Shown: piece by piece, positions 1 to 64,000 of the stretch
Position numbering within the stretch: position 1 is the stretch's first letter
Layout: every line of letters begins with the position of its first letter
NCBI GenBank assembly: GCA_003697105.1
Contig: RFFQ01000013.1
Location: 1 to 64,000 of the forward strand
Length of the DNA: 64,000 bases
Source: Gemmatimonadota bacterium
GTDB lineage: Bacteria > 4572-55 > J002
Direction of reading: 5' to 3'
Program-made: the position numbers and the translations under genes
The notes under the pieces: generated by a model
The model's input: only the letters and a program-made list of their open reading frames with translations
Told to the model about the DNA's origin: nothing
The model's database searches: none

Positions 1-81
1 CGTCTGGTGATTTCGCGCTCCATTGGTTGCTACGATGTCGGATAATTGACATCCTCTTGATAAAACACCGGCTAAAACAAC

Positions 82-119
82 AAAACCTCACAGATGATAG
101 GCATCTGTGAGGTTTTTTT
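82..119. terminator. Intrinsic terminator hairpin, possibly bidirectional
   Basis: AAAACCTCACAGATG-ATAGG-CATCTGTGAGGTTTT perfect inverted repeat with T/A tracts, just downstream of the 141..1049 gene. Confidence 0.85.
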
Positions 120-140
120 ATCCGGTGAGTAGAGGAAGAC

Positions 141-1049
141 CTACTTGATCTTACTCGCCACAAATTTGAACATGTTTGAAGGTACCCATGCTTTCGCCAC
201 CTGATCTGGATTTGGCATTTCGTTCGGATATAGATTATGGGCTTTTAACTGTTCCACCAATTTCGGATCAAAAGGTTTATAATTCAGTTCTTTGCGAATG
301 TTAAGGTAGTAGTTCCAGTGATTATAAAAATGTTTATTTTCCACACCATACCCCACAAATATGGAATACTTCGGTCCCTTGATGTAACTTCCCGAGTGAA
401 TGACTCGCGGATCGAAAATGATGCAATCCCCCGGTTCCGTGGCAATCCAATCCGCTTTATCCGCAATCGGGTCATTTCCGGTGATGACGGACATCACATT
501 ACGGACGAAACCGGTCCCTTTTTCAATTTTTTTGCGTTCCGCATCGATGTTGACCGGGTCATACCGGTGACTACCCGGGATCAAGCCCAGTTTGAAATCA
601 CTTTCCGCATGTTTTTGCAGATACACCCCGCACCGGAGCAGTTTGTAAGGCGCTTCGCTTTCATCCCAATCATCCCCTTCACCAAATTTACGGGTCACGC
701 TATCCCGGTGCCACGTCACTGCCGAAAAGCCTACGTGCAAATCATTATGTTGCAAAAACCGGATATCATCACCTAAAAGGGCACGCGCATATCCCAATAG
801 TTTCTCATTGAAAATATGCTCCCAAAAGTCCGGTGTTTGCGCCACACCATCCGGTAACGTCCACGCTTTGTAAAGCGTTTTTTTCGTTTTGTATGTTTTC
901 AATTTTCCGGAGGTGAAATCTTCCCGACGAATACCCGAACGTTCTTCCAATTTGGCTAAATATTCCTGCACTTTCTCTTCCGAAAGTAATTGTCGAACAA
1001 CGATATAACCTTTTTCCTTAAATTGTTGATGTTGCTCTGGGGTTAACAT
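141..1049 (-). CDS. Phytanoyl-CoA dioxygenase (PhyH)-like Fe(II)/2-oxoglutarate oxygenase
   Basis: N-terminal 'LTPEQHQQFKEKGYIVVRQLL', WHRD (HxD), 'IPGSHR', 'EPGDCIIFDPRVIHSG' distal His. Confidence 0.8.
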   Translation of the reverse strand: MLTPEQHQQFKEKGYIVVRQLLSEEKVQEYLAKLEERSGIRREDFTSGKLKTYKTKKTLYKAWTLPDGVAQTPDFWEHIFNEKLLGYARALLGDDIRFLQHNDLHVGFSAVTWHRDSVTRKFGEGDDWDESEAPYKLLRCGVYLQKHAESDFKLGLIPGSHRYDPVNIDAERKKIEKGTGFVRNVMSVITGNDPIADKADWIATEPGDCIIFDPRVIHSGSYIKGPKYSIFVGYGVENKHFYNHWNYYLNIRKELNYKPFDPKLVEQLKAHNLYPNEMPNPDQVAKAWVPSNMFKFVASKIK

Positions 1050-1072
1050 AATGGACTACCTCTTTCTTTTGG

Positions 1073-2293
1073 TTATGAATGTGTCGCTGATAGAATTAGG
1101 TCACATAATTCTCGCACCGCGCCCTTACCACCGGGCTTACTCAATATCCAATCAACATGCCGCAGAATACTCGGATGGGCATCTGCCACGGCAATACCTA
1201 ATTTCACCCGTTTTAAACATTCCAGATCATTCACATCATTCCCCACATAAGCCACTTGCTCCAAAGTAAGATTCCGCTCTTGCAAAATGTGGTCAAGCAT
1301 ACGGGATTTATCGCGAATCCCTTGATAGCACGGTAAATTTAATTTTTCACAACGCGCAGAAACCACCGGATTGACTTCTGTAGAAAGTACCACAACTTGA
1401 ATATCACGCTGGCGCAATAAATTGAGTCCCATTCCATCGCCCCGATTACAGATAACGGCTTCCCGTTTATCTTCAAAAACGATCACGGTATTATCGGTAA
1501 AAACACCATCAAAGTCAAACACAATTAATTTTATGCCTTCAAATAGTTGAATCAGCAGGTGATTCGGGTGTACCATCTCCCGGTCATCTTTTGCAATAAG
1601 CCATTCTGCAAAGACCCATTGATCCGGAGTGTCGATGTCCACCGCATAGTAGGGGTCAATCATTAACGGTAAAATATGGTCACCGGTCAAAGACTGTTTT
1701 TCCATAATCGTGCGGTAACGGATCGTATCAATATGCCCCGTCTGCCAAAACGTAGGCGGCAATTTTTGGCGCGGCAAGTTGTACGGCTCATCAAATTCAG
1801 ATTCTAAGAGCGGCGTTAGGTATTTCGCCTCGCGTCGCCACATTTTATATGGATTTTCGCCGGAACGTGTGATAGATCGTACGGAGTCCGCTTGGGGATC
1901 CGCCACGAGCAATTGCACAGATTCATCCACGCTGGTGGGAGGGCGAAAGGGCGACGTCGGTCGTAGTTGGACTATTATTTCCGGTTTGTAAGCTTCGTTC
2001 TCCTCTAACCATTTCAAGGCATGCACCATTACCGGAAAATCTGTGGTATCATCCTGAGCCAGTTGTGATGGACGAATAAAAGGGACTTCTGCGCCGTAGC
2101 GCTGGGCAACTTCCGCAATCAAACTATCATCGGTTGAGACAATCACCCGACCCACGGACGCGGCTTGCCGTCCTGCCGCAATGCTATATGCCAACAACGG
2201 ATGCCCTGCCAATAACTTGATATTTTTGCGTGGAATTGACTTTGATCCTCCCCGAGCCGGAATAATTGCCAATACATTTTTCGGATTTACCAT
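1073..2293 (-). CDS. neuA: Acylneuraminate (CMP-nonulosonate) cytidylyltransferase fused to KdsC-like HAD phosphatase
   Basis: 'AIIPARGGSKSIPRKN', 'QLRPTSPFR', 'DIDTPDQW'; C-terminal 'FDFDGVFTD', 'YVGNDVND', 'GGKGAVRE'. Confidence 0.9.
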   Translation of the reverse strand: MVNPKNVLAIIPARGGSKSIPRKNIKLLAGHPLLAYSIAAGRQAASVGRVIVSTDDSLIAEVAQRYGAEVPFIRPSQLAQDDTTDFPVMVHALKWLEENEAYKPEIIVQLRPTSPFRPPTSVDESVQLLVADPQADSVRSITRSGENPYKMWRREAKYLTPLLESEFDEPYNLPRQKLPPTFWQTGHIDTIRYRTIMEKQSLTGDHILPLMIDPYYAVDIDTPDQWVFAEWLIAKDDREMVHPNHLLIQLFEGIKLIVFDFDGVFTDNTVIVFEDKREAVICNRGDGMGLNLLRQRDIQVVVLSTEVNPVVSARCEKLNLPCYQGIRDKSRMLDHILQERNLTLEQVAYVGNDVNDLECLKRVKLGIAVADAHPSILRHVDWILSKPGGKGAVRELCDLILSATHS

Positions 2294-3102
2294 GCAGACC
2301 AGCCTCCATCAATCACTAAATTTGCCCCTGTCATATAGGATGAGGCATCTGATAATAGAAAAATAAGCGCACCGCAATATTCGTCCTTGTTTGCCATGCG
2401 ATTCAGCGTGGTGCGAGCACTGTAACGACGCACAAATTCCTCGTCATGGTTGTTGAACACACCGCCCAAAGTCAGCGTGTTGACCCGAAGCCCGTTATCC
2501 GCCCAATACGCGGCTAAATATTTGGTAAACCCAAAAACGGCGCTTTTGGTGACCGTGTAATTAACCGGTTTGTAAGTTGGCGGTTCATTGGGGTCATCTT
2601 TTTGATAAAGCCGCTGATCCGGCCCATTCATACCGTAAGTAGATGAAATATTGACTACAACCCCTTTCTTCTGTTGGATCATGATCGGCGCAACGGCTTG
2701 GGTGCACAAAAACATACCCGTCAAATTTACATCGAGACTTTGTTGCCACAATTCCAAGGGGAAGGTTTCAAATGAATTGGTATGAAACTGTTGGTGGTCG
2801 CGATCAAATTTGGGGTCAATCGCGGCGTTATTGACCAAACCATCGATACGACCATAGGCATTCATAACTTGATCGATCATCTGTTGGATGGAATTCAGGT
2901 CGGTGAGGTCTAACCGGAGGGGCAACGCTTTTTCACCGGGGACATTTTCCGCGGCGGCTTGTGCGGCATCGAGGTTTAAGTCGGCAACCACGGCGTGAGC
3001 ACCGGCTTCCGAAAGTGCCGCCACATATTCCCGTCCCACCAGACCGCCCCCTCCAGTGACAATCACCACCCGTCCGGTCATGTCAAACTTTTCTTTATAC
3101 AT
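2287..3102 (-). CDS. SDR family oxidoreductase (PtmA/ElaC-like)
   Basis: TGGGGLVG Rossmann motif, NNAA, YTVTK (YxxxK), 'DGGWSAW'; start placed at ATG 3102 behind AAAGGA. Confidence 0.85.
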   Translation of the reverse strand: MYKEKFDMTGRVVIVTGGGGLVGREYVAALSEAGAHAVVADLNLDAAQAAAENVPGEKALPLRLDLTDLNSIQQMIDQVMNAYGRIDGLVNNAAIDPKFDRDHQQFHTNSFETFPLELWQQSLDVNLTGMFLCTQAVAPIMIQQKKGVVVNISSTYGMNGPDQRLYQKDDPNEPPTYKPVNYTVTKSAVFGFTKYLAAYWADNGLRVNTLTLGGVFNNHDEEFVRRYSARTTLNRMANKDEYCGALIFLLSDASSYMTGANLVIDGGWSAW

Positions 3103-4096
3103 TCTGCCATGTCCTTTCTGCTGCTGCAAGTTTGATAGCTTCTATTATGTGTTGAATCCGAATCCCGTCCGCGAAGGTGGACAACGATTTAACCGGCTCA
3201 TCAAAAATTAAATTCAAAAATTCACCCATTTCATGGAGAAACATGACGTTCCGTTCATAGTGTGCCGGCGGGTTGAAAACGGTGGTTTCTTCGGTTTCTG
3301 CTTCGTAGAGTATTGCTTTACCGCTGATGTCATCCCAATGAATGGTTCCGCATTGTCCCACCAGATGTACCCACCGCGCGGTCGGACGCTCTACATAATT
3401 GAGATGAACCGAGCCAAACGCTCCAGAGTCAAATTGGAGTAAGGTCAAGGCGGTATCTTCGGAATCCACCTCCAAGCCGCCGATAATACCTGTTACCGCC
3501 GAGACTGCGGTGATTTCTCCCACCAGCCAGCGGAGCATATCAAATGGGTGGCACAATGTCAACAAAACTCCCCCACCCAAAGCGGCTTGGGCACTATAAC
3601 TTTTCCGGTAATCTTCCCACGGATGCCACCCCGGCAGATATTCCCCATAATGCGCTTCTGCCGTGACAATCTGCCCAATTTTCGCTTGATCCAACCATGT
3701 TTTGACCTGTTGCAATGCGGGATGAAACCGGTATTGAAATCCCATCATCACTTTAAGGTGGTTTTGGGTCACAATCCGTTGCAATTCCGCAATTCCATCC
3801 AGCGAGTGGGAAATCGGTTTTTCTAACAGAAGGTGACTTCCCGCTTTCGCGGCTTCGATGGCAACGGGTAAATGAAGTGCGGTCGGATTAGCAATGATGG
3901 TTGCCAACGGCTTTTTTGCTAATGCCGCTGCTAGGTCATATTCGGTGGGGATGTGTTCAAAAGGGTTTTCTGGGAGCGTGCTTTTACCGGTACGGTAGAG
4001 CAATAGATTATCATACCCTAATGCCAGCAAATTTTGTAGGTGACGACGACCGATAGAACCTAAACCGGCAATCAAAATAGGCTGTTCTGTATTCAT
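3095..4096 (-). CDS. Gfo/Idh/MocA family oxidoreductase (PtmF/ElaA-like)
   Basis: GLGSIGRRH, EKP motif, 'GGGVLLTLCHPFD'. Confidence 0.85.
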   Translation of the reverse strand: MNTEQPILIAGLGSIGRRHLQNLLALGYDNLLLYRTGKSTLPENPFEHIPTEYDLAAALAKKPLATIIANPTALHLPVAIEAAKAGSHLLLEKPISHSLDGIAELQRIVTQNHLKVMMGFQYRFHPALQQVKTWLDQAKIGQIVTAEAHYGEYLPGWHPWEDYRKSYSAQAALGGGVLLTLCHPFDMLRWLVGEITAVSAVTGIIGGLEVDSEDTALTLLQFDSGAFGSVHLNYVERPTARWVHLVGQCGTIHWDDISGKAILYEAETEETTVFNPPAHYERNVMFLHEMGEFLNLIFDEPVKSLSTFADGIRIQHIIEAIKLAAAERTWQNV

Positions 4097-5067
4097 GTCG
4101 ATGTACCTTTGATAACGTTCCGGCAGACCTCAGCGATATACTCGCTGGATTTTCCGCCGTTCTGCCACGGTGTCAATTTGCGTAGCTCTGCCACATCCAA
4201 ATCGTAAGAATGGACTTCTTTGCCTAGGGCTAAGCCAACATAATTCACGGTGGAATATTGGGTGATGAGCACATCACAATTGGCGATCATCTCATCCGTA
4301 TTGCCCTCGGTATAAATCAAGGCATGGGGCGCCAACGCTTTAATTTCACGTACCGCTCGTTCTTTTTTCTCATTGGGATGCAATTTGAAGATTACTTGCC
4401 GGTCACCGGCAATATCCAGCGCATATTGGATAAATTTCTTCCGATTATGAATTTTCAGCGTTTCGCGCGCATCCGAAGTGGCGACCAACACGTAATGTTT
4501 GTGCGGAAAGTCGTTATCTAAAAAGCGTTTTACATTATCAAAATTGGGGATGCCCGTCACCACAATTTTTTCCGGTTTGACCCCTTTACGGATGAATAAA
4601 TCCCGGTAACCTTCTGATGCTACACAGAACTTTTCATACGCATCGGATAAGCCCGTGGTTGACGTTCCGGCAAGGTAGCGTGGCAATTTCAGCGTTTTTA
4701 CCAGATGGTACGTCCACTTTTCGGGGTCGGTCATGCCCTCCTGCACCAGCACAATTTTTTTATCCGCAATATTACGCTGGATCACCAGATCAGAAGAGGA
4801 AACAACTAAATCATAATCACCTGCCGTTCCACCGTAATCGGTCTTCAAATGATGCGCTTCAAAGTATTCACGAGATTGGCGCGCCCGTTTTTCCCCCATG
4901 ACGGTGAATTCCAACAAACGTGCTTTTGCCAGTAATCCCAAAAACCCGTCGCTGTAATAGGTAGTAAAATAACAATCGTATTCATCCATCAGATGTTGTG
5001 CGATCTGGTGCATCATGGTGGTCTGGTTCATCGAACCACCAATAAATAAAATTTTATCTGTGCCCAT
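4093..5067 (-). CDS. GT-B-fold protein (UDP-GlcNAc 2-epimerase / glycerophosphotransferase / sialyltransferase-like)
   Basis: 'IVVTGIPNFD', 'FKLHPNE', 'DVLITQYST' motifs; translationally coupled to the next gene. Confidence 0.6.
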   Translation of the reverse strand: MGTDKILFIGGSMNQTTMMHQIAQHLMDEYDCYFTTYYSDGFLGLLAKARLLEFTVMGEKRARQSREYFEAHHLKTDYGGTAGDYDLVVSSSDLVIQRNIADKKIVLVQEGMTDPEKWTYHLVKTLKLPRYLAGTSTTGLSDAYEKFCVASEGYRDLFIRKGVKPEKIVVTGIPNFDNVKRFLDNDFPHKHYVLVATSDARETLKIHNRKKFIQYALDIAGDRQVIFKLHPNEKKERAVREIKALAPHALIYTEGNTDEMIANCDVLITQYSTVNYVGLALGKEVHSYDLDVAELRKLTPWQNGGKSSEYIAEVCRNVIKGTST

Positions 5068-5081
5068 TATTAAAAAAATAT

Positions 5082-6161
5082 CTAGCTAGTAGGTTCAGAA
5101 GATACCGGTTTTGAAGTGAGATGCAACAAGCCGGCAAACACAAAAATATCTAAAATCAATAGGAAATAAAAGGTCAAAAATCGCCACCCAGCGGTTATCA
5201 AACCGATGGCTTCTGCCGGTAAAAACGGCTTATAAATAATAAAGAAGATGGCTTCTGCGCCCCCAGAGGCACCCGGTAACGGCACAAAATTCATTGACAA
5301 AAAGACAAACCACTGCAAGATTAAAAAGCGCAACGGGTCTGCCGGTAACCCGAGACTCAGCACCAACGCGGTAATAACGGAATAACGGCAAATCCATTGA
5401 ATGCCTGTGATAAACGTCGTTAAAACATACCACAGTTTGCCGCGCCGCGCCACCAAACGGTAAACATATTTAAATTCATCCCATGCAATCGCCGCTTTAC
5501 GAGCAAATCGAGCAAGAACAGATGTTCGCTGCGTCTTAAGTTTGGGATTGATAACCTTTCGCTTGAAGACCGTCAAGACAAAAACGATGACCAACACCCC
5601 TAAAAGAACATATAATGACAGCGGCGATACTATTTTTGCTTTTGCGGCGTCCCATAAGCCAAAATCCCACATGGAATATCGAGCGAGACCCACCGGAAAA
5701 ATGACCAGCAGGAAAAATAGGTAAAAACCGAAATCTTCAACAGCCCCAAAGGTTGCTAATGATGCCGCTTCGCCCGGACTCAAGCCTTCCTGAATCAGCA
5801 TTCCGGCTTTGACCGGGGAGCCACCTACGGAAGTGGGGCTGACTGCCGCCCCCATCTCCGTACCAATGACGATTTTCATCACGCGCAAAAACGGGATGTT
5901 ATAACCTAAGAATCGAGTCCAAATCAACACCCGAAACGTATTCAAAAACCACGGGATCCATGTCAATAGGAGCGCCAAGAAAAAGTATGGCAACGAAAAT
6001 GAAATCACCGAAGTGAAAATATCATCATCCGTGGTCAAAAAGGAAAAAATTAGATTTCCAGCAACACCCATTAAAATAAAAATTAACAACCTCCGAAAAA
6101 TTTTATCAAAATCAATGGAAAATGAGGAGGTTGGAGCGGGAACTGGAGTTTGGATTGGCAC
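5082..6161 (-). CDS. Lysylphosphatidylglycerol synthase TM / flippase-like membrane protein (YbhN/UPF0104)
   Basis: Multiple TM segments; 'PTSVGGSP', 'PLPGASGGAE', 'WRFLTFY'; GTG start. Confidence 0.8.
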   Translation of the reverse strand: MPIQTPVPAPTSSFSIDFDKIFRRLLIFILMGVAGNLIFSFLTTDDDIFTSVISFSLPYFFLALLLTWIPWFLNTFRVLIWTRFLGYNIPFLRVMKIVIGTEMGAAVSPTSVGGSPVKAGMLIQEGLSPGEAASLATFGAVEDFGFYLFFLLVIFPVGLARYSMWDFGLWDAAKAKIVSPLSLYVLLGVLVIVFVLTVFKRKVINPKLKTQRTSVLARFARKAAIAWDEFKYVYRLVARRGKLWYVLTTFITGIQWICRYSVITALVLSLGLPADPLRFLILQWFVFLSMNFVPLPGASGGAEAIFFIIYKPFLPAEAIGLITAGWRFLTFYFLLILDIFVFAGLLHLTSKPVSSEPTS

Positions 6162-6400
6162 AAGTTGTTAATCCTAAAAGTAAGGTGCTTAAAATTTATG
6201 TTCGTGAACACAAGAGCCCCCAATTTATAGTAAATAAGCCGTTTACGCCAGTTATTTTATGATGAAAAAGGCACACCAGTTCAATATTTTCCAACATACC
6301 GATAGCCCAGATTCGGCTTGATCCGTTGGAACGGAATCGCGAAACACCGCCCAGCTAGCGGCGGCATTAATAAACCCTCAAATATGAGAATGGAGAACTC

Positions 6401-6832
6401 ATGAACATTTGGTCTTGGAGCGGAATAACCCTTCTTCTACTGATTACCAGTTGTACTCCTCCGCCTCGTCCCCCGTCACCCCATATTACCCGTGATAACC
6501 CCCTACTTTATCAGGAGATTGCCCAACGGCGTTTTCTGGGACAGGCAGAATACCGGTTCAATCCGACAAAAACCCATGTAATGGTCATCCGGCGCGGTAA
6601 AACACGCCCATTTACACCCAAATATGCCCAGCCACTCGAGTTTTTTATCTTTGATCTGGCGGAACAGCGAATCGTTTATGAAGATCAACAAGCAAATGGG
6701 AAGGTGACTTGGGTCACCCCCCATCAGATTAAAGTTACGTTATTCCCGGAAACCATGCAAGGCATTGAAAACGAACCATACGGCTACCTTTATGACGTGC
6801 AAACACAACAAAAAACGGTGTTATCACAATAA
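6401..6832 (+). CDS. Hypothetical lipoprotein
   Basis: GGAG RBS; hydrophobic signal ending in LITS-C lipobox, Pro-rich linker. Confidence 0.7.
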   Translation: MNIWSWSGITLLLLITSCTPPPRPPSPHITRDNPLLYQEIAQRRFLGQAEYRFNPTKTHVMVIRRGKTRPFTPKYAQPLEFFIFDLAEQRIVYEDQQANGKVTWVTPHQIKVTLFPETMQGIENEPYGYLYDVQTQQKTVLSQ

Positions 6833-6838
6833 TTTACC

Positions 6839-6873
6839 GCCCATTTTCGGACAACTTCAGTCCGATAATGGGC
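6839..6873 (+). terminator. Intergenic stem-loop
   Basis: GCCCATTTTCGGAC-N7-GTCCGATAATGGGC, one mismatch. Confidence 0.55.
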
Positions 6874-6911
6874 ACTTTACTGTAATTTGTTCAATTTAAG
6901 GAGGATGTGAA

Positions 6912-9900
6912 ATGTCGCATCGATTATGGATTACTTATATTGTGAGTTTGAGCGTGATCATTGGGTTCGCACTCACCAGTTTTGCCGGGAGGGACGATCT
7001 GCCCGAAGAGACGAAACGACCGGAATTATATCATCATGATGCCCAATCAACCTACAAACGGAGTCTAGCGGTCTATCCACCCGAAACAAACGGGTTCAGT
7101 TCCGCCCAATTACGGGATAAACGTCTCCAACAGCGGTTAGGGATTCGGAAGGCAAAGAAAGATATGAGCTTTGGTCATCCTGATAAATTTTTTGAGTTGC
7201 ACCAAGCCCTACGAACGCGAGGCGGGGAAATCGCACCATCCTATCCCCCGAATTATAAACAGATCGAACTGGAAAAAGCTCTGCGCCGTAGCCATCAACG
7301 CGGCTTACGAGAAAACCTGGATTGGATTGAACGCGGACCCGCCAACGTGAGCGGCCGAACCCGCGCCATTGTGGTAGACCCAGATGACCCACTGAATATA
7401 TGGTACGTCGGTGCGACCAGCGGCGGTTTGTGGAAAACCACAAATGCCGGTGAAAGTTGGATCGATTTAACCCCACCGAATATGGTCAATCTCGCCATCG
7501 GTACGTTAGCGATGGCGGCTTCTAACCCGAATGTGATGTATGCGGGTACCGGAGAAGGGCTAGGCGGTCTGGGGCAAGTTCGTGGGGATGGTATATTTAA
7601 AACAACGGATCGTGGTGAAACATGGGTGCAGTTGGAAACCACCCTTGAATTTTCGAGTATCAATCGCATTATCGTTGATCCTACAGATGAAAATATTGTG
7701 CTGGCAGCGGCAGAAGCCAATCGATATGCGTCTGGACAAGTAGGCGGCGGTGTGGTTGAACCGTTTGGTCGTATCTATAAATCTACCGATGGTGGCACTA
7801 CCTGGACGATAACTTATGAGAACTCCAACGGCTATCCGGTCGAACAGATCATCGCCAATCCGGATAGTTTTCATATTCAATTTGCCACCGTGCAATGGGA
7901 TGGCATCTTCAAATCCACCGATGCCGGGGAGACCTGGACACAGAAGCTCAATGTCGCCAATTACAATGGACGACGGACGGAACTCGCCATTTCGCCCTCT
8001 AACCCTCGTTACATGTATGCCGGGATAGAAGGATCATTTGGTAGTGGAGCACTCCTTTTTCAATCAACAGATATGGGCGAAACGTGGACAAACCTAGCGG
8101 CGCAAGGGGCGAATATCCCCAACTGGCTCGGATCACAAGGGTGGTACGATAACTGTTTGGCGTTCAGCCCCTATGATACATCCGAGCTATATCTGGGGGG
8201 TATCCATCTCTGGAAATCGACACTCCTCAGTGAAGGCATTATTGATGTGCAAGAAAATGGCACCGATGAATTTATGATGTTGATCCCGTGGGGTGGTTTT
8301 GAAGGCGGCGGTGTCGGGACCGGGGTACAGTTTGCCAGTGTCGGGGCGCCACCCCCATTTGGCTTGGAAGATGAAGATTATGTTTCCGTTGAAGTTCGCT
8401 TTGGTCCCGGTATTCACCAGCGGATCCACCGGTTTGGTTTTGACGGCTTTCAAACCCTTTACGAAGATTATGAGGAGGTGCCCTTTGAAGTTTGGGATAC
8501 CGAGAATGATCGCCAATTGATGGCTTCCTTCCTCGATTTTGACGGGAACGATGCTTTTGAACTCACCCCCATCCTGGATCCGAACAACCCCACAAATGAC
8601 ATCATCATGATCAACAGCGTACTCTATGCCGAAACGCCCGATCCGACGATTTCCGGACGGGGGGATGGGCTATTTTACAAAAATATCTACACGATTTGGT
8701 CGGGACTAGCGCCGGGCGCCACGTGGGAACCGGACAGCCTACCGGAATCCAACTTAGCGATTATTTATGGTGAAATTGACGATCCGGTGTTCGGAATCCA
8801 CCAAATTTCATATGGGTACAACCCATTTACGGACAGCGGCACTCATGCGGATCACCATAATTTAACACTGATTCCAATTAATCCGGAAGAAGGCACTTTT
8901 CGCATTCTGAACGGGAATGATGGCGGGGTCTTTTATTCCGATGATGGCGGCTTAACGTGGGAAAACACCCTGAACGGCTACAATACCACCCAATTTTACG
9001 GCGTTGATAAAAAACCCGGCGCCGATGAATATATTGGCGGGATGCAAGATAACGGTACGTGGCAATCTCCACCGGGCGTCAGTGCGGATAGCACCACCAG
9101 TTGGCTGTATCGCATCGGGGGCGACGGATACGAAACGGCATGGCATTATGAAAATCCAGACTGGATATTAGGCGGCTATCAGTTTAATGGTATCAATCGC
9201 AGCACCAACGGCGGTGAAACTTGGGTTGACATCAGTGGCCAAATTGAAAGCGGCGCCGGAAATGCCCCATTTGTCACCAAAATTGCCAAATCCAACAGTG
9301 ATCCCGATCTAGTATTTGCCGTTAGTGCCTCTGGGGTATGGCGATCCGATGATTTTGGCGAAACATGGATTTTAACCCCCATCCCCGACCGGGAATGGCG
9401 AATGAGCAACCAAACCCATGTCCAGATTTCCCAAGCGAACCCACAAGTGGTCTGGGCAGGGGCACGCTTGGCAGACCCGGCAAATTCCCGCGCGACGTTG
9501 CATGTCTCGCAAGATGGTGGCTTAACCTTCACCCCTTGCGAAAGACCGGATTACGATCTCGGTTTAGTAACCGGATTGGCGACCCACCCCATCGACGAGG
9601 GTACCGCTTATGCACTGTTTTCATTCAGTGGAGCACCAAAAGTGCTACGGACAACCGATTTTGGACAAACGTGGGAAGACATTTCCGGCTTTGGCAACAA
9701 CGGAGAGAGTGATAACGGCTTCCCGGATGTGGCAGTTTATTCCTTGTTGGTGATGCCGCACGATCCAGACGTGATCTGGGTTGGGACGGAGATCGGGCTA
9801 TTTGAATCCACAGATAATGGCGAAAGTTGGGCGTATGCAGATAATGGCTTCCCGGCAGTCTCGATCTGGGAGATGAATATCACGGATGATCAGGTTGTGA

Positions 9901-11054
9901 TGGCAACGCACGGGCGTGGCATCTGGTCGGTCACTATCCCCGAACTGCCGCCACCACCGGTCGTCACGCGATCACCCCGCTTACGAATGTATCAGGGACC
10001 CCAACCCTATTTGACCGTTGATATCGCCCTGCGCTCCCCCTACGATTCCACGCAGGTGTGGATCAATGATGAGGTAATCCATCTTCCGGCAAATGAAACC
10101 CCACAAGATACCGTGATCGAATACACCGTTGCCGAAGAAATGGAGGTAAACGCCAGCGTGATTGCCTTTCGGGACGGTCGGGAATACCGGTCGCCGATAA
10201 TTACTCAAACCGCGTACCCCCTCGTGGAGCCACAAGTAAGTTATTTGAATCTGTTCGATGAACCTTCCGAAGATTTTATCGGAGACGGGTTTTCCATTCA
10301 AACGGTTTCCGGTTTTTCAGAACCCGCCCTCCATTCGCTCCACCCGTACCCCAACCAAACCAGCTTGATTTCCATGTTGCGGGTACCAATTATTGTGGGG
10401 TCGGGGAATTATGCCTTTCTGCAATTCCAAGAAGTGGTCATTGTGGAACCGGGGGAACCGGGGAGCGTCTTCGGTGATTTTAATTTCTGGGATTATGTGA
10501 TTGTCGAAGGTACCCGCAACGGGATTGATTGGCTACCCCTCCTAGATGGCTACGACTCCCGCGTTGACCCAGCGTGGCTGGATGCGTACAACGGTGGTAC
10601 CGTCGATGAATCTCTCTATCGCTTCCGGCGGATCAACCTGAACGAAACCTTTGAACCCGGGGAAACCATCTTGATCCGGTTCCGGTTATATGCCGATGCG
10701 GCAGTACGCAGTTGGGGATGGGCAATTGACAATCTGGAAATTCAGGAATATGTCGGGGTTGCGCCCGAACAAACCCGAATCGATATACCCCAATCGTTTT
10801 ACCTAGCGCAAAATTACCCCAATCCATTTAATCCCCGCACCACCATTGCCTTTTCTATCCCCGCCCTCGAACAAGTCAACCTCACGATTTACGATCTCAG
10901 CGGGCGAAAAGTGGATACCGTCGTGGATCAGCGCCTAGAAGCCGGTAACTATGAAGTCGTCTGGGATGCCGGAGACCGGCCTAGTGGCACCTATTTCTAC
11001 CGGTTGAGCGCGGGAACACAGCAACAAACCCACCGGATGATTTTGCTCAAGTAA
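6912..11054 (+). CDS. Secreted BNR/Asp-box (VPS10/sortilin/GH74-like) beta-propeller protein with FlgD-Ig/T9SS-type C-terminal domain
   Basis: AAGGAGG RBS, signal peptide, many S/T-x-D/N-x-G-x-T/S-W Asp boxes, 'QGWYD', 'ATHGRGIW', C-terminal 'NYPNPFNPRT...SGTYFYRL'. Confidence 0.85.
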   Translation: MSHRLWITYIVSLSVIIGFALTSFAGRDDLPEETKRPELYHHDAQSTYKRSLAVYPPETNGFSSAQLRDKRLQQRLGIRKAKKDMSFGHPDKFFELHQALRTRGGEIAPSYPPNYKQIELEKALRRSHQRGLRENLDWIERGPANVSGRTRAIVVDPDDPLNIWYVGATSGGLWKTTNAGESWIDLTPPNMVNLAIGTLAMAASNPNVMYAGTGEGLGGLGQVRGDGIFKTTDRGETWVQLETTLEFSSINRIIVDPTDENIVLAAAEANRYASGQVGGGVVEPFGRIYKSTDGGTTWTITYENSNGYPVEQIIANPDSFHIQFATVQWDGIFKSTDAGETWTQKLNVANYNGRRTELAISPSNPRYMYAGIEGSFGSGALLFQSTDMGETWTNLAAQGANIPNWLGSQGWYDNCLAFSPYDTSELYLGGIHLWKSTLLSEGIIDVQENGTDEFMMLIPWGGFEGGGVGTGVQFASVGAPPPFGLEDEDYVSVEVRFGPGIHQRIHRFGFDGFQTLYEDYEEVPFEVWDTENDRQLMASFLDFDGNDAFELTPILDPNNPTNDIIMINSVLYAETPDPTISGRGDGLFYKNIYTIWSGLAPGATWEPDSLPESNLAIIYGEIDDPVFGIHQISYGYNPFTDSGTHADHHNLTLIPINPEEGTFRILNGNDGGVFYSDDGGLTWENTLNGYNTTQFYGVDKKPGADEYIGGMQDNGTWQSPPGVSADSTTSWLYRIGGDGYETAWHYENPDWILGGYQFNGINRSTNGGETWVDISGQIESGAGNAPFVTKIAKSNSDPDLVFAVSASGVWRSDDFGETWILTPIPDREWRMSNQTHVQISQANPQVVWAGARLADPANSRATLHVSQDGGLTFTPCERPDYDLGLVTGLATHPIDEGTAYALFSFSGAPKVLRTTDFGQTWEDISGFGNNGESDNGFPDVAVYSLLVMPHDPDVIWVGTEIGLFESTDNGESWAYADNGFPAVSIWEMNITDDQVVMATHGRGIWSVTIPELPPPPVVTRSPRLRMYQGPQPYLTVDIALRSPYDSTQVWINDEVIHLPANETPQDTVIEYTVAEEMEVNASVIAFRDGREYRSPIITQTAYPLVEPQVSYLNLFDEPSEDFIGDGFSIQTVSGFSEPALHSLHPYPNQTSLISMLRVPIIVGSGNYAFLQFQEVVIVEPGEPGSVFGDFNFWDYVIVEGTRNGIDWLPLLDGYDSRVDPAWLDAYNGGTVDESLYRFRRINLNETFEPGETILIRFRLYADAAVRSWGWAIDNLEIQEYVGVAPEQTRIDIPQSFYLAQNYPNPFNPRTTIAFSIPALEQVNLTIYDLSGRKVDTVVDQRLEAGNYEVVWDAGDRPSGTYFYRLSAGTQQQTHRMILLK

Positions 11055-11075
11055 CATTCAACCGGTGCCTCCCAA

Positions 11076-11106
11076 ACCCCGCCAATTGGGATTCAATTGG
11101 CGGGGT
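11076..11106 (+). terminator. GC-rich stem-loop after the beta-propeller gene
   Basis: ACCCCGCCAATTG-GGATT-CAATTGGCGGGGT perfect 13-bp stem; no immediate U tract. Confidence 0.6.
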
Positions 11107-11216
11107 CTCCCCCCAACCTAAATCTAAACGGTTTTTTTATTGCATCTCCCTACAAAATATCGTAAAATCTCCCACATGAACGCTTCACCTACGAGTTTTC
11201 AAGGAGGAGATGCCCA

Positions 11217-12320
11217 ATGCCCAACCATCACCAGCACCCACAAAACCCGTATGAGCTATTACGCAAAAAGCTCCAACGGTTACAAAAAGCACACATTTTA
11301 GAGACAGACCCCAGTGTAAAATTTAAGTTGGAACACCAAATTAACGAGATTGAAGCCGAACTCACCCGGTTAAAATCATCCTCAAGTGTACCCTCTTCGT
11401 CGCCATCAACAACCCCCCCCATAACGGAACCCACACCGGCAATCGATAAGCCCGCGCCATCCCAACAGCCAACAACAACACCCAAATCCGACATTCTAAA
11501 ATGGGGATTCTGGTTGACCGGCATCCTTCTGGGCTATATTCTGGTCTTATTGGTCGGTATCCCGATTTTTGAGCAGTTCGCCCCGAATTACACCCAGACA
11601 TTAGTCTTTGTGGTATTGGTAATCGTCAGTCTTGTAGCGGCAATAGTGCTTTTCGGCTTTTTGGAAAGTACAGGTCTGTTCACAACCAAATGGGTCGAAT
11701 TTGGCGGCGCGGCGGCACTCGCCGGCTGGATGATCTGGTTTGGCATGGATCAACTCCAACCCGAAGTTCCTGTAGAATTACCCTCAATGAAAATCAGTGG
11801 CTTGATTTTTGTGGATGGAAAACCGGCCAGCGGGGTACGCGTCCGCTTAATCGAGACCGGCACCGATACTCAAACGAACGAAGGCAGTTTTTCCCTAAAA
11901 TTCACAACTGCCAACCACTTGGAGACCTATCATCTTCGCCTGCAATACAGTGAAATCGATACAACCGTAGAAATTCGCCCTTCTGCCATGCACGCCTTAC
12001 GGATCGATTTAGCCTCTCCGCCGAAACAGATCAGTGACGAGAAGCCCGAACCGGTGACCGAACCCCCCGTTCCGAAGGACATCGACCTAAAAAGTACCCT
12101 CGTTAATGTCATCGATCATCCGGTCCGCATCTATGTTGCAGGTCATACCTATGAAACTCACACCAATCGGGAAGGTAAATTTCATCTGCAAATACCTCGA
12201 CCGGAAAGACCGTTTCGGGTGGAGATTTTTACCGGGAATACTCTGTTTTGGTCTAGCCCTATCTACCAGCCCACCACATTCACCCATTTGCCGACCCGCA
12301 TTTGGAAAGAGAAAAAATGA
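11217..12320 (+). CDS. Hypothetical membrane protein: N-terminal helical hairpin, Pro/Ser linker, about 3 TM, carboxypeptidase-regulatory-like beta domains
   Basis: AAGGAGGAG RBS; ORF architecture read from translation. Confidence 0.65.
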   Translation: MPNHHQHPQNPYELLRKKLQRLQKAHILETDPSVKFKLEHQINEIEAELTRLKSSSSVPSSSPSTTPPITEPTPAIDKPAPSQQPTTTPKSDILKWGFWLTGILLGYILVLLVGIPIFEQFAPNYTQTLVFVVLVIVSLVAAIVLFGFLESTGLFTTKWVEFGGAAALAGWMIWFGMDQLQPEVPVELPSMKISGLIFVDGKPASGVRVRLIETGTDTQTNEGSFSLKFTTANHLETYHLRLQYSEIDTTVEIRPSAMHALRIDLASPPKQISDEKPEPVTEPPVPKDIDLKSTLVNVIDHPVRIYVAGHTYETHTNREGKFHLQIPRPERPFRVEIFTGNTLFWSSPIYQPTTFTHLPTRIWKEKK

Positions 12321-13552
12321 GTCCAGTAATCCAATCCCTAAATCCTCCAATGTTGGTACGATTTTCACTGTATGGTTTTCTGAAAAATCAACGGTATTTT
12401 GAGCCGTTTTTATTTCTGATTTTCCTTGAAAAGGGGTTGTCCTATTTTGCTATTGGAGTATTGATCGGTTTTCGGGAGTTGTGTCTGAATCTAATGGAAA
12501 TTCCCAGCGGGGCGTTGGCAGATTTGTACGGGCGCCGGCGGACGATGATCGCGGCCTTTGTGGGATATGTGATCTCGTTTGTGGTATTTGCCCTGAGTCA
12601 TTCTTTCTGGGCATTGATGGGGGCGATGTTCTGCTTTGCCATGGGGGATGCCTTCCGTAGCGGGACTCATAAAGCGATGATTTTTGACTGGCTGGCACAC
12701 GAGGGCCGCCTCACGGAGAAGACAAAAGTGTACGGCTTCACCCGTTCGTGGTCAAAGATGGGGTCGGCGCTTTCCGTGGTGATTGCCGCCGGCATGGTCT
12801 TTTATTCCGGGCAGTACAGCCATATTTTTTGGTTTTCCATCCCACCCTATGTACTGGGGATTATCAACTTTTTCGGCTATCCGGCGTATTTGGATGGCGC
12901 ACGCCGGCGATCCTTTTCCGGGCATGCGGTATGGTCTCATTTTAAGCAAGCACTCCACCGGTCGTGGCAGGATTCCAACATCCGGCGCTTGATCGTAGAA
13001 TCCATGGGGTTTGAGGGGCTGTATAAATCGGTCAAAGATTACCTCCAACCGGTGATCCAGCATTTGGCGGTAACGTTACCACTATTGGTGGGGGTAGAAG
13101 ACACCCGGCGCACGGCCTTAATGGTTGGGGGAGTCTATTTTGTGCTTCATGTGCTTTCTGGAATTGCCTCGCGCCGGGCGTATCGTTTGCGGGATCGTCT
13201 GGGAAGCGAAGAGAACGCCGCGAAATGGCTCTGGCAACTCTACGGGTTACTGTTTTTAATCCTCACCTTCAGTTTCAGCCGGAATATGCTGTGGGTTGCC
13301 ATCCTATGTTTTACCGGTATGGCCATTGCCCAAAATATGTGGCGTCCAATTTTAGTCAGCCGGTTTGATGATCATGCCCCAGCAGAAGAAAGTGCCACGA
13401 TTCTGTCTATCGAATCCCAATCCAAGTCCTTAGCAACCATCCTATTAGCGCCGCTATTGGGATATGCGGTCGATCAATTTAGCTTTTTACCGTTGGGTAT
13501 TTGCGGCATCGCCGTTTCGAGCCTGATCGGGTTCCAGTTTTACCGGCGCTGA
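12317..13552 (+). CDS. MFS transporter
   Basis: 'EIPSGALADLYGRRRT' MFS motif A, about 12 TM; ATGA overlap with the upstream gene. Confidence 0.9.
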   Translation: MSPVIQSLNPPMLVRFSLYGFLKNQRYFEPFLFLIFLEKGLSYFAIGVLIGFRELCLNLMEIPSGALADLYGRRRTMIAAFVGYVISFVVFALSHSFWALMGAMFCFAMGDAFRSGTHKAMIFDWLAHEGRLTEKTKVYGFTRSWSKMGSALSVVIAAGMVFYSGQYSHIFWFSIPPYVLGIINFFGYPAYLDGARRRSFSGHAVWSHFKQALHRSWQDSNIRRLIVESMGFEGLYKSVKDYLQPVIQHLAVTLPLLVGVEDTRRTALMVGGVYFVLHVLSGIASRRAYRLRDRLGSEENAAKWLWQLYGLLFLILTFSFSRNMLWVAILCFTGMAIAQNMWRPILVSRFDDHAPAEESATILSIESQSKSLATILLAPLLGYAVDQFSFLPLGICGIAVSSLIGFQFYRR

Positions 13553-13599
13553 CAGTGCAGAAACCTCCCCATCCCCAACCTGACCAGATAACTTTTGGT

Positions 13600-13628
13600 T
13601 TGACTTTTGATCCCTCCGATCATAGATT
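13600..13628 (+). promoter_or_regulatory. Sigma70-type promoter for hslU
   Basis: TTGACT-17 bp-TAGATT. Confidence 0.55.
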
Positions 13629-13739
13629 AAGCGATCTGTAACCAACATCTTCCCAGTTTTATTACCTAAATTCGGGGTTCTAAACTGGAAAACCCCATAA
13701 CAACTATACCAGCAGAAAAATACGATTAAGGAGGATTTG

Positions 13740-15113
13740 ATGGCGGAATACACGCCCCGGCAGATTGTGGCTGAACTGGACAAGTATATTGTAGGGCAAG
13801 CCAAAGCCAAACGCAGTGTGGCTATCGCCCTACGAAACCGTTGGCGACGGCAACGTGCCGCCGAAGAGATTCGGGACGAAATCATGCCCAACAATATCAT
13901 CATGATAGGACCAACCGGTGTGGGTAAAACAGAGATTGCCCGCCGTCTGGCACGTCTGGCAGGCGCCCCGTTCATCAAAGTAGAAGCCTCTAAATTTACG
14001 GAAGTCGGCTATGTGGGCCGCGATGTGGAATCCATGGTGCGCGATCTGGTCGATCTGGCAATCGGGATGGTACGTGAAGAGCAAACCCAGCGCGTGGAAG
14101 AGAAAGCCGAGCAGATGGCAGAAGAGCGCATCTTAGATTTACTCCTTCCCTCACCCCCCAAAGCCTCCAGTTTGGATGAAGAGGACATGATGGGGCTTGA
14201 TGCGGGACGCCTTGAAGAAATCGAGAGTAAATACCACCGCACCCGGGAGAAACTCCGCCAACAACTGCGGGATGGGAAGCTCGATCATCGCACGATAGAA
14301 ATCGAAACCGCCAGCCGCCAATCCCCGATGATAGAGATTTTCTCCAATGCCGGCATTGAAGAAATGGACATCAATTTTTCCGAAGTTTTTGGCAATCTAT
14401 TACCCCAAAAGAAGAAACGTCGAAAGATGCCCATCCCCGAAGCCCGGAACATATTAGTCCAAGAAGAAGCTCAAAAGCTCATCGATATGGATGAAGTGGT
14501 CAAGCAAGCCTTGGCTCGGGTGGAAGAATCCGGTATTATTTTTATTGATGAATTGGATAAAGTCGCCGCCGAAGATCGCAAATCAGGTCCCGATGTCAGC
14601 CGCGAGGGTGTCCAGCGGGATTTACTCCCTATTGTGGAGGGGTCAACCGTGGCAACGAAGTACGGCATGGTCAAAACGGATCATATCCTTTTTATCGCCG
14701 CAGGAGCATTCCACGTTGCCAAACCCTCAGATTTAATCCCGGAATTACAAGGTCGATTCCCCATCCGGGTCGAACTGGATAGCCTAACAAAAGATGATTT
14801 CATCCGGATTTTAACCGAACCGAAAAACGCCTTGACCCGCCAATATGCCGCTCTCATGAAAACCGAAGGTGTGGAATTGACCTTCACCAAAGATGCGATT
14901 GAGGCAATCGCCGAAATGGCATACCAGATCAATGAAAAAATGGAAAATATCGGTGCCCGCCGCTTGCACACTGTTCTAACGACGCTATTGGAAGACCTGC
15001 TGTTTGATGTACCCGATATAAAAACTGGTAGCACGAAAATCACCGGTAAATTTGTACGGGAACGCTTGGATAATATTATCGAAGATGAAGATTTAAGCCA
15101 ATATATTTTGTAA
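13740..15113 (+). CDS. hslU: ATP-dependent protease ATPase subunit HslU
   Basis: '[16 protein letters not shown]', Walker A GPTGVGKT, '[11 protein letters not shown]', Walker B FIDE, C-terminal 'DLSQYIL'. Confidence 0.98.
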
Positions 15114-15164
15114 GAGACATTTACACAGACTATGTTCATTTACCACCCAGACGGGGATAGGCAC

Positions 15165-16451
15165 ATGCGACCAAATCGGTGGATTCTTCTCGTATTAGTC
15201 ATCCTAACCGCTTTGAGGGCAAATGCAAAGGAATCTCCCCGCACAGCGGTGATCGTCGATCAGGCGATTGGTCTGTTTCTGGATTATGCCCAATTCCGTC
15301 AGGGGACGGGTGAGCGATATTTGGAGGTTTACTATCAAGTCCCCCATAACCAATTTCAGTTCCGTGAAAAAGCAGGGCGCTATCAGGCAAAATTCGATGT
15401 CGCGGTGGCGGTTTATGATGCCGATCAATACCAACTGATCGGTGATGTCTGGCAACAACAGTTCTCGGTGGATACCATCGAAGAGACACGATTATTGAGC
15501 CGCTACTATCTGGGGCAAGTATCCTTAACCATTCCTCCACAAGCAACCGCATTCATGTTCACCCTTGAAGACCATCAGTCAAATCGCAAGGTTTCTGTCA
15601 CCCAACCCCTTTCGCCGCTGGACACCTCAGAGATCGAGATTAGTGATATTTTGTTTGCCTCTATGATTGAACCGGTCAATGAAGGCTCAACAGAGTTTAT
15701 CCGCGGGGATTTACGGGTGACTCCCAACCCCACCCGTGCCTACGGTGAGTTCTATTCTGATCTGTTCTTTTATTATGAGCTTTACACTCCCCAAGATTTG
15801 ACAAATTACCAGACCCTCTGCCAAATTTACAACGATCATGGGGATACCACTCTGCAAAAAGTCATCCCCATTGATGCGCATAGCACCGGTCAGTACGGTA
15901 AATTGGACTTGCTCCAACACCCCCAAGGCGAGTATATATTGGAGGTGATGGTGCTAAACCCGAATGGTACCATCTCCGCCCAAAAAAGAGCAAAATTTTC
16001 CATCCGCCGCTCGCTGTTTACCCAAGATTATGAAGTCACCCTTGCCCAATTATCCTACATTGCCACCATGGAAGAATATAATTGGTTGAAATCATTACCT
16101 CCCGAACAGCGTGTCCGCGGGTTACTCGAATTTTGGAAACGGCGCGATCCGACGCCAAACACCCCGACGAATGAAGCGCTAAGCCTGTTTTACCAACGAG
16201 TTAAATACGCCAACGAGCAATTCAGCTTTGCCACTCGGGAAGGATGGGAAACTGACCGGGGACGGATTTTCATCAAATACGGTCCTCCCGACCAAATTAT
16301 AGATCGCCCGATTGAGTTAGACCGCCGTCCCTATATTATTTGGTCTTATGATCATGTCGAGGGACGGCCCGGAGGACGCCAATTTTTGTTTGTTGATGAT
16401 ACGGGACATGGCTTTTATAAACTTTACAACCTCTCCGAGGAAGACCGCTAA
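15165..16451 (+). CDS. Secreted GWxTD domain protein
   Basis: Signal peptide; 'FWKRRDPTPNTPTNE', 'GWETDRGRIFIKYGPPD'. Confidence 0.9.
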   Translation: MRPNRWILLVLVILTALRANAKESPRTAVIVDQAIGLFLDYAQFRQGTGERYLEVYYQVPHNQFQFREKAGRYQAKFDVAVAVYDADQYQLIGDVWQQQFSVDTIEETRLLSRYYLGQVSLTIPPQATAFMFTLEDHQSNRKVSVTQPLSPLDTSEIEISDILFASMIEPVNEGSTEFIRGDLRVTPNPTRAYGEFYSDLFFYYELYTPQDLTNYQTLCQIYNDHGDTTLQKVIPIDAHSTGQYGKLDLLQHPQGEYILEVMVLNPNGTISAQKRAKFSIRRSLFTQDYEVTLAQLSYIATMEEYNWLKSLPPEQRVRGLLEFWKRRDPTPNTPTNEALSLFYQRVKYANEQFSFATREGWETDRGRIFIKYGPPDQIIDRPIELDRRPYIIWSYDHVEGRPGGRQFLFVDDTGHGFYKLYNLSEEDR

Positions 16452-16469
16452 GAAAAAGGAGACCCACCC

Positions 16470-17930
16470 ATGAGACAAAACGGAATTTACCTTGTTATTG
16501 CCACCACCCTGTTGCTCCTCGGCTCGCTTCAACCGGCACAGAGCGCATGCAGTTCCAGTGAAAACGGACTCCGTTTTTGTGCGGATATTTCCTGTTTTCG
16601 GGGTGCGGAGCATAATACATACGTGGAAATTTACTACCGCATGAACAACGATCAACTGACCTTCCAACCGATTGAGAATTACCCGGATATACCCGAAACA
16701 GCAAAAGAAACCCATGAATTTGCCGCCGCGTTTGAAGTAACAATTCAATTATTTAGTTTGAAAGGAGATACGATTGTCGCCGATGTCCGGCGGCAAACAG
16801 TCCTCTCCCAAACTCAGGAAGATACCTACTCGGATCAACTGTTTGCATTGGATCAACGGGCGCTGGTCATGCAACCCGGAGAATACAAACTCCTCATCCA
16901 AATGCAAGATGAAAATAGCCATAGAAAGGGCTTTTTGCTATTACCGGTCGTTGCGGAATCCTTCCCACCGGATCAATTATCCCTGAGCGATATCCAGCTC
17001 TCGACATACATCCAGCAGTACCAACCGGATTATGGTAATCCGAAATTTGCCAAAAACGGGCTTGAAATAACGCCGAATCCGGCACAGACGTTCGGGAACC
17101 AATTTCCCAATCTGTATCTGTATTATGAAGTGTATAATCTGAAACCGGGTGAAAACGCCTTCTTTGAGGAAGCCATTGATATATTGGATGATAACGGAAA
17201 TACAGTCAAAAGCATTGAACCAGCCACCGTGGAGGTCACAACGGAAACCCGTGTGCGAGTACAGCGGATATTAGTCGGCAGTCTCCCCGATGGAGCCTAT
17301 ACCGCGCGGGTACAGGTCTCACAAGGGGATCAGCAGTGTACCCAAGAGAAACCATTTACCGTTCAATCCATCAAACCGAAACTTCCACCTTACCCCGAAA
17401 AAATACCACTTGCCGATTTTAATACGGAACAACTGGATAATTTGTTTATGGGATTGGATTATCTGGCGACCAATGCGGAAAAACGGCGGATTGATCAATT
17501 ACGGAAAGAGGGTACAGATGCGGAAAAACGAGAATTTTTGCTGGAATTTTGGAAAGAACGCGGACCGGAAGCCCAAAAAGAACATTATCGTCGGGTTGAA
17601 GTTGCCAATACGTCCTATTCGGAGCATTTTGGCTTCCGTGAGGGATGGAAAACGGAAATGGGGCGGGTTTACATCACTTACGGACCGCCCGAAGAAATTT
17701 CACGCTATCCCATGACGTTTGAAGTACCCGCTTATGAAATTTGGCGCTACTATTCTACCGGTAAGTATCTGGTTTTAATGGATGTTGACGGTACGGGGTC
17801 TTACATTGTTGCCGGTTCCAATATACCCGGCGAACCGTGGGACCCAGATTGGGTTGGTTATAAAGATTATCTGATTCAAGGTGGCAACTTGCCCACAGTG
17901 GATCAACACAATCTGGAGGAAGAAGAATAA
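16470..17930 (+). CDS. Secreted GWxTD domain protein (GWKTE variant)
   Basis: AAGGAG RBS, signal peptide; 'GWKTEMGRVYITYGPP', 'YEIWRY'; paralog of the upstream gene. Confidence 0.88.
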   Translation: MRQNGIYLVIATTLLLLGSLQPAQSACSSSENGLRFCADISCFRGAEHNTYVEIYYRMNNDQLTFQPIENYPDIPETAKETHEFAAAFEVTIQLFSLKGDTIVADVRRQTVLSQTQEDTYSDQLFALDQRALVMQPGEYKLLIQMQDENSHRKGFLLLPVVAESFPPDQLSLSDIQLSTYIQQYQPDYGNPKFAKNGLEITPNPAQTFGNQFPNLYLYYEVYNLKPGENAFFEEAIDILDDNGNTVKSIEPATVEVTTETRVRVQRILVGSLPDGAYTARVQVSQGDQQCTQEKPFTVQSIKPKLPPYPEKIPLADFNTEQLDNLFMGLDYLATNAEKRRIDQLRKEGTDAEKREFLLEFWKERGPEAQKEHYRRVEVANTSYSEHFGFREGWKTEMGRVYITYGPPEEISRYPMTFEVPAYEIWRYYSTGKYLVLMDVDGTGSYIVAGSNIPGEPWDPDWVGYKDYLIQGGNLPTVDQHNLEEEE

Positions 17931-17937
17931 AATCGTA

Positions 17938-18120
17938 TCAATTAAGGTACAATGATTTGATACTGTTCCACGTAGCATCTGCAGATGTTTGACCCGGCTG
18001 AAGAGAATCTCGGGCGTCTAATTGGATCGCTTTTACGGAATGTTGCGAATTGGCATACGTTGCGCCAAACAGCACGATAAGCACAACCAGACCGATGATA
18101 CTACCGATAATTCGTCTCAT
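17938..18120 (-). CDS. Small secreted protein (60 aa) with C-terminal TWxxIKxLY motif
   Basis: GGAGGA RBS before ATG 18120; signal-like MRRIIGSIIGLVVLIVLFGATYA; ends 'ATWNSIKSLYLN'. Confidence 0.7.
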   Translation of the reverse strand: MRRIIGSIIGLVVLIVLFGATYANSQHSVKAIQLDARDSLQPGQTSADATWNSIKSLYLN

Positions 18121-18326
18121 GTATATCCTCCGATCATCCATTGAGTCGTCTGTTTACACTGATGTAAATCGGATGGAATAGAAAAATGTATGCCACAATA
18201 AAAAACCAACACCACCTGATAACCCTAATAAGTTGACAATAAAAGGGTTATACAGATGGTGTTTCTTTTTTTGGAGACAAATTTTAGATGAAAATACCGG
18301 ATATTTTTTGCAACATCTATCCCGGT

Positions 18327-18704
18327 CTAGCTGGCGGCGATTTCCGCGTATCCATTGGCATCCAGAAGGGTATCCAGACCACTCGGATCCGCCAATTTCA
18401 CTTTGAAAATCCAGCCTTTCCCGTAAGGGTCTTCATTAACCAGTTCCGGGGCATCGTTCAGTTCTTCATTGATTTCCAGAACTTCCCCGCTCACCGGAGA
18501 TTTCAGGTCTTCGGCGGCTTTGACGGATTCAATCGAGCCGCACGGTTCATGCGCTTCAACCGTATCACCAATTTCCGGCGCTTCAATAAACACAATATCA
18601 CCCAATTCCGTCTGGGCATGGTCGGTAATACCAATGGTAGCAGTATCACCCTCCACCCGCACCCACTCATGGGACTCGGAATATTTGAGATCGGCAGGAA
18701 TCAT
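18327..18704 (-). CDS. gcvH: Glycine cleavage system H protein
   Basis: '[10 protein letters not shown]', '[15 protein letters not shown]', lipoyl-Lys 'ESVKA', 'DPYGKGW'; AAGGAG RBS before ATG 18704. Confidence 0.97.
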
Positions 18705-18863
18705 AACACACTCCTTGATTATTGAGGTTGAAAAGAGTAGATTACCACTATCTGAATACAAACGCTACATTTTCAGATAACCCGATAACCGATTACGGTA
18801 TCGATTCATATCAATTTTACCAGTAAAAGTCAATACTAAATAGACCCCAATGAGGTGAAACGC

Positions 18864-19802
18864 ATGACAGCAGAACAGCCCGTAACCGACGTACCAGAAT
18901 ACCATAAATCCGGATATATCGCAGTGTTAGGACGTCCCAATGTGGGTAAATCCACCCTGATCAATGCCTTACTCGGAGAGAAAGTCTCTATCGTTTCTCC
19001 CAAGCCCCAAACCACGCGAGATCGGATTCAAGGGATTTTATCATTAGAAGAGGCACAAATTATCTTTTTGGATACACCGGGCATCCACCAGCCCAAGAAT
19101 ATGCTCGATGAATACATGGTTAAAGTGGCAAATTATGCCCTACCCGATGCCGATGTGATCCTCTTCCTAGTGGATGTTGCGAACCCGCTGATCGAGGCAG
19201 ATCGTGAGATTGCCCGGCTGATCGAAAAGAAGCGTGAAAACAAACCGGTACTCGTCGGACTCAATAAAATAGACCAACAGACCGACCCAGCTCAAGTGGC
19301 AACTATCCAGACCGAACTCGCTACGCTCTTACCAGACGCAACATTTCTGCCCCTCTCTGCCACAACCGGTGCCCATCAAGACGAACTCCTGGAGTGGATC
19401 ATCGAAAAACTACCGTACGGACCTCGCTATTACCCGGTGGACATTATCAGTGACCAAAATGACCGGAAATTTGTGGCGGAAATTATTCGGGAAGTCTCGT
19501 TGGAACTGCTCCACCATGAAGTACCCCACGGCATGGCCGTGATTATCGATACCTTCAAAACCCGTGAAAACGGAATGCTCTACATTCAGGGAAAAATATA
19601 TGTAGAACGGGAATCGCACAAACCCATCGTATTGGGCAAAAACGGTTCGATGTTGAAACGAATCGGGCAACGCGCCCGCCAACGGCTAGAAGAAATTTAT
19701 GAGCAAAAAATTTATCTGGATTTGCGAGTGAAACCCCGCCACAAATGGCGTAAAAACCCTTCGGACTTGCGTTGGTTTGGTTACGTAACTCGCAAAAAAT
19801 AG
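18864..19802 (+). CDS. era: GTPase Era
   Basis: GRPNVGKS, 'PQTTR', DTPG, NKID, KH domain 'VLGKNGSMLKRIG'. Confidence 0.97.
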   Translation: MTAEQPVTDVPEYHKSGYIAVLGRPNVGKSTLINALLGEKVSIVSPKPQTTRDRIQGILSLEEAQIIFLDTPGIHQPKNMLDEYMVKVANYALPDADVILFLVDVANPLIEADREIARLIEKKRENKPVLVGLNKIDQQTDPAQVATIQTELATLLPDATFLPLSATTGAHQDELLEWIIEKLPYGPRYYPVDIISDQNDRKFVAEIIREVSLELLHHEVPHGMAVIIDTFKTRENGMLYIQGKIYVERESHKPIVLGKNGSMLKRIGQRARQRLEEIYEQKIYLDLRVKPRHKWRKNPSDLRWFGYVTRKK

Positions 19803-19809
19803 GTGTCTC

Positions 19810-21099
19810 ATGCGGATGTATTCAATGTGGCTAGTGTTTATTCTAAGCAGTCTCTCACCGGCGGGATACACGCAACCGGTAATGGAGTGGTCGCCGTCTT
19901 TTTTTGATCTTCGGGTACAAACCTTGACCGAATTTGATACGACTTTAGCGATCTACAACCGGGGCACAGAACCCTTGACGGTCGGAACATCCATCACCTA
20001 CCGGGATTCTACAGATTGGCTGTTCCTACAACCGGACACCCTTTACCTTGCCCCAGCGGATTCGGAGGTAATACGGCTTCAGGTGGAAACCACCGCCTTA
20101 CCACCCGGTCTCTATTATGCCATGCTCAATCTTACTACCAATGACCCGCAGAATCCTGACATCCCAATTCCGGTAATCATGCGCTTGATTAATCATCCCG
20201 GTTGCCAACTGATCCTACCCCATAACGGGCTATTGCAAACCCAACTTCCTCAAGAAGCCGACACGACACTGGACTTTTTCGTACTCAATATCGGAGATGC
20301 CGAATGTATCATCCATGCCACACCCGGTGAGGAGTGGTTAGCCATCAGCCCAGCCACCTTTGAAATACAGCAGGATGCCAGCGAACCACTTTCCGTAACG
20401 GTCAATACACGAGGGCTAAGCGATGGCGAGCATTGGGGGCAGATTGAATTCCGGGACCAAGCGGGCAATTTCTACGGACTGGATGTTCAAGTGACGGTAA
20501 CACCGGTCTGTTTGCAACCGGTCGTGCACTTAACGCAGGCACAGGCAACCATTAATATCGATCTTTTCCCACCAGAGAGTGGCTATACACCCGTATTGGT
20601 GCGAGTGTGGCAACGCTACGGAGAAAGTGATTGGGAGTTGCGCTATTCCCTACCCATGCAAGATTCATTGCACGTGGAACTGTCTCTGGTACCGGAAAGC
20701 CCGAACTGGTTTCGATTCCAAACGGTCTGTGAAGGTGGCGTGCTCAGTACCTTTTTGGAGCTTGGACCCTTCATTTACCCCAGCACCGTTGGCGCGGTCA
20801 TGGATGGACTCACCATTCCGGCACAGAGCCAGCTATTACCGGCAGTGCCCAACCCCTTCAATCCGGTTACAACCATCCGGTATGAACTGGCCAAAGCTGC
20901 CGCCGTGCGGATCGATATTTATGACTTTAGTGGAAAACACGTGCGGCAATTGGTCAATGGGCTACAAAATGCCGGAGTTTATCACGTGCAATGGGATGGA
21001 TGCAACCAAATGCAGACTGAACTTCCTTCAGGACTCTACTTCTGCCACTGGCAAGCAGGAGCGATTACCGCCGTAAAACCACTGGTACTACTCCGCTAA
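19810..21099 (+). CDS. Secreted protein with Ig/BACON-like domains and FlgD-Ig/T9SS-type C-terminal domain
   Basis: Signal peptide; 'TTNDPQNP', two 'WL.i.P' Ig-like repeats; 'AVPNPFNP...PSGLYF'. Confidence 0.75.
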   Translation: MRMYSMWLVFILSSLSPAGYTQPVMEWSPSFFDLRVQTLTEFDTTLAIYNRGTEPLTVGTSITYRDSTDWLFLQPDTLYLAPADSEVIRLQVETTALPPGLYYAMLNLTTNDPQNPDIPIPVIMRLINHPGCQLILPHNGLLQTQLPQEADTTLDFFVLNIGDAECIIHATPGEEWLAISPATFEIQQDASEPLSVTVNTRGLSDGEHWGQIEFRDQAGNFYGLDVQVTVTPVCLQPVVHLTQAQATINIDLFPPESGYTPVLVRVWQRYGESDWELRYSLPMQDSLHVELSLVPESPNWFRFQTVCEGGVLSTFLELGPFIYPSTVGAVMDGLTIPAQSQLLPAVPNPFNPVTTIRYELAKAAAVRIDIYDFSGKHVRQLVNGLQNAGVYHVQWDGCNQMQTELPSGLYFCHWQAGAITAVKPLVLLR

Positions 21100-21112
21100 A
21101 TGGAGGTCAGGC

Positions 21113-23320
21113 ATGAAGTATATCGATCAATTGCGAGAGATGTTGCGCAAAAACATCTCAATGGTGCAGGTGGAGCGCCTGCAACAGCAGTTTATTACGG
21201 AGCTAAAGCTCAACAGTAACCAAATCCAGCAATTACTCGATGGATTGCTCACCATTGCTCGCATGGACCCCGACGCGCGATTGCGGGCAAATGCCCTGCG
21301 CATCATTGAACTCAGTTTTGAACCGGATGTTTTGCAAGCGTACACCCAACAATGGGTGGATTTCGTGCGGCAGGATTCCAGTTGGCGTGTCCGGCAGATT
21401 GCCGGACGTTTAATTGTCGCCCAACGGTTGACTCCGGATCAACAGGATCAATTGATCCAGCATCTGTCGCATGAATCCCATCCAAGCGTACTACTCGTGT
21501 TGGGGTTATTGCTGGGTGATGCCTTTCTGGAGGATTATCAGTATCATGCAATTGCCCGGTGGTACTATGAGCGGATTACCAACAGCAATCTGCCGCCATT
21601 GGATCCACAAGTGGACCATGCATTTAACCTGATTTTACATTGGATTCCCGATGTGGAACGCCACGTGATCGTCGCGGAAGTCACACAGGATACCGTCACC
21701 CAGTGGTCGGCATTGCATGCACTTGCCCAGCAAATCAATAAGATGGCAGATTCGCATCTTCACCGGCTATTGAAACAGGTGGCAAAAGGACAAATTTATG
21801 CCGATGGGTTGGATGAAATCTTTCATCTGTTTAACAAGATCAGCCATAAATGCAATGACGCTCTGATAGATCACCTGATCGAAGTCGTGCCTTACTACCC
21901 CCGATTTACCCAGTTGTTGCAAAAAAATGCCCGACGATTAACCGCGTCGCAAATTGAGAAGCTCATTTATTTGGCGGAAACAGCAACGGAACCATCCATC
22001 CAACAAGGAATTTACCGGGTTTTCACCCACGCCACATCCCAACTGAACCGGGAACACATCTACCGCCTGCTCTTTTTGCTCAGCGACCCGTTGGAAGAGA
22101 GTCGACAGATATTGCTGGAAGCACTGCGGGCACACGCTTCGCAATTGAACCCAGAACAGACTCGCATCATTGCCCGGCAATTACAACATGACACCAATCC
22201 TTCCCACATCTTTGCAATTTTGCAAACCACACCTCACCCGCTACCACTTACCGAACTATGCCCCCTGCTTGTCGATGCCCCCTTTCAGGATACCCGCGAA
22301 CGGCGAGAGCAAGTGGTGATCTTGCTGGAACGATACCTGACGGAAGTCAATGATGCCCTTCAAACCGGATTAATAACGCAAGCAATAACAGCAACCGAAG
22401 AGTGGCGATTTCAGCGAATCATTCTGATTTTGCAAGGGTTACAGTCCCGGTTGCGTCCGGATGATCTGAGCCGAATTCTCAGCATCCTACTGGAGGACCC
22501 CCAAAATCGGGAGGTCTCACGCCGGATGATCGCCGTGTTGCGGGCACTTCGAGGCGATCCCCCTCCAGAAAAAATCGAATTTTTAATGCACACCTTAGAG
22601 CATCGCCCTGTTGCCGCCATTCAGCGGGTCGTACTCGATGTGCTCCAAATTTATGCGCGCGCCCTCCGCCCGGATCATTTAAATCGCTTATTAAACCGGA
22701 TTGAGTTTGAAGGCGATCCCCAACGCCAACGAACGGTGCTCACCATTTTGCACATCCGGTTTAGTGCGCTGGAAGCCGGTCAGTTACATAAGATTATTAA
22801 AGCGTGGCAAGGTGGGTTATTTGTGGGGGCGTTGGTCAAAGATGTCATCCGGTTGTTGCGCCGCTGTTCGACACAATTGGATGAATCCCATGTGCAGGTA
22901 CTGTTCCGCATGTATGTGGAAGCCGTTGATGCCAGTTATCTGCGTGATCTATTCAATTTGTTGCAAATGCATACCGCTAAACTAGCGCCTCACAACTTGG
23001 AATATCTGATTCAAGCGATGAAAGCAAATGATGACCCCCAGCCAGTACGGTTGCTCCAGCGAGCAGTGGAGCAACTTAAGCCAGAACACATTGAGCAGTT
23101 GATCCAGATTGCCGAATCCAACGCCTCGGCGTTTGCTCGCCAAAATGCCGTTGCGTTGCTTGGGCGGCACGGAAATTTGAATGCGATCCAAGCCCTTGCA
23201 AAAATCCGAAGACACGAACGGTTGCGTCACCCGTTTAAAGCCTCTGAATTGGAAGAAGCCGCCTTTGAAGCCCTTTATGCAATCTACCTCCAGCACCCGG
23301 ATGCCTTTGAGGTTGCCTGA
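21113..23320 (+). CDS. HEAT/ARM-like alpha-solenoid repeat protein
   Basis: GGAGG RBS; HEAT-like 'DPDARLRANAL', 'DSSWRVRQIA', 'ARQNAVALLG'; repeated xLxxxxIxxL helices. Confidence 0.7.
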   Translation: MKYIDQLREMLRKNISMVQVERLQQQFITELKLNSNQIQQLLDGLLTIARMDPDARLRANALRIIELSFEPDVLQAYTQQWVDFVRQDSSWRVRQIAGRLIVAQRLTPDQQDQLIQHLSHESHPSVLLVLGLLLGDAFLEDYQYHAIARWYYERITNSNLPPLDPQVDHAFNLILHWIPDVERHVIVAEVTQDTVTQWSALHALAQQINKMADSHLHRLLKQVAKGQIYADGLDEIFHLFNKISHKCNDALIDHLIEVVPYYPRFTQLLQKNARRLTASQIEKLIYLAETATEPSIQQGIYRVFTHATSQLNREHIYRLLFLLSDPLEESRQILLEALRAHASQLNPEQTRIIARQLQHDTNPSHIFAILQTTPHPLPLTELCPLLVDAPFQDTRERREQVVILLERYLTEVNDALQTGLITQAITATEEWRFQRIILILQGLQSRLRPDDLSRILSILLEDPQNREVSRRMIAVLRALRGDPPPEKIEFLMHTLEHRPVAAIQRVVLDVLQIYARALRPDHLNRLLNRIEFEGDPQRQRTVLTILHIRFSALEAGQLHKIIKAWQGGLFVGALVKDVIRLLRRCSTQLDESHVQVLFRMYVEAVDASYLRDLFNLLQMHTAKLAPHNLEYLIQAMKANDDPQPVRLLQRAVEQLKPEHIEQLIQIAESNASAFARQNAVALLGRHGNLNAIQALAKIRRHERLRHPFKASELEEAAFEALYAIYLQHPDAFEVA

Positions 23321-23340
23321 ATCTTGAAACCCTTTCAATC

Positions 23341-23375
23341 AAAAAGAGCAGGTCTTAAGTGACCTGCTCTTTTTT
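23341..23375. terminator. Bidirectional intrinsic terminator
   Basis: AAAAAGAGCAGGTC-TTAAGT-GACCTGCTCTTTTT between convergent genes. Confidence 0.9.
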
Positions 23376-23402
23376 ACAGCCGTTCATGTGTGGGAGTGGG
23401 TC

Positions 23403-24986
23403 TCACACTTTTGGTCCGGCGTTAATAATGGCTTCGCTGGAGCCAGCTTTATATGTTTCAAAATTTTCATTGAATAAGTTCGCCAGTCGTTTTGCTGCCG
23501 CATCGTACGCCGCTTTATCTTCCCACGTGTTTTTCGGGTTTAGAATTTCCGCCGGCACATGCGGGCATTCCGTGGGGATATGCAATCCAAACACTGGGTC
23601 TTCTTGCGTGTTCACCTGTGCCAATTCTCCCGAATGAATCGCATCAATGATGGCGCGGGTGTGCTTTAGACTCATCCGGCTGCCGGTACCGTAACCGCCA
23701 CCCGTCCAACCGGTATTGACCAACCACGCATTGGTGTTGTGTTCGCGCATCTTTTGGGCGAGCAGTTCCGCATATTTGCTGGGATGCCAGACTAAAAATG
23801 CCGCGCCAAAGCATGCCGAAAAGGTGGCTTCCGGCTCCGTGATGCCAACTTCTGTACCGGCAACTTTCGCCGTATAACCACTAATAAAGTGATACATGGC
23901 TTGTTCGGGAGTCAACTTGCTAACCGGAGGCAAAACCCCAAAGGCGTCGCAAGTCAGGAAGATAATATTGCGAGGATGTCCTGCCATACACGGAATTTTG
24001 GCATTGGGGACGAATTCAATCGGGTAAGAGGCGCGGGTATTCTGGGTGATCGAAACATCGGCGTAATCAACTTCTCGTGTGTGCGGATCGAACACCACAT
24101 TTTCCAGAATCGAACCGTAGCGAATGGCGCTGTAAATCACCGGCTCTTTTTCGGGACTGAGGTCAATACATTTGGCGTAGCAACCCCCTTCAATATTAAA
24201 AATTCCGTCCGCCGTCCAACAATGTTCATCATCCCCGATCAATTTACGATTGAGGTCGGCTGACAACGTCGTTTTTCCAGTACCGGAGAGACCAAAAAAG
24301 AGGGCGACATCCCCATCATCGCCTTCATTGGCGGAGCAGTGCATGGAGAGCACACCTTGCTTGGGCATAAGATAGTTCATAATGGTGAAAATTCCTTTCT
24401 TCATTTCACCGGCATATTCTGTACCCAAAATGACGAATTCCCCGCGCTCAAAGCTGAGGTCAACACTGGTTTTGGAGGACATATACGTTGTATACCGGTT
24501 TGCTGGAAATTCACCGGAATTGAAGATCACATAATCCGGCTCGCCAAATTCGGCGAGTTGTTCCGGGGTCGGACGGACTAACATATTATACATAAAAAAA
24601 GCGTGGTACGCCCGGGTCGTAATCACCCGCACTTTAATTTGATATTGGGGGTCCCATCCGCCATAACCATCAAACACGTAAACCCGGTCTCGTGTATTTA
24701 AGTAGTCAATTGCCCGTTCGCGATTAATATCAAACGTATGTTCATCAATTTTCATGTTGATACTGCCCCACCAGATGTCATTCGTACTATCGGGATGGTC
24801 AACGATACGTTTATCCTTAGGGCTGCGACCGGTTTTAGCCCCAGACCGAACCGTCAGCGCCCCAGAACTGGTTAGATATGACCCACGTTCGTATTTCAGA
24901 GCATACTCATATAACACTGTAGGAACGGCATTCCGAATGATTTCCGGTCCCTTGATCCCATATTGCTCAAGTGTAAAATCAGTCAT
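23403..24986 (-). CDS. pckA: Phosphoenolpyruvate carboxykinase (ATP)
   Basis: 'TGRSPKDK', 'YAGEMKKG', 'MHCSAN', '[12 protein letters not shown]', 'IGDDEHCW', 'NIEGGCYAK'. Confidence 0.98.
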
Positions 24987-25055
24987 AAACACCTCTCTTA
25001 TGAAATAGATAATAAAAGAATGACAAACGGATTTATTTATGCCTTTAGAGAGAAC

Positions 25056-25084
25056 ATCTTACTAATTGCAATACTAAAAGTCAA
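25056..25084 (-). promoter_or_regulatory. Sigma70-type promoter for pckA
   Basis: Minus strand TTGACT-17 bp-TAAGAT. Confidence 0.6.
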
Positions 25085-25118
25085 GCGGATTTTCGCCGGA
25101 TAGAAGGCGGAAAAAGCG

Positions 25119-25147
25119 TTGACATCACCCTAGGGATTTGTTAATGT
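25119..25147 (+). promoter_or_regulatory. Putative sigma70 promoter for hrcA-grpE
   Basis: TTGACA-17 bp-TAATGT; weak -10. Confidence 0.45.
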
Positions 25148-25195
25148 TTGCCCCGATTAACTCCCCCTTATGCCCTTATGTTTCAGTGAGTTTAT

Positions 25196-26221
25196 ATGGC
25201 ACTAACCGAGCGCCAACGGGCGGTATTAAGCGCCCTTATCGATCGCTATATTGAGTCTGCAGAACCGGTGAGTTCCCGGATGTTGGCACGAACAACCACA
25301 TTGAATGTGAGTTCTGCCACGGTCCGCAACACAATGAGCGAACTGGAGGATTTGGGTTATTTGGACCAGCCCCATACCTCCGCCGGACGGATTCCCACAG
25401 ACCGGGCATACCGGCTGTATGTGGAAGAGCTGGTCCACCTGAAAGATGTGGCAACAGCGACTCAAGCACAGATTCGGGAAACAATTGATATTGCCACCAG
25501 TGTGGAAGACGTACTGGATCGTGCTTCACAAGTGTTGAGCCTCATTTGTGAGCAACTGGGAATTGCGCTATCCCCCCATTTTGACGATGGTATTTTTAAC
25601 GCACTGGAATTGATCCGCTTAGCCGAGCATCACCTATTGGTCGTATTAACCCTCAAATCCGGCTTAGTACGCACCATCAGTATGGAGCTACGGCTCGACT
25701 TGCCGCCGAGTATCCTGGCGCAAACCTCCCGTCTTCTGAACGAGCGATTGCACGGATTGACCTTACGCGAAATCCGCCACTCGATCAATGACCGGTTGCG
25801 GGATAAAGTCCGTCCAGACTTTCCGCTCCTCGTCCAGATTGTCCAGAATGCCGATCATGTGTTCCAGATGGAGCATGAGGTGCGCATATTTGTAGGCGAC
25901 CCGACCCGCCTCATCAACAAACCGGAATTTATGGACCGGGACCATATCGCCGATCTGTTCTGCCTGATGAATCGACGCCACCAGTTGGCAGGATTACTCA
26001 ATACAACCCCCCCTGAAATGAATGACTGGCACATCTCTATCGGTACAGAGCATCAGACCGAAGCCATGTCTAATTACAGTGTGGTCTCTTCGGCGTATCG
26101 TATCGGGAGTACCTACGGCACCGTAGGTATCATCGGGCCAAAACGGATGCCCTATGCCCGCTTGATCCCGATGGTTCAGTTTACCGCTAGTATTATCGAT
26201 GAAATGCTCGCCACCTATTAA
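25196..26221 (+). CDS. hrcA: Heat-inducible transcription repressor HrcA
   Basis: 'SSATVRNTMSELEDLGYLDQPHTSAGRIPT', 'GIIGPKRMPY'. Confidence 0.97.
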   Translation: MALTERQRAVLSALIDRYIESAEPVSSRMLARTTTLNVSSATVRNTMSELEDLGYLDQPHTSAGRIPTDRAYRLYVEELVHLKDVATATQAQIRETIDIATSVEDVLDRASQVLSLICEQLGIALSPHFDDGIFNALELIRLAEHHLLVVLTLKSGLVRTISMELRLDLPPSILAQTSRLLNERLHGLTLREIRHSINDRLRDKVRPDFPLLVQIVQNADHVFQMEHEVRIFVGDPTRLINKPEFMDRDHIADLFCLMNRRHQLAGLLNTTPPEMNDWHISIGTEHQTEAMSNYSVVSSAYRIGSTYGTVGIIGPKRMPYARLIPMVQFTASIIDEMLATY

Positions 26222-26272
26222 CACAACCATGAGGGTTTTATGTACGGACGATTGAAAACAAGGAGAACAGAC

Positions 26273-26893
26273 ATGTCACGAAAAGCAATGAAATTGCGTA
26301 AAACAGCAAAACAACGGCGCATCCGCCGTAAAACACGCTACAAACAGCGTAAAGCCCAACAGAGTAGTAAAAGCGCCTTGAGACGATTGCAACAAGCGCA
26401 TCAAGCAGAACTTGAGGAAAAAATGGCTCAAATCCAAGCGCTGCAGAAAAAAGTGGCAGAGCAGCAATACTTGCTCAAACAGGCTCAAGATAAATTTCTG
26501 GAAAAAATGAACGAGTTTGAGAATGCCAACAAGCGCCGGGAACGCGAAAAAGACGAATTTGCAAAAAATGCCAATAAAGATTTGATTCTGGATTTGCTGG
26601 AAGTGATCGATAGCATGGATCGCGCATTTGACAGCGTAGAAGAAACAGAACAAACAAAGCCGATTTTAGATGGCGTCGATAATCTGCACCGCCAATTCAT
26701 GCAAAAGCTGGAAAAATACGGTCTCAAACCGATGGAAGACCAGCCCGGCGACCCCTTTGATCCCGAAAAGCATGACGCCATGATGCAACAGGAAAGTGAA
26801 TACGAACCGGATCATCTGGTGCAAATCTTTCAAAAGGGATATTACCTGAACGATAAAATCATCCGCCATGCCAAAGTAATTGTCTCCAAATAG
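26273..26893 (+). CDS. grpE: Nucleotide exchange factor GrpE with an atypical basic N-terminus
   Basis: AAGGAG RBS; 'EFENANKR', 'DLLEVIDSMDRA', 'FDPEKHDA', 'KGYYLNDKIIRHAKVIV'. Confidence 0.92.
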   Translation: MSRKAMKLRKTAKQRRIRRKTRYKQRKAQQSSKSALRRLQQAHQAELEEKMAQIQALQKKVAEQQYLLKQAQDKFLEKMNEFENANKRREREKDEFAKNANKDLILDLLEVIDSMDRAFDSVEETEQTKPILDGVDNLHRQFMQKLEKYGLKPMEDQPGDPFDPEKHDAMMQQESEYEPDHLVQIFQKGYYLNDKIIRHAKVIVSK

Positions 26894-26916
26894 CACACCC
26901 CTTTACGAATTCTGGC

Positions 26917-26954
26917 ACACCCGATCTACACCGGATGTAGATCGGGTGTTTTTC
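26917..26954 (+). terminator. Intrinsic terminator after grpE
   Basis: ACACCCGATCTACA-CCGGA-TGTAGATCGGGTGT followed by a T tract. Confidence 0.9.
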
Positions 26955-27038
26955 TACAGGAACGACTCTTGCATCCTACCACCGGTTGAACCAAACCCAC
27001 ATCAGAGCCATTTCAGTTTACCTCTCCCCAACAACCGA

Positions 27039-28124
27039 ATGACAACGCTCCGCAAAATCATCCACATCGATATGGATGCCTTTTACCCCTCGGTAGAAAT
27101 CTTAGACCATCCGGAACTTACCGGCAAACCGGTTATTGTGGGAGGACGCCCCGAACACCGGGGGGTGGTTGCCTCAGCCAACTACGAGGCACGGAAATTT
27201 GGGGTACATTCAGCCATGCCGGCGGCAACTGCCAAGCGATTGTGCCCCCACGCAATATTTATCCCTCCACGCATGAACCGCTACCGCGAAGTCTCCCAGC
27301 AAATCCGTGCGATTTTTGAACAGTACACCCCCCTCATTGAACCCCTCTCCATTGATGAAGCCTATCTGGATGTGACCCACAATTATCAAGAAATCCCATC
27401 GGCGACCCGGATCGCCCAGCGAATCAAAACCCAAGTGCGGGAAGAAACCGGTCTGACCTGCTCCGCGGGTGTCTCTTTCAACAAATTCTTAGCCAAAGTT
27501 GCCTCCGACGAACGGAAGCCAAACGGACTTTCTGTAATTACCCCAGAAGATGCGCCAGCCTTTTTGGAGACTCTACCGGTACGAAAAATTCCCGGAGTGG
27601 GCAACGTCATGCAAGCCAAACTCAAGGAATTGGGCATTGAAATTGGCTACCAACTGCGGGAAAAATCGGAAGCCTTTTTAGTGCAACATTTCGGCAAAGT
27701 GGGCAGTCACCTCTACCAGATCATCCGGGGGAATGACCACCGTCCAGTAGTCACCCACCGGGAACGCAAGTCCATTAGTGTGGAAAACACCTTTCCGGTG
27801 GATTTGAGCTACGGAGACAAGCTGTTAGCCGAACTACAACAGCTCAGCCAGACCTTGTATCGCCGCATGAACCGGCGGGAACTTTCAGGGCGAACCGTGA
27901 CCCTTAAGGTCAAATTTCATGATTTTCAACAGATTACCCGCGCCACGACCGAAAAACATAATTTTGTCTCGGCGGAGGGCATCTTTCATGCCGCTCGACG
28001 GAAGTTACACTATGTTTGTCAGGTGGAATTTCCGGGTAAAAAAATCCGGTTATTGGGCATCGGAATTTCCAAATTTCATCACGACACCAGTGACCCGCAA
28101 CTGAATTTTTTGCATCTATTGTAA
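27039..28124 (+). CDS. dinB: DNA polymerase IV (Y family)
   Basis: 'RKIIHIDMDAFY', 'ANYEARKFGVHSAM', 'SIDEAYLD', 'KVASDERKPNG'. Confidence 0.97.
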   Translation: MTTLRKIIHIDMDAFYPSVEILDHPELTGKPVIVGGRPEHRGVVASANYEARKFGVHSAMPAATAKRLCPHAIFIPPRMNRYREVSQQIRAIFEQYTPLIEPLSIDEAYLDVTHNYQEIPSATRIAQRIKTQVREETGLTCSAGVSFNKFLAKVASDERKPNGLSVITPEDAPAFLETLPVRKIPGVGNVMQAKLKELGIEIGYQLREKSEAFLVQHFGKVGSHLYQIIRGNDHRPVVTHRERKSISVENTFPVDLSYGDKLLAELQQLSQTLYRRMNRRELSGRTVTLKVKFHDFQQITRATTEKHNFVSAEGIFHAARRKLHYVCQVEFPGKKIRLLGIGISKFHHDTSDPQLNFLHLL

Positions 28125-28226
28125 TCCCCCACGAAATCCTTGATTTTAGACCGGCATATCGGTTATGATAAGCTCACTTCAACCCCCACGGCATTAATTC
28201 TTTCCGCATTCAATCCGGAGGCATTC

Positions 28227-29747
28227 ATGAAGATTGCATTTGTGAATATCGGCGGCAGTATGTTTACCTTTCACAACGGTATTGCCGCCCTTTCTGCATA
28301 TATCAAGCACCATAGTGAGCATGAGGTCGCTCTGATCGATATGATTGGCCATCCGCGCCCTCTCAAATTTCAGCATCAGGTGGAGATCATCCAGCCCGAT
28401 GTAATCGCCTTTACCGCCATGACCATATACTGGCCCAATGTACGGGCATTAGCAACGCGGGCAAAGCAAATGAGTTCTGCTAAGACGATTGTGGGAGGAT
28501 ACCATCCGACGTTTGCCCCTGAAGAGTGTATTTCTCATCCGGCGATGGACGTCATTTGCCGGGGAGAAGGCGAGGAAGCCCTACTTGCCTTTCTGAATGC
28601 CCTAGAACGCGGAGAAGATTATACCCGAATTCCAAATCTATGGGTCAAAAAAGATGGAAATTTATATAAAAATGATATTCGTCCGCTGATCGCAAACATG
28701 GATGAGTTACCCTTCTGGGATCGGGACTTATTCAACTATGGTTCGTGGTATGATGCCATGCCAACATCACTCTCTGATTTAGACCGCCCGGAACGGACGG
28801 TCACCCTTGCCGCAAGCCGGGGATGCTACTATGACTGCACCTATTGTAGCAATGAGCCACTGAAAGCGATGTACGGCGGGAAAACATTCGTTCGTACCCG
28901 TTCCGTCGATCATATTATCAAAGAAATGAAGATGCTAAAAGCACGGTACAATCCCGACCTGTTTGAATTTCAGGAAGAGCTGTTTGTGGCACATCTGGAT
29001 TGGCTAGAAGAATTTGCCGATAAATACAAACGTGAAATTGGGCTTCCTTTTAACATTTCATACCGCGAGGAGTTAGCCCGAACCAAAAATATGGAACTTC
29101 TGGCAAAAGCCGGCTGTAACAGCATTGCATTTGGGGTTGAGTGCGGTAGTGAGGAATATCGTAAGAAATATCTGACCCGCCGCATGTCGAATCGAAAAAT
29201 TGAGGAAGCATTTGATCGCACCCACGAACTGGGCATGAAAGCCCTCTCCTTCAACATCATCGGTATGCCGTTTGAGACATACGATCTGATTCAAGAGACC
29301 ATCCAACTCAACCGGCGGTTACAAGCAGATTACCTGCAATGGTTTATTTACCAACCCTACCCCGGAACCATTTTGTATAATATCTGTAAAGAGAATGACT
29401 TGCTGTTGCCCGGCTACACGTCATCTTATATTTCCCTGCGACCGGGCATCAAATTGACCCACATCACCCGCGAGGAATTCCAGCAGTGCATGGAAGATTT
29501 TATGGCACTGCAACGTGAACAACAAGGTTATGACTGGCTCGACATCGCCGCCCAATCCAATGAAACCTTGGTCAATGTCCGCTATGCCACCGAGGAAGAA
29601 CGGTATGACATAATGGATTTATATAATCAGACCTTTCAGCGGGATCATGGGATAAACCGGTGGGAGTGGTTCCGCCGGAACCCAGAAGGCGCAGAAAAAA
29701 CCCCGTCGCCATCTCCAACCGGCAGAACGTCGTCGGAGCCCAGGTGA
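28227..29747 (+). CDS. B12-binding radical SAM protein (class B methylase-like); the C-terminus begins a GNAT domain that continues in another frame
   Basis: GGAGG RBS; 'VGGYHPT', 'RGEGE', 'ASRGCYYDCTYC' (CxxxCxxC), 'GVECGSE', 'PYPGT'. Confidence 0.88.
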   Translation: MKIAFVNIGGSMFTFHNGIAALSAYIKHHSEHEVALIDMIGHPRPLKFQHQVEIIQPDVIAFTAMTIYWPNVRALATRAKQMSSAKTIVGGYHPTFAPEECISHPAMDVICRGEGEEALLAFLNALERGEDYTRIPNLWVKKDGNLYKNDIRPLIANMDELPFWDRDLFNYGSWYDAMPTSLSDLDRPERTVTLAASRGCYYDCTYCSNEPLKAMYGGKTFVRTRSVDHIIKEMKMLKARYNPDLFEFQEELFVAHLDWLEEFADKYKREIGLPFNISYREELARTKNMELLAKAGCNSIAFGVECGSEEYRKKYLTRRMSNRKIEEAFDRTHELGMKALSFNIIGMPFETYDLIQETIQLNRRLQADYLQWFIYQPYPGTILYNICKENDLLLPGYTSSYISLRPGIKLTHITREEFQQCMEDFMALQREQQGYDWLDIAAQSNETLVNVRYATEEERYDIMDLYNQTFQRDHGINRWEWFRRNPEGAEKTPSPSPTGRTSSEPR

Positions 29748-30574
29748 TGCTACCGGTGCGCTTTTCGTTTCAGGGTAAAGAACTCAAAGGCATTCATGCG
29801 ATTGATTATAAAATGGATGTGGTTTTCCCGGGTGAAATACCGCCGCTGGATGGCTTTCAGTCCCGATACGATATCGCATACCGGATCAATATCCCATACC
29901 AGCGCCCCGAACTGGGCTATTTTAAGCGACGCAACGAACGATGGGATAAAGTGAAGTTAGTCAACTACACCGACCAACCGGTAACACCCATCAATCGACT
30001 CAAAAAAGAGATAAAACCCACCCGCCGCTCGCTCTCCCAAAAAGTGCGCCACCGGTTCGATAAATGGCGCTACCCAGTCCAGCAAATCGATCAATTTGAT
30101 GAGAGAGCGGATCGCTTGTGGGAGCGGTGCAAATCGGACTTCGGTCTGGCAATTGTGCGGGATGCTCGTTATCTGAACTGGCGTTACGTGGATTGTCCAG
30201 ATGTCAGTTATCTTAAAATCGGGGTCTTCAGTCCATCTGGAGCAGAATTAAACGGGTGGGCGGTGTTACGTTTGGATGGGATTCATCCCCAGACGGCATG
30301 TTTGGTGGATTGGCTTGTGCCCAATGCGGAAACGGGTATTGCCGAAATTTTGCGGCGCAACGTCGAGCATTCAACCCGGCTCGGCGGCGCTCAATTTTTG
30401 GAGGTCTGTTTTCCAGAAGGTTCTGTACCGGATCGATTGTTCCGGGCACACGGGTACCAACCGGCGCCGGCACCCGCAACGTTGATGGTACATGTTTTCA
30501 ACCCAGATAGAGTGGCAACAGACACGCTACAAAAGACGTGGTACTACACCTTGGGCGACTCCGAGATGTACTAA
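29695..30574 (+). pseudogene. Out-of-frame continuation (GNAT/FemAB-like acyltransferase domains) of the radical SAM gene
   Basis: 'VAISNRQNVVGAQVMLPVRF', 'RDARYLNWRY..P', 'WYYTLGDSE'; no convincing own start; junction at the A6C4 run 29695-29704. Confidence 0.65.
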
Positions 30575-30658
30575 ACCCATCCCGGCAATTTGTTCGCCGG
30601 GTTATTTTTTCCACCAGTTTGAACGCATATTTTTAAGCATCAAACACCCGATTTCAGA

Positions 30659-30687
30659 TTGACAGGTCGATTCCATTCGGTTACATT
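30659..30687 (+). promoter_or_regulatory. Sigma70-type promoter
   Basis: TTGACA-17 bp-TACATT upstream of the hybrid kinase. Confidence 0.65.
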
Positions 30688-30768
30688 GGCTTCCAGATAC
30701 TTCAACTCCGGCTCAAACACCGGTGGGTTAGGAAAAGGACTCCAAAATAAAGGGATTTTTACAGCTTC

Positions 30769-31857
30769 ATGGGTAAAATTTTAATTATTGAAGATGACAG
30801 TTACATTCGGATGAATTTGGTTGACATTTTGGAAAGTGAAGGGCATGACGTATTCACGGCTGAAGATGGTCAAGTTGGGATTCGACAAGCAAAAGAGCAT
30901 TTACCAGAGTTAATTTTATGTGACGTCTTGATGCCAAATCTTGATGGATATGGCGTTTTGAAAGAAATCCGGCAAAACCCGCTAACTGCCGGCACGCCAT
31001 TTCTTTTTTTAACGGCAAAAGCCGCTCGTGAGGATTTCCGTCATGGTATGGATTTGGGCGCCGATGATTATCTCGTCAAACCCTTTGAGATTAACAGTCT
31101 AATTCGCACAGTTCGTGCCCGGTTGGAGAAACGGGCACGGGAAGTTGAACAGATCAAGAAATTACGGGAAAACTTGAGCCGCACCCTACCCCATGAATTA
31201 CGAACACCGTTGACGTCCATTATTGGCATGGCAGATTTTCTCCGTACGCCGGAATTGGTCTCGTCAATGGCACAAGTGCATGAAATGGCACAAAACATCC
31301 ACGATAGTGCGATGCGGCTTCATAAACTCATTGAAAATTACTTGCTTTATGCCGAACTGGTGGTCTCTATAGAACGTCCGGAAGACGCCAAATTATGGAA
31401 AGGATCGTCAACTTATATCAATGAGGGGATTCTTCGGTCATTTGCATTAAAACAAGCGCAAATGTATAACCGGGAAGCTGATTTAAACCTCCGGGTGACA
31501 CCCTGTAATGCCCAAATCTCAGAAACCGCTTGGATAAAAATCGTCGAGGAATTGACCAATAATGCCTGCAAGTTTTCTCCAAAGGGGACACCGGTACAGA
31601 TTACAGTGGACTCCGATGACAAAACGGTCGTGATAACCGTCACCGATCAAGGCATTGGGATGACCAACGAAGAAATTGCCAACATTGGGGCATATATGCA
31701 GTTTGAACGCGTCGAACGGGAGCAACAAGGCTCCGGTTTAGGACTCAGTATCGTCAAGTTACTCACACAACTTTCAGATGGTAAATGTGTGATCACTAGT
31801 GAACCCGATAATGGAACATCTGTTCAAGTCATATTACAAGCCGGATCGTCTTCATAA
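30769..31857 (+). CDS. Cytoplasmic hybrid response regulator / histidine kinase (REC-HisKA-HATPase)
   Basis: 'ILIIEDD', 'CDVLMP', 'YLVKPF'; H-box 'HELRTPL'; 'NACKFS', 'DQGIG', 'GSGLGL'. Confidence 0.93.
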   Translation: MGKILIIEDDSYIRMNLVDILESEGHDVFTAEDGQVGIRQAKEHLPELILCDVLMPNLDGYGVLKEIRQNPLTAGTPFLFLTAKAAREDFRHGMDLGADDYLVKPFEINSLIRTVRARLEKRAREVEQIKKLRENLSRTLPHELRTPLTSIIGMADFLRTPELVSSMAQVHEMAQNIHDSAMRLHKLIENYLLYAELVVSIERPEDAKLWKGSSTYINEGILRSFALKQAQMYNREADLNLRVTPCNAQISETAWIKIVEELTNNACKFSPKGTPVQITVDSDDKTVVITVTDQGIGMTNEEIANIGAYMQFERVEREQQGSGLGLSIVKLLTQLSDGKCVITSEPDNGTSVQVILQAGSSS

Positions 31858-31908
31858 ATGATAAATAACCCGATTTCTTTCAACTCGTTAATTTTATAGG
31901 ATGTTATA

Positions 31909-33285
31909 ATGAATCCATTAATTGAACCCTTCAAAATCAAAGTGGTCGAACCGATCAAAATGACAACCCGTGCCCAACGGGAGCGATTGATCAAAAAAGC
32001 GTATTATAATTTATTTTTTCTCCATTCCAACGATATTATGATCGATATGCTTACGGATAGCGGCACGTCCGCCATGAGCGACGCCCAATGGGCAGGCATC
32101 ATGGGCGGTGATGAAGCTTACGCCGGTAGCCGCAGTTTTGAGCGCTTTGAACAGGTAGTTAAAGACCTAACGGGATACCGTCACATTATCCCCACCCATC
32201 AGGGACGTGCCGCCGAAAAAATCTTGTTTTCCTCAATTGTCAAAAAAGCGGGGGGAGTAATCCCTAACAACACCCATTTTGATACCACCCGGGCAAACGT
32301 CGAATATACCGGCACAACCGCAGAAGATTTGGTCATTGATGAGGGGCATGATCCCGCGTCAACCTATCCTTTCAAAGGGAATATGGACTTAAAAAAACTC
32401 AAAGCCTGCATCGAAAAAGCGGGTCCAGAAAACGTACCGGTTGTGATGATGACGGTCACCAACAATTCCGGTGGTGGGCAACCAGTTTCGATGGAAAATC
32501 TGCGTGCGGTTCGGGACATGGCGCATTCCTATGGTATCCCGTTCTTTTTGGATGCCTGCCGTTTTGCCGAAAATGCGTACTTCATCAAACAACGAGAAAA
32601 AGGATACGCCGATAAAACAATTCGTGAGATCGCCCATGAAATGTTCTCGTACAGTGATGGTTGTACCATGAGCGCCAAAAAGGACGGTTTGGCAAATATC
32701 GGCGGATTTTTGGGGATTAATGATGATGTGCTGGCACAGGATTGCCGCAATTTGCTAATTCTTACCGAAGGATTCCCAACCTACGGCGGCCTTGCCGGGC
32801 GCGATCTGGAAGCCATTGCTCAAGGATTGGATGAGGTCTTGGAAGAAGATTATCTCCGGTTCCGGATTGGGCAAGTCGCCTATCTAGGTGACCAATTAAC
32901 GAAAATGGGGGTGCCGATCATGCAACCACCCGGCGGACATGCTATTTACGTGGATGCCAAATCCTTTTTGCCCCATATTCCAGTAAATCAATTTCCGGGA
33001 CAAGCACTAACAGTAGAACTTTATCTGGAAGCAGGGATTCGCGGTGTCGAGATTGGGAGCGTGATGTTTGGTAAAAAAGACCCCGAAACCGGTACCGAAA
33101 TTCCGGCGGCGTTGGAATTGGTACGTTTAGCCGTACCGCGCCGGGTGTACACCCAAAGCCACATTGATTATGTCGCCGATGCATTTGTACGGATCAACGA
33201 ACGAAAAAAGACCATCCGTGGTTATAAATTTGTGTACGAAGCCCCGTTTTTACGCCATTTTACTGCACGTTTTGAGCGTGTATAG
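31909..33285 (+). CDS. tnaA: Tryptophanase (tryptophan indole-lyase)
   Basis: 'LTDSGT', 'GDEAY', 'HQGRAAE', PLP Lys in 'SAKKD'; 'VEIGS' and 'LRHFT' match tryptophanase rather than tyrosine phenol-lyase. Confidence 0.9.
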   Translation: MNPLIEPFKIKVVEPIKMTTRAQRERLIKKAYYNLFFLHSNDIMIDMLTDSGTSAMSDAQWAGIMGGDEAYAGSRSFERFEQVVKDLTGYRHIIPTHQGRAAEKILFSSIVKKAGGVIPNNTHFDTTRANVEYTGTTAEDLVIDEGHDPASTYPFKGNMDLKKLKACIEKAGPENVPVVMMTVTNNSGGGQPVSMENLRAVRDMAHSYGIPFFLDACRFAENAYFIKQREKGYADKTIREIAHEMFSYSDGCTMSAKKDGLANIGGFLGINDDVLAQDCRNLLILTEGFPTYGGLAGRDLEAIAQGLDEVLEEDYLRFRIGQVAYLGDQLTKMGVPIMQPPGGHAIYVDAKSFLPHIPVNQFPGQALTVELYLEAGIRGVEIGSVMFGKKDPETGTEIPAALELVRLAVPRRVYTQSHIDYVADAFVRINERKKTIRGYKFVYEAPFLRHFTARFERV

Positions 33286-33318
33286 CCCACAATACCTCGT
33301 GATAATTTTGTGATATGT

Positions 33319-33368
33319 ACCCGCTATGTTTACCCAATATAAGATTCTCCCCGCGAAACATAGCGGGT
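33319..33368. repeat. 13-bp perfect inverted repeat with 24-nt spacer
   Basis: ACCCGCTATGTTT...AAACATAGCGGGT between tnaA and the downstream promoter. Confidence 0.75.
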
Positions 33369-33378
33369 TAAAAAGATA

Positions 33379-33407
33379 TTGACATATCCATATGTTTCCT
33401 ATATAAT
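33379..33407 (+). promoter_or_regulatory. Perfect consensus sigma70 promoter of the Omp28/TlpA cluster
   Basis: TTGACA (33379-84), 17 bp, TATAAT (33402-07). Confidence 0.9.
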
Positions 33408-33519
33408 CGGCACACTCCCCTAGAAAACCCCTATGTCTATCTCTTACACTTATTATACACCAGATACAATTACCCCATTTTCTATTTAGTGGACATATTC
33501 CCTTTTGGAGGTTTCCAAA

Positions 33520-35148
33520 ATGCTTATTTATATACCGAGGGTTCTGTTTTCGGCAATTCTGATGGCGACTACCCTATTATGTTTAGGAAGTTGCGATGAT
33601 AGCGACAATATGCCCGAACCCCTTTCGATTCAATTCCTTTCTCCGGCAAATGATGCCGTTCTTCGGGAAGATAGGATTGAAGTTCAGATTAACGCTTCAG
33701 CCAACCATGCAGATGCCCGTATCGATAAGGTCGAACTATTTGCGGGAAATCAGCAGGTTGCAACCACAACGGAAGTCCAGACCAATCCTGCCATCGTCAC
33801 CCTGGAGTGGGACGTCTCCAATTTGCCCAACGCCACTTACGAATTAGAAGCAAAAGTCTATGATAACCGCGGTAACACCAAAAGCAGTCAAATCCAGGTT
33901 CAACTCCACCGACAATTAAGAGTTCAAATTACCTCACCGCAAGATGGGCAGATTATCAACAGCAACCAGATACCGGTAACGGTTACGATTAAAACGATTG
34001 CCGCTGATATTGTTGAAGCCATCTTAACGGTTGATGGTGCGGCGGTGGTCACAAAAACCCAAGCACCTTGGGAGTTTACTTGGGATACGGCAGGCTACCC
34101 CCTCAATCAGGAGTACCATCTTCAGGTGACAATTGAAGATGCCGATGGAAACACAGCCCAATCGAATGTCGTGACCATCTGCGTGGGGTGTGAAATCCCA
34201 CCCTTGAGTTTGGCAATCATTTCCCCTCAGGCGGGTGAACAAATTGAAGCCAATCAGATTTCCGTTTCTGGAACGGTAACCAGTAACATTGGGCGAGCCA
34301 TTGAGCGGGTCACTTTGATAGTGAATGATAGCCCGGTGGCAGAGCGCAACCAAGCGCCGTGGGAATTCATCTGGGATACCACCAGCTATCCCGATAGTAC
34401 CACCTGTACCCTTTTCATCGAAGCTGAAGATGAGCAGGGCAATGTGGCACAATCCGAACCGGTGACCGTCTGTGTGCGCTGTGTGGAGCAATTTAGCCGG
34501 CAGCGGGTGGTTGTTCAGGAACAATTTACCGGCGCATGGTGCCAAAACTGTCTGCTTTATGCCGATCCGGCGGCAGATGCGCTGGCAGAAGAATTTGGAC
34601 CCACCCAATTGCTCTCGGTACATTACCATATCCGGGCAGGTTTGTTTGATGATTTTGAAATCGCGGAAGGTGTGGCACGGCTGAACTACTATGCCTTGAA
34701 CAACAGCCTACCCCATGCGGTCTTTGATGGCAGTGTCGTTATTACCGGCGGAGACCCCAGTACAGAAGACGTTTACCGGCAACAAATCAATACCCAATTG
34801 GCAGATGAGCCACCCGTCGGTATTCTGTTGACCGGCACGTTGGGCGCCGGAGAAATAACGGCAAAGATCAAAGCATTTGAACAACTCGCCAATCCCGGTC
34901 TAACCGTTCAATTTGTGATTACGGAGAGTGACTTAACTCACCCCAGCCCCCCGATTCATTTTAACTATGTTGTGCGAGATATGTTGCCCCCCGCCTCGAT
35001 CACCTTACCCAATGAAGGTGATCAAACGGAAGTAAGTCGTTCTTTCGTGTTAGATGACAGTTGGAATATGGATGAAATTCAACTCGTGGTGTTTGTTCAA
35101 GATGATAACACCAAAGTTATTTTACAGGGTCAAGCTATATGGGAATAA
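33520..35148 (+). CDS. Lipoprotein with three Big-type Ig domains and a C-terminal Omp28-like thioredoxin-fold domain (CQNC)
   Basis: GGAGG RBS, lipobox LGS-C; three 'I.SP..G...WDT' Ig repeats; 'EQFTGAWCQNC', 'NYVVRDML', 'WNMDEIQLVVFVQD'. Confidence 0.85.
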   Translation: MLIYIPRVLFSAILMATTLLCLGSCDDSDNMPEPLSIQFLSPANDAVLREDRIEVQINASANHADARIDKVELFAGNQQVATTTEVQTNPAIVTLEWDVSNLPNATYELEAKVYDNRGNTKSSQIQVQLHRQLRVQITSPQDGQIINSNQIPVTVTIKTIAADIVEAILTVDGAAVVTKTQAPWEFTWDTAGYPLNQEYHLQVTIEDADGNTAQSNVVTICVGCEIPPLSLAIISPQAGEQIEANQISVSGTVTSNIGRAIERVTLIVNDSPVAERNQAPWEFIWDTTSYPDSTTCTLFIEAEDEQGNVAQSEPVTVCVRCVEQFSRQRVVVQEQFTGAWCQNCLLYADPAADALAEEFGPTQLLSVHYHIRAGLFDDFEIAEGVARLNYYALNNSLPHAVFDGSVVITGGDPSTEDVYRQQINTQLADEPPVGILLTGTLGAGEITAKIKAFEQLANPGLTVQFVITESDLTHPSPPIHFNYVVRDMLPPASITLPNEGDQTEVSRSFVLDDSWNMDEIQLVVFVQDDNTKVILQGQAIWE

Positions 35149-35178
35149 TCTCAACTTTTATCGATGGAGGAAGTACTG

Positions 35179-35721
35179 ATGAAATCAATTTTTAAGTTAA
35201 GTGCCTGTATTGTGTTGGCAATAACATTTGTTGCCGGAACGGCGATGAGTGCCGAAACGCGCGAATACCAAAAACTACCGGCATTTAGTACCAAAGATTT
35301 AAGTGGTAAACTCGTCAGTTTTGATGATGTCAAAGGTGAAAAAGCCACTTACATCACGTTTTGGGCAACGTGGTGCAAACCGTGCATGGCAGAATTGCCT
35401 CACTTGCAAGAGCTGTACGAGAAATATCAAGAGCAAGGATTGCAAATCATTGGTATGAATGAAGATACCGCCAAGAAAACCGCCAAGGTCAAAAAAGCCG
35501 TTAATCAGAAAAAGCTATCATACCCAATTTTGTTAGACCCAACAGCAGAAGTGGGTAAAAAGTTAGGGATGCCTACAGAGTTACCCTACGGCTTGCTCAT
35601 CGACGGTAACGGAAATATTATTGAAAAAACCATCGGATTTCAAAAAGGCGATGAGGATGCGTTAGAAAAGAAGATCGTTAAACTATTGGGGCTTGAAACC
35701 AGTACGGAGGAATCAAATTGA
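35179..35721 (+). CDS. Exported TlpA/ResA-family thiol-disulfide reductase
   Basis: GGAGG RBS, signal peptide, 'FWATWCKPCMAELP', 'LPYGLLID'. Confidence 0.93.
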   Translation: MKSIFKLSACIVLAITFVAGTAMSAETREYQKLPAFSTKDLSGKLVSFDDVKGEKATYITFWATWCKPCMAELPHLQELYEKYQEQGLQIIGMNEDTAKKTAKVKKAVNQKKLSYPILLDPTAEVGKKLGMPTELPYGLLIDGNGNIIEKTIGFQKGDEDALEKKIVKLLGLETSTEESN

Positions 35722-37364
35722 AACCGCAAATAGCAATCAGTCTCGTCGCGATGGGATTGATGTTGTTGGTTAAGATTCCCACCGCCGGAAGTATTGATCT
35801 TAATTATTCATTTTACAATAATGTGCAATATTCGTTATTTGAAGCGTCGGAGCGCGACAGTCTTGTAGAACGCGCGGAAGTCAATCTTCAAATAGGGTTG
35901 TTGCGTACCGGCATGTTGCTGGAAGCGCGTCAACCTTTACCTAAAGTAGGAGATGCGGAACAAGGCTTTGGTCCCGTCAACGTGCGAAAACTGTTTTTTG
36001 AATTAGAAAAAGATGGGTTTTCGCTCCGTGCCGGAGATTTTCCGGTCTTATTTGGACGTGGATTATCGATCAACCTATTTCGAGATGATGCATTGCGTCA
36101 GGATACCGAACCGGAAGGCATCAAACTTGGCTACCGGAATGATTATGTTCAGGCAACGGCATTCAGCGGGTATGTGGAAAAATTTGTCGGACCCGTTTCC
36201 ACAAATGATGTCAGTTATGAAGTAGATGATACCCGGCAACATCTCTTTCGAGGTGCGGCATCTACGTTTCGTCCATTTACCAATACGGATTCTCCCTTAC
36301 AACCTTTAGAACTGGGGGTGCAATATGTCCGGTTTCGCTCCATCGAAGCCTATCCGTTCCCCCAAGAAACGCGGCGTTACGAAGACCGCCGTACAATGAC
36401 GGGAGGGAGTCTCTTCTATAGCGGTGATTTTTTTGATATTTACGGCGAATACGTCACCGGTAAGCGCATTGAAAACGAACTGTATCCCGATGGAAAAGCA
36501 AAGTTCACCATTGCCGAATACGATACCATCCAAGGAATATACGGCGTTATCAACGCCTTTTGGGGTGATTTTTCGCTTTTTGGCGAATTTAAGGATTATC
36601 AAGGGCTGGGCTTTTTTGATGCCTCCGGTAATTACTCCAAACCGATTGGACAGCTACAATCTCCTGCAAAACCGTACAACAATCCACCGCCCGTTGTCAC
36701 AGAGCATACCAGCCGGTTACTCGGTCGGGATATGTACCAGCCGATCATCCTCAATAACGAACGCGGGTATCGTGTGGAATTAGAGTGGACACCCACCTAT
36801 TCCACCCAGATTTTAGTCGATTATACCCGCGCAGAAAGTCGTGAAGGAGACCTCTATTTTCAGGAATATTACCTTGAATTTGAGCATTCTATTTGGGATG
36901 ATAACCTTTCGTTCATGGGCATGATCGAGCAAGGTGACGTGGGGGAAAAGGCAGACCGCACAGGCGGTTGGCTGAAAACCACGTACCAATTAAATGATAA
37001 ACAATCGATTGCCCTCACGACAGAATACATGGATGGTACGGTCAAAAACGTGGCAGATGAAGTCGGTCAATATTATGTTTTCAGTTTTTCGCAGTCCAAA
37101 GATACACATGAGAACGACTCGTTTTGGCGGGCGCTTCTGAAACGGTCGTGGACCCTCTCCGCCGCGTATGAGCTTAGTAGTGAAGCCGATCAGGATGGGA
37201 AAGATAATTGGTTTTCCTTAGCGATGGATTATAAAGTTTCAGATAATCATCTAGTACGGTTATTCTACGGTGCACGTCGAGCGGGTCTGAACTGCAACGG
37301 AGCAATTTGTGTCCCCGAACCGGCATTTGAAGGCTTCGAATGTCAATTAATTAGCGTGTTTTAA
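35718..37364 (+). CDS. Outer-membrane beta-barrel, DUF6029-like, with C-terminal CxxxxC
   Basis: TTGA overlap with TlpA; signal peptide; 'AGDFPVLFGRGL'; amphipathic beta strands; 'YGARRAGLNCNGAICVPEPAFEGF'; terminal Phe. Confidence 0.75.
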   Translation: MKPQIAISLVAMGLMLLVKIPTAGSIDLNYSFYNNVQYSLFEASERDSLVERAEVNLQIGLLRTGMLLEARQPLPKVGDAEQGFGPVNVRKLFFELEKDGFSLRAGDFPVLFGRGLSINLFRDDALRQDTEPEGIKLGYRNDYVQATAFSGYVEKFVGPVSTNDVSYEVDDTRQHLFRGAASTFRPFTNTDSPLQPLELGVQYVRFRSIEAYPFPQETRRYEDRRTMTGGSLFYSGDFFDIYGEYVTGKRIENELYPDGKAKFTIAEYDTIQGIYGVINAFWGDFSLFGEFKDYQGLGFFDASGNYSKPIGQLQSPAKPYNNPPPVVTEHTSRLLGRDMYQPIILNNERGYRVELEWTPTYSTQILVDYTRAESREGDLYFQEYYLEFEHSIWDDNLSFMGMIEQGDVGEKADRTGGWLKTTYQLNDKQSIALTTEYMDGTVKNVADEVGQYYVFSFSQSKDTHENDSFWRALLKRSWTLSAAYELSSEADQDGKDNWFSLAMDYKVSDNHLVRLFYGARRAGLNCNGAICVPEPAFEGFECQLISVF

Positions 37365-37378
37365 TCAGGGAGGTACTA

Positions 37379-39394
37379 ATGAAAAAAAGGATATTATTAA
37401 CGGTTTTGATATTCGGAATAGCAGTTTCCGGATGGGCGGATATTCCAAAACTCGGCGTTATTGAGCAGTTCACCACAGTGGGAAATGAGTTGTGCGAAGA
37501 GTCCAATCTGTACGTTCAACAATTGAAGGAACATTACGGGGTCAAAAACGCCGTGGTGATTCAATATCACGTGGGAGATAATGACCCATTTTACCAAGCA
37601 AACCACACGGATAACGACGCCCGGGCAGAATATTACGGCGTTGAATATCTGCCAATGGTTGCTACCTCAGGCAATAGCATGGTGCAAGCCACCGATCCAT
37701 ACGATATAAACGTCAAAATGGATAAAGTGTTAGAAACAGATACCCCACTTTATATGAGTGTATTCCATGAAATTGAGGGATCAACGCTCTCGGTAGAAGG
37801 CTCGGTAGTTGCCGCCGGCGAGATAGATGGCACATATAATTTACAAATCGCCGTCATCGAAAAAGAAGTGACAGAAGGAGGCATGACATATTATAATGTG
37901 ATGCGTAAACTTTTACCAGATGGCGCGGGTACTGATTTTTACATCGCCTCTGGGGGAGACGACGCTTATTATGAGTTCTCGCAATCGCTGCAAATCGACG
38001 CCGGCTGGGATACCGATCAATTAGAAGTGATCGTTTTTGTCCAAGACCCAGCAACGCAAGGTATTTTGCAAGCGGTCACCACAGAACTGGTTGAGGCAAC
38101 ACCCTCCCCACACCATATCCGGCTGGTGTCCGAACAACGTGTCCGAATTTTACCCGTGAATACTTTTTTGGAAAATCACTATATGCGCTTCATCAATATG
38201 ATGGACCAAGATGACCAGTTTGACTTTTTGCTGGAAACAGATATGCCGGAAGGTTGGGTGGCGTCTTTTTGTGTGGGACCCATTTGCTTACCGGATTCCG
38301 CACGTATTGCGTTTGAGGCGGGACAATCCGAGGGACAACCCGAAGATGATGGACGACACATGTATGTAACCATCACACCGATGAACACACCCGGCGTCGG
38401 CGATGTCATCTTTACGGCACGCTCCGTAACCTACCCTTCGGTACAGCAATCACTTCATTTCCGGGTCATCACCGATGGTATTGATGTGCTAATCGTCGAT
38501 GCGGATGGTGGTCTGGATAGTGAACAGGGCATTGCCAGCGCTTTGGAGCGCGCAGAAGTTACCTATGGCATCTGGAAAGCATCCACACCCATCACCGGTG
38601 CCGAAATGGCGAATTTCCCGGTGGTCATCTGGAATACCGGTCGGGCATTACCCACATTGCTGGAATCTGACCGAGCCGCCATCCAAGAGTATATGGATAA
38701 CCTCGGCTCGATCCTGATCAGTGGGCAAAATATTGGTTGGGATTTAACCAATGCCGCCAGCCGTAATCGCGATCCGGAATTCTATAGTGGTGTGCTTCAT
38801 GCCAATTTCATCAATGATAATGCATCCAGCATGGCAGTAACGGGTGTTGGGTTTGCGGAAGGTCTGGCATTTAATCTGGTCGATCAAACCTCGCCGGATG
38901 TGGTGGAACCCGTCGATGATAACACCTTTGACCTATACCAATATGGCGAAAGTGAAGTTGCCGGATTGTACACGGGAGCGATGGTCTATCTAGGGTTCGA
39001 TCCGGCACAAATTGATAGTGACGATCAGCGTGACTGGACCATCGCACGTATTTTGAATTACTTTAATTTGGCGGTTGGTGCGGGACCGGTGACCACAGGC
39101 ATCACCCAAACGCCACCAGCCGTAACTCTCCACCAAAATGTGCCGAATCCATTCAATCCCACAACACGTATTCGGTACGAATTACCGCAAAGTAGCACCG
39201 TGAAGCTTACCATTTATGATGTCACCGGACGGTTGGTGCGCACGTTGGTCAACCAACCCCAAGAAAGTGGCATTTATGATGTCCAATGGAATGGTCATGA
39301 TGATGCCGGTCACGTCGTGAATAGCGGCATCTATGTTTATCAATTGGAAACTGAAACGGCGACGCAGACTCAAAAAATGATGTTGTTGAAATAA
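37379..39394 (+). CDS. Secreted Omp28-like protein, paralog 1 (NxxC, first Cys absent) with FlgD-Ig/T9SS-type CTD
   Basis: GGAGG RBS, signal peptide; 'EQFTTVGNELC', 'NDPFY', 'NVMRKLLP', 'VFVQD'; internal CVGPIC; 'NVPNPFNP'. Confidence 0.85.
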   Translation: MKKRILLTVLIFGIAVSGWADIPKLGVIEQFTTVGNELCEESNLYVQQLKEHYGVKNAVVIQYHVGDNDPFYQANHTDNDARAEYYGVEYLPMVATSGNSMVQATDPYDINVKMDKVLETDTPLYMSVFHEIEGSTLSVEGSVVAAGEIDGTYNLQIAVIEKEVTEGGMTYYNVMRKLLPDGAGTDFYIASGGDDAYYEFSQSLQIDAGWDTDQLEVIVFVQDPATQGILQAVTTELVEATPSPHHIRLVSEQRVRILPVNTFLENHYMRFINMMDQDDQFDFLLETDMPEGWVASFCVGPICLPDSARIAFEAGQSEGQPEDDGRHMYVTITPMNTPGVGDVIFTARSVTYPSVQQSLHFRVITDGIDVLIVDADGGLDSEQGIASALERAEVTYGIWKASTPITGAEMANFPVVIWNTGRALPTLLESDRAAIQEYMDNLGSILISGQNIGWDLTNAASRNRDPEFYSGVLHANFINDNASSMAVTGVGFAEGLAFNLVDQTSPDVVEPVDDNTFDLYQYGESEVAGLYTGAMVYLGFDPAQIDSDDQRDWTIARILNYFNLAVGAGPVTTGITQTPPAVTLHQNVPNPFNPTTRIRYELPQSSTVKLTIYDVTGRLVRTLVNQPQESGIYDVQWNGHDDAGHVVNSGIYVYQLETETATQTQKMMLLK

Positions 39395-39400
39395 ATCCCC

Positions 39401-39435
39401 AGCCCGGTACGGGTATCCGTATCGGGCTTATTTTT
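39401..39435 (+). terminator. Terminator-like hairpin between paralogs 1 and 2
   Basis: AGCCCGGTACGG-GTAT-CCGTATCGGGCT followed by TATTTTT. Confidence 0.7.
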
Positions 39436-39466
39436 ATCCACCTTCGGTTGGAAGGAGATTGTACCA

Positions 39467-41443
39467 ATGCGTAAATTGTTTTTAGTATTGTTAGCTCTGG
39501 CTTTTTTGATGCCGGTACGCGGTATGGCGGTAGAACGCACCGTACTGGCAGAATTACAAACAGCAACGTGGTGAGTGTACTGTCCTTGGGCTGAAGCAGC
39601 CATCGATCAGTTGATCGAGGAATACGGTACCGATAACGTCGTTTATATTGCCTATCACTATACTGACGAACTGGAAATCGCCGAAGGAAGTGCACGCTGG
39701 GCATCCTATTATGGCAATGAAGGTACGCCTAATATGTACTTTGACGGGCTCCAAAATGTGTTAGGCGGTTGGGAAGGCTGTTATGACGCTTATCTTGCTG
39801 AATTGCAATCCCGCTGGGCAAACAGTAGCCCGATTCGCCTCGAACTCATCGGGGGAATTGTGGATACGGAAGGATATATCTCGGCAAATGTTACATTAGA
39901 AGGGGACATTCCCGCCGGTATGACCGTCCGCTTTGCCGTTATAGAAAATGATATTATCCTAAATCGCCACTATAATGGGGTATTACGAGACTTACTGGCA
40001 GAAGAAACGCTCAGCATCAGCCAGCAAGGCGAAACGGTTACGTTGGATCGCACCTTCCCCGTAGAAGAGGGTTGGAATTACGAAAATATGGGCGTGGTTG
40101 TATTTGTCCAAAATGATAACACCCACGAAGTCCTTCAAGCCGCTTATTTTGACGCTTCAGATTCTGAATATCTGGTGAGCTTTACGTCCAGCGGCACCGT
40201 TGCGATTTCAGAAGCAGACCAACCCTATGATTTTTATGCCTTGGTGGAGAATGTCGGTCCGAATGACGATACTTACACCATTACAATGAATACCGATGAA
40301 TTACCCGAAGGGTGGAACGCCACGTTTACCATCGGCGAAGACGTGTACGAATCCGAAGCCGAAATTGATCTGGCGTCAGGGGAACAGGTACTTCTCACTA
40401 TCAATTATAATCCGAATAACGTACCCGGTCAGGGCGATGTTTATTTAGAATTAGTCTCCCACGCCGAACCGCGCCTGCAAAAATCAATGAGTTTTCGGCT
40501 GATCTCCGATGTGGAAGTCCTGATTGTGGATGACGCCCTCAATACCGATGCCACCCTGTATGAAACGGTGCTAACCGAAGATGAAACGATATGGGGCACG
40601 TGGGAAGTCCTCCGGGGAGGCAACATTGATAGTGATGAAATTGCGAATATCCCCACCGTGTTATGGATAACCGGTAGCGACGATCGTGAAACCATCACCG
40701 AAGACGATCAAATGGAATTGATCACCTATCTGGAAAACGGCGGATCATTGCTCCTAACCGGTCACAATATCGGGGGCGATATTGCCGCAACTGAATTTTA
40801 CACCGATTTTCTGGGCGCCCGTTATCGTTTCAATAACTTCGGACAAACCACCCTGAACGGGATCGAAGGCAACCCGATTGGCGATGGGTTAGTCCTCGAA
40901 ATTGAACACGATTCCCCAGATGTGGTCATGATGCAGGACGATGTGGATGGTCTGGAACCGGTCTTCCAATATGGAGCAGTGCCCAACCTCTACGCGGCAC
41001 TCGCACATGCGGCAGATACGTACCGGACGGTCTATTTTTCTGTGAGTCTGGATCAAGTATCCGATCCAGACAGCCGGGAAAGTGCCCTATTGCGCTCCTT
41101 GCGCTGGTTGAGAGGCGAATCCACGAACATCGACCCGGTGGAGCAAACATCAATTGCCACCGTCTCACATTACCAACTGGCACAGAATGTACCGAACCCA
41201 TTTAACCCCCGAACCACAATTGCCTATGCGTTGCCGGAACAAAGTCGTGTCAGTATCCATATTTACAACTCTTCCGGTCAATTGATACGAACTCTGGTCA
41301 ATAAGACGCAGAATGCCGGCACATATCACGTCCAGTGGGACGGTACAGATAGTGAACATCACGAAGTCGCCAGTGGGATTTATCTGTATAAACTCGTGAC
41401 AGACAAAGAAACACACATTAAATCAATGGTATTACTCCGGTAA
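39467..41443 (+). CDS. Putative secreted selenoprotein, Omp28-like paralog 2 (UxxC; TGA 39572-39574 = residue 36), 658 aa, FlgD-Ig/T9SS-type CTD
   Basis: GAAGGAG RBS, ATG 39467, MRKLFLVLLALAFLMPVRGMA-VERTVLAELQTATW-TGA-VYCPW in frame with ORF 39575..41443; aligns to EQFTGAWCQNC. Confidence 0.88.
39589..39618 (+). promoter_or_regulatory. Candidate bacterial SECIS element for TGA 39572
   Basis: GGCTG-AAG-CAGCC (39589-39601), loop about 19-22 nt after TGA; adjacent hairpin TCGATC-AGTT-GATCGA (39603-39618). Confidence 0.55.
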
Positions 41444-41465
41444 CCAAGCGGGCATAATCGGGTGA

Positions 41466-41497
41466 AACCCTTAGCATCTACAAAGGTGCTAAGGGTT
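41466..41497. terminator. Intergenic stem-loop between paralogs 2 and 3
   Basis: AACCCTTAGCATCT-ACAA-AGGTGCTAAGGGTT; no U tract. Confidence 0.6.
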
Positions 41498-41549
41498 CAA
41501 TCCCAACAGAACACTCCATACCAAAAGCCCATTCATGAGGAGATTACCG

Positions 41550-43550
41550 ATGAGGCAAATTTTATGGACAAGTGTGGTTTGGTCATTTATTGCCGTCTCC
41601 GCATTTGCAACGGAACGGGTGGTCTTAATGGAAATGTTTACCAGCACCACCTGACCGGTTTGTCCCACTGCGGAGCAGTGGCTTGATAACTGGTATCCTA
41701 GCAATTACGATGACGTGGCAATTATCCGTTACCACATGAATTGGCCCGCCCCCGGGAATGACCCCTTTTATCACGCCAACCCGCTAGAAAACAACGCCCG
41801 GCGAGGGGTTTACGGCGTCAACGGCATACCGGACATGTTTGTGGATGGCGTTTTAAATCCAGGCATACCCTACAGTACCGCCGTCAACCAACGGTTGGAG
41901 ATACCTAGCCCGTTGGAAATCAATGTGGATGGAACATTTGATTGGACTACCAATGAAGGCACCACTACGGTGGAAATCACAGCAACAGAAGACTTCTCTT
42001 ATAATTCATTGCGGATGCAATACGTGATTATTGAAAATAATGTAGCATACACCGGTCCAAACGGACATACACCCCACCATCAGGTGATGCACGATATGGT
42101 ACCAACAGCTTCGGGCGAAAGTTTTGAGATTACAAATGGAGAAACCCTCCTATTCAACCGGAATTTCGTCATTGATGAAAGCTGGGATGCGAATGAATGT
42201 GAGATTGTTGTTTTTGTGCAGGATAATACGAGCCGTGAAGTCTTTCAAGCAATGCATATGTCGCTTGATGAACTGTTTCCTATCCGCCTCCGCTTTGAAA
42301 CAAGCGGCAATACGGCACTGGGTGCGTCCGATGGTGAGTATCCGTTTTACGCCCTCATCGAAAATCAAGACAACCAAGCAGATGTATTTGATGTTGAATT
42401 GACAACCTCTGCACCCGAGGCGTGGTCGATCAATTTTACGCTGGAAGGAGTCACCTACGAGGATGGGGCAGAACTCCCCCTCGATGCCGGTGAAGAAGTG
42501 CCCTTAACCGTGAATATCAGCCCCAATAGCACCGCCGGTGAAGGTTTTGCCACGGTCACCCTCACCTCCCAATCCGAACCACGGGTGGTAAAATCTCTGA
42601 CCTTCCAACTCATTACCAATGATGTAGATGTGCTCGTGATTGACGATGCCAATGATGGTAATATTGAACCGTATCGCGCCGCACTGGAAACAACCGATTT
42701 TGTCTTTGGCGCCTGGGATGTCGCGGTGGGAGGCGCTCTAAATCCAGAGGATCTAGAACAGATTACGACCCTCATCTGGTTTACCGGCGGTGAAGAAGAG
42801 ACCGCTTTAGAACCCGATGAAATCGAGATGTTGACCGGTTACCTCGATAACGGCGGGCAACTGATGCTCTCGGGGCGAAATTTGGGCGTTGCGATTGGCA
42901 CAACAGATTTTTATACTGAATATCTCGGTGCCCATTTCCGGTTCAACAACTTCAGCACCTATGAGGTGAATGGGATTGAAGGCGACCCCATCGGGGATGG
43001 TATCTCCTTCACATTTGAGCAGGATTCCCCAGATGTCGTCCTCCCCCGTCCCGGAGTGGATGGCGTGTCACCGGTTTTTCAATATGGCGATATTCCGCTG
43101 TATGCGGCACTACGGCACGAGACCGAAACCTACCGCACGGTGTACTATTCGATCAGCTTGGAAGGCGTCAATGAAGCCGATGCCCTCGCCCAGCTCATCG
43201 AAAATTCGGTTCTCTGGTTACAAGGGGAAGAAACAGCAATTGAGCCACAAAAAAGTGATGTGGCACGTGTAACTGCCTATCAATTATTTCAAAATGTACC
43301 GAATCCATTCAATCCTCAAACTCAAATTGAATATGCGGTGCCGGTACCTGCAACAGTTCAGTTGAATATCTATTCCGTGACAGGACAATTCATCAAAACG
43401 CTTGTACATCGTCCGCAAAGTGCCGGACACTATCGTGTGATATGGGATGGTACCAACCAGTTTGGAGCTGCCGTAGCCAGCGGAATTTATCTGTATGAAC
43501 TATCGGCTGGGGAACACCGGCTCACCCGTCAGATGGTTCTACTCCATTAA
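41550..43550 (+). CDS. Putative secreted selenoprotein, Omp28-like paralog 3 (UxxC; TGA 41652-41654 = residue 35), 666 aa, FlgD-Ig/T9SS-type CTD
   Basis: GAGGAG RBS, ATG 41550, MRQILWTSVVWSFIAVSAFA-TERVVLMEMFTSTT-TGA-PVCPTAEQWLDNWYP in frame with ORF 41715..43550; next gene reads EMFTSTTCPPC. Confidence 0.92.
41665..41681 (+). promoter_or_regulatory. Candidate bacterial SECIS element for TGA 41652
   Basis: Perfect 7-bp stem CCACTGC-GGA-GCAGTGG starting 11 nt after TGA, with G at the start of the loop. Confidence 0.7.
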
Positions 43551-43621
43551 TCTCACTGGCGAAACCTCAAGGAAGGAGGCTTCGTCTATTTTCCCAACCT
43601 ATGTTTTAAGGAGGTTTTACG

Positions 43622-45709
43622 ATGCGTAAAACACTATTTATGGTTTTAATATTAATACTAATGGTTACGCTTTTCGTACCCAATGTACACGCGGAACGAA
43701 TCGTACTGTTGGAGATGTTTACCAGTACCACCTGCCCACCGTGTGTATCCGCCAATGCGGCGATGAATACGTGGTATCCTGACAACGATGATATTTCGGC
43801 ATTGATTCGCTACCATGTTTGGTGGCCCTCACCGGGCAATGACCCGTTCTATCTGGCAAACACGGCAGAAGCCCAAGCCCGCACCAATTATTACGGGGTA
43901 AATGGGGTGCCCGACATCTTTGCAGATGGACTTTTGGACGCCAGTTTCCCTCCCATTTCTCAGGTTGCTCAACGTCGCGCGGTAGACCCGCCAGTGGATA
44001 TTATGGTTGCCGGCAGCTATGACGTTGATAATAACGTTGGTGAGGCAACTATTACTGTCTCCGCGCTGGAAGACTTCAATTACAATGACCTCCGCTTTTT
44101 CTTCGTTATTACGGAAGATAATTGTGTGTACACTGGTACAAACGGGGATCCGGTACACCATCAGGTGATGCGCGACATGGTGCCAAATGCCAACGGCGAA
44201 AGTTTTGATATTGCCGATGGTGAATCGGTCGTGTTTACCCGATCCTTCTCGCTATCACCCGTACCGGGTGTAAATGAGACCGGAATTCCTGAAAATACAA
44301 ACGTCGTGTGCTGGGTTCAAGATGTAGCAACAAATTCCAGAGAAGTACATCAGGCCGCTTGGGTACCCCTAATGGAACTCGTCCCAGCCGCCGCTATTGA
44401 AGGATATGTCACCGACTGTGCCAATGAGGAAGGCTTGGATGTGACGAATGTCTATGTGGAAGGCACGGGATATGCCACCATCACCGATGAAAATGGATTT
44501 TACCATCTCAATGCCGAACCGGGCACGCACACGGTCGTTTTTGAGCGGTTCGGGTATGTCACACACACCCAAGAAGTCACCTTAGCCGAAGATGATCTAC
44601 TGCCCGTAGATGTCTGTCTGAATGCGTTCGGGCAATCCACGTTAACCGGAACGGTTTCACAGCGGGAAAATGGTAATCCAATTCCAAATGCACCCATTGA
44701 ACTGCTCGGTGTACCAATTAATTCCACCGTAACGGATGAAAACGGGGTCTATACGTTCAGTGTTCCGGGTGGTTACACCTACGAGGTTTCGGTCTATGCA
44801 GATGATCGCGAACCGGTTGTAGAAAGCGTTACCGTACCTGAAAATGAAGTGGTAGAGCACAACTTCCCGATGCGCTTTGTTCAAAGTTTTGAAGCAACCG
44901 ATGGTGGCTTTGATCCCAACCGCCTGTGGGAGTGGGGCGATGCCAACGCAGGTGGTGGCGCTGAAACGGCCTATTTGGGGATGAAGTACTGGTCAACCAA
45001 TATCGACGGTGCATATCCCAGTAATCAACGTGCCGATCTGGTGACACCCGAATATAGCCTGACCCAAGCCAACGCCGCCGATTTATTCTATGCCCACTGG
45101 CTCGATACCAACGAGGGATGGGACGGCTATAATCTTTCCATCAGCACTAACGGCGGCGATGACTGGGTCCGGATCGAACCGGAAGGAGGCTATCCCGGCA
45201 GTGTGATCGGATTATCGGGACAACCTGGCTTCTCCAGTGATAGCAACGTATGGGAGATGGTACATTATGATCTGACCGACTATCTCGGCGAAGTGGTTCA
45301 ATTCCGATTCCGTTTCGGTAGTACCAACAACAACCGGAATTACTTAGGGGTTTGCATTGACTATTTTGATCTCCAAACGGATGTGGAAACGGCGGTAGAT
45401 GAGCCACAAATGACGGGTATTGCCATTCCACAAGCCCTGACACTGAGCCAAAATGTCCCCAACCCGTTCAACCCCAATACGAAAATCCATTTTGCCTTGC
45501 CCCAAACCCAACATATTAATGTCGCCATTTATGCCCTGAATGGACAGTTGGTAAAAACATTGCAAAATGGTGTTCTTTCGGCAGGGGATTACACCGTTAC
45601 TTGGAATGGTACCAATGAGCAAGGCGTACCGGTAGCCAGCGGAACATACATCTACCGCTTGGAAAGCAACGCTGAAATCCTCAGCAAAACCATGGTCTTG
45701 TTGAAGTAA
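43622..45709 (+). CDS. Secreted Omp28-like paralog 4 (CPPC) with two carboxypeptidase-regulatory-like domains, a jelly-roll domain and FlgD-Ig/T9SS-type CTD
   Basis: AAGGAGG RBS, signal peptide; 'EMFTSTTCPPC', 'WPSPGNDPFY', 'HQVMRDM'; two 'TDENG.Y' repeats; 'NVPNPFNP'. Confidence 0.9.
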   Translation: MRKTLFMVLILILMVTLFVPNVHAERIVLLEMFTSTTCPPCVSANAAMNTWYPDNDDISALIRYHVWWPSPGNDPFYLANTAEAQARTNYYGVNGVPDIFADGLLDASFPPISQVAQRRAVDPPVDIMVAGSYDVDNNVGEATITVSALEDFNYNDLRFFFVITEDNCVYTGTNGDPVHHQVMRDMVPNANGESFDIADGESVVFTRSFSLSPVPGVNETGIPENTNVVCWVQDVATNSREVHQAAWVPLMELVPAAAIEGYVTDCANEEGLDVTNVYVEGTGYATITDENGFYHLNAEPGTHTVVFERFGYVTHTQEVTLAEDDLLPVDVCLNAFGQSTLTGTVSQRENGNPIPNAPIELLGVPINSTVTDENGVYTFSVPGGYTYEVSVYADDREPVVESVTVPENEVVEHNFPMRFVQSFEATDGGFDPNRLWEWGDANAGGGAETAYLGMKYWSTNIDGAYPSNQRADLVTPEYSLTQANAADLFYAHWLDTNEGWDGYNLSISTNGGDDWVRIEPEGGYPGSVIGLSGQPGFSSDSNVWEMVHYDLTDYLGEVVQFRFRFGSTNNNRNYLGVCIDYFDLQTDVETAVDEPQMTGIAIPQALTLSQNVPNPFNPNTKIHFALPQTQHINVAIYALNGQLVKTLQNGVLSAGDYTVTWNGTNEQGVPVASGTYIYRLESNAEILSKTMVLLK

Positions 45710-45769
45710 CGATTCGTCTCCTCCATGCCTAAATCCGAGCGATTTGGCATGGTTCACTCTATTGATTGG

Positions 45770-45804
45770 AAACCGCCACTGCTCAGATGAATAGTGGCGG
45801 TTTT
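45770..45804 (+). terminator. Terminator at the end of the Omp28 cluster
   Basis: AAACCGCCACT-N12-AGTGGCGGTTTT; a second hairpin lies at about 45723-45752. Confidence 0.65.
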
Positions 45805-45820
45805 ACCATTTATGGACAAT

Positions 45821-46570
45821 ATGAAGCGCATTACACCTCACGGTGACCGGCTTGACCGGCTACTGGTAACTTTGCAACTCACCGAATCCCGCCACCGCGC
45901 CCAACAATTGATTCAAAAAGGTGCGATTCGGGTCAACGGGGAGATTATTACCAAAAACAGTGCTCCAATTGCGGAAGGAGCCATTATCGAGGTGCTCCAG
46001 TCCTTATCCTATGTCAGCCGGGCGGGTTACAAATTAGAACATGCGCTCCGGCAGTTTAAGGTAGATGTCGCTGGGTTCATTTGCCTCGATATTGGCGCCT
46101 CCACCGGTGGATTTACAGACTGCTTGCTACAACACGGTGCAAATCGGGTTTATGCGGTTGATGTAGGAAGTAATCAACTTCACCAAACACTTAGACCAAA
46201 TCCACGTGTGATTTCCATGGAAAAAACCGATCTGCGCACATTACCCACCCTACCGGAACCGGTGGATTTGATAGTGATCGATGTTAGTTTTATTTCGCTC
46301 AGCTTGATCTTCCCGCATTTGGCTCGATTTTCTCATGACAAAAGCCGGATCATCAGTTTGATTAAACCCCAATTTGAGGTGGGCAAAGGTCATCTTAATA
46401 AACGAGGAATTGTCCGCCGGACAGAAGACCGCCAACGGGTACTTCAAACGGTAGTACACCATGCTGAAAGTCACGGATGGCACTGCTTACAACAAACCGA
46501 ATCCCCCATCGCCGGTGGGGACGGAAATATAGAGTATTTGGCATTATTTTGCCTTGAATCACCTCAATAG
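45821..46570 (+). CDS. tlyA: TlyA family rRNA (cytidine-2'-O)-methyltransferase
   Basis: S4 domain 'RLDRLL...SRHRAQQLI', 'YVSRAGYKL', 'DIGASTGGFTD', 'DVSFISL', 'KPQFE'; start uncertain (45812 or 45821). Confidence 0.95.
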   Translation: MKRITPHGDRLDRLLVTLQLTESRHRAQQLIQKGAIRVNGEIITKNSAPIAEGAIIEVLQSLSYVSRAGYKLEHALRQFKVDVAGFICLDIGASTGGFTDCLLQHGANRVYAVDVGSNQLHQTLRPNPRVISMEKTDLRTLPTLPEPVDLIVIDVSFISLSLIFPHLARFSHDKSRIISLIKPQFEVGKGHLNKRGIVRRTEDRQRVLQTVVHHAESHGWHCLQQTESPIAGGDGNIEYLALFCLESPQ

Positions 46571-46602
46571 CATCATTTGCCGCGTCACCTCGTGTCCTGT
46601 TT

Positions 46603-48099
46603 TTAATTCACGGATACCCATCCTTTTGCGCGCTCTAGGGCGTTTTTCCACCCGGCAATCAATGTTGCCACGTTAGCGTGATCCATCTGGGGCGTAAATC
46701 GCTGATCCACCTGATACTGTTTGGCGATGTCATCCAAATTCTCCCAATAACCGGTCGCCAATCCGGCGAGATATGCCGCGCCGAGTGCGGTTGTCTCCGA
46801 CACACGAGGGCGAATGAGCGGCACCCCCAGAATATCCGCTTGGAATTGCATCAGCAGATTATTAACGGTTGCACCGCCATCTACCCGCAACTCGCGGATG
46901 GTAATGCCGGAATCCGCTTCCATTGCCGCCAGCACATCCCGTACTTGAAAGGCAATACTTTCCAATGCCGCCCGCGCCAGATGTGCCGCAGTGGTACCCC
47001 GTGTCAAGCCACAAATGGTGCCGCGCGCGTAGGAATCCCAGTGCGGAGCGCCTAATCCCGCAAACGCTGGTACCAGATAAACCCCACCGTTATCATTCAC
47101 ATTTGTCGCAAGCGTTTCCACCTCCGCTGAGGAGCGAATAATACCCAACCCATCCCGCAACCATTGCACCACAGCGCCCGCGATGAAGATACTACCTTCC
47201 AATGCGTACTCGGTTTTGCCCCCGATTTGCCACGCCACCGTTGAAAGCAAATTGTTGTGGGAGGTGATCGCCGTTTCGCCGGTGTTGAGCATCATAAAAC
47301 AACCCGTTCCGTACGTATTTTTAGACATCCCCGGTTGGGTGCAGACCTGCCCAAACAACGCCGCTTGCTGGTCACCAGCCATCCCAGCAATGAGCGCCGG
47401 AACGGCGAAAATGGAATTATCCGTCATCCCGTATATCTCGCTGGAGGAGCGAACTTCTGGCAGTAATGCCCGGGGAATATCGAGCAATTCTAGCAGGTCA
47501 TCATCCCAATCAAGGGTATGGATGTTGAACAACAGAGTCCGGCTGGCGTTGCTGACATCGGTCAGATGCAATTTCCCCCCGCTCAACTTCCAGACCAACC
47601 AACTATCCACCGTCCCAAAGGCAAGATGACCCGCTTTCGCCTTCTCCCGTGCGCCACCGACATTATCCAAAATCCATTTGATTTTGGTTGCAGAAAAATA
47701 GGCATCCACAAGCAGTCCCGTTTTCTGCTGAATCAGCCCCGCATGACCTTGCTCACGAAGCGCATCACATAACGGGGCGGTGCGCCGGTCTTGCCAGACA
47801 ATGGCATTAAAAATGGGTTCTCCCGTTTGGCGGTCCCAAATCAGGGTGGTCTCCCGTTGGTTGGTGATCCCGATCCCCGCAATCTGATCCCCGTGGAGTC
47901 CCATTCGAGCAATAGCTTCTGCCGCGACAGCCGCTTGAGACGCCCAAATTTCGTGCGGATCGTGCTCGACCCAGCCCGGTTGCGGGTAATATTGGGTGAA
48001 TTCCTTCTGTGCAATCGATTGAATCTCCCCACGCGAGTCAAATATCATCGCGCGAGAACTGGTTGTGCCCTGATCCAGAGCGAGAATGAAACGTTCCAT
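46603..48099 (-). CDS. glpK: Glycerol kinase
   Basis: '[11 protein letters not shown]', 'GITNQRET', 'GDQQAALFG', 'KNTYGTG', 'ALEGS'. Confidence 0.98.
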
Positions 48100-48192
48100 C
48101 AAAACCTCCTACGGATAGGATGAAAACAGGGTGAATCCATCTTGCGACATCACGATAAACCGATAACCTGCTAACAGAAAATCCTGAAAGGG

Positions 48193-48221
48193 TTGACAGC
48201 GTTCGACCAATCGTGTATTTT
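48193..48221 (+). promoter_or_regulatory. Sigma70-type promoter for the PfkB kinase
   Basis: TTGACA-17 bp-TATTTT. Confidence 0.55.
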
Positions 48222-48274
48222 CACAGCGGTTGTTCATCTATTTTATTTCTTAATCTTAAATTTACGAGGATGTT

Positions 48275-49180
48275 ATGAGCATTGTAGTGGTTGGATCCGT
48301 CGCGCTAGATAGTGTGGAAACTCCGTTTGGTAAAGCCGAAAACGCCTTAGGGGGTTCGGCGACGTATTTTAGTGCGGCGGCAAGCTATTTTTCACCGGTC
48401 AATATTGTCGCCGTGGTCGGGGATGATTTTCCGCAAGAGGATATTGAATTTTTGCGCGAACGCGGTGTCAATATGGAGGGTTTGGAAGTCATCAAAGGCG
48501 GTAAAACCTTTCATTGGAAAGGGTATTACGGCTATAATCTGAATGAAGCTCAGACCTTAGATACCCAATTAAATGTGTTTGAGACCTTCAACCCCCAATT
48601 ACCGGAATCCTACCGTAATAGTGATTATCTCTTTTTGGCAAACATTCACCCGGCGTTGCAACTCAGCGTCCTGGAGCAAGTCGAATCTCCCAAACTGATC
48701 GCCGTGGATTCCATGAATTTGTGGATTTCCGAAACACGGAATGAACTGTTGACCGTCCTCGGCAAAGTCGATATTGCCATGTTGAACGATGGAGAAGCCC
48801 GCCAACTTTCCGGGGAAGCAAACCTGATCAAAGCGGCAAAAGCCGTGCGCGAGATGGGTCCGAAAGTCGTGATCATCAAAAAAGGAGAACACGGTGTGGC
48901 GATGTTTGGGGAAGATTCTTACTTTGTCTTGCCCGCATCCCCGGTAGAAGAGGTCAAAGACCCAACCGGCGCCGGCGACAGTTTTGCTGGAGGGTTTATG
49001 GGGTATATTGCCAAAGCCGGAAATTTGGAAGACCGCACCCTGCGGCGAGCCGTGGTTTATGGGAGCACCATCGCCTCATTCTGCGTGGAAGATTTCAGTT
49101 TGGAACGATACCGTACCCTGACGATGGAAGAGATTGAGGCACGTTACGAGACCTTTAAAGAGTTCTCCGCATTTGCGTAA
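48275..49180 (+). CDS. PfkB family carbohydrate/nucleoside kinase
   Basis: 'LGGSATY', 'KKGEHG', 'DPTGAGDSFAGG'. Confidence 0.93.
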   Translation: MSIVVVGSVALDSVETPFGKAENALGGSATYFSAAASYFSPVNIVAVVGDDFPQEDIEFLRERGVNMEGLEVIKGGKTFHWKGYYGYNLNEAQTLDTQLNVFETFNPQLPESYRNSDYLFLANIHPALQLSVLEQVESPKLIAVDSMNLWISETRNELLTVLGKVDIAMLNDGEARQLSGEANLIKAAKAVREMGPKVVIIKKGEHGVAMFGEDSYFVLPASPVEEVKDPTGAGDSFAGGFMGYIAKAGNLEDRTLRRAVVYGSTIASFCVEDFSLERYRTLTMEEIEARYETFKEFSAFA

Positions 49181-49993
49181 TCAATCAAATTGAGTTGGTG
49201 GGTCATCCCGACGAACGGCTTCCAAAATCTGGGTGATTTCTTCCTCCGTGGGTTCTAAATCATGGCTATCGGCGCGACCTTCTACAAACTGCTGTAACAG
49301 ACGATTATCGGTGGTACGCGCATCCTCCGGCGTACCCCGATAAGCGATTTTGCCCTCGTGGAACATCACCATCCGGTCTGCAACTTTGAACGCGCTCTTC
49401 ATATCATGTGTGATGACAATCGAGGTGATAGAGAGATTTTCCCGTAAACGAATGATCAACTCGTTGATCACATCTGACATAATCGGGTCCAGACCGGTGG
49501 TGGGTTCATCATAGAGAACGTAATCCGGGTCCATAATGATTGCCCGAGCCAATCCAACCCGTTTGCGCATCCCTCCGCTTAATTCCGACGGGTTCAAATG
49601 TTCAATGTTATGTAATCCGACTAAATCCAAGCAATGGCTCACTTTTTTCTGGATCTCTTGAGGAGTCATATTGGTATGTTCGCGCAACGGCAACCCCACG
49701 TTTTCCGCTACCGTCAGCGAGTCAAACAACGCGCCACTCTGAAACAAAAAGCCAAACCGAATCCGGACTTCGTAGAGCCGTTTTTTGGTCATCTTAGCGA
49801 TTTCTTCCCCATCAACATAAACCGCCCCGCGATCCGGCGTGAGCAACCCGACGATGTGTTTAAGCATCACACTTTTCCCACAACCGGATCGACCCAGCAC
49901 GACGAAGGTTTCACCGTCATAAATGTCCATGCTGATACCACGCAAAACGTGCTTGGTACCAAAACTTTTATGTAAATCAACGATTTTGATCAT
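49181..49993 (-). CDS. MlaF/Mkl-type ABC ATP-binding protein
   Basis: GRSGCGKS, 'FQSGALFDSLTV', 'PSELSGGMRKRVGLARA', 'YDEPTTGLDP'. Confidence 0.92.
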   Translation of the reverse strand: MIKIVDLHKSFGTKHVLRGISMDIYDGETFVVLGRSGCGKSVMLKHIVGLLTPDRGAVYVDGEEIAKMTKKRLYEVRIRFGFLFQSGALFDSLTVAENVGLPLREHTNMTPQEIQKKVSHCLDLVGLHNIEHLNPSELSGGMRKRVGLARAIIMDPDYVLYDEPTTGLDPIMSDVINELIIRLRENLSITSIVITHDMKSAFKVADRMVMFHEGKIAYRGTPEDARTTDNRLLQQFVEGRADSHDLEPTEEEITQILEAVRRDDPPTQFD

Positions 49994-50093
49994 ATTTTTC
50001 TCACGTGTCCGTTTTAAAATGCGTGACCGCCCTAATCTAGGAGAAATAGGATCGAAAGTCAATGTACAAATTTAACCAAGAGGATAGAGCTTT

Positions 50094-51140
50094 ATGCGAT
50101 ATATTTCAACAACGATAGCCATTATGCTGGCGATGATTTACCTGACCGGTTGCCAGCAGAAGCCCTCCGGTCAAGCAACCTCAGAACACCAGCCCTCAAC
50201 CCCCACCAAAACGCAATATCTCACGATTGGTACCGGGGGTGTAACGGGGGTTTATTTTCCGGTCGGTGGCGCCATTGCGAAACTAATTAACAGCGCCAAT
50301 ACCGGTATCAACATTACGGTCGAATCAACCGGTGGCTCGGTCTTCAATGCCATTTCAATGGGAAATGGTCAGTTGGATTTGGGAATGACCCAATCGGATG
50401 TCGCCTATCAAGCATATCATGGCGAAGGCGAATTTGAAGGTAAAGCCATTGAATCGTTACGGGTACTGTTTAGCTTACACCCGGAACCGATGCACCTCAT
50501 TGCTCGCCGGGATGCCAATATTACCCGCGTTACAGACCTTGCCGGAAAAAAAGTCAATCTGGGTAATCCGGGCTCCGGCACCTTGAACTTCGCGAACGCA
50601 ATTTTAGCGGCATATGGTATGTCTGAAGACGATTTGGGTAAAGCCGAATTTTTGAAAGCCTCTGAAGCGCCCGATTTCCTGCGGGACGGTCGAATTGACG
50701 CCTTTTTCTATCCCGCCGGCGTCGGCAATGCCGCCGTGCAGGATATTTGCACCACAACGGACGTGGTGCTTATTCCGATTATGGATGACGCCGCCGAGAC
50801 GCTCATTCGGGAAAATCCGTATTATGCCAAATCGGTCATTCCGCCAGGTATTTATAACTCGGTAGATGAACCCGTGCCAACTGTGGGAGTCAAAGCGTTA
50901 TTTTCCACCACAACCCGCATCAGTGAAGAAACAGCCTATACCATCGTTAAAACAGTGTTGGATAATTTTGAGGCATTTAAGGCGGCTCATGGCGCGCTGG
51001 CTTCGTTGGAACCGGCAAATTTACTGGAAGCCATCCCCATTGATCTCCATCCGGGCAGTGAGCGGGCATTTAAGGAAGCCGGTTTAATTGGAGAGAAGCA
51101 GAGTACCCCGGCGGAAGACAGCACGGCAACACCGGAATAA
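50094..51140 (+). CDS. TAXI family TRAP solute-binding lipoprotein
   Basis: Lipobox LTG-C; 'IGTGGVTGVYF', 'STGGSVFN', 'QSDV', 'GNPGSG', 'LHPG'. Confidence 0.93.
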   Translation: MRYISTTIAIMLAMIYLTGCQQKPSGQATSEHQPSTPTKTQYLTIGTGGVTGVYFPVGGAIAKLINSANTGINITVESTGGSVFNAISMGNGQLDLGMTQSDVAYQAYHGEGEFEGKAIESLRVLFSLHPEPMHLIARRDANITRVTDLAGKKVNLGNPGSGTLNFANAILAAYGMSEDDLGKAEFLKASEAPDFLRDGRIDAFFYPAGVGNAAVQDICTTTDVVLIPIMDDAAETLIRENPYYAKSVIPPGIYNSVDEPVPTVGVKALFSTTTRISEETAYTIVKTVLDNFEAFKAAHGALASLEPANLLEAIPIDLHPGSERAFKEAGLIGEKQSTPAEDSTATPE

Positions 51141-51165
51141 TCCTTATCAGAGGTTGTTTTATCCA

Positions 51166-51233
51166 AGGCGGAGAGGGTAGCTTCTTCGCCTCTTTTTATA
51201 TAAAAACCCGGTCTCACTGCCGTAAGACCGGGC
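51166..51233. terminator. Two back-to-back terminators between convergent genes
   Basis: AGGCGGAGAGG-GTAG-CTTCTTCGCCT-CTTTTT on plus; AAAAA-CCCGGTCT...AGACCGGG on minus. Confidence 0.75.
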
Positions 51234-51283
51234 TCACCCACCCTTCACAAAACCTGTTAGGAGGAGGTTTTGAGGAGGAAAAC

Positions 51284-52723
51284 TTATAAACCTTCCTTAA
51301 TGGCTTTAACTCCCCATTTGAAGGCTTCTTCATTCATCGGAATCATCGCACATTTGTGCGCCAACGCTTGCCGGATGGCAGTCAAAAAAGTCTCTTCTGG
51401 GAAAAGATTCGTCACCGCCTGTAAGGCACCCAACGCCACAATATTTTTCACGACGGCTCGACCCAAATCAACGGCAATTTCCGTGAACGGCACACCGTAC
51501 ATCTGCGTGTTGTGGTTGAATGATGGCGGGTCACTAATGACGGAGCTGTTATAGAGGATCACGCCGCCCGGGGCGACATCGGGACCAAATTTGACCAAAC
51601 TCGGCATATTGAACGCAATCAATACGTTCGGCTTTGGTGATGCCGGTGATAGCACTTCATCCTTGGCAATGTGAACATCCGCATACGAGGTGCCCCCTCG
51701 CGATTCGGGACCATAGCTTGGGATGTGAGTCGCATCAAAACCTTCGTTAATCGCCATTTGGGTCAATAACAAGGCGGCGGTTTGTGCACCATCACCACCG
51801 GCACCCGCCAGTTTAAAGGAAATATCATACGGGTGCAGATGTTCCGGGAATTTGCTGGCAAAACGGGGGGCGGCTTCTCGTGCACCACCGGTGATAATAT
51901 CGGTCACTTTTTCCGGATCATGGATCGGATAAAACGGTTTGAATTCGCGCTCTGGGGCGATCTCTTCAATGATGTCCTTTTTCACGCCGAGGGGAAAGAT
52001 CGGCACCATGTTCTCTTCGACCCATTTTTCGGTCTCTAAAGTGGAAAGTTTAAGATGAGTGGGGCATTCCGCCAACACCTCGATAAAGGTAAATCCTTTG
52101 TTTTCAACCTGATATTGAATGCCCTTTTTGATTGCTTTTTTCGCCCGATTGCGTTGCTTATTGTTAAATAGCGCAACCCGTTCCACATAGACGGGACCAT
52201 CCAATCCGGCGATAAGTTCTGCTACCCGGAAAGGTTGCCCCATAAAATTATTCCGTCCGTAGGGTGAAGTAGATGTTTTTTGGCTCATTAACGTGGTTGG
52301 CGCCATCTGGCCACCGGTCATCCCATAAATGGCATTGTTGATGAAAATAACGGTAATCGGTAGCCCAATCTGCGCACTGTGGACAATCTCTGCCAACCCA
52401 ATCGAGGCTAAATCACCATCCCCTTGATAACTGATCACAATGGATTCAGGGTTTGCCAGTTTATGTCCCAGTGCTACAACCGGTGCCCGGCCATGTGCCG
52501 CTTGGGAATTCCCCACATCCATATAATAGTACAAAAAGACACTACACCCAACCGGAGAAATCGCCACGGTACGATCTTGAATCCCCAATTCATCAATCGC
52601 TTCTGCCATATACTTATGAGCCAAGCCGTGTCCGCAACCCGGACAGTAGTGAGTCGCGTGACCTTTTAAACCTTTTCCGTGAGCATGTCGATCAAATTTA
52701 TCATAAAATGCACTGACACTCAT
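51284..52723 (-). CDS. 2-oxoacid:ferredoxin oxidoreductase, fused beta (TPP) and gamma subunits (Vor-like)
   Basis: 'YCPGCGH', 'SPVGC', 'GDGD...NNAIYGMTGGQ', 'ECPT'; gamma 'AGAGGDG', 'SYGPESRGG'. Confidence 0.92.
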   Translation of the reverse strand: MSVSAFYDKFDRHAHGKGLKGHATHYCPGCGHGLAHKYMAEAIDELGIQDRTVAISPVGCSVFLYYYMDVGNSQAAHGRAPVVALGHKLANPESIVISYQGDGDLASIGLAEIVHSAQIGLPITVIFINNAIYGMTGGQMAPTTLMSQKTSTSPYGRNNFMGQPFRVAELIAGLDGPVYVERVALFNNKQRNRAKKAIKKGIQYQVENKGFTFIEVLAECPTHLKLSTLETEKWVEENMVPIFPLGVKKDIIEEIAPEREFKPFYPIHDPEKVTDIITGGAREAAPRFASKFPEHLHPYDISFKLAGAGGDGAQTAALLLTQMAINEGFDATHIPSYGPESRGGTSYADVHIAKDEVLSPASPKPNVLIAFNMPSLVKFGPDVAPGGVILYNSSVISDPPSFNHNTQMYGVPFTEIAVDLGRAVVKNIVALGALQAVTNLFPEETFLTAIRQALAHKCAMIPMNEEAFKWGVKAIKEGL

Positions 52724-54204
52724 GCGGACACCTCCTTTAGCGAAAGAACTTTTTCGACAATTTCGTGTTGTTGCGGTAAAATTCCGCCGAAATGCCGGAT
52801 CGCCTCAATCGGAGGATGATTCTGGAGACCGGCTTTACTCAGTGCCAGCCGCAATTCATCTTCCAACTGACCGTTACTAGCTTCTGCCATGACGATCCGG
52901 TTGGCGTTTTTCAGCACCGGTTTCAGCAGATCAATGGGAAAGGGCCAAACGGTAATTGGACGGAACAGACCCGCTTTGATGCCCTTATCCCGCAACTCCT
53001 GTACGGCGCCTTTTGCCATCCGGGAAGGTGTGTTACATGCCATGATGATCACCTCAGCATCATCACAGTAGAACACATCGGCTCGTTGTTCGTTCGCTAT
53101 CATTTCCTCATATTTTTGATTCAGATGTGCATTATGCTCTTCTAGGTCTGTTTCGGAAAGTTGAATTGAGCAAATCAAATTACCGCGATGATTCCGGTCG
53201 CCATAAACTGCCCATTCGGGGATACCGGGTTTGCGCATGGTTTGCGGTAACATCACTTTACCCGTCATCTGACCCAGATACCCATCGGCTAAAATCACCA
53301 CCGGATTGCGATATTTGAAACTAAGTTCAAACGCCAGCATGGTCAAATCGAGCATTTCCTGCGGGGTAGAAGGAGTCAGCACCACAGCATGGGTATTTCC
53401 ATGACCCAAACCGCGACAAGCAAGTTTAATATCGGCTTGCTCTGGGGCAATATTGCCGAGACCGGGACCCCCCCGCATCACATTGATGAAAACGCCCGGC
53501 ACTTCCGCACCGATCATATATGAGATACCTTCCAACATTAAGCTAAAGCCGGGTGAAGAAGTAAAGGTCATGGAAGCTAACCCTGCACCGCCGGTACCAT
53601 ACATCATATTTACCGTAGCCACTTCACTCACCGCTTGAAAAAAGACACCATCCAGTAGCGGTTGCAACTTTGCCATTAACTCCGCACCTTCGGTGGAAGG
53701 AGTAATCGGGTAGCCATAAAAATGACGACAACCGGCTAAAACTGCCCCGACTGCCGCCGCGTATGTTCCTTTTAGGACCAAAGGTTCTTTATGCGATAGT
53801 GGTACCATCTCGTCCGGTATGGGTTGGGGCGTTGGTGCCGAAGTGTGGCGCGGACCAAACAATGCTGAAGGGTCTTCTAGTTCATAGTCAGATTGAATAT
53901 ATTCTTTAACATCATCAAAGTTAATTAAGCCTTCCAGCTTTTCTTTGGCGAACCCTGCCCCATCTGTACCCAGATAGCGCAAACTTAAGCCAAAAGGTTC
54001 TGGACAAGCGCTGACACATAAGCCACAACCATTACATTTTTCCAGATCGAGATTTACCGGGATAAGCCCCGTTAAAGGGTTAATTTCGGTGCCCATCGTT
54101 ATGCAATCTTTCGTACATGCTTCGATACAGCGCCCGCACCCCTTGCAATACTCTGGAAACAGAAAAGGCTTTGGCTTCTCTTTAAGCTTGGATACTTTTG
54201 CCAT
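52720..54204 (-). CDS. 2-oxoacid:ferredoxin oxidoreductase, fused delta (2x[4Fe-4S]) and alpha subunits (Vor-like)
   Basis: AAGGAG RBS; CKGCGRCIEAC and CNGCGLCVSACP; 'GYPITPS', 'TSSPGFSL', 'RGGPGLGNI'. Confidence 0.92.
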   Translation of the reverse strand: MAKVSKLKEKPKPFLFPEYCKGCGRCIEACTKDCITMGTEINPLTGLIPVNLDLEKCNGCGLCVSACPEPFGLSLRYLGTDGAGFAKEKLEGLINFDDVKEYIQSDYELEDPSALFGPRHTSAPTPQPIPDEMVPLSHKEPLVLKGTYAAAVGAVLAGCRHFYGYPITPSTEGAELMAKLQPLLDGVFFQAVSEVATVNMMYGTGGAGLASMTFTSSPGFSLMLEGISYMIGAEVPGVFINVMRGGPGLGNIAPEQADIKLACRGLGHGNTHAVVLTPSTPQEMLDLTMLAFELSFKYRNPVVILADGYLGQMTGKVMLPQTMRKPGIPEWAVYGDRNHRGNLICSIQLSETDLEEHNAHLNQKYEEMIANEQRADVFYCDDAEVIIMACNTPSRMAKGAVQELRDKGIKAGLFRPITVWPFPIDLLKPVLKNANRIVMAEASNGQLEDELRLALSKAGLQNHPPIEAIRHFGGILPQQHEIVEKVLSLKEVSA

Positions 54205-54243
54205 GCGTCTGCTCCTTACTATATGAGGGTTAGCTATAAGTCC

Positions 54244-54268
54244 AGCATTAATGAAAGTCATTAATGCT
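54244..54268. promoter_or_regulatory. Palindromic operator candidate in the oxidoreductase leader
   Basis: AGCATTAATGA-AAG-TCATTAATGCT, 11-bp perfect arms. Confidence 0.6.
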
Positions 54269-54308
54269 ATTTATTATCGGATATATTTAATAGTCGATAG
54301 TTTAGTCC

Positions 54309-54337
54309 ATTTTAATACTTTATTGACTATCCGTCAA
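54309..54337 (-). promoter_or_regulatory. Sigma70-type promoter for the oxidoreductase operon
   Basis: Minus strand TTGACG-17 bp-TAAAAT. Confidence 0.65.
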
Positions 54338-54468
54338 GAGATATTTTCATCTTTTAATAAAAAAGAGAAGAATACGGGTGAGTTCCGGGTGTGAGCGGTA
54401 ACAGGGGCGGCGCCGTGTGAAAGCGCGCCGCTCCTGTGCATTATTTGAGGTATTTAAAAGAAAATGTG

Positions 54469-54756
54469 TTAATCAAGGGAAGTGCGGGCAAGAAGTCGAG
54501 TTTTGCGGAGAACTAACCACACAATCACAAAATCCAACACAGCGCTACCTAACAAACCCACTAACGATTGAATTTCCAGATACTTTTCGGTGTAAACATA
54601 TAAACCTAAATTGGCAATACCAAACAAAAACCACGAAAACCAACTCACTCCCTCCACATGGTGGGAACGAAAAATTTTAATCAGTTGAATAACCGTAGCC
54701 GTCGGAATAATAATACCGGGCAACCAACCCATCCACGTAACAATATTTGGTGGCAT
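54469..54756 (-). CDS. SemiSWEET / PQ-loop-like 3-TM protein
   Basis: GGAG RBS; 'IQLIKIFRSHHVEGVS', three hydrophobic segments. Confidence 0.75.
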   Translation of the reverse strand: MPPNIVTWMGWLPGIIIPTATVIQLIKIFRSHHVEGVSWFSWFLFGIANLGLYVYTEKYLEIQSLVGLLGSAVLDFVIVWLVLRKTRLLARTSLD

Positions 54757-54847
54757 TATAAATAATCTCCATTAATTGAAAGGTGACAAAACAAGCAACT
54801 CTGACATTTTCATCAGTGAAGATACGATCTATCCCGAAAAAATGAAA

Positions 54848-54883
54848 GAGTCTGGTTTAAAAAATTGCGTTTAAACCAGACTC
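54848..54883 (-). terminator. Hairpin downstream of feoB
   Basis: GAGTCTGGTTTAAA-N8-TTTAAACCAGACTC, 14-bp perfect stem. Confidence 0.7.
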
Positions 54884-54940
54884 AACAACAGGAACATCCC
54901 CCCAATGGTAGTCAGGGGGTTTTCTTCTCCCTCCCGAACC

Positions 54941-57169
54941 TTACGAAAACAAGCGTACCAGTGTCGCCACCAATACGGTCACCACAACTCCGATGCCGAG
55001 TGGCAACAGGGCACCGATAGCCGTCCACTTCGCACTTTTTGTTTCCTTCCAAATGGTCAAAATGGTGGTAGAACACGGATTGTGTAACAAGGCAAACAAC
55101 ATCAAATTCACCGCCGTCAGGATCGTCCATCCAGCGTGATCAACCAGCAACGCGCGTAACTGGCTCATTTCTTCCAATTGAAACATCATTCCGGCGTTCG
55201 CATAGCCCATCAAAATGGTCGGGACGACAATCTCATTTGCCGGAATCGCGACAATATAGGATAGCAAAATGATCCCATCCAAACCCATCAGATGACCCAG
55301 CGGTTGCAAAAATCCAGCGATATGTTGAGTCAAAGAGACACCACCAACCGTGATGTTGCCTAACAACCAAATGATCCCCCCCGCCGGCGCCGCCATGATA
55401 ATCGCCCGCCAGAGCACAAATATCGTGCGGTCAATCAGTGAGGTATAGAGAATCTGACCCACATTCGGTTTGCGGTAAGGTGGCAGTTCCAGCGTGAAGC
55501 TACTGGCTTCCCCTTTCAACAGTGTGCGGGAAAGCATCCAAGAAACCCCAAAGGTAAACGCAATCCCGATCAGGACGACACCTGTGACCGTACCGGCGGC
55601 GATCAGGGAAGCAACTACTGGCGGGAAAGACGCCGCCATAAAAATCACGGCCAGCATAATCAAGGTGGGGAACCGCCCATTACACGGCACAAAATTGTTG
55701 GTTACAATGGCAAGAAGCCGTTCGCGTGGGGATTCAATAATTCGGGTGGAGATGACCCCCGCGGCATTACAGCCAAACCCCATGCTCATGGTCAAGGCTT
55801 GCTTGCCGTGCGCTCCAGCTTTTTTGAAGAGCCAATCCAGATTGAATGCGACCCGGGGCAAATAGCCTAAATCCTCCAAAATGGTAAATAGCGGGAAAAA
55901 TATCGCCATCGGGGGCAACATCACGGAAACAACCCACGCTAACCCCCGGAACACACCATGTGCCACAAACCCAGTCAACCACCACGGCGAACCCAGTATG
56001 TTCATCAATCCGGCTAACTGATCCTCAACCCAAAACAGACCGGACGCCAGCATTGATGAGGGGACATTAGCGCCAGCAATGGTCAACCAAAAAATACCCG
56101 CCAGTAACAGAAACATAAGCGGTAATCCCCAAACTGGTGAAGTGACCCAGCGATCAATCTTTTGATCCAAATCGTACTTTTTATGAGAATCCGTGCGAAT
56201 AACCCGATCCGCAATCATTTCCGCATTATTGTACAGGTCGATCACGACCATATCTCGAAAGTTGCGGCTCAACCGGGATCGAATTTGACTCGCCGTTTGT
56301 AATAACGACCGCCCCGATCCGGAAGGGTCATTCTTACTGACGGAAGTACCCTCTTCGCGCCCGTTTTCGTTTCCATTCTCTTCAAGGAAAATCTGCCACT
56401 CATTCCGTTCAATGGCTTGTTGCACGCGGATATCTCCGTCCAATAATCGCATTGCCACCCAACGGGCGTTCGGTAACTCTGGAAATTGGGCTTCAATGAG
56501 TGGTGTTAATTGGTCGAGTGCCGCTTGCAACTGCGGGTTAACCGTTGCACGGCGTGGATTTGTACGGATACGCCCATTGACCACTTCAGACACAGCTTGC
56601 ACCAACAAATGCAGCCCATCTCCGGTCTGAGCGACCGTAGGAACGACCGGCACACCCAACTCCTTCGCTAATTTACGATGATCCACCTCGATTCCCCGCC
56701 GTTTTGCCTCATCCATCAGATTGAGGCAAACAACCACTTTACCGGTAATCTCCAAAATCTGCAACACGAGATTGAGATTGCGTTCCAACACCGTGGCATC
56801 CACTACGACAATCGTACAATCCGGTTGTCCGAACAGCAAGAAGTCCCGGGCGATTTCTTCATCAACCGATGCCGAAAGTAATGAATAGGTACCCGGAAGA
56901 TCGATCAATTTATAAGTTTTACCGGCTTGCGAAAAACCGCCTTCGGCACGGGAAACCGTCTTACCCGGCCAATTGCCAGTATGTTGTTTCAGACCGGTTA
57001 ATTTGTTGAAGACCGTACTCTTTCCAGTGTTGGGATTCCCTGCCAGTGCGACCACGTAATCCCATTTTTGGACATCAATCCCCAAGCGAGACAAATTCAA
57101 CTGGCAGGTATCACAGGCACTGCCAAATACACTTGACTTAGGCTGGTGAACTTCAGTTGTGGTTGCCAT
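54941..57169 (-). CDS. feoB: Ferrous iron transporter FeoB
   Basis: GNPNTGKS, 'GNWPGKTV', DLPGTYS, NLMDE; gate motifs 'LEDLGYLPR', 'GFGCN', 'ELPPY', 'NPC'. Confidence 0.97.
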   Translation of the reverse strand: MATTTEVHQPKSSVFGSACDTCQLNLSRLGIDVQKWDYVVALAGNPNTGKSTVFNKLTGLKQHTGNWPGKTVSRAEGGFSQAGKTYKLIDLPGTYSLLSASVDEEIARDFLLFGQPDCTIVVVDATVLERNLNLVLQILEITGKVVVCLNLMDEAKRRGIEVDHRKLAKELGVPVVPTVAQTGDGLHLLVQAVSEVVNGRIRTNPRRATVNPQLQAALDQLTPLIEAQFPELPNARWVAMRLLDGDIRVQQAIERNEWQIFLEENGNENGREEGTSVSKNDPSGSGRSLLQTASQIRSRLSRNFRDMVVIDLYNNAEMIADRVIRTDSHKKYDLDQKIDRWVTSPVWGLPLMFLLLAGIFWLTIAGANVPSSMLASGLFWVEDQLAGLMNILGSPWWLTGFVAHGVFRGLAWVVSVMLPPMAIFFPLFTILEDLGYLPRVAFNLDWLFKKAGAHGKQALTMSMGFGCNAAGVISTRIIESPRERLLAIVTNNFVPCNGRFPTLIMLAVIFMAASFPPVVASLIAAGTVTGVVLIGIAFTFGVSWMLSRTLLKGEASSFTLELPPYRKPNVGQILYTSLIDRTIFVLWRAIIMAAPAGGIIWLLGNITVGGVSLTQHIAGFLQPLGHLMGLDGIILLSYIVAIPANEIVVPTILMGYANAGMMFQLEEMSQLRALLVDHAGWTILTAVNLMLFALLHNPCSTTILTIWKETKSAKWTAIGALLPLGIGVVVTVLVATLVRLFS

Positions 57170-58118
57170 ACATTACCCCTCCCGGTTCATTTAGTGGTGT
57201 AATATAAATCAACTTTGCCTGATCCTTGCGCAAGGCGACTTTTGTACCGCGAATGACATACATGGTGGGGTCTCCTCCAAAAGAACTGGGCATCTCATTC
57301 CGAATTTTTGCACCCGGAGTAATGCCCAAATCCAGCAAACGACGGCGAGTTAATCCTTGTAGTTGTTCCGATAGATCAAGTACCCGTGCTTGTTTGCCTC
57401 GCGGTAAATCGGCAAGGGTTTGTTTTGGAAAGGCTGGTTTTTCCGTTAACAGATGGACATCAATCTGATTTGCTTCAATGGTATCCAATGCAAGATCACG
57501 CCCTTCGTAGTGCACAATCACCTTGCCATCTTGACGGTCTCTCACCTCAATTAGGGTATGAACCCGAAAACCGTAAGCAGATAATTTTTTAAATACCGCT
57601 TCGGGTTCATCTTCCAAATGAATAATTTTTGCTATATCCCCCACATCCAAATCAGAAAGTGTCACGACGGGTTGTCTTGCGACATACCCGTCACGGTTCG
57701 GGATCGGGTCACCGTGGGGGTCAACATCTGGATAACCCAAGTGTGCATCCAGCTTATCCAGGTCAGAGCGTGTCAGATCGTGCTCCTTGCGTTCAGCATA
57801 TTTGTGCAAATCCGAGAACGAAATATCCGTTTCCCAACTTAAATAGGTCTCCCAAAGTCGGTGGGCACGGATAATTTGTAAAGCAACTTCCTGCCCTTGG
57901 GATGACAAAGAAAGCCCCTCGGGTTTGAGTTCAACTAATTTTAGCTGCTCTAAAATCCGAACAATATTCAGTATCTCCGCTTCGGAGAGACCAAGCACTC
58001 CCTTTAATCCTTTTAACGAGGCTAAATTATGCTTTTCCGATTGAGTATAGATAAATTTGAGCGCATCTTCGCAATAAATGCGTTCTATTTTTTTCGCCAA
58101 TTGGCGTTGCAGTCCCAT
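57153..58118 (-). CDS. DtxR/MntR family metal-dependent repressor with two C-terminal FeoA domains
   Basis: 'EDALKFIY', 'IRAHRLWETYL', 'AERKEH', 'DPHGDPIP'; FeoA 'RRRLLDLGITPG...GDP...IRGTKVALR'. Confidence 0.92.
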   Translation of the reverse strand: MGLQRQLAKKIERIYCEDALKFIYTQSEKHNLASLKGLKGVLGLSEAEILNIVRILEQLKLVELKPEGLSLSSQGQEVALQIIRAHRLWETYLSWETDISFSDLHKYAERKEHDLTRSDLDKLDAHLGYPDVDPHGDPIPNRDGYVARQPVVTLSDLDVGDIAKIIHLEDEPEAVFKKLSAYGFRVHTLIEVRDRQDGKVIVHYEGRDLALDTIEANQIDVHLLTEKPAFPKQTLADLPRGKQARVLDLSEQLQGLTRRRLLDLGITPGAKIRNEMPSSFGGDPTMYVIRGTKVALRKDQAKLIYITPLNEPGGVMYGNHN

Positions 58119-58154
58119 AATAACCTCCCATTTTAAATGTAGGCTTAATTCATT

Positions 58155-58197
58155 TTTAGACGTAGCTAAATATATCCGTAGATATACCTAAAGTCAA
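58155..58197 (-). promoter_or_regulatory. Sigma70 promoter overlapped by two DtxR/MntR-type boxes
   Basis: Minus strand TTGACT (58197-92)-17 bp-TATATT (58174-69); boxes TTTAG-N6-CTAAA (58155-70) and CGTAG-N6-CTAAA (58177-92). Confidence 0.8.
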
Positions 58198-58229
58198 GTT
58201 AAAAAATAAATTGAACCCCTAAAATACAC

Positions 58230-58263
58230 AAAGCCCTTAGTGTTTTGAAGCACTAAGGGCTTT
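58230..58263 (-). terminator. Terminator after lutB
   Basis: AAAGCCCTTAGTG-N8-CACTAAGGGCTTT. Confidence 0.8.
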
Positions 58264-58311
58264 CTGAAATAAGACCGGAAGCAGGGTCAAGAGGGTGGAT
58301 TCACCTCGTAG

Positions 58312-59673
58312 CTATTTTAATGATTCGTTCCATATCTCGCGGAATGTTTTCGGTGCTGGAGAAGGAAAATCACGGGTTTCCGTCCAACCGGGGATGTAGT
58401 GAAACGCTCGTTGCGGCAACCAGCGAACAAGCCGGGAAGCAAGGCGGTACAATAGGGGTGAAATCATCGTAATGGTCCAAAATTTCATGGCAACCGCTTC
58501 GATGAGATGGCGGTCTGACCCTGACGAAACAACGGCTTGGCGTAACCATAGCAACAAATGATGCAGGTCGATTTGAACTGGGCAAATATCGGTACAACTC
58601 CCACACAACGAAGAGGCAAAGGGTAAATCTTTACCTTGGGTCAATCCTTGATATTTCGGGGTTAAAATGGCGCCAATGGGTCCCGGATAAACCCAACCAT
58701 ACGTATGCCCGCCGACCCGTTGGTAAACTGGGCATGTGTTGAGGCATGCCCCACACCGGATACAGTACAATGCCTGATGAAAACGCGGATCGGCGAGCAT
58801 TTCCGAGCGTCCATTATCTAACAAGACCAGATGCACCGCTTTGCCGGAGGATTGTGCCCCCCGAATCAGGGAAACATAACTGGTGAATTTCTGCCCGGTG
58901 GCGCTCCGTGGTAAAAGCCGCAAAAAGGTGGGTAGGTGTTCCAATTTTGGAATCACCTTTTCGATCCCCATCACCGCGACATGGACATCCGGTAACGTCA
59001 TACAGAGGCGAGCATTTGCCTCATTTTCGATCACCACTAGGGTGCCATTCTCGGCAATCGCAAAATTGACACCCGAAACGCCAATTTTTGCGGTCAAAAA
59101 TTTTTGGCGAAGCTTTTGACGAGCTATTTTGGTGAGTTCTTGCGGATTATCGGTGTAGTCAATACCCAATTTTTCCTGAAAAAGGCGGGCAATATCTTCG
59201 CGGGATTTATGCAAAGCCGGGGCGGTGATATGGGAAGGACGCTCTCCGGCAAGCTGGACAATATACTCCCCAAGGTCGGTTTCAATGGGGTTAATACCTG
59301 CCGCTTGCAACGCCGGATTCAAATCAATCTCTTCTGTCGTCATGGACTTAGACTTGACGACAAACGACGCACCCTCTCGCTTCGCCAATTGGATAATATA
59401 ATCGTTCGCCTCAGCGGCAGTTTCTGCCCAGAACACCTGCACGCCCTGTTCCGTCAGGTGTGCCTCCAATTGTTCCAGATACTCATCGAGATGGGCAATG
59501 GTCTCTTTTTTAATCTGATGCGCACGCCGCCGGAGCTGTTGCCACGTATCCTCACCCAACTCCTGCACTACTTGTGACCGCTTGAGCAAGGACGTGCGAG
59601 TCGATTTACGAAGGGTTTGCCGTAGATGCGTGTTGGTTAGGTTATCATGTGCTGCCTGTTTAAAATCATGCAT
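58312..59673 (-). CDS. lutB: LutB/LldF family L-lactate oxidation iron-sulfur protein
   Basis: 'KSKSMTTEE', 'ETDLGEYIVQL', 'CIRCGACLNTCPVY', 'YPGPIG', 'SSLCGSCTDICPV'. Confidence 0.93.
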   Translation of the reverse strand: MHDFKQAAHDNLTNTHLRQTLRKSTRTSLLKRSQVVQELGEDTWQQLRRRAHQIKKETIAHLDEYLEQLEAHLTEQGVQVFWAETAAEANDYIIQLAKREGASFVVKSKSMTTEEIDLNPALQAAGINPIETDLGEYIVQLAGERPSHITAPALHKSREDIARLFQEKLGIDYTDNPQELTKIARQKLRQKFLTAKIGVSGVNFAIAENGTLVVIENEANARLCMTLPDVHVAVMGIEKVIPKLEHLPTFLRLLPRSATGQKFTSYVSLIRGAQSSGKAVHLVLLDNGRSEMLADPRFHQALYCIRCGACLNTCPVYQRVGGHTYGWVYPGPIGAILTPKYQGLTQGKDLPFASSLCGSCTDICPVQIDLHHLLLWLRQAVVSSGSDRHLIEAVAMKFWTITMISPLLYRLASRLVRWLPQRAFHYIPGWTETRDFPSPAPKTFREIWNESLK

Positions 59674-59683
59674 GGGATTGGTC

Positions 59684-60907
59684 CTATTCCATGTTCAACA
59701 ACCCGCTCACCATAACAAATTCATTGACACCGTAGCTCAGTTCACTGTCTGACTGTGTCACATGGATGGCAATCACATTTCCCTTGTTATCAAAAACAGG
59801 TGCACCAAGGGACGCAATGCCGGGAACAATAAAGTCATACTCAATCCGGCTGGGGGCGACATGCCGTACCGTTCCGGCTAGGGAAATCGCCGCCACAGAA
59901 GTTTGATTGCCCTCAGAATCGATCTGTTCTGGAGTAGTGAAGCCCACAAAAGTTACCGGGCTGTCAATTTGAATCTGGTCTAACCCCTGCAAACGGTTCA
60001 GCGGAACATAGGCTAGATTCGCCGGAGGAGAATCCAGCTTCAGGAGGGCGAGTTGTTCTAATTGGACAGATGGGCTCTCCAACCAGTGTGCCGGAAGGGC
60101 GGCGTCTGGCTTAGAACCATTGAACCAGACGCGCATTTCAACCGTTTCTCCTTCAAAGGGGATCCCCAATTCTAAACTCCATTCTTCGAGGGCATACGTG
60201 GGATTTCCGACGCCGGTATGTGTTAGCAGTTCACCTTGGGGGGAGATACAGACGCCACTGCCCCATGTCTGAAAGGGGTACTGGCGCGCCAGTTCTTCAT
60301 TGGGAATAAGGGCATACGGTGAATCGGGGGACACTTCCAGATTGTGTTCAACCGCCGCTTGTTGCAATGCCGGCGAATTTTCACAGAGAAACATTCCACC
60401 TTTTGCCCCGATATACCGGTGCAAAACCAAAACAACCGCATCTTTTTGAAGTTCAAACACTTTTGCCGGTGGGATGCTTTCCACCGTTCCGGCGGGAGAA
60501 TGTGGTTTTAAGCCGTATTGTAACACAAAAATAAGGGTTATCAGGGCGGCAAGCCCAAACCCAATCACGATGTATTTACCTTTGATCATTGGGCTACCGG
60601 TGCGGCTCACCGTCACATTCTGGGGGGATTGCATACCGGTGACGATCAATGTTTGATCGACCGACTCAAAGATGTCCATCTTTTCGGCAGGTGTTAAGAT
60701 ATGCTTACCCAGTTCAATTTTATCACTCTCGTGAATTTGCGTCCGTTTGCGGATGCGTTTGCCATTGATCCAAGTGCCATTGGCACTGCCTAAATCTTCA
60801 ATAAAAAAGATGCGTCCCTCGCGGGTAATTTTGGCATGATTTTTAGAAACGGTACGGTCATCAATAATGAGATCGTTATCTTCCGCCCGTCCGATACGAA
60901 TTTCCAT
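59684..60907 (-). CDS. FHA domain, TM segment and degenerate trypsin-like domain
   Basis: FHA 'IGRAEDND...VSKNHA...DLGSANGT'; TM; 'GSGVCISPQGELLT', 'GAPVFDNKGNVIAI'. Confidence 0.8.
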   Translation of the reverse strand: MEIRIGRAEDNDLIIDDRTVSKNHAKITREGRIFFIEDLGSANGTWINGKRIRKRTQIHESDKIELGKHILTPAEKMDIFESVDQTLIVTGMQSPQNVTVSRTGSPMIKGKYIVIGFGLAALITLIFVLQYGLKPHSPAGTVESIPPAKVFELQKDAVVLVLHRYIGAKGGMFLCENSPALQQAAVEHNLEVSPDSPYALIPNEELARQYPFQTWGSGVCISPQGELLTHTGVGNPTYALEEWSLELGIPFEGETVEMRVWFNGSKPDAALPAHWLESPSVQLEQLALLKLDSPPANLAYVPLNRLQGLDQIQIDSPVTFVGFTTPEQIDSEGNQTSVAAISLAGTVRHVAPSRIEYDFIVPGIASLGAPVFDNKGNVIAIHVTQSDSELSYGVNEFVMVSGLLNME

Positions 60908-60931
60908 ACGTCCTAGCTCCTTAATCAAAAA

Positions 60932-62749
60932 TTATGAAACCGTGGTAATTTCTGTGATTTCATTTTCGACATGGTGTTTACGGGTGTACTGCAATTGGTG
61001 CAATTTGTAGTATATGCCCCGCTGTCTGAGCAACTGGTCATGGTTCCCTTGCTCGCACACCTGACCTTTGTGCATCACCAAAATGGCGTCACAATCTTGA
61101 ATGGTGGATAACCGGTGGGCAATAACAATTGAGGTTCGGTTTTCCATCAGCCGGTGTAAGGACTCCTGAATGATATGCTCGGTTTCCGTATCAATGTTAC
61201 TGGTGGCTTCATCCAAAATCAAAATTGTTGGGTCAAAAACCAGGGCGCGGGCAAAGGCTAAAAGTTGCTTTTGCCCCGTGGAGATGTTATCGCCGCGTTC
61301 TTTGACCGGCGCATAATACCGCTCTTCTAATTTATCAATAAACAGATGTGCATTGACAAACGTCGCCGCAGCCTTAACTTGATCTTCCGTTAGTTCCGTA
61401 TGCCACAACCGGATATTTTCCAGAATGTTACCGCTGAACAAAAACGCATCTTGCAAAACAATACCAATATATTTTCGTAATTCGCGGGGGTCTATCTCCT
61501 TGATATTAATACCATCAATTAAGATTTCACCTTTTTGGATGTCATAAAAGCGGCAGACGAGACTGATGATCGTTGTTTTACCCGCACCGGTAGCCCCAAC
61601 AATCGCTACTTTCTGCCCCGGTTCAACCACAAACGAAACACCTTTTAAAATCCAGTTTTCATCATCATACGCAAACCAGACATCCTTAAATTCAATCCGA
61701 CCGCGAACATGAGTGAGCGATTTCGGTTGGTCTGGCGGCAACACATCTGGCTCGGTATCAATCAATTTAAAAATACGTTCCGAAGAAGCCATTGCCGCTT
61801 GCAGCAGATTGTATTTTTCCGAGAGATCCCGGATCGGACGGAAGAAAATTTGAGAATATTCGATAAACGCCACGAGGGCACCAAAGGTAATCATATTCCG
61901 ATCCACCAACCCACCCCCGTACCAGATAATCAGAGCAATCGCCAGCGAATTGATAATTTCCACCAGCGGAAAAAAGACCGCATAATAAAAGATAGAATCC
62001 AAATGAGCTTGTAGATTTTCCCGGTTGCGAACCTCAAAATCCTGCCGGTTTTGGTCTTCGCGGTTATACAATTGGACGATCTTCATCCCGGTAATCGTCT
62101 CTTGCAAAAAAGTATTAATCTTAGCAATGGCGATCCGGCTACGACGGTACACCTCCCGGACATTGGTCTTAAACCAGAGGGTTGCCCAAACCAACAGCGG
62201 TAATGCGGAAAAAGTCACCAGTGCCAACTTCCAATTGAACGCTAGTAAAATCCCGATAATGCCGACCAGCTTGAAAATATCGCCAAACATGCTGACCAGT
62301 CCGGCAGAAAAAAGCTCCCGCAAGGCTTCCACATCTGAGGTGACCCGCGTCATTAAGCGCCCCACCGGATTGCGATCAAAAAATTTGAGCGACATGCTTT
62401 GAATATGGGAAAAAATTTGCATCCGCAGATCATACATGATCTTTTGCCCTAACAACCGGGTAATATAGGTCTGGGCATACGTGAAAACAAACTCACCGAC
62501 TAAGACCCCAGCAAAAATCAAGATCAGCCGGTTGAATCCCTCCAAGACGCCGGGCGCAATATGATTATCAATTGCCAACTTAATGATATACGGGCGTAAT
62601 AGCGCAAAAATAGCCGTCGCCGCCAAAAACAGCAGCGCAATAACGACCATCCCCATGTACGGTTTGACATACGCCAGCATTCGCTTCATTAAACGGCTAT
62701 CATACGCCTTACCCATTACTTCTTCTTCACGGAAATCTTTTTGACTCAA
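60932..62749 (-). CDS. ABC exporter, fused permease and ATP-binding domains
   Basis: TMD 'FFDRNPVGRLMTRVTSD'; GATGAGKT, 'ISTGQKQ', 'ILDEATS', 'AHRLSTI'; TTG start after GGAGG. Confidence 0.95.
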   Translation of the reverse strand: MSQKDFREEEVMGKAYDSRLMKRMLAYVKPYMGMVVIALLFLAATAIFALLRPYIIKLAIDNHIAPGVLEGFNRLILIFAGVLVGEFVFTYAQTYITRLLGQKIMYDLRMQIFSHIQSMSLKFFDRNPVGRLMTRVTSDVEALRELFSAGLVSMFGDIFKLVGIIGILLAFNWKLALVTFSALPLLVWATLWFKTNVREVYRRSRIAIAKINTFLQETITGMKIVQLYNREDQNRQDFEVRNRENLQAHLDSIFYYAVFFPLVEIINSLAIALIIWYGGGLVDRNMITFGALVAFIEYSQIFFRPIRDLSEKYNLLQAAMASSERIFKLIDTEPDVLPPDQPKSLTHVRGRIEFKDVWFAYDDENWILKGVSFVVEPGQKVAIVGATGAGKTTIISLVCRFYDIQKGEILIDGINIKEIDPRELRKYIGIVLQDAFLFSGNILENIRLWHTELTEDQVKAAATFVNAHLFIDKLEERYYAPVKERGDNISTGQKQLLAFARALVFDPTILILDEATSNIDTETEHIIQESLHRLMENRTSIVIAHRLSTIQDCDAILVMHKGQVCEQGNHDQLLRQRGIYYKLHQLQYTRKHHVENEITEITTVS

Positions 62750-62839
62750 CAGTACCTCCAGCCGTACATCCGAATTAAAAATCCATACGATTTATGAGCA
62801 ACATACATCAAAATGAATCCAGAAGCAACGAAAAAGCCG

Positions 62840-63700
62840 TTAGCACACCTGCTGGAAACATTCAACAATCTGCGGCAATACCTCACTACTCGGAGCGTGG
62901 AGAAAAAAGCCCTTAGGAGTTGCCAGTGCCAAACGGCTAAACACATTGGGTTCGATGTTCACATCGATAATGATCCCCCCGCGGTGATAAACCCGTTGCA
63001 CTACCTGATTCGGTAGATTCGTCGCCCCGGAGGTACCTACCACAAGAAGTAAATCCGTTTTAGTTGCTACCTGTAGGGAGCTTTCAAAGTGATAAAATTC
63101 TTCATTATAGTATTCATCAAACCAAAGGATATGAGGCCGTGTCATTGCACCACACCGGGGACACGTGAGCAACGCCCACTGCTCACTGGTCAAATCGCCA
63201 TTTCGTGGGATACCCGGCACAGCATCCGGGATGGGATATAATGCCGACGAGCATTCGTCCGCACAACGCATAAATTCGATGTCGCCATGAATGGGGTACG
63301 TCCGGTCTAGGCTATTCCCTGCCCGTAGGTGCAAGCCATCTACATTTTGGGTAATCAGTAAAAAGCGATTTTGAAAAAGGCGTTCCATTTGCACCAATGC
63401 CAGATGCCCGGCATTCGGCTCGGCTTGCCGGCAAACCCCTCGCCGGAACAGATACCACTTCCACACCTCACGGGGTTGCCGGGAAAACATCCGGTAAGTG
63501 GCGATTTCATGAGGTTGGTAATTTTTGGAACCAATCTGCCAGTAACCCTCTTTGCCGCGAAATGTCGGGATTCCACTTTCAGCAGAAATCCCAGCGCCGG
63601 TCAATACCGTGATCTGTCCAGCGGATTGGTAAAATTCAGTTAAAGTATCCATCTGTTTTGGGTCGAGCATTGTCTCATAATCCTTTTTTAGATGTGCCAT
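62840..63700 (-). CDS. cobB: NAD-dependent protein deacylase (sirtuin, class III-like)
   Basis: 'TGAGISAESGIPTFRG', YxxR ('WYLFR'), 'TQNVDGLH', HG, Zn Cys pairs, 'GTSG'. Confidence 0.92.
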   Translation of the reverse strand: MAHLKKDYETMLDPKQMDTLTEFYQSAGQITVLTGAGISAESGIPTFRGKEGYWQIGSKNYQPHEIATYRMFSRQPREVWKWYLFRRGVCRQAEPNAGHLALVQMERLFQNRFLLITQNVDGLHLRAGNSLDRTYPIHGDIEFMRCADECSSALYPIPDAVPGIPRNGDLTSEQWALLTCPRCGAMTRPHILWFDEYYNEEFYHFESSLQVATKTDLLLVVGTSGATNLPNQVVQRVYHRGGIIIDVNIEPNVFSRLALATPKGFFLHAPSSEVLPQIVECFQQVC

Positions 63701-64000
63701 TTTCCAGTTTCAATCTGCCGTTTTCAAGCAGATTTGTTGATAATTTTGGGGATAATGTAAAAATTATGTAAACTAAATTATTAAACGTTATGATTTACCC
63801 GCAAAAAAACGTGCGCTACGGCTGGAGTCGTTGCTCCAAAGCACCGTCCGCATCGCCGGCGTTTCACAATTGACCCCTCCCCCAACTCAGCGGATAGCCA
63901 CTAATTTGAGCCTCCCCGCCCCTATCTGTTTTTTTTCGGGGTTTATGAATAATTCGGGGTTTAAATTCGCAATTCCCCACTTTCAACTTGTCTCTTTCCA

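Follow-up and report, generated by a model that had tools for sequence, protein, structure and literature searches.

In porin-cytochrome conduits of the MtrCAB type, a surface lipoprotein and a periplasmic carrier are combined with a large barrel into which the carrier is inserted. Among solved structures, the nearest to the putative surface proteins described here is HBP35 of P. gingivalis, a T9SS surface protein with measured thioredoxin activity; its reduction of insulin depends on C48 and C51, it binds hemin and is required for growth at hemin limitation, and earlier work cited there found that hbp35 complemented an E. coli dsbA mutant (PMC2907840). Selenocysteine in an Omp28-type fold is likewise already recognised and not new, since the NCBIfam model NF045500 ("Omp28-related selenoprotein") exists.

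The window (the whole stretch of DNA analysed, 64 kb) contains a cluster of seven genes, g1 to g7, all on the (+) strand at 33520-45709, in which proteins of these kinds occur together with a TlpA-like reductase and a DUF6029 barrel. With a probability that we place somewhat short of even, the cluster is a thiol/selenol-disulfide exchange system around the outer membrane, for which we infer electron flow, its direction, the step from barrel hairpin to Omp28 domain and the substrate. The case is built in silico on gene order, co-conservation, gene fusions, folds, the alignment of selenocysteine with cysteine codons and a predicted complex of TlpA inside the barrel. The conserved TlpA-DUF6029-Omp28 module appears to be unpublished.

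Layout and conservation of the cluster

The preliminary description had listed seven co-oriented genes, each with a potential redox motif, and a check of reading frames and translations bears this out, every motif being found (Table 1). The export signals claimed for all seven proteins correspond to hydrophobic, signal-like N-terminal stretches, judged by eye. The cluster had also been read as one unit between a promoter and a terminator. Both end elements are present, and the upstream one is the sole 12/12 site among 28 promoter-like sites at 33000-46200. The single unit is less secure: because a terminator-like hairpin follows g4, the seven genes probably form two transcription units, g1-g4 and g5-g7, or else are coupled by read-through. 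The simple hairpin scan that found this internal element missed the one 3' of g7, which was picked up by a separate analysis. The g1 start is preceded by GGAGG at a distance of 7 nt and that of g5 by AGGAG, and g6 may alternatively start at ATG 41550. On the opposite strand, 9-12 kb from the cluster, the window also carries feoB and mntR-like genes.

Table 1. Features of the gene cluster (positions in the window) and the evidence for each
Feature	Position	Strand	Basis
Sigma-70-type promoter-like site, TTGACA-17-TATAAT	33379..33407	+	12/12 consensus match
g1, lipoprotein: three Big_7 Ig domains and C-terminal Omp28/HBP35-type thioredoxin-fold domain, CQNC	33520..35148	+	Pfam, lipobox
g1 Omp28 domain	34468-35136	+	
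g2, predicted exported TlpA/ResA-like thiol:disulfide oxidoreductase, WCKPC	35164..35721	+	Pfam, NCBIfam, motif
g3, DUF6029 outer-membrane beta barrel, ~24 strands	35718..37364	+	Pfam, AF2
g3 CxxxxC beta hairpin (CNGAIC), C526 to C531 of 548 residues	37293..37310	+	homologs, AF2
g4, Omp28 domain with degenerate site NELC, Cys-hairpin beta sandwich, unassigned middle domain, T9SS tail	37379..39394	+	Pfam, NCBIfam, alignment
g4 CVGPIC of beta sandwich	38270-38287	+	
g4 T9SS tail	39143-39382	+	
Terminator-like hairpin directly 3' of g4, 12 bp with 8 GC, then T run	39401-39428	+	z -3.14
g5, predicted selenoprotein U36 (UVYC): Omp28, beta sandwich, middle domain, T9SS tail (41192-41428)	39467..41443	+	Pfam, alignment
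UGA (39572-39574) of g5 and 3' stem-loop, SECIS-like	39572..39630	+	-20.3 kcal/mol, z -2.32
g6, predicted selenoprotein U40 (UPVC): g5-like architecture, FlgD_ig-type tail (43323-43508)	41535..43550	+	Pfam, alignment
UGA (41652-41654) of g6 and 3' stem-loop, SECIS-like	41652..41694	+	-20.3 kcal/mol, z -2.60
g7, Omp28 (CPPC), two CarboxypepD_reg, InhA-like MAM, T9SS tail (45458-45697)	43622..45709	+	Pfam, NCBIfam
Terminator-like hairpin and T run 3' of g7 (stem-loop 45773-45800)	45770..45808	+	z -5.05

Related loci were surveyed around 26 DUF6029 genes from the FCB group and related phyla (Ignavibacteria, Zixibacteria, Calditrichia, Gemmatimonadetes, Rhodothermaceae, Delongbacteria and Eisenbacteria MAGs). 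In 24 of these loci a TlpA-like ORF lies immediately 5' of DUF6029 and in the same orientation, and in 18 Omp28 domains are encoded on the same strand, so the co-occurrence of the three families, which the preliminary description had put forward, holds in this survey. The Omp28 lipoprotein of related loci occupies the same gene position as g1. Four loci (L009, L018, L021 and L025) carry a bare Omp28-TlpA-DUF6029 operon; one (L012), with complete 10-kb flanks, has TlpA-DUF6029 without an Omp28 domain. Four proteins (P0010, P0066, P0075 and P0094) are Redoxin+DUF6029 fusions in which the TlpA domain is N-terminal. A gene for CcdA/DsbD was not found in the window or among 57 neighbour ORFs scanned at related loci, these being selected same-strand ORFs out of the 313 in the loci.

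This neighbourhood bears on one alternative for the barrel. In a published analysis, Wzi-barrel-like proteins encoded near OPX genes show strong HHpred similarity to DUF6029 (PMC9603273), and DUF6029 might, as that publication suggests, be a polysaccharide-export porin, its linkage to TlpA and Omp28 having no redox meaning. Such a role is highly improbable: polysaccharide-export domains are absent from the 57 selected same-strand neighbour ORFs, and the TlpA adjacency, the four fusions and the conserved Cys pair of the barrel would be left unexplained.

Predicted surface thioredoxin-fold proteins and selenocysteine

Omp28 domains are encoded by g1 and g4-g7. Pfam Omp28 (PF11551) matches g1 at 35.1, g4 at 38.4, g5 at 36.5 and g6 at 58.9 bits (cut-off 34.9); g7, at 31.9 bits, falls below this gathering cut-off and is alignable with the others along the whole domain. 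The AF2 model of the g6 domain (pLDDT 94.6) has a beta-alpha-beta core, and the top Foldseek match for the Omp28 fold is HBP35 (5y1a; E 9.8e-15, TMq 0.82, 18% identity over the alignment), followed by 2axo and 2r2c. In an alignment of 33 domains, 32 have C or U at the first Cys position, the exception being N in g4, and all 33 retain the second Cys and the cis-Pro. The hallmarks of a thioredoxin-fold oxidoreductase are thus found, apart from the first position in g4: helix 1 opens with CxxC or UxxC, and there is a cis-Pro loop. Judged by alignment and model, all five Omp28 domains adopt a thioredoxin fold, with a predicted oxidoreductase activity.

The anchoring of these proteins appears to differ. 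In g1, the lipobox LGSC is followed by the acidic stretch DDSDN. The C-terminal tails of g4-g7 match FlgD_ig/Por_Secre_tail in Pfam, and the T9SS sorting model TIGR04183 recognises g4 (44.1), g5 (35.6) and g7 (30.1; cut-off 23). An HBP35 fold joined to a T9SS C-terminal sorting domain, as in HBP35-like T9SS cargo, is therefore found here, the tail of g6 being FlgD_ig only (42 bits versus 27). Related loci share a fourth recurrent part, a beta sandwich whose own Cys pair does not vary in 14/14; this part is a stand-alone protein at 14 loci and is fused within g4; the g4 sandwich is homologous to these small Cys-hairpin proteins (hhalign probability 98.9, E 2.7e-17).

The in-frame TGA codons of g5 and g6 align with the first Cys of the CxxC in g1 and g7. 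The same codon is TGA in 8/29 Omp28 matches at five other loci, each in a different genome, so that a single alignment column holds 10 TGA codons (6 genomes) versus 22 Cys codons. Folds of 63 nt from this codon are more stable at the TGA sites (mean -17.9 versus -12.0 kcal/mol; Mann-Whitney p 0.004), and shuffle z-scores also differ (p 0.011). By eye, the hairpin begins 11-18 nt past the UGA at 9/10 sites; the fold at L008 pairs the UGA itself. An Rfam search gave no match, and no selA, selB, selC, selD or tRNA gene occurs within the window. The NF045500 scores (g5 66.3, g6 60.2, g1 45.8 and g7 45.1 bits) are all below its cut-off of 200. The earlier proposal that two of the paralogs use selenium is strengthened by the eight further TGA-for-Cys cases and by the hairpins 3' of the TGAs.

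It may be that the Omp28 proteins instead serve oxidative folding at the surface, acting on surface and T9SS cargo as oxidases or isomerases in the manner of DsbA, with TlpA and the barrel providing isomerase-type reduction. The complementation of a dsbA mutant by hbp35, mentioned above, is in keeping with this. Known thioredoxin-fold enzymes with Sec in place of Cys are typically reductases, the host lineages are presumably mostly sediment anaerobes, and the MAM and CarboxypepD_reg domains of g7 look like substrate binders, all of which make an oxidative role improbable.

The TlpA-like protein and the DUF6029 barrel

The g2 product scores above the Pfam cut-offs for AhpC-TSA (90.1 bits) and Redoxin (86.7 bits) and below those of the NCBIfam models for ResA (103.6 versus 170) and TlpA (64.1 versus 230); the WCxPC motif and a signal are present, and the 24 sequences aligned all share C41, C44 and the cis-Pro. 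The g2 stop codon is TGA, which also acts as an ordinary stop in the host genome.

The g3 product matches DUF6029 (PF19494) at 71 bits (cut-off 27; residues 22-548 on profile positions 28-538), a family of ~2200 clusters at 50% identity. Its AF2 model (pLDDT 81.2, pTM 0.77) places the conserved Cys pair in a beta hairpin, in the loop that leads into the final strand, so the label of a "Cys-tailed" barrel does not apply. This type of hairpin occurs in 9/9 homologs, at 26/26 loci and in 145/149 representatives, the four misses being C-terminally truncated. From strand parity, it would lie in an extracellular loop. An invariant disulfide in a barrel could be structural only.

TlpA acts on copper chaperones, and the closest folds to g3 are ushers and TonB-dependent transporters, among them siderophore receptors and the copper transporter OprC. 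A role in acquiring heme, iron or copper can be imagined by analogy with HBP35, in which a metal cofactor is bound or reduced by the surface proteins and imported by a TlpA-gated barrel, with Cys and Sec as ligands or reductants. The hemin phenotypes of HBP35 would fit, as would the iron-linked roles that a 2026 preprint proposes for T9SS and lipoprotein thioredoxins of Muribaculaceae (PMC13404670). The fold similarity is that of large barrels in general, however (TM ~0.45), and Pfam finds neither a TonB box nor a Plug domain in g3. No CxxCH heme motif occurs in any of the seven proteins, the 57 neighbour ORFs include no metal or heme uptake genes except for one TonB-dependent-receptor-like ORF (L005), and feoB and the mntR-like gene of the window are distant. 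Nutrient acquisition is accordingly considered unlikely.

When g2 and g3 were predicted as a complex, the score, which is the model's own confidence, was 0.73, compared with 0.00 for the best of three controls. The mark reached by this pair was attained by 116/157 solved complexes and 2/215 mismatched pairs, a rough calibration, since own alignments were supplied. Runs agreed in at least 88% of contacts, with a partner pLDDT of at least 82. TlpA is placed inside the ~24-stranded barrel, and the interface takes in the Cys motifs of both proteins, their proximity meaning interface membership and not a Cys-to-Cys distance. The interface comprises residues that face the lumen where 22/24 barrel strands end on the periplasmic side, barrel loops 109-125 and 322-331, hairpin residues 524, 526, 528 and 530-532, and TlpA residues 40-44 (WCKPC); it includes 6/15 invariant barrel columns (hypergeometric p 0.017). 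The score may be biased by the plugged barrels of solved TonB-dependent transporters, yet both unrelated partners scored 0.00. Together with the four fusions, this prediction backs the TlpA-barrel step of the relay proposed earlier.

The same co-conservation and fusions would also fit a maturation or export device, in which TlpA keeps the Omp28 Cys and Sec residues reduced in the periplasm and the barrel is a translocon or anchor, with no sustained flow after export. The barrel is large and plug-less, like usher-type translocation pores, and the lipoprotein and barrel genes adjoin in minimal operons. The sorting tails of g4-g7, however, imply exit via the T9SS and not the barrel, a costly selenocysteine active site points to repeated catalysis, and a pore leaves the conserved Cys hairpin in the TlpA interface unexplained. 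Such a device is thus thought rather unlikely.

A putative exchange pathway and its relation to known systems

In the exchange system that we favour, the conserved core would be the surface lipoprotein g1, the periplasmic reductase g2 and the barrel g3. TlpA would plug the half of the barrel lumen nearest the periplasm, where its WCKPC would meet three loops that fold inward from the outer side, the CxxxxC hairpin among them. Reducing equivalents could reach TlpA from an inner-membrane protein of the CcdA/DsbD type encoded elsewhere, and electrons would pass from TlpA to the barrel hairpin and then to g1 and the T9SS-anchored g4-g7. These thioredoxin-fold proteins may reduce extracellular disulfides or other oxidised sulfur or selenium species, with selenocysteine as the attacking residue in g5 and g6. 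Where the habitat is anoxic and sulfidic, the medium itself might reduce surface thioredoxins, and a relay would be unneeded. Of the electron relay envisaged in the preliminary description, the co-occurrence, the thioredoxin folds, the selenocysteine and the TlpA-barrel step have gained support; the remainder is conjectural. More tentatively, and with the balance of probability against it, this could be the first dedicated thiol/selenol reducing pathway across the Gram-negative outer membrane, leading from a barrel-plugged TlpA via a disulfide hairpin to surface thioredoxin-fold enzymes, some of them selenoenzymes. If so, it would do with thiols what porin-cytochrome conduits do with hemes.

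HBP35 shares with these proteins a thioredoxin domain and beta sandwich, an N-terminal CxxC and a T9SS C-terminal sorting domain; the present cluster differs in its five paralogs (two with Sec, one degenerate), its extra middle domains and its linkage to TlpA and DUF6029. The Omp28 lipoprotein family (PF11551, NF033782) is represented by the Pfam matches and the lipoprotein g1. With 45-66 bits versus 200 for NF045500 and 30-51 versus 150 for NF033782, however, the proteins are distant relatives outside those equivalogs. The pathways from CcdA/DsbD to TlpA, ResA or DsbE resemble the cluster in the exported WCxPC redoxin and in a dithiol-disulfide cascade between thioredoxin folds. Those cascades stop in the periplasm, whereas the acceptor proposed here is a barrel and the final proteins are at the surface, and the cluster lacks a CcdA/DsbD gene.

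With TonB-dependent transporters and chaperone-usher pores, the barrel shares a size of 22-24 strands and a globular domain in the lumen, here a predicted one, and the plug-like TlpA domain is N-terminal in the fusions as in the transporters. It is unlike them in its low fold similarity and in lacking Plug and TonB box, the plug being a separate thioredoxin-fold protein. The resemblance to MtrCAB lies in gene order and logic and is an analogy of layout only: multiheme CxxCH motifs are absent from all seven translations, there is no sequence relation, and the proposed carriers are thiols and selenols.

Layout of the cluster and its counterparts in other genomes

The seven genes g1-g7, as called from ORFs in the window, are co-oriented on the plus strand (g1-g3 in the table), and the ATG of g1 is preceded by GGAGG at 7 nt. 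The products of g4-g7 each combine an N-terminal signal-like peptide and an Omp28 domain with a C-terminal FlgD_ig/T9SS sorting tail. The preliminary description placed all seven genes between a promoter and a terminator. Both flanking elements are present, but the strong hairpin between g4 and g5 was missed; it makes a single transcript doubtful and, unless read through, would divide the cluster into g1-g4 and g5-g7. The listed GTG start of a tlyA-like gene (45794-45812) overlaps the terminator-like hairpin of g7, and the ATG at 45812 is the likelier start. Two further stretches, 29748-30768 and 54262-54940, contain no ORF of at least 100 aa under table 11 and no match in an Rfam scan at gathering thresholds. 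The proposed search for T9SS core genes came back empty within the 64-kb window.

Scanning GTDB representative genomes with a five-sequence DUF6029 alignment yielded 26 loci in FCB-group and related MAGs, whose six-frame translations were searched with purpose-built HMMs. In 24 of the 26, DUF6029 is immediately preceded on its own strand by a TlpA-like ORF, mostly with CKPC. Both exceptions have short upstream sequence (322 nt in L011, 748 nt in L024), and the upstream ORF of L024 carries a CxxC but has no detectable match. Omp28 domains occur on the same strand in 18 loci; seven of the other eight have less than 3 kb of upstream sequence, while L012 lacks the domain despite full flanks. Four loci (L009, L018, L021 and L025) reduce to a bare operon of Omp28 lipoprotein, TlpA and DUF6029, in the order of g1-g2-g3. 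The co-occurrence of the three families, put forward in the preliminary description, is borne out.

In the literature searched, DUF6029 turned up in only two papers. One of them, an OPX study (PMC9603273), is the source of one alternative, a polysaccharide porin, which seems very improbable here. Neither polysaccharide-export genes nor CcdA/DsbD were found by Pfam among 57 selected same-strand neighbour ORFs, from 313 ORFs in the 26 loci. In four Zixibacteria-type loci (L006, L007, L008 and L016) a Fer4_5 polyferredoxin-like membrane protein precedes predicted Omp28-type selenoproteins that end in dockerin-like repeats, not T9SS tails; it is a possible alternative electron source there. A second exported redoxin (PEGA plus AhpC/TSA, with CxxC) is encoded just 5' of TlpA in eight Zixibacteria-type loci and has no counterpart in the window; the L002 copy is a fragment limited to the AhpC-TSA domain. 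Peptidase_S9 (prolyl oligopeptidase family) genes 3' of DUF6029 in five Ignavibacteria loci may indicate a link to protein degradation, or merely shared ancestry. B12-binding radical SAM genes were rejected as a conserved part: the copies in L011 and L020, directly 3' of DUF6029, share 63% identity, against only 24% with that of the window.

Features of the window and of related DUF6029 loci from other genomes (L numbers)
Sequence	Feature	Position	Strand	Details
Window	T9SS-tail protein	6912-11054		1380 aa, glycosylhydrolase-like
Window	Two adjacent GWxTD-domain proteins	15132-17930
Window	T9SS-tail protein	19810-21099
Window	Radical SAM	28140-29747		4 kb upstream of cluster
Window	Promoter-like TTGACA-17-TATAAT	33379	+	sole perfect match among 28 in region
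Window	g1	33520-35148	+	lipobox, three Big_7 Ig domains, C-terminal Omp28 domain with CQNC (Pfam)
Window	g2	35164-35721	+	exported AhpC-TSA/Redoxin protein, WCKPC (Pfam)
Window	g3	35718-37364	+	DUF6029, 71 bits against cut-off 27; CNGAIC at residues 526-531 of 548
Window	Conserved middle domain	38480-39150		~220 aa
Window	Strong terminator-like hairpin	39401-39428	+	12 bp, 8 GC, T run; directly 3' of g4, before g5
Window	Terminator-like hairpin	3' of g7	+	T run
L001	PEGA-AhpC/TSA redoxin	999-2027
L002	PEGA-AhpC/TSA redoxin	2-361		fragment
L003	PEGA-AhpC/TSA redoxin	1210-2187
L006	PEGA-AhpC/TSA redoxin	8199-9227
L007	PEGA-AhpC/TSA redoxin	5440-6465
L008	PEGA-AhpC/TSA redoxin	5199-6218
L012	PEGA-AhpC/TSA redoxin	8175-9224
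L016	PEGA-AhpC/TSA redoxin	8206-9243
L006	Omp28-type selenoproteins	3917-7175
L007	Omp28-type selenoproteins	1403-4354
L008	Omp28-type selenoproteins	3264-4322
L016	Omp28-type selenoproteins	5236-7397
L009	Peptidase_S9	11422-13356
L018	Peptidase_S9	3588-5495
L021	Peptidase_S9	11567-13153
L023	Peptidase_S9	1882-3792
L025	Peptidase_S9	11546-13459
L011	Radical SAM	1777-3273
L020	Radical SAM	11254-12711

Omp28 domains, predicted selenocysteine and the sandwich module

The alignment of Omp28 domains spans 33 sequences, 5 of them from the window and 28 from related loci. Of these, 32 carry C or U at the first active-site position, and all share a second Cys and a Pro where thioredoxin has its cis-Pro. 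In g4 the first position is Asn, whereas g1 and g7 have the leading Cys of CxxC there. For the g6 domain, modelled by AF2 with pLDDT 94.6, the best PDB match is P. gingivalis HBP35 (5y1a; E 9.8e-15, TMq 0.82), followed by the DUF1223 protein 2axo and by 2r2c, a domain of Omp28 itself. This fold match to a T9SS thioredoxin suggests that g4-g7 are HBP35-like surface thioredoxins and g1 a lipoprotein version. As described in PMC2907840, HBP35 is a T9SS surface protein, and the recombinant protein reduces insulin faster than E. coli thioredoxin, an advantage abolished when C48 and C51 are mutated. A role in heme or metal acquisition, proposed in that paper for HBP35 and in PMC13404670 for Muribaculaceae thioredoxins, is unlikely to be the function of the cluster.

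With TGA read as U, g5 (U36) and g6 (U40) each gain a signal peptide, the first beta strand and a UxxC motif, and the two codons fall in the alignment column of the leading CxxC Cys of g1 and g7. TGA is not globally recoded, since g2 ends on it as a normal stop. Re-scanning the DUF6029 neighbourhoods for in-frame TGA, as had been proposed, added eight cases, all precisely at the first-Cys codon, among 29 Omp28-domain hits, in L006 (three), L007, L008, L016 (two) and L020; this codon encodes Cys in 20, and one hit is cut by a contig end. When the 63 nt from each codon were folded (10 TGA and 22 Cys codons), TGA sites were more stable, with a mean of -17.9 against -12.0 kcal/mol (Mann-Whitney p 0.004; p 0.011 for shuffle z-scores). 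The Zixibacteria copies are mutually related, and independent TGA cases therefore number fewer than 10. By eye, nine of the 10 TGA sites show a hairpin in their predicted fold that begins 11-18 nt past the codon; the fold of the L008 site pairs the UGA itself. Within the 64-kb window, no Sec machinery genes or tRNA (ARAGORN) were detected, and Rfam gave no match at gathering thresholds. The existence of an NCBIfam model, NF045500 ("Omp28-related selenoprotein"), indicates that curators already recognise Sec in this fold; the window proteins, at 45-66 bits against a cut-off of 200, are distant relatives of that family and not members.

Two small proteins recur in the neighbourhoods: 8 loci encode one of ~240 aa that ends in a T9SS tail, and 6 Zixibacteria-type loci one of ~190 aa with a membrane anchor. 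They share a beta sandwich whose Cys pair is invariant (14/14). By hhalign (probability 98.9, E 2.7e-17) this sandwich is homologous to the module that comes next after Omp28 in g4-g6. The Cys pair corresponds to CVGPIC in g4, and g5 and g6 lack those Cys. Between sandwich and T9SS tail of g4 lies a conserved domain, with matching parts in g5 and g6 and the pattern DVLIVDD ... W.TG ... GG.L..SG.N.G, for which there was no Pfam or PDB sequence match. Neither the sandwich nor the middle domain of g4 had a match in a PDB sequence search or Pfam at E 0.1. Atlas leads for the g4 middle region, all below 0.9, were T9SS-tail clusters and one "Omp28-related outer membrane protein" cluster.

The DUF6029 barrel and its predicted complex with TlpA

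The AF2 model of g3, built from a 34-row alignment, has ~24 strands (pLDDT 81.2, pTM 0.77). The solved structures closest to it in fold are those of usher pores and TonB-dependent transporters, at a TM of ~0.45 that amounts to generic likeness. That the module is a maturation or export device is rather unlikely, if slightly more credible than the other alternatives. C526 and C531 lie on a short beta hairpin that connects the final two strands of the model. Both termini of outer-membrane barrels are normally periplasmic, and strand parity then suggests that this hairpin is the last extracellular loop. The CxxxxC pair is present in every full-length homolog examined (9 of 9 homologous proteins, all 26 loci and 145 of 149 top representatives, the remaining four being C-terminal truncations). 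The family comprises 2198 representative clusters at E <= 0.001. A search for longer homologous forms found none, and one with the 34-row profile returned the same 9 proteins. In four natural fusions (P0010, P0066, P0075 and P0094) an N-terminal Redoxin domain is joined to DUF6029; the latter three are among 150 listed of the 2198 representatives.

A complex of the barrel with TlpA, whose modelling the preliminary description proposed, is predicted with a score of 0.73 against 0.00 for the best of three controls, and with the hairpin Cys and the TlpA WCKPC within the interface. Of 157 solved complexes 116 attain this score, as do 2 of 215 mismatched pairs, counts that hold only roughly because our own alignments were used; the score is the model's own confidence, to which likeness to solved plug-in-barrel transporters may add. 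Contact agreement between runs was at least 88% and partner pLDDT at least 82. TlpA is modelled as a plug in the barrel lumen, touching three in-folded loops that bear the family's most conserved motifs. In the barrel, 22 of the 24 strands contribute alternating lumen-facing residues of their periplasmic halves to the predicted interface. They are joined there by loops 109-125 (LFGRGL) and 322-331 (NNPP) and by the hairpin (residues 524, 526, 528 and 530-532), while TlpA contributes residues 40-44 (WCKPC) and the cis-Pro loop. Six of 15 invariant barrel columns fall in the interface (p 0.017), but extending the set to nearly invariant columns weakens this enrichment (9 of 38, p 0.11), and the TlpA side is not enriched (4 of 12 invariant residues, p 0.67).

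A candidate relay at the outer membrane

Linkage, folds, fusions, the Sec/Cys alignment and the predicted docking, all seen in silico, make a thiol/selenol relay centred on the outer membrane the best-supported reading, if still a tentative one. In it, TlpA on the periplasmic side would sit inside the DUF6029 barrel and undergo thiol exchange with the Cys hairpin, which would itself exchange with surface thioredoxin-fold proteins and perhaps also with the Cys-hairpin sandwich proteins. The targets of the surface proteins would be disulfides outside the cell, or else further oxidised forms of sulfur or selenium, which they would reduce. Here we infer the electron flow, its direction, the second transfer step, from hairpin to surface proteins, and the substrate. 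Oxidative folding at the surface is an improbable role for the module.

To our knowledge, disulfide-reducing cascades described so far end in the periplasm. Among openly available papers, a literature search found none on how T9SS-anchored thioredoxins such as HBP35 are re-reduced at the cell surface, none joining Omp28 to a selenoprotein and none linking TlpA, HBP35, Omp28, DUF6029 or DUF1223 as a system. Supplemental Table 6 of PMC13404670 covers neighbourhoods of T9SS thioredoxins and may be relevant to whether the module was described before. The parts of the cluster belong to known families; what looks new is the module itself, together with the predicted TlpA plug of the barrel and a function for the DUF6029 family.

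If true, the relay would give the DUF6029 family a function, explain extracellular selenoproteins of anaerobic FCB-group bacteria and bear on protein degradation, oxidant defence and sulfur and selenium chemistry in sediments. A further consequence would be a path for electrons over the outer membrane that does not depend on heme. The idea lends itself to direct testing, since nature already provides constructs in the form of the four TlpA-barrel fusions. Porin-cytochrome conduits have the same layout of surface lipoprotein, periplasmic carrier and barrel, a likeness that is one of analogy only.

Follow-up and report, generated by a model that had tools for sequence, protein, structure and literature searches.

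The question raised by this locus is whether TGA codon 36 of a long forward-strand gene (39467-41443) ends translation or is read as selenocysteine (Sec). Within the window, by which we mean the whole 64,000-nucleotide stretch of DNA analysed, the list of open reading frames under translation table 11 contains only a 622-amino-acid piece of this gene (39575..41443), and the public protein is that same piece, starting at GTG 39575 and therefore without signal peptide and without active site. Translated with TGA as U, the region is a single open frame of 658 codons with one in-frame TGA. Taking the sequence evidence together, we consider it about 90% probable that the gene encodes a selenoprotein in which UGA codon 36 is read as Sec; selenoproteins of this kind are already represented in NCBIfam.

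The reading frame and its start

The layout described in the original prediction, comprising a GAAGGAG-type Shine-Dalgarno element, ATG 39467, a signal peptide, the TGA and a VYCPW sequence opening into the long ORF, was read from the sequence as described. The computed frame runs from ATG (39467-39469) through the signal peptide to TGA (39572-39574, codon 36), directly followed by GTG 39575, and ends at TAA (41441-41443). Peptide MRKLFLVLLALAFLMPVRGMA precedes VERTVLAELQTATW, which is followed by the TGA, and VYCPW resumes in the same frame. The signal peptide was assigned by eye; an N-terminal hydrophobic leader is common to the paralogs and homologs. Independent contigs of two sequencing runs cover 2301 nt including the TGA with zero differences at a depth of 23-25, and these contigs are probably the own source of this DNA. 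In a run from a second study, coverage is limited to 39300-39512 and two further short pieces, with TGA 39572 outside. No RNA run came up among the sequencing runs listed. No promoter was identified between the strong terminator-like hairpin (39401-39428) and the gene.

Features of the locus, all on the forward strand (positions of the window)
Feature	Position	Description	Basis
Ig-repeat protein with Cys-type Omp28-like domain	33505-35148	Cassette head	Profile matches
TlpA/ResA-like periplasmic thiol-disulfide oxidoreductase	35164-35721	Cassette head	Profile matches
DUF6029 barrel-like protein	35718-37364	Cassette head	Profile matches
Tandem paralog, Asn in place of Sec or Cys	37379..39394	G-N-E-L-C	Alignment
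Terminator-like hairpin	39401..39428	12 pairs, 8 G-C, then TATTTTTATC; between upstream paralog and 39467 gene	Consensus scan only
Shine-Dalgarno-like element	39450..39457	GGAAGGAG; 9-nt spacer to ATG 39467	Read from sequence
Putative full selenoprotein gene	39467..41443	UGA codon 36 as Sec	Translation with TGA=U
Putative signal peptide	39467..39529	Residues 1-21, MRKLFLVLLALAFLMPVRGMA; no lipobox cysteine	Read from translation
Thioredoxin-fold and beta-sandwich domain (Omp28/HBP35-like)	39530..40156	U36-x-x-C39, P88	Pfam, AF2, Foldseek
Putative UGA selenocysteine codon	39572..39574	Position 1 of U-V-Y-C; aligns with first Cys of CxxC in thioredoxins and HBP35	TGA/Cys column
Hairpin 1, candidate SECIS	39589..39601	GGCUG-AAG-CAGCC, +18 to +30	Folding; covariation
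Hairpin 2, possibly part of SECIS	39603..39618	UCGAUC-AGUU-GAUCGA, +32 to +47	Conserved stem
Linker	40172..40501	Residues about 236-345	Aligns across homologs
ThuA-like / class I glutamine-amidotransferase-like alpha/beta module	40502..41146		AF2, Foldseek
Type IX C-terminal sorting domain	41192..41440	FlgD_ig type	TIGR04183, PF13860
Tandem paralog, putative selenoprotein	41550..43550	TSTT-U-PVC; TGA 41652-41654, codon 35
Tandem Cys paralog	43622..45709	TSTT-C-PPC; different middle domains	Alignment, Pfam

The public gene model embodies the alternative that translation truly starts at GTG 39575, the 35 codons upstream being a separate short ORF or non-coding. The table-11 ORF of 622 amino acids indeed begins right after the TGA and the same form is public (P0009), but the product so obtained would carry a type IX sorting domain with no signal peptide to go with it and would lack strand beta-1 and the first residue of the motif, the attacking one. 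Of the 14 residues just before the TGA (22-35), 8 are identical in three paralogs, compared to 83 of 204 over residues 22-225, and this stretch aligns with homologs whose frames run through Cys. Ahead of GTG 39575 there is only a GGTG Shine-Dalgarno-like sequence, 1-4 nt off, against the well-spaced element of ATG 39467. Together with the same TGA arrangement in four paralogs, these features render the GTG start, which the original prediction had itself raised as a reading that would speak against it, a most improbable account of the gene.

The TGA/Cys column and the decoding of UGA

The TGA/Cys pairing that the original prediction had asked of a homolog alignment is present. In the tblastn alignment, the column of TGA 39572 is occupied by TGA in 6 genes, by Cys in 9 and by Asn in 1. 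C39 and P88 do not vary over an alignment of 16 sequences. Four paralogs in the genome have exactly one TGA each, always at the column of codon 36 and never replaced by TAA or TAG, despite a divergence to 50-54% amino-acid identity or less. The closest relatives of the 39467 protein are at 54% identity and all those that close are paralogs; outside its own genome, no relative exceeds 38%. The prediction's claim of two diverged TGA genes thus holds for the 41550 neighbour, while its count falls short, the TGA paralogs being four. Beyond this genome, and apart from the sample of the G037 phylum, at least 10 further genomes among those sampled have genes with TGA in that column. In a second phylum, exactly one TGA was counted by us in 49 of the 90 NF045500 matches listed in the table, and among 12 loci fetched, TGA takes the first place of U-x-x-C in 11 of 13 domains, the remaining 2 having Cys. 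A wider set of 401 genomes, drawn from about 270 families, has one TGA in 15 of the 44 matches listed, four of these 15 being this genome's own. With TGA in four paralogs and also in other genomes, and Cys in the remaining genes, the pattern is more than chance, and programmed recoding is favoured over independent nonsense mutations, as had been argued from two genes. An alignment-derived pattern run over a collection of genome contigs gave 289 matches, 0 of them confirmed by tblastn.

The two hairpins after the UGA (see table) offer a possible means of recoding. Hairpin 1 has the geometry of the hairpin in the genome's own selD (CCAGG-GGU-CCUGG, +19 to +31), with AAG as its loop and without the GGU-type loop of selD, and 2 of its 5 pairs are changed on both sides among three paralogs. 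Hairpin 2 keeps 6 of 6 pairs in the three paralogs, with one pair appearing as U-A, C-G and G-C. Over both hairpins there are 3 double-sided changes, and 97% of cells are paired compared to 21-54% with a slid partner. Compared with synonymous recodings, the first 45 nt behind the UGA are the more stably folded, both in the 39467 gene (p = 0.014) and in the other three TGA paralogs (p = 0.018, 0.002 and 0.016), and the 41550 gene presents a 7-bp hairpin (CCACUGC-GGA-GCAGUGG) after its single in-frame TGA. The same test is also passed by two Cys paralogs of the genome (p = 0.042 and 0.004). It gives p < 0.05 in 7 of 17 Sec genes versus 2 of 12 Cys or other genes, and folding does not differ significantly between Sec and Cys genes (Mann-Whitney p = 0.22). 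Mononucleotide shuffles in place of recodings give p = 0.069 and 0.18, the single-sequence folding z-scores are weak (-1.3 and -1.7), and an Rfam scan of 39300-42000 at E <= 10 returned chance-level matches only, with no SECIS family. Because the Cys paralogs are structured in the same place, the RNA structure does not speak specifically for Sec; the hairpins with their compensatory changes are possibly a SECIS, a candidate with nonspecific support.

The selenium insertion at codon 36 is what we infer from the computed pairing and from the machinery of the genome. Absence of the latter, which the original prediction had counted among the facts that would tell against it, does not apply here: a tRNA-Sec with anticodon TCA is detected by ARAGORN and by Rfam (63 bits, gathering score 47), and the curated cutoffs are exceeded by SelB (383.8 bits), by SelA (585 bits) and by SelD (355.9 bits), with SelD containing an in-frame TGA of its own, read G-U-A-S-K. 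Global reassignment of TGA is rejected, since the codon is an ordinary stop elsewhere: it closes 10 of the window's 43 long ORFs and, genome-wide, 504 of the 1829 ORFs that reach 300 amino acids. A rough search of the whole genome for further U-x-x-C or C-x-x-U frames gave too much noise to be of use.

Sequence alone does not tell the inserted residue, the hairpins are no textbook SECIS and the Cys paralogs are similarly structured; reading of the UGA with Trp or Cys by a near-cognate tRNA, or by a suppressor tRNA, would be compatible with these facts. We nevertheless regard it as very improbable, given a complete Sec pathway whose selD uses UGA at the canonical Sec site and given that tRNA-SeC is the sole RNA with anticodon TCA among the 47 RNA genes found by ARAGORN, with no other suppressor. 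Codon 36 is, moreover, the place of the nucleophilic Cys of CxxC, a classic site of Sec/Cys exchange, and TGA stands at the same column in G522, a relative that scores close to the cutoff of the curated selenoprotein family. Sec/Cys exchange at the CxxC site characterizes the commonest kind of bacterial selenoprotein. That the gene is a pseudogene, codon 36 being a nonsense mutation or an error of sequencing or assembly, has the single in-frame stop in its favour, which is how a recent nonsense mutation would look, but it is rendered almost negligible by the TGA-only usage in diverged paralogs and other genomes, by more than 600 intact downstream codons whose domains are conserved and fold confidently (which does not suggest the relaxed selection that the prediction had named as a sign against recoding) and, as regards assembly error, by the agreement of the two runs' contigs.

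Domain architecture and known relatives

Read as a selenoprotein, the gene would encode a secreted protein of several modules. The N-terminal domain passes Pfam PF11551 (Omp28) narrowly (36.5 bits, GA 34.9) and is modelled by AF2 with a pLDDT of 91.6. In the model, residues 33-38 sit between the strand 26-32 and the helix 39-53. Profile search against the PDB returns 2axo, 5y1a and thioredoxins, and the alignments place U-V-Y-C on the CxxC motifs of thioredoxins (4fyu, 1fo5), HBP35 (WCGYCP) and Atu2684; P88 falls on the 'iP' of thioredoxins. The computed fold has accordingly the layout of a thioredoxin-fold oxidoreductase, with U-x-x-C where helix 1 begins, behind strand 1, and with a conserved proline ahead of strand 3. 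The alignment of the motif with EQFTGAW-C-QNC of the lipoprotein at 33505-35148, drawn in the original prediction, was reproduced by tblastn, and the likeness seen to the TlpA-like gene at 35164-35721 (WCKPC) stands at the level of a thioredoxin-fold CxxC motif, to which it is to be confined.

The linker (40172-40501) matches no Pfam family at E <= 0.01 save a sub-threshold V-set match. The ThuA-like module (AF2 pLDDT 86.1) finds in Foldseek the ThuA-like structure 4jqs (E 2.2e-08, TMq 0.61), GH42 non-catalytic domains and the IFT52 N-domain. By structure comparison, further type IX cargo proteins contain the module as it occurs in paralog P0002, the comparison yielding leads that score at most 0.85 and unnamed T9SS cargo clusters. 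The sorting domain, of type A, is recognized by TIGR04183 (35.6 bits, cutoff 23) and PF13860 (47.6 bits, GA 27). The genome encodes type IX machinery, with PorU (649.9 bits versus 420) and SprA (508.6 versus 200) above cutoff and a PorV-like match below it (124 versus 250); for about 50 additional frames, the match to the PorU model is confined to its C-terminal tail. Sorting domain and leader, with PorU and SprA in the same genome, give the 39467 protein the features of type IX cargo.

The best NCBIfam match of the N-terminal domain is NF045500, 'Omp28-related selenoprotein' (an equivalog_domain model of 377 positions), which aligns with residues 24-228 on model positions 39-266 (E 3.1e-18). 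The score is 66.3 bits (62.2 bits in the genome search) with a cutoff of 200, so the 39467 gene is no member of the family by the curators' rule, and none of the 552 genomes searched gave an NF045500 match above cutoff. By offset, U36 corresponds to about model position 51; matches starting from position 50 include the TGA and those from 52-53 do not. The near-cutoff relative G522 (179.3 bits, positions 73-376) has TSTT-U-GPC in the upstream frame, at the same column as TATW-U-VYC of the 39467 gene and TSTT-U-PVC of the 41550 gene. Its protein, too, ends in a PNPFNP-type sorting tail, whereas its middle consists of aspartate-rich repeats where the 39467 protein has the ThuA-like module. The listing of NF045500 in NCBIfam lowers the novelty of the present gene. 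Our literature search found no paper on the Omp28-related selenoprotein family, the name coming from the model library alone, and the main text of the BSepDB paper (PMC13326102) mentions neither Omp28 nor the outer membrane.

Among proteins of known structure, HBP35 of Porphyromonas gingivalis (PDB 5y1a) is the best Foldseek match (E 1.8e-13, TMq 0.75, about 250 columns; profile E 4.6e-08), and its WCGYCP aligns with W-U-V-Y-C-P. HBP35 differs from the 39467 protein in having Cys for Sec, 344 residues and no ThuA-like module, at an identity of 18%. DUF1223/Atu2684 (PDB 2axo) is the best PDB profile match (9.3e-09, GCASCP on the motif) and second in Foldseek, but is a Cys-containing single domain with no secretion tail; the corresponding Pfam family PF06764 is not reached by the 39467 protein, and only the neighbour P0003 comes near (30.6 versus 30.7). 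The Omp28 structure 2r2c matches the beta-sandwich half of the domain (Foldseek rank 8). For the Omp28 lipoprotein model NF033782, the 39467 protein scores 51 bits against a cutoff of 150; its leader ends in VRGMA/VE with no lipobox Cys and, unlike Omp28, it has a T9SS tail. The 39467 protein shares with thioredoxin-fold U-x-x-C selenoproteins the Sec in place of the attacking Cys of the CxxC motif, which TlpA/ResA oxidoreductases have as such. These redoxins are small and cytoplasmic or periplasmic, whereas the 39467 protein is a large multi-domain type IX cargo.

Proposed function and the neighbouring cassette

Where the protein works, which way electrons flow and what it acts on are what we infer from the computed fold, sorting domain and cassette. 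UGA codon 36 would be decoded by SelB and tRNA-Sec, steered by hairpin 1 and possibly hairpin 2, to place Sec36 as the attacking residue of U-x-x-C at the N-terminus of helix 1 in the thioredoxin fold. The signal peptide would carry the protein through the inner membrane and the sorting domain would pass it to the type IX secretion system, so that it would end up surface-attached or released from the cell. In that place it could act as a selenol/thiol-disulfide oxidoreductase via a Sec36-Cys39 selenenylsulfide, with the co-encoded periplasmic TlpA-like protein as the likely source of electrons. The odds for such a surface-reductase role appear to us about even.

A real selenoprotein might instead serve mainly in the surface capture of a ligand (hemin or metal) in the manner of HBP35, rather than in disulfide reduction. 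In structure the protein is closest to HBP35, which is reported to bind hemin, its deletion mutant having a growth defect under hemin depletion (PMC2907840). HBP35 is also exported by type IX secretion (PMC2907840, PMC3120885), and the former study reports that it has thioredoxin activity in vitro which needs both cysteines of the motif. Given also the low identity to HBP35 and the adjoining TlpA-like reductase, which points to redox cycling, we hold ligand capture as the main role to be unlikely.

The study has practical importance in that the public protein is cut at the UGA, whereby its export signal and catalytic residue are lost. The same annotation loss affects at least 3 more genes in this genome and, by our own counts, probably dozens in other phyla. 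Corrected models add four selenoproteins to a genome of a very sparsely sampled lineage, whose class contains only two other species among the genomes compared, and they point to selenoproteins working outside the cell via type IX secretion, a subject on which our literature search found no paper.

The gene order of the cassette head recurs in two other genomes: one of the same class, which has the head, and one of another phylum, where a TlpA-like gene and a DUF6029 gene are followed by two TGA-bearing Omp28/T9SS genes. This cross-phylum TlpA-DUF6029-Omp28 cassette provides a testable lead on what DUF6029 and the Omp28/HBP35 fold do. One could imagine it as a dedicated trans-envelope redox relay, comprised of the periplasmic TlpA-like reductase, the DUF6029 outer-membrane barrel and the array of type IX-secreted U-x-x-C proteins, with selenocysteine used in the last, surface-exposed step. 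We put this forward as a speculation and think it rather doubtful; if true, a deep-branching lineage sampled from hot springs would possess a selenoenzyme system that works outside the cell. The tandem U/U/C/N array and the repeated switches between Sec and Cys might then reflect tuning to selenium supply or to differing external substrates. In the tree, the Cys-containing 43622 gene is sister to the TGA-containing 41550 gene with a support of 94.

Reading frame and proposed decoding of the in-frame UGA

Read directly on the + strand, the gene at 39467–41443 proceeds from ATG 39467 as MRKLFLVLLALAFLMPVRGMA-VERTVLAELQTATW into TGA 39572–39574 at codon 36 and continues as VYCPWAEAAIDQL..., stop-free until TAA 41441–41443; the original prediction had described start, TGA and open frame accurately. 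The sole table 11 ORF at the locus comprises 622 codons from GTG 39575. The public protein P0009 is this truncated form (100% identity, 95% of query), a clear misannotation in public data. Separate assemblies of two sequencing runs gave contigs identical to the window over a 2301-nt stretch (depth 23–25), which rules out an assembly slip at the gene; these contigs are probably the source of the window DNA, hence not independent biology.

The genome carries the Sec machinery, whose absence the original prediction had named as decisive against it: one tRNA-SeC with anticodon TCA (ARAGORN, contig C25; Rfam 63 bits vs a gathering score of 47), together with SelB (383.8 bits), SelA (585 bits) and SelD (355.9 bits), each exceeding its own cutoff. 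SelD itself has an in-frame TGA, at its canonical site. Global reassignment of TGA is rejected, since TGA is the ordinary terminal stop in 10 of the 43 long ORFs of the window and, genome-wide, in 504/1829 ORFs of ≥300 aa.

The gene is number five in a run of seven on one strand, the last four of which (the gene and three paralogs) all combine an Omp28-like domain at the N-terminus with a signal peptide (assigned by eye for the product studied here) and a tail for type IX secretion. The paralog immediately downstream is also a hidden selenoprotein, reduced under table 11 to a 611-aa ORF starting at GTG 41715; a 7-bp hairpin with loop GGA lies 3' of its TGA. The paralog immediately upstream has Asn at the Sec/Cys column, retains the second Cys and every other domain, and may be a redox-dead or single-Cys variant. 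A strong hairpin resembling a terminator, with 12 pairs and a T-run after them, follows this paralog, so that the four paralogs may not share one transcript.

Features of the gene, its neighbourhood and related sites in the same genome
Feature	Position	Strand	Motif or remark
Ig-repeat protein, Omp28-like domain	33505–35148	+	W-C-Q-N-C
TlpA/ResA-like periplasmic redoxin	35164–35721	+	W-C-K-P-C
DUF6029 protein	35718–37364	+	
Paralog	37379–39394	+	N at motif column (G-N-E-L-C)
Terminator-like hairpin	39401–39428		
Shine-Dalgarno-like GGAAGGAG	39450–39457	+	9-nt spacer to ATG 39467
Gene under study	39467–41443	+	U at motif column (W-U-V-Y-C)
Hairpin 1	+18 to +30 from its UGA		GGCUG-AAG-CAGCC
Hairpin 2	+32 to +47 from its UGA		UCGAUC-AGUU-GAUCGA
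Paralog	41550–43550	+	U at motif column (TSTT-U-PVC); TGA 41652–41654, codon 35
Paralog	43622–45709	+	C at motif column (T-C-P-P-C)
Paralog, one in-frame TGA (translation)	C24:12737–13378	-	W-U-A-T-C at column 36
Paralog, one in-frame TGA (translation)	C185:271–879	+	W-U-T-Y-C at column 36
selD, itself a selenoprotein gene	C12:941–1864	-	G-U-A-S-K

Selenocysteine and cysteine at the motif column

The homolog alignment proposed with the original prediction bears out the TGA/Cys pairing. In a tblastn comparison of the N-domain (16 genes; paralogs and hits from 60 other genomes), column 36 holds TGA in 6 genes, Cys in 9 and Asn in 1, and the second motif Cys is invariant. Searched with NF045500, the NCBIfam profile 'Omp28-related selenoprotein', the genome gives six matches, four of them with exactly one TGA: the gene itself, its downstream neighbour 41550–43550 and the paralogs on contigs C24 and C185. 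Wider searches gave counts that were compiled from the result tables and from search-selected loci: in the phylum of genome G037, matches occur in 56 of 151 genomes (E ≤ 1e-8), with exactly one TGA in 49 of the 90 matches listed, and in the 12 loci returned, TGA is the first residue of U-x-x-C in 11 domains and Cys in 2; in a set spanning about 270 families, 31/401 genomes match (E ≤ 1e-12), with one TGA in 15 of the 44 matches listed, 4 of the 15 belonging to the genome studied here. Two loci of another phylum (L063, G037:C14; L065, G063:C5) are four-gene tandem Omp28-like arrays of three TGA forms and one Cys form.

In a tree built from 45 distinct N-domains, taken as the searches returned them rather than as an unbiased sample, the motif column is U in 25, C in 19 and another residue in 1. 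The gene clusters with the C24 and C185 paralogs, all U (support 95), which points to expansion of the Sec form within the lineage, and gene 41550–43550 (U) is sister to 43622–45709 (C; support 94). To fit the well-supported branches, changes between U and C must have happened at least four times. The original prediction already judged independent nonsense mutations much less likely than UGA recoding; neither these nor errors can account for the pattern.

Protein architecture and proposed role

Replacement of the first Cys of a thioredoxin-fold CxxC by Sec is a classic kind of bacterial selenoprotein. A PDB search with a profile of the 16 N-domains (residues 22–230) retrieved Atu2684/DUF1223 (2axo, 9.3e-09), HBP35 (5y1a, 4.6e-08) and thioredoxins; the W-C/U-x-Y-C-P motif coincides with their CxxC, and P88, which is conserved, with the thioredoxin 'iP'. 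In the AF2 model (residues 1–240, pLDDT 91.6) the motif falls between strand 26–32 and helix 39–53, and HBP35 is the top Foldseek hit (E 1.8e-13, TMq 0.75), followed by 2axo, with the Omp28 domain 2r2c eighth. The middle module (residues 346–560, pLDDT 86.1) resembles ThuA-like 4jqs (E 2.2e-08, TMq 0.61), as well as non-catalytic class I amidotransferase-like domains of GH42 enzymes and IFT52; the copy in P0002, a paralog, has matches in a protein atlas to unnamed segments of numerous type IX cargo proteins, as leads only. The C-terminus is a type A sorting domain, above cutoff. PorU (649.9 bits) and SprA (508.6 bits) are encoded in the genome, and a PorV-like match falls below cutoff. About 50 additional frames match the PorU model in its C-terminal tail part only; a large set of type IX cargo therefore seems likely.

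Within a single gene, UGA occupies the nucleophilic position of a thioredoxin-fold motif, and a signal peptide and type IX tail are also encoded; the genome has the full Sec machinery. Sec would be inserted at codon 36 by SelB and tRNA-Sec, guided by the downstream hairpin(s), and the product would reach the cell surface in two export steps, through the Sec translocon first and the type IX system second. At that site it could serve as an oxidoreductase cycling between selenol/thiol and selenenylsulfide, the adjacent TlpA-like redoxin being the obvious candidate for periplasmic electron donor. Ligand binding instead of redox catalysis is a live alternative, suggested by analogy with HBP35 of P. 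gingivalis, which binds hemin according to PMC2907840. The same paper describes HBP35 as type IX cargo, as proposed for the present product, with in-vitro thioredoxin activity that needs both motif cysteines.

Candidate SECIS, family placement and cassette

A comparison of the three closest paralogs shows 3 of the 11 hairpin pairs 3' of the UGA altered on both sides (18–30, 21–27, 36–43), with 36–43 varying as U-A, C-G and G-C; pairing holds in 97% of cells vs 21–54% with the partner slid, for three sequences only. A selD hairpin (CCAGG-GGU-CCUGG, +19 to +31 from the UGA) equals hairpin 1 in size and spacing. The native 45 nt are more stable than synonymous recodings in all four TGA paralogs (p = 0.014, 0.018, 0.002, 0.016), but two Cys paralogs of the genome likewise show excess stability (p = 0.042 and 0.004), and an Rfam scan of the region 3' of the UGA gave no match. 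The SECIS is therefore only plausible, conserved in the subfamily of the gene and unproven. Folding reached p < 0.05 in 7/17 Sec genes vs 2/12 Cys/other genes. Compared as groups, Sec and Cys genes show no significant difference (p = 0.22 with synonymous recodings; 0.069 and 0.18 with mononucleotide shuffles). The stable RNA of the two Cys paralogs (43622–43720 and 34480–34580, 3' of the motif Cys codon) may be a SECIS relic after Sec-to-Cys change or reflect null-model bias. PMC12013277 describes the SECIS elements of bacteria as heterogeneous and notes that some known genes escape the standard model.

NF045500 is the best-matching NCBIfam model for the gene, at 66.3 bits vs a cutoff of 200, which by that rule places the gene outside the family. 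No match above cutoff occurred in the genomes searched (this genome, the 151-genome phylum set and the 401-genome set); the highest reached 179.3 bits (genome G522), with TSTT-U-GPC at the same column. Our literature search found no paper tying Omp28, HBP35-like or type IX cargo proteins to selenocysteine, and the main text of BSepDB, whose family table sits in the supplement, does not mention Omp28. With the NCBIfam family already in existence, a match below its cutoff and no linking paper, we therefore rate the gene as a member of a distant, differently built subfamily of an already known selenoprotein kind.

Genome G157, of another phylum, has TlpA-like, DUF6029 and two tandem Omp28/T9SS genes consecutive on one strand (L071, G157:C2:1045000–1064000), both of the latter with TGA (W-U-V-Y-C and G-U-T-Y-C), and G002, of the same class as the genome studied here, has the order Omp28-like (Cys), TlpA-like, DUF6029 (L074, G002:C51:1–12000). 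DUF6029 occurs in only 2 of the 18 Omp28-gene neighbourhoods examined and a TlpA-like gene adjoins in 3 (tblastn 1e-4); the cassette link thus recurs without being universal. No function is known for DUF6029, part of this recurring order. The lineage is very isolated, with only two species of the same class among the genomes compared and other relatives sharing the domain only. All sequencing runs with the whole stretch are labelled hot springs metagenome.

Follow-up and report, generated by a model that had tools for sequence, protein, structure and literature searches.

The window, meaning the whole stretch of 64,000 nucleotides that was analysed, carries on its forward strand a run of genes (Table 1), among them a frame from ATG 41550 that is interrupted by a single TGA and reads through as MRQILWTSVVWSFIAVSAFATERVVLMEMFTSTT-U-PVCPTAEQWLDNWYP.... 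Under translation table 11 the open reading frame is called only from GTG 41715 to 43550 (611 aa), in the same frame as ATG 41550. A second in-frame ATG, at 41535, overlaps the GAGGAG and is a less likely start than ATG 41550. The predicted signal peptide is cleavable-looking, ends in AFA and has no lipobox Cys. The original prediction had placed ATG 41550, the GAGGAG, a signal peptide and a TGA in one frame with the 41715 frame and had expected ordinary gene callers to miss the protein; every one of its sequence statements holds, down to the table 11 call at GTG 41715. Separate assemblies of two DNA runs (depth 22.7 and 24.9) gave contigs that cover 39400-43600 with zero differences and show the same TGA at 41652-41654, although these runs are possibly the source of the present assembly and so exclude an assembly slip rather than serve as independent samples. 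A third DNA run gave two short pieces only, and a search for RNA runs that contain the stretch listed none.

Table 1. Features of the selenoprotein locus, in window coordinates
Feature	Position	Strand	Details
Paralog: Big_7 Ig repeats, then C-terminal W-C-Q-N-C Omp28-like module	33505..35148	+	
ResA/TlpA-like thiol-disulfide oxidoreductase, membrane-anchored or periplasmic	35164..35721	+	FWATWCKPC; TGA stop
DUF6029 protein, probably outer-membrane beta-barrel	35718..37364	+	PF19494 71 bits; weak Porin_4
Paralog G-N-E-L-C, Asn for first Cys	37379..39394	+	architecture as both window Sec genes
Terminator-like hairpin between the 37379-39394 and 39467 genes	39401..39428	+	12 pairs, then T run
Second putative selenoprotein gene	39467..41443	+	658 aa, W-U-V-Y-C; architecture as 41550 gene; gene callers: GTG 39575 start
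TGA probably read as selenocysteine, upstream gene 39467-41443	39572..39574	+	frame and aligned column
Two SECIS-like hairpins, upstream gene	39589..39618	+	GGCUG-AAG-CAGCC; UCGAUC-AGUU-GAUCGA, loop of latter 34 nt after UGA
Shine-Dalgarno-like GAGGAG	41537..41542	+	sequence inspection; 7 nt 5' of ATG 41550
Putative selenoprotein gene	41550..43550	+	666 aa, Sec = residue 35 (T-U-P-V-C); single internal TGA, TAA stop
Predicted Sec-type signal peptide (MRQILWTSVVWSFIAVSAFA)	41550..41609	+	by eye; model: helix 2-16, low pLDDT
Thioredoxin-fold subdomain	41613..41903	+	U35, C38 before helix 38-52; P94 before strand 95-98
TGA probably read as selenocysteine, first position of UxxC	41652..41654	+	frame, homolog alignment, two-run contigs
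SECIS-like stem-loop	41654..41694	+	upper stem CCACUGC / GCAGUGG (41665-41671 with 41675-41681); GGA loop 17 nt after UGA
Omp28-type beta-sandwich subdomain	41904..42269	+	PF11551 over residues 87-238; 2r2c and 5y1a matches
Ig-like beta-sandwich	42288..42617	+	middle-region model residues 3-112, pLDDT about 95
Class I glutamine-amidotransferase-like / ThuA-like fold	42630..43220	+	model; 5fms, 2gk3, 4jqs, 1t0b at TMt 0.54-0.60
C-terminal FlgD-Ig / T9SS type A sorting domain	43299..43538	+	Pfam and NCBIfam
Cys paralog T-C-P-P-C	43622..45709	+	two CarboxypepD_reg domains, MAM-like domain, T9SS tail

The model of the N-terminal module (pLDDT 92.1) contains strand 25-31, U35/C38, helix 38-52, strand 56-62, P94 and strand 95-98; this is the beta-alpha-beta arrangement of a thioredoxin fold, in which the motif opens helix 1 and a conserved Pro precedes strand 3. 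C38 and P94 are invariant in all 24 aligned rows. A Foldseek search with this model matched HBP35 (PDB 5y1a; E 5.9e-15, TMq 0.75, 255 columns, 18% identity), as well as 2axo (4e-8) and the Omp28 structure 2r2c (7.7e-6), and a profile search of PDB sequences likewise found HBP35 (E 1.2e-9) and thioredoxins, e.g., 1fo5 at 1.7e-7. In the HMM alignment the redox motif appears as FTntwCayCp over FTAEWCGYCP of HBP35, i.e., over its C48-x-x-C51. Pfam Omp28 (PF11551) covers residues 87-238 at 58.9 bits (cut-off 34.9), while at the C-terminus FlgD_ig scores 42 bits in Pfam and the T9SS sorting domain TIGR04183 25.1 bits (cut-off 23). The original prediction of a 666-aa exported Omp28-like product with a FlgD-Ig/T9SS tail is supported, its thioredoxin fold by the model together with the fold and profile matches. 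A Pfam scan of the protein returned no match in the Ig-like region. The glutamine-amidotransferase-like domain that follows has no Cys and is therefore probably not catalytic as an amidotransferase.

The gene immediately downstream, 43622-45709, reads ...ERIVLLEMFTSTTCPPCVSANAAMNTWYP..., which confirms the earlier alignment of the TGA with the first Cys of its T-C-P-P-C, and the two genes are sisters in the tree (support 96). Seven paralogs in the genome could be compared at this column, where four carry TGA, two Cys and one Asn; two of the four UxxC paralogs sit on contigs other than that of the window. The original prediction had overlooked both these two and the Sec gene directly upstream (TGA 39572-39574). 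Terminator-like hairpins, such as the one that precedes this upstream gene, were found at a total number of sites not above that in shuffles. Among homologs, alternation of TGA and Cys at exactly the TGA column, as would be expected of a selenoprotein family, was also observed. A search of 41 genomes (G000 included) gave matches in nine, with 12 of the 32 matches listed holding one TGA, and in 10 of these 12 the TGA was confirmed at the aligned column. A wider sample of named FCB-group MAGs, retrieved with a three-row alignment and hence biased to the FTSTT/WPxPGNDPFY subfamily that supplied the patterns, comprised 79 loci with 107 domain matches; among the 104 that cover the N-terminus, the column holds U in 42, C in 61 and neither in one. 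The U-form homologs inspected have a signal-peptide-like N-terminus comparable to that of the 41550 protein when read from the furthest-upstream ATG within 45 codons. Judged from these alignments, the pattern at the TGA column across paralogs and other genomes is far beyond chance. An erroneous base call or assembly in place of TGC or TGT would be a reasonable suspicion in a metagenome-type assembly of 199 contigs; however, the two-run contigs are identical here and the TGA recurs in four genes of the genome and in many other assemblies, so that such an error has hardly any probability.

Directly after the codon lies a stem-loop that probably assists its decoding. The bSECISearch criteria reportedly call for an apical loop about 16-37 nt past the UGA with a G early in the loop, and the 7-bp stem with its GGA loop found after the 41550 UGA agrees with them. 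For the 41550 gene, the 69-nt fold has an energy of -22.6 kcal/mol (z -1.67; 13 of 200 shuffles as good) and the 42 nt after the codon one of -18.1 kcal/mol (z -3.9), and the corresponding region of the upstream gene gave a z of -1.34, with 23 of 200 shuffles as stable; on its own, neither of the two window hairpins outdoes shuffled sequence by more than a modest margin. The U and C forms differ, with a mean folding energy over the 42 nt after the codon of -12.0 kcal/mol (n=52) vs. -7.6 kcal/mol (n=73; Mann-Whitney p 6e-10) and a perfect hairpin of at least 6 bp, loop 16-37 nt after the codon, in 40/52 vs. 19/73 (Fisher p 2e-8), although the sequences are related, so that the p-values overstate the difference, and the U forms are richer in GC (0.57 vs. 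0.52). A G within the first two loop bases was present in 42/46 U forms vs. 16/36 C forms. By this simple scan 12 of the 52 U forms had no perfect 6-bp hairpin, and an ungapped alignment of all 52 downstream regions revealed at least three hairpin registers that differ between clades.

It could be argued that the TGA is a true stop, with the product beginning at GTG 41715 and the 34 codons upstream left over as dead sequence or forming a small ORF of their own, so that the gene would be N-terminally truncated or a pseudogene. Table 11 returns exactly the frame 41715..43550, and TGA is a common stop in this genome. However, if translation began only at GTG 41715, a fold modeled at pLDDT 92 would lose strand 1 and helix 1 together with the redox motif, and the signal peptide would be gone as well. 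One would also have to assume an identical truncation at one codon in four paralogs and in 42 of the 104 domains elsewhere, each time with the upstream signal-peptide-bearing frame conserved, and in addition its coincidence with a hairpin downstream. We consider a true stop most unlikely.

The original prediction presupposed a selenocysteine machinery, and in the genome profile search all of its components scored above their curated cut-offs: selA (585 bits vs. 268), selB (383.8 bits vs. 242), selD (355.9 bits, with one in-frame TGA of its own) and tRNA-Sec (63 bits), the last also called by ARAGORN as tRNA-SeC with anticodon tca. Scanning selA and selB for in-frame TGA yielded zero. TGA is the stop of 504 of the 1829 open frames of at least 300 codons in the genome, as well as of the redoxin gene of the same cluster, and conserved genes other than selD contain no internal TGA; general recoding of TGA is therefore excluded. 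This bears on the proposal that the TGA is read through as something other than selenocysteine, be it Cys or Trp inserted by near-cognate suppression or TGA serving as a sense codon. In other systems, a shortage of selenium is known to lead to Cys being inserted in place of Sec, and 61 of the 104 domains have Cys at the homologous position. However, beyond the stop-codon usage, a full Sec machinery exists and the SECIS-like hairpins are placed as in known bacterial selenoprotein genes, and readthrough of this kind appears very unlikely. Selenocysteine at 41652-41654, in the predicted active site of an exported thioredoxin-like protein, is strongly supported by the sequence evidence. The three findings that the original prediction had named as refuting it, a genome devoid of this machinery, TGC or TGT at the codon and close homologs with Cys only, all turned out otherwise.

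Conserved neighbors of the gene are a ResA/TlpA-like redoxin and a DUF6029 protein. A redoxin or DUF6029 neighbor was found in 36 of the 79 loci and both in 27, in 24 of them with the same order and strand; the ResA/TlpA-like neighbor keeps its Cys in all of 37 cases, and the HBP35-like partner alternates between U and C. The literature on DUF6029, in the part accessible, yielded only a polysaccharide-export paper. A T9SS search made with PorU alone found PorU in the genome at 649.9 bits (cut-off 420), and the PorU model gave at least 51 matches there, mostly to the C-terminal sorting-domain part alone. From the sorting domain and the presence of PorU we infer that the 41550 protein is a probable type IX secretion cargo.

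Taken together, these data allow a model to be proposed in which, very probably, the 41550 gene encodes a 666-aa exported, SelB-decoded UxxC selenoprotein, which would be displayed or released through the T9SS as a thiol-disulfide oxidoreductase. SelB and tRNA-Sec would decode the UGA as selenocysteine, aided by the stem-loop, and the Sec, as the attacking first residue of U-x-x-C, would sit where helix 1 of a thioredoxin fold begins. This fold is fused to an Omp28-type beta-sandwich as in Porphyromonas gingivalis HBP35, and the upstream gene and the two paralogs elsewhere in the genome share the construction. Following Sec-dependent export, the sorting domain may pass the protein to the T9SS for surface display or release, and at the surface it could exert thiol-disulfide (selenylsulfide) oxidoreductase activity; compared with the Cys of the sister gene, the Sec would make the nucleophile more reactive and less prone to over-oxidation. 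Reducing equivalents would probably come from the TlpA/ResA-like periplasmic redoxin, with the DUF6029 barrel as the outer-membrane partner. A broader scenario, which is speculative and on balance unlikely, is that the HBP35/Omp28-like [U/C]xxC proteins, the TlpA/ResA-like redoxin and the DUF6029 barrel form a conserved and undescribed three-part envelope redox system of the FCB group, which would carry reducing power from the periplasm to a T9SS-displayed surface catalyst and in which lineages would repeatedly swap Cys for Sec in the outermost catalyst. Were this so, these proteins would belong to the small number of bacterial selenoproteins with a function beyond the cytoplasm.

The original prediction had not been able to confirm that the family is undescribed; it is not, as an Omp28-type selenoprotein is already named in NCBIfam, and the present one is not wholly new. 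NF045500, “Omp28_seleno” (Omp28-related selenoprotein, equivalog_domain, 377 positions), describes proteins that are likewise Omp28-related, exported and Sec-containing, and no other NCBIfam model matches the two window selenoproteins as well, the match spanning the whole N-terminal module (residues 18-242 vs. profile 34-271); by the match coordinates U35 falls near profile position 51. However, this model, the only curated one for selenoproteins of this kind, has a cut-off of 200 bits, far above the 59.8 bits of 41550-43550 and the 66.3 bits of 39467-41443, and the window Sec proteins add Ig-like and glutamine-amidotransferase-like domains that the 377-position model does not have. Of 15 other U forms compared with NF045500, none reached the cut-off, the nearest being Marinimicrobia-type at 174-188 bits; the model thus covers one narrow clade. 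A literature search returned no paper on Omp28-, DUF1223- or HBP35-type selenoproteins, nor on a T9SS-linked selenoproteome, and for selenoproteins of Zixibacteria the accessible portion of PMC8318568 deals with other organisms.

Standard gene calling cuts off the signal peptide and the active site, so that four such genes are hidden in the source genome and about four in ten family members (42/104) are affected in the named-MAG sample. Since NF045500 catches none of the U forms tested either, the selenoproteomes of Zixibacteria, WOR-3, Gemmatimonadota, Marinimicrobia and relatives are likely undercounted. An exported, probably surface-displayed selenoenzyme would be unusual. The tandem Sec/Cys sisters at 41550 and 43622 offer a natural comparison for what Sec adds, and the conserved redoxin/DUF6029/HBP35-like gene order provides a testable hypothesis for the little-understood HBP35/Omp28 family.

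Selenocysteine in place of the N-terminal Cys of a thioredoxin-fold CxxC, beside Cys orthologs or paralogs, is a classic pattern of bacterial selenoproteins. NCBIfam NF041054 (“ResA-like WAxxUGC motif-containing protein”) is also a Sec-containing thioredoxin-fold family, but a ResA-like one, whereas the window Sec proteins are HBP35-like. DUF1223/Atu2684 (PF06764; 2axo) has a comparable thioredoxin-like half, in which FTSQGCASCPPAD lines up with the motif, but no T9SS tail; the Pfam score of 30.6 bits falls just below the cut-off of 30.7. Likeness to the Omp28 lipoprotein family (PF11551, NF033782, PDB 2r2c) is seen in the PF11551 hit and in the match of 2r2c to the beta-sandwich half, although NF033782 gives the 41550 protein only 47.7 bits against a cut-off of 150, and the 41550 protein has a redox motif absent from the solved Omp28 fragment. 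The nearest parallel in construction is HBP35, which consists of the same two-part module, a thioredoxin fold with W/T-C-x-x-C-P and a beta-sandwich, and which like the 41550 protein ends in a T9SS C-terminal domain, although it is only 344 aa long, has Cys for Sec and lacks the Ig-like and glutamine-amidotransferase-like middle domains. Hemin binding of HBP35 has been assigned to M135-P344, and the protein is able to reduce insulin in vitro, an activity lost in the C48S/C51S mutant (PMC2907840); it is with these two residues, C48 and C51, that U35 and C38 of the 41550 protein align.

The reading frame at 41550-43550 is a real selenoprotein gene; the window holds one more of this kind, and the genome four in all. 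With its TGA read through, it forms a single frame of 666 residues containing one TGA, and its translated start reads MRQILWTSVVWSFIAVSAFATERVVLMEMFTSTT-U-PVCPTAEQW. The original prediction had placed a GAGGAG, an ATG at 41550 and an in-frame TGA upstream of the listed GTG 41715 ORF, with a Cys gene downstream; the sequence is as it described, and its selenoprotein interpretation was correct, in agreement with the Sec machinery, the TGA/Cys homologs and an HBP35-like fold. An assembly slip at the TGA is ruled out by contigs from two DNA runs assembled apart (depths 22.7 and 24.9; both may be the assembly's own source), which are identical to the window across 39400-43600, bases 41652-41654 included. 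The genome encodes selA (585 bits, cut-off 267.9), selB (383.8 bits against a cut-off of 242.25, spanning 1-579 of the profile's 581 positions), selD (355.9 bits, cut-off 125) and tRNA-Sec (63 bits, gathering score 47; called tRNA-SeC, anticodon tca, by ARAGORN), every score lying above its cut-off. The selD frame holds one TGA, and this selenophosphate synthetase is probably a selenoprotein too. A reassigned code, in which TGA would be a general sense codon, is excluded, since of the 1829 stop-to-stop frames with at least 300 codons, 504 terminate in TGA, that of the redoxin gene (35164-35721) included.

A further hidden TGA gene adjoins the originally reported one upstream. There, AAGGAG, ATG 39467 and a signal peptide precede AVERTVLAELQTATW-TGA-VYCPWAEA (TGA at 39572-39574), and ORF lists begin the gene at GTG 39575, directly 3' of its TGA. 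Searching the N-terminal 250 residues against a six-frame translation of the genome (4.18 Mb, 199 contigs, 96.85% complete), with TGA read through, yielded seven paralogs: four UxxC (the two window genes and one each on contigs C24 and C185), two CxxC (33505-35148 and 43622-45709) and one NxxC. The C24 gene stops at TGA after a conserved ...MILLK end, so that one codon is both Sec and stop within a single gene. The body of the C185 gene is CarboxypepD_reg plus MAM-like, as in the Cys gene at 43622. Beyond the terminator-like hairpin lie both Sec genes, followed by the Cys gene, the whole cluster being on one strand; promoter and terminator scans of the window overall were no better than shuffles, and such sites are therefore given little weight.

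Features of the selenoprotein cluster, its surroundings and related genes elsewhere in the genome
Feature	Location	Strand	Remark
B12-binding radical SAM protein	28140-29747		further upstream
304-aa ORF	29660-30574		no Pfam match
Response-regulator/histidine-kinase hybrid	30769-31857
Beta-eliminating lyase	31909-33285		tryptophanase-like
Big_7 repeats then CxxC module	33505-35148	+	first of cluster
ResA/TlpA-like redoxin	35164-35721	+	FWATWCKPC
DUF6029	35718-37364	+	weak porin signal
NxxC paralog	37379-39394	+
Terminator-like hairpin	39401-39428	+	between NxxC paralog and Sec genes
Second selenoprotein gene	39467-41443	+	same architecture as 41550 gene; W-U-V-Y-C
GAGGAG	41537-41542	+	read from sequence, upstream of ATG 41550
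In-frame TGA	41652-41654	+	between ATG 41550 and GTG 41715
Table 11 ORF	41715..43550	+	start GTG 41715, 611 aa
Downstream Cys gene	43622-45709	+	reads ERIVLLEMFTSTTCPPCVSAN
UxxC paralog, 337 aa	L043:432-1445 (contig C24)	-	genome search
UxxC paralog	L044:163-2202 (contig C185)	+	genome search
selD	L010 (contig C12:941-1864)	-	holds one in-frame TGA

The 41550 product is evidently exported, and Pfam assigns it Omp28 (58.9 bits) and FlgD_ig, with DUF1223 slightly below cut-off. An AlphaFold model of residues 1-250, built on a 24-row alignment (pLDDT 92.1, pTM 0.88), shows a strand at 25-31, U35/C38 opening a helix at 38-52, a strand at 56-62, P94 ahead of a strand at 95-98 and, C-terminal to this core, a beta-sandwich at 122-238; C38 (the second Cys), P94 and G100 are invariant in the alignment. 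As modeled, the core of the N-terminal module is thioredoxin-type, and Sec clearly takes the attacking position of its U-x-x-C. The top Foldseek match is HBP35 of Porphyromonas gingivalis (5y1a, E 5.9e-15, TMq 0.75), followed by a DUF1223 protein (2axo, E 4e-8) and an Omp28 fragment (2r2c, E 7.7e-6); 5y1a also heads the results of a profile search against PDB sequences, in which the motif is aligned to FTAEWCGYCP and many thioredoxins appear. The modeled middle region (pLDDT 89.0) comprises an Ig-like sandwich and then a class I glutamine-amidotransferase-like/ThuA-like fold, and in both Sec proteins this region has no Cys. The latter domain (window 42630-43220), which has no Pfam match, is found again in four more large proteins encoded by the genome (contigs C97, C95, C115 and C145). 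The C-terminal tail passes TIGR04183 (25.1 bits, cut-off 23), and with PorU in the genome (649.9 bits, cut-off 420) the joining of an HBP35-like fold to a type IX secretion (T9SS)-type tail is well supported. At least 51 PorU-model matches occur on many contigs, the majority hitting the C-terminal sorting-domain part of the model, and by sequence the 51 listed suggest a large T9SS cargo set; the organism comes from a hot-spring metagenome.

A SECIS-like hairpin accompanies the complete decoding machinery. The 41 nt from 41654 form a stem-loop with upper stem CCACUGC/GCAGUGG, its GGA loop starting 17 nt past the UGA. Taken alone, the single-sequence folding signal is modest, 13 of 200 shuffles being as stable as the 69-nt fold of the 41550 gene (z-score -1.67) and 23 of 200 as stable as that of the 39467 gene (-1.34). 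Comparison of 52 U forms (TGA read as Sec) with 73 C forms (Cys there), duplicate DNA removed, is stronger. Over the 42 nt past the codon, mean energy was -12.0 vs. -7.6 kcal/mol (Mann-Whitney p 6e-10) and shuffle z-score -1.04 vs. -0.26 (p 7e-5), and a perfect hairpin of at least 6 bp with its loop 16-37 nt past the codon occurred in 40/52 vs. 19/73 (Fisher p 2e-8), all three p-values being overstated by kinship among the sequences. At least one of the two bases that open the loop was G in 42 of 46 U-form vs. 16 of 36 C-form hairpins of at least 5 bp; U forms are somewhat richer in GC (0.57 vs. 0.52). The distance and loop criteria follow the published description of bacterial SECIS elements, and at least three hairpin registers occur among clades of U forms.

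The alternation of TGA and Cys expected among relatives was borne out. In a first survey of 41 genomes (the source genome and 40 others), nine had a match, and 12 of the 32 matches listed carry exactly one TGA; it lies at the aligned column in all ten of these that were fetched, the remaining two belonging to one genome (G037). A one-genome-per-species scan, using patterns from a three-sequence alignment, gave 79 loci with MAG titles including Zixibacteria, WOR-3, Ignavibacteria, Cloacimonetes, Marinimicrobia, Gemmatimonadota, TA06 and Calditrichia, and a profile of the 24-row alignment found 107 domains in them. With three set aside for an uncovered N-terminus, the column held TGA in 42, Cys in 61 and neither in one of 104. 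With the furthest-upstream ATG within 45 codons taken as start, the N-terminus of the inspected U forms resembles a signal peptide. In Zixibacteria and related MAGs (L050, L092, L047, L070, L071, L055), short UxxC paralogs (~350 aa) stand two to four in a tandem series, and many of these paralogs share a near-identical hairpin, GCUGAUCUGGUCUUAGAUCAGC, after the TGA. An unrooted FastTree of 122 N-modules, made after masking the U/C column (three of 125 rows, under 150 residues, left out), requires at least 17 U/C changes, eight forced by well-supported branches, vs. a mean of 38.6 (minimum 31) with shuffled labels; the tree is weakly supported overall and leaves 39 of its 119 inner branches open. 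Genes 41550 (U) and 43622 (C) are sisters (support 96), the five other rows nearest to them are all Cys forms, and the 39467, C24 and C185 genes form an all-U clade (support 99). A gain of Sec by the 41550 gene following tandem duplication is a reasonable inference.

The redoxin and DUF6029 genes, each single-copy in the genome at the similarity level used, may bear on function. With flanks no longer than 3 kb, a homolog of either lies beside the HBP35-like gene at 36 of 79 loci and both at 27; at 24 of 79, in several phyla (among L045-L123), redoxin, DUF6029 and HBP35-like genes follow in this order along a single strand. The redoxin/DUF6029 pair accompanies 13 of 29 loci with U forms and 14 of 50 C-only loci, and all 37 neighbor redoxins (three from earlier loci included) have Cys. 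From gene order, the redoxin, DUF6029 barrel and HBP35/Omp28-like protein look like a conserved three-gene module without described function. The protein would be displayed or released at the cell surface, where it may act as a thiol-disulfide (selenylsulfide) oxidoreductase receiving electrons via the TlpA-like redoxin, with DUF6029 as a possible outer-membrane partner. Candidate substrates are disulfide-rich extracellular proteins, oxidized surface proteins, or heme/metal handling, the last by likeness to the role proposed for HBP35.

C48 and C51 of HBP35 align with U35 and C38. HBP35 is reported to be transported to the outer membrane via its C-terminal domain, to bind hemin via M135-P344, to complement an E. 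coli dsbA mutant and to outperform E. coli thioredoxin in reducing insulin, an activity lost in the C48S/C51S mutant (PMC2907840). As to novelty, the kind is already known to curators through NCBIfam NF045500, which bears the name "Omp28-related selenoprotein". Against its cut-off of 200 bits the two window proteins reach 59.8 and 66.3, and so they fall outside that equivalog. The cut-off is likewise missed by 15 other U forms, the closest being Marinimicrobia-type (174-188 bits). The window proteins are Sec-bearing relatives from other subfamilies, with a different architecture. No paper combining Omp28 or DUF1223 with selenoprotein, HBP35 with selenocysteine, or selenoproteome with type IX secretion was found in the largely open-access literature searched. 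Relative to the sources found, what is new is how broadly Sec and Cys alternate within the HBP35/Omp28 superfamily, the tie to HBP35 and the conserved gene order of redoxin, DUF6029 and HBP35-like protein.
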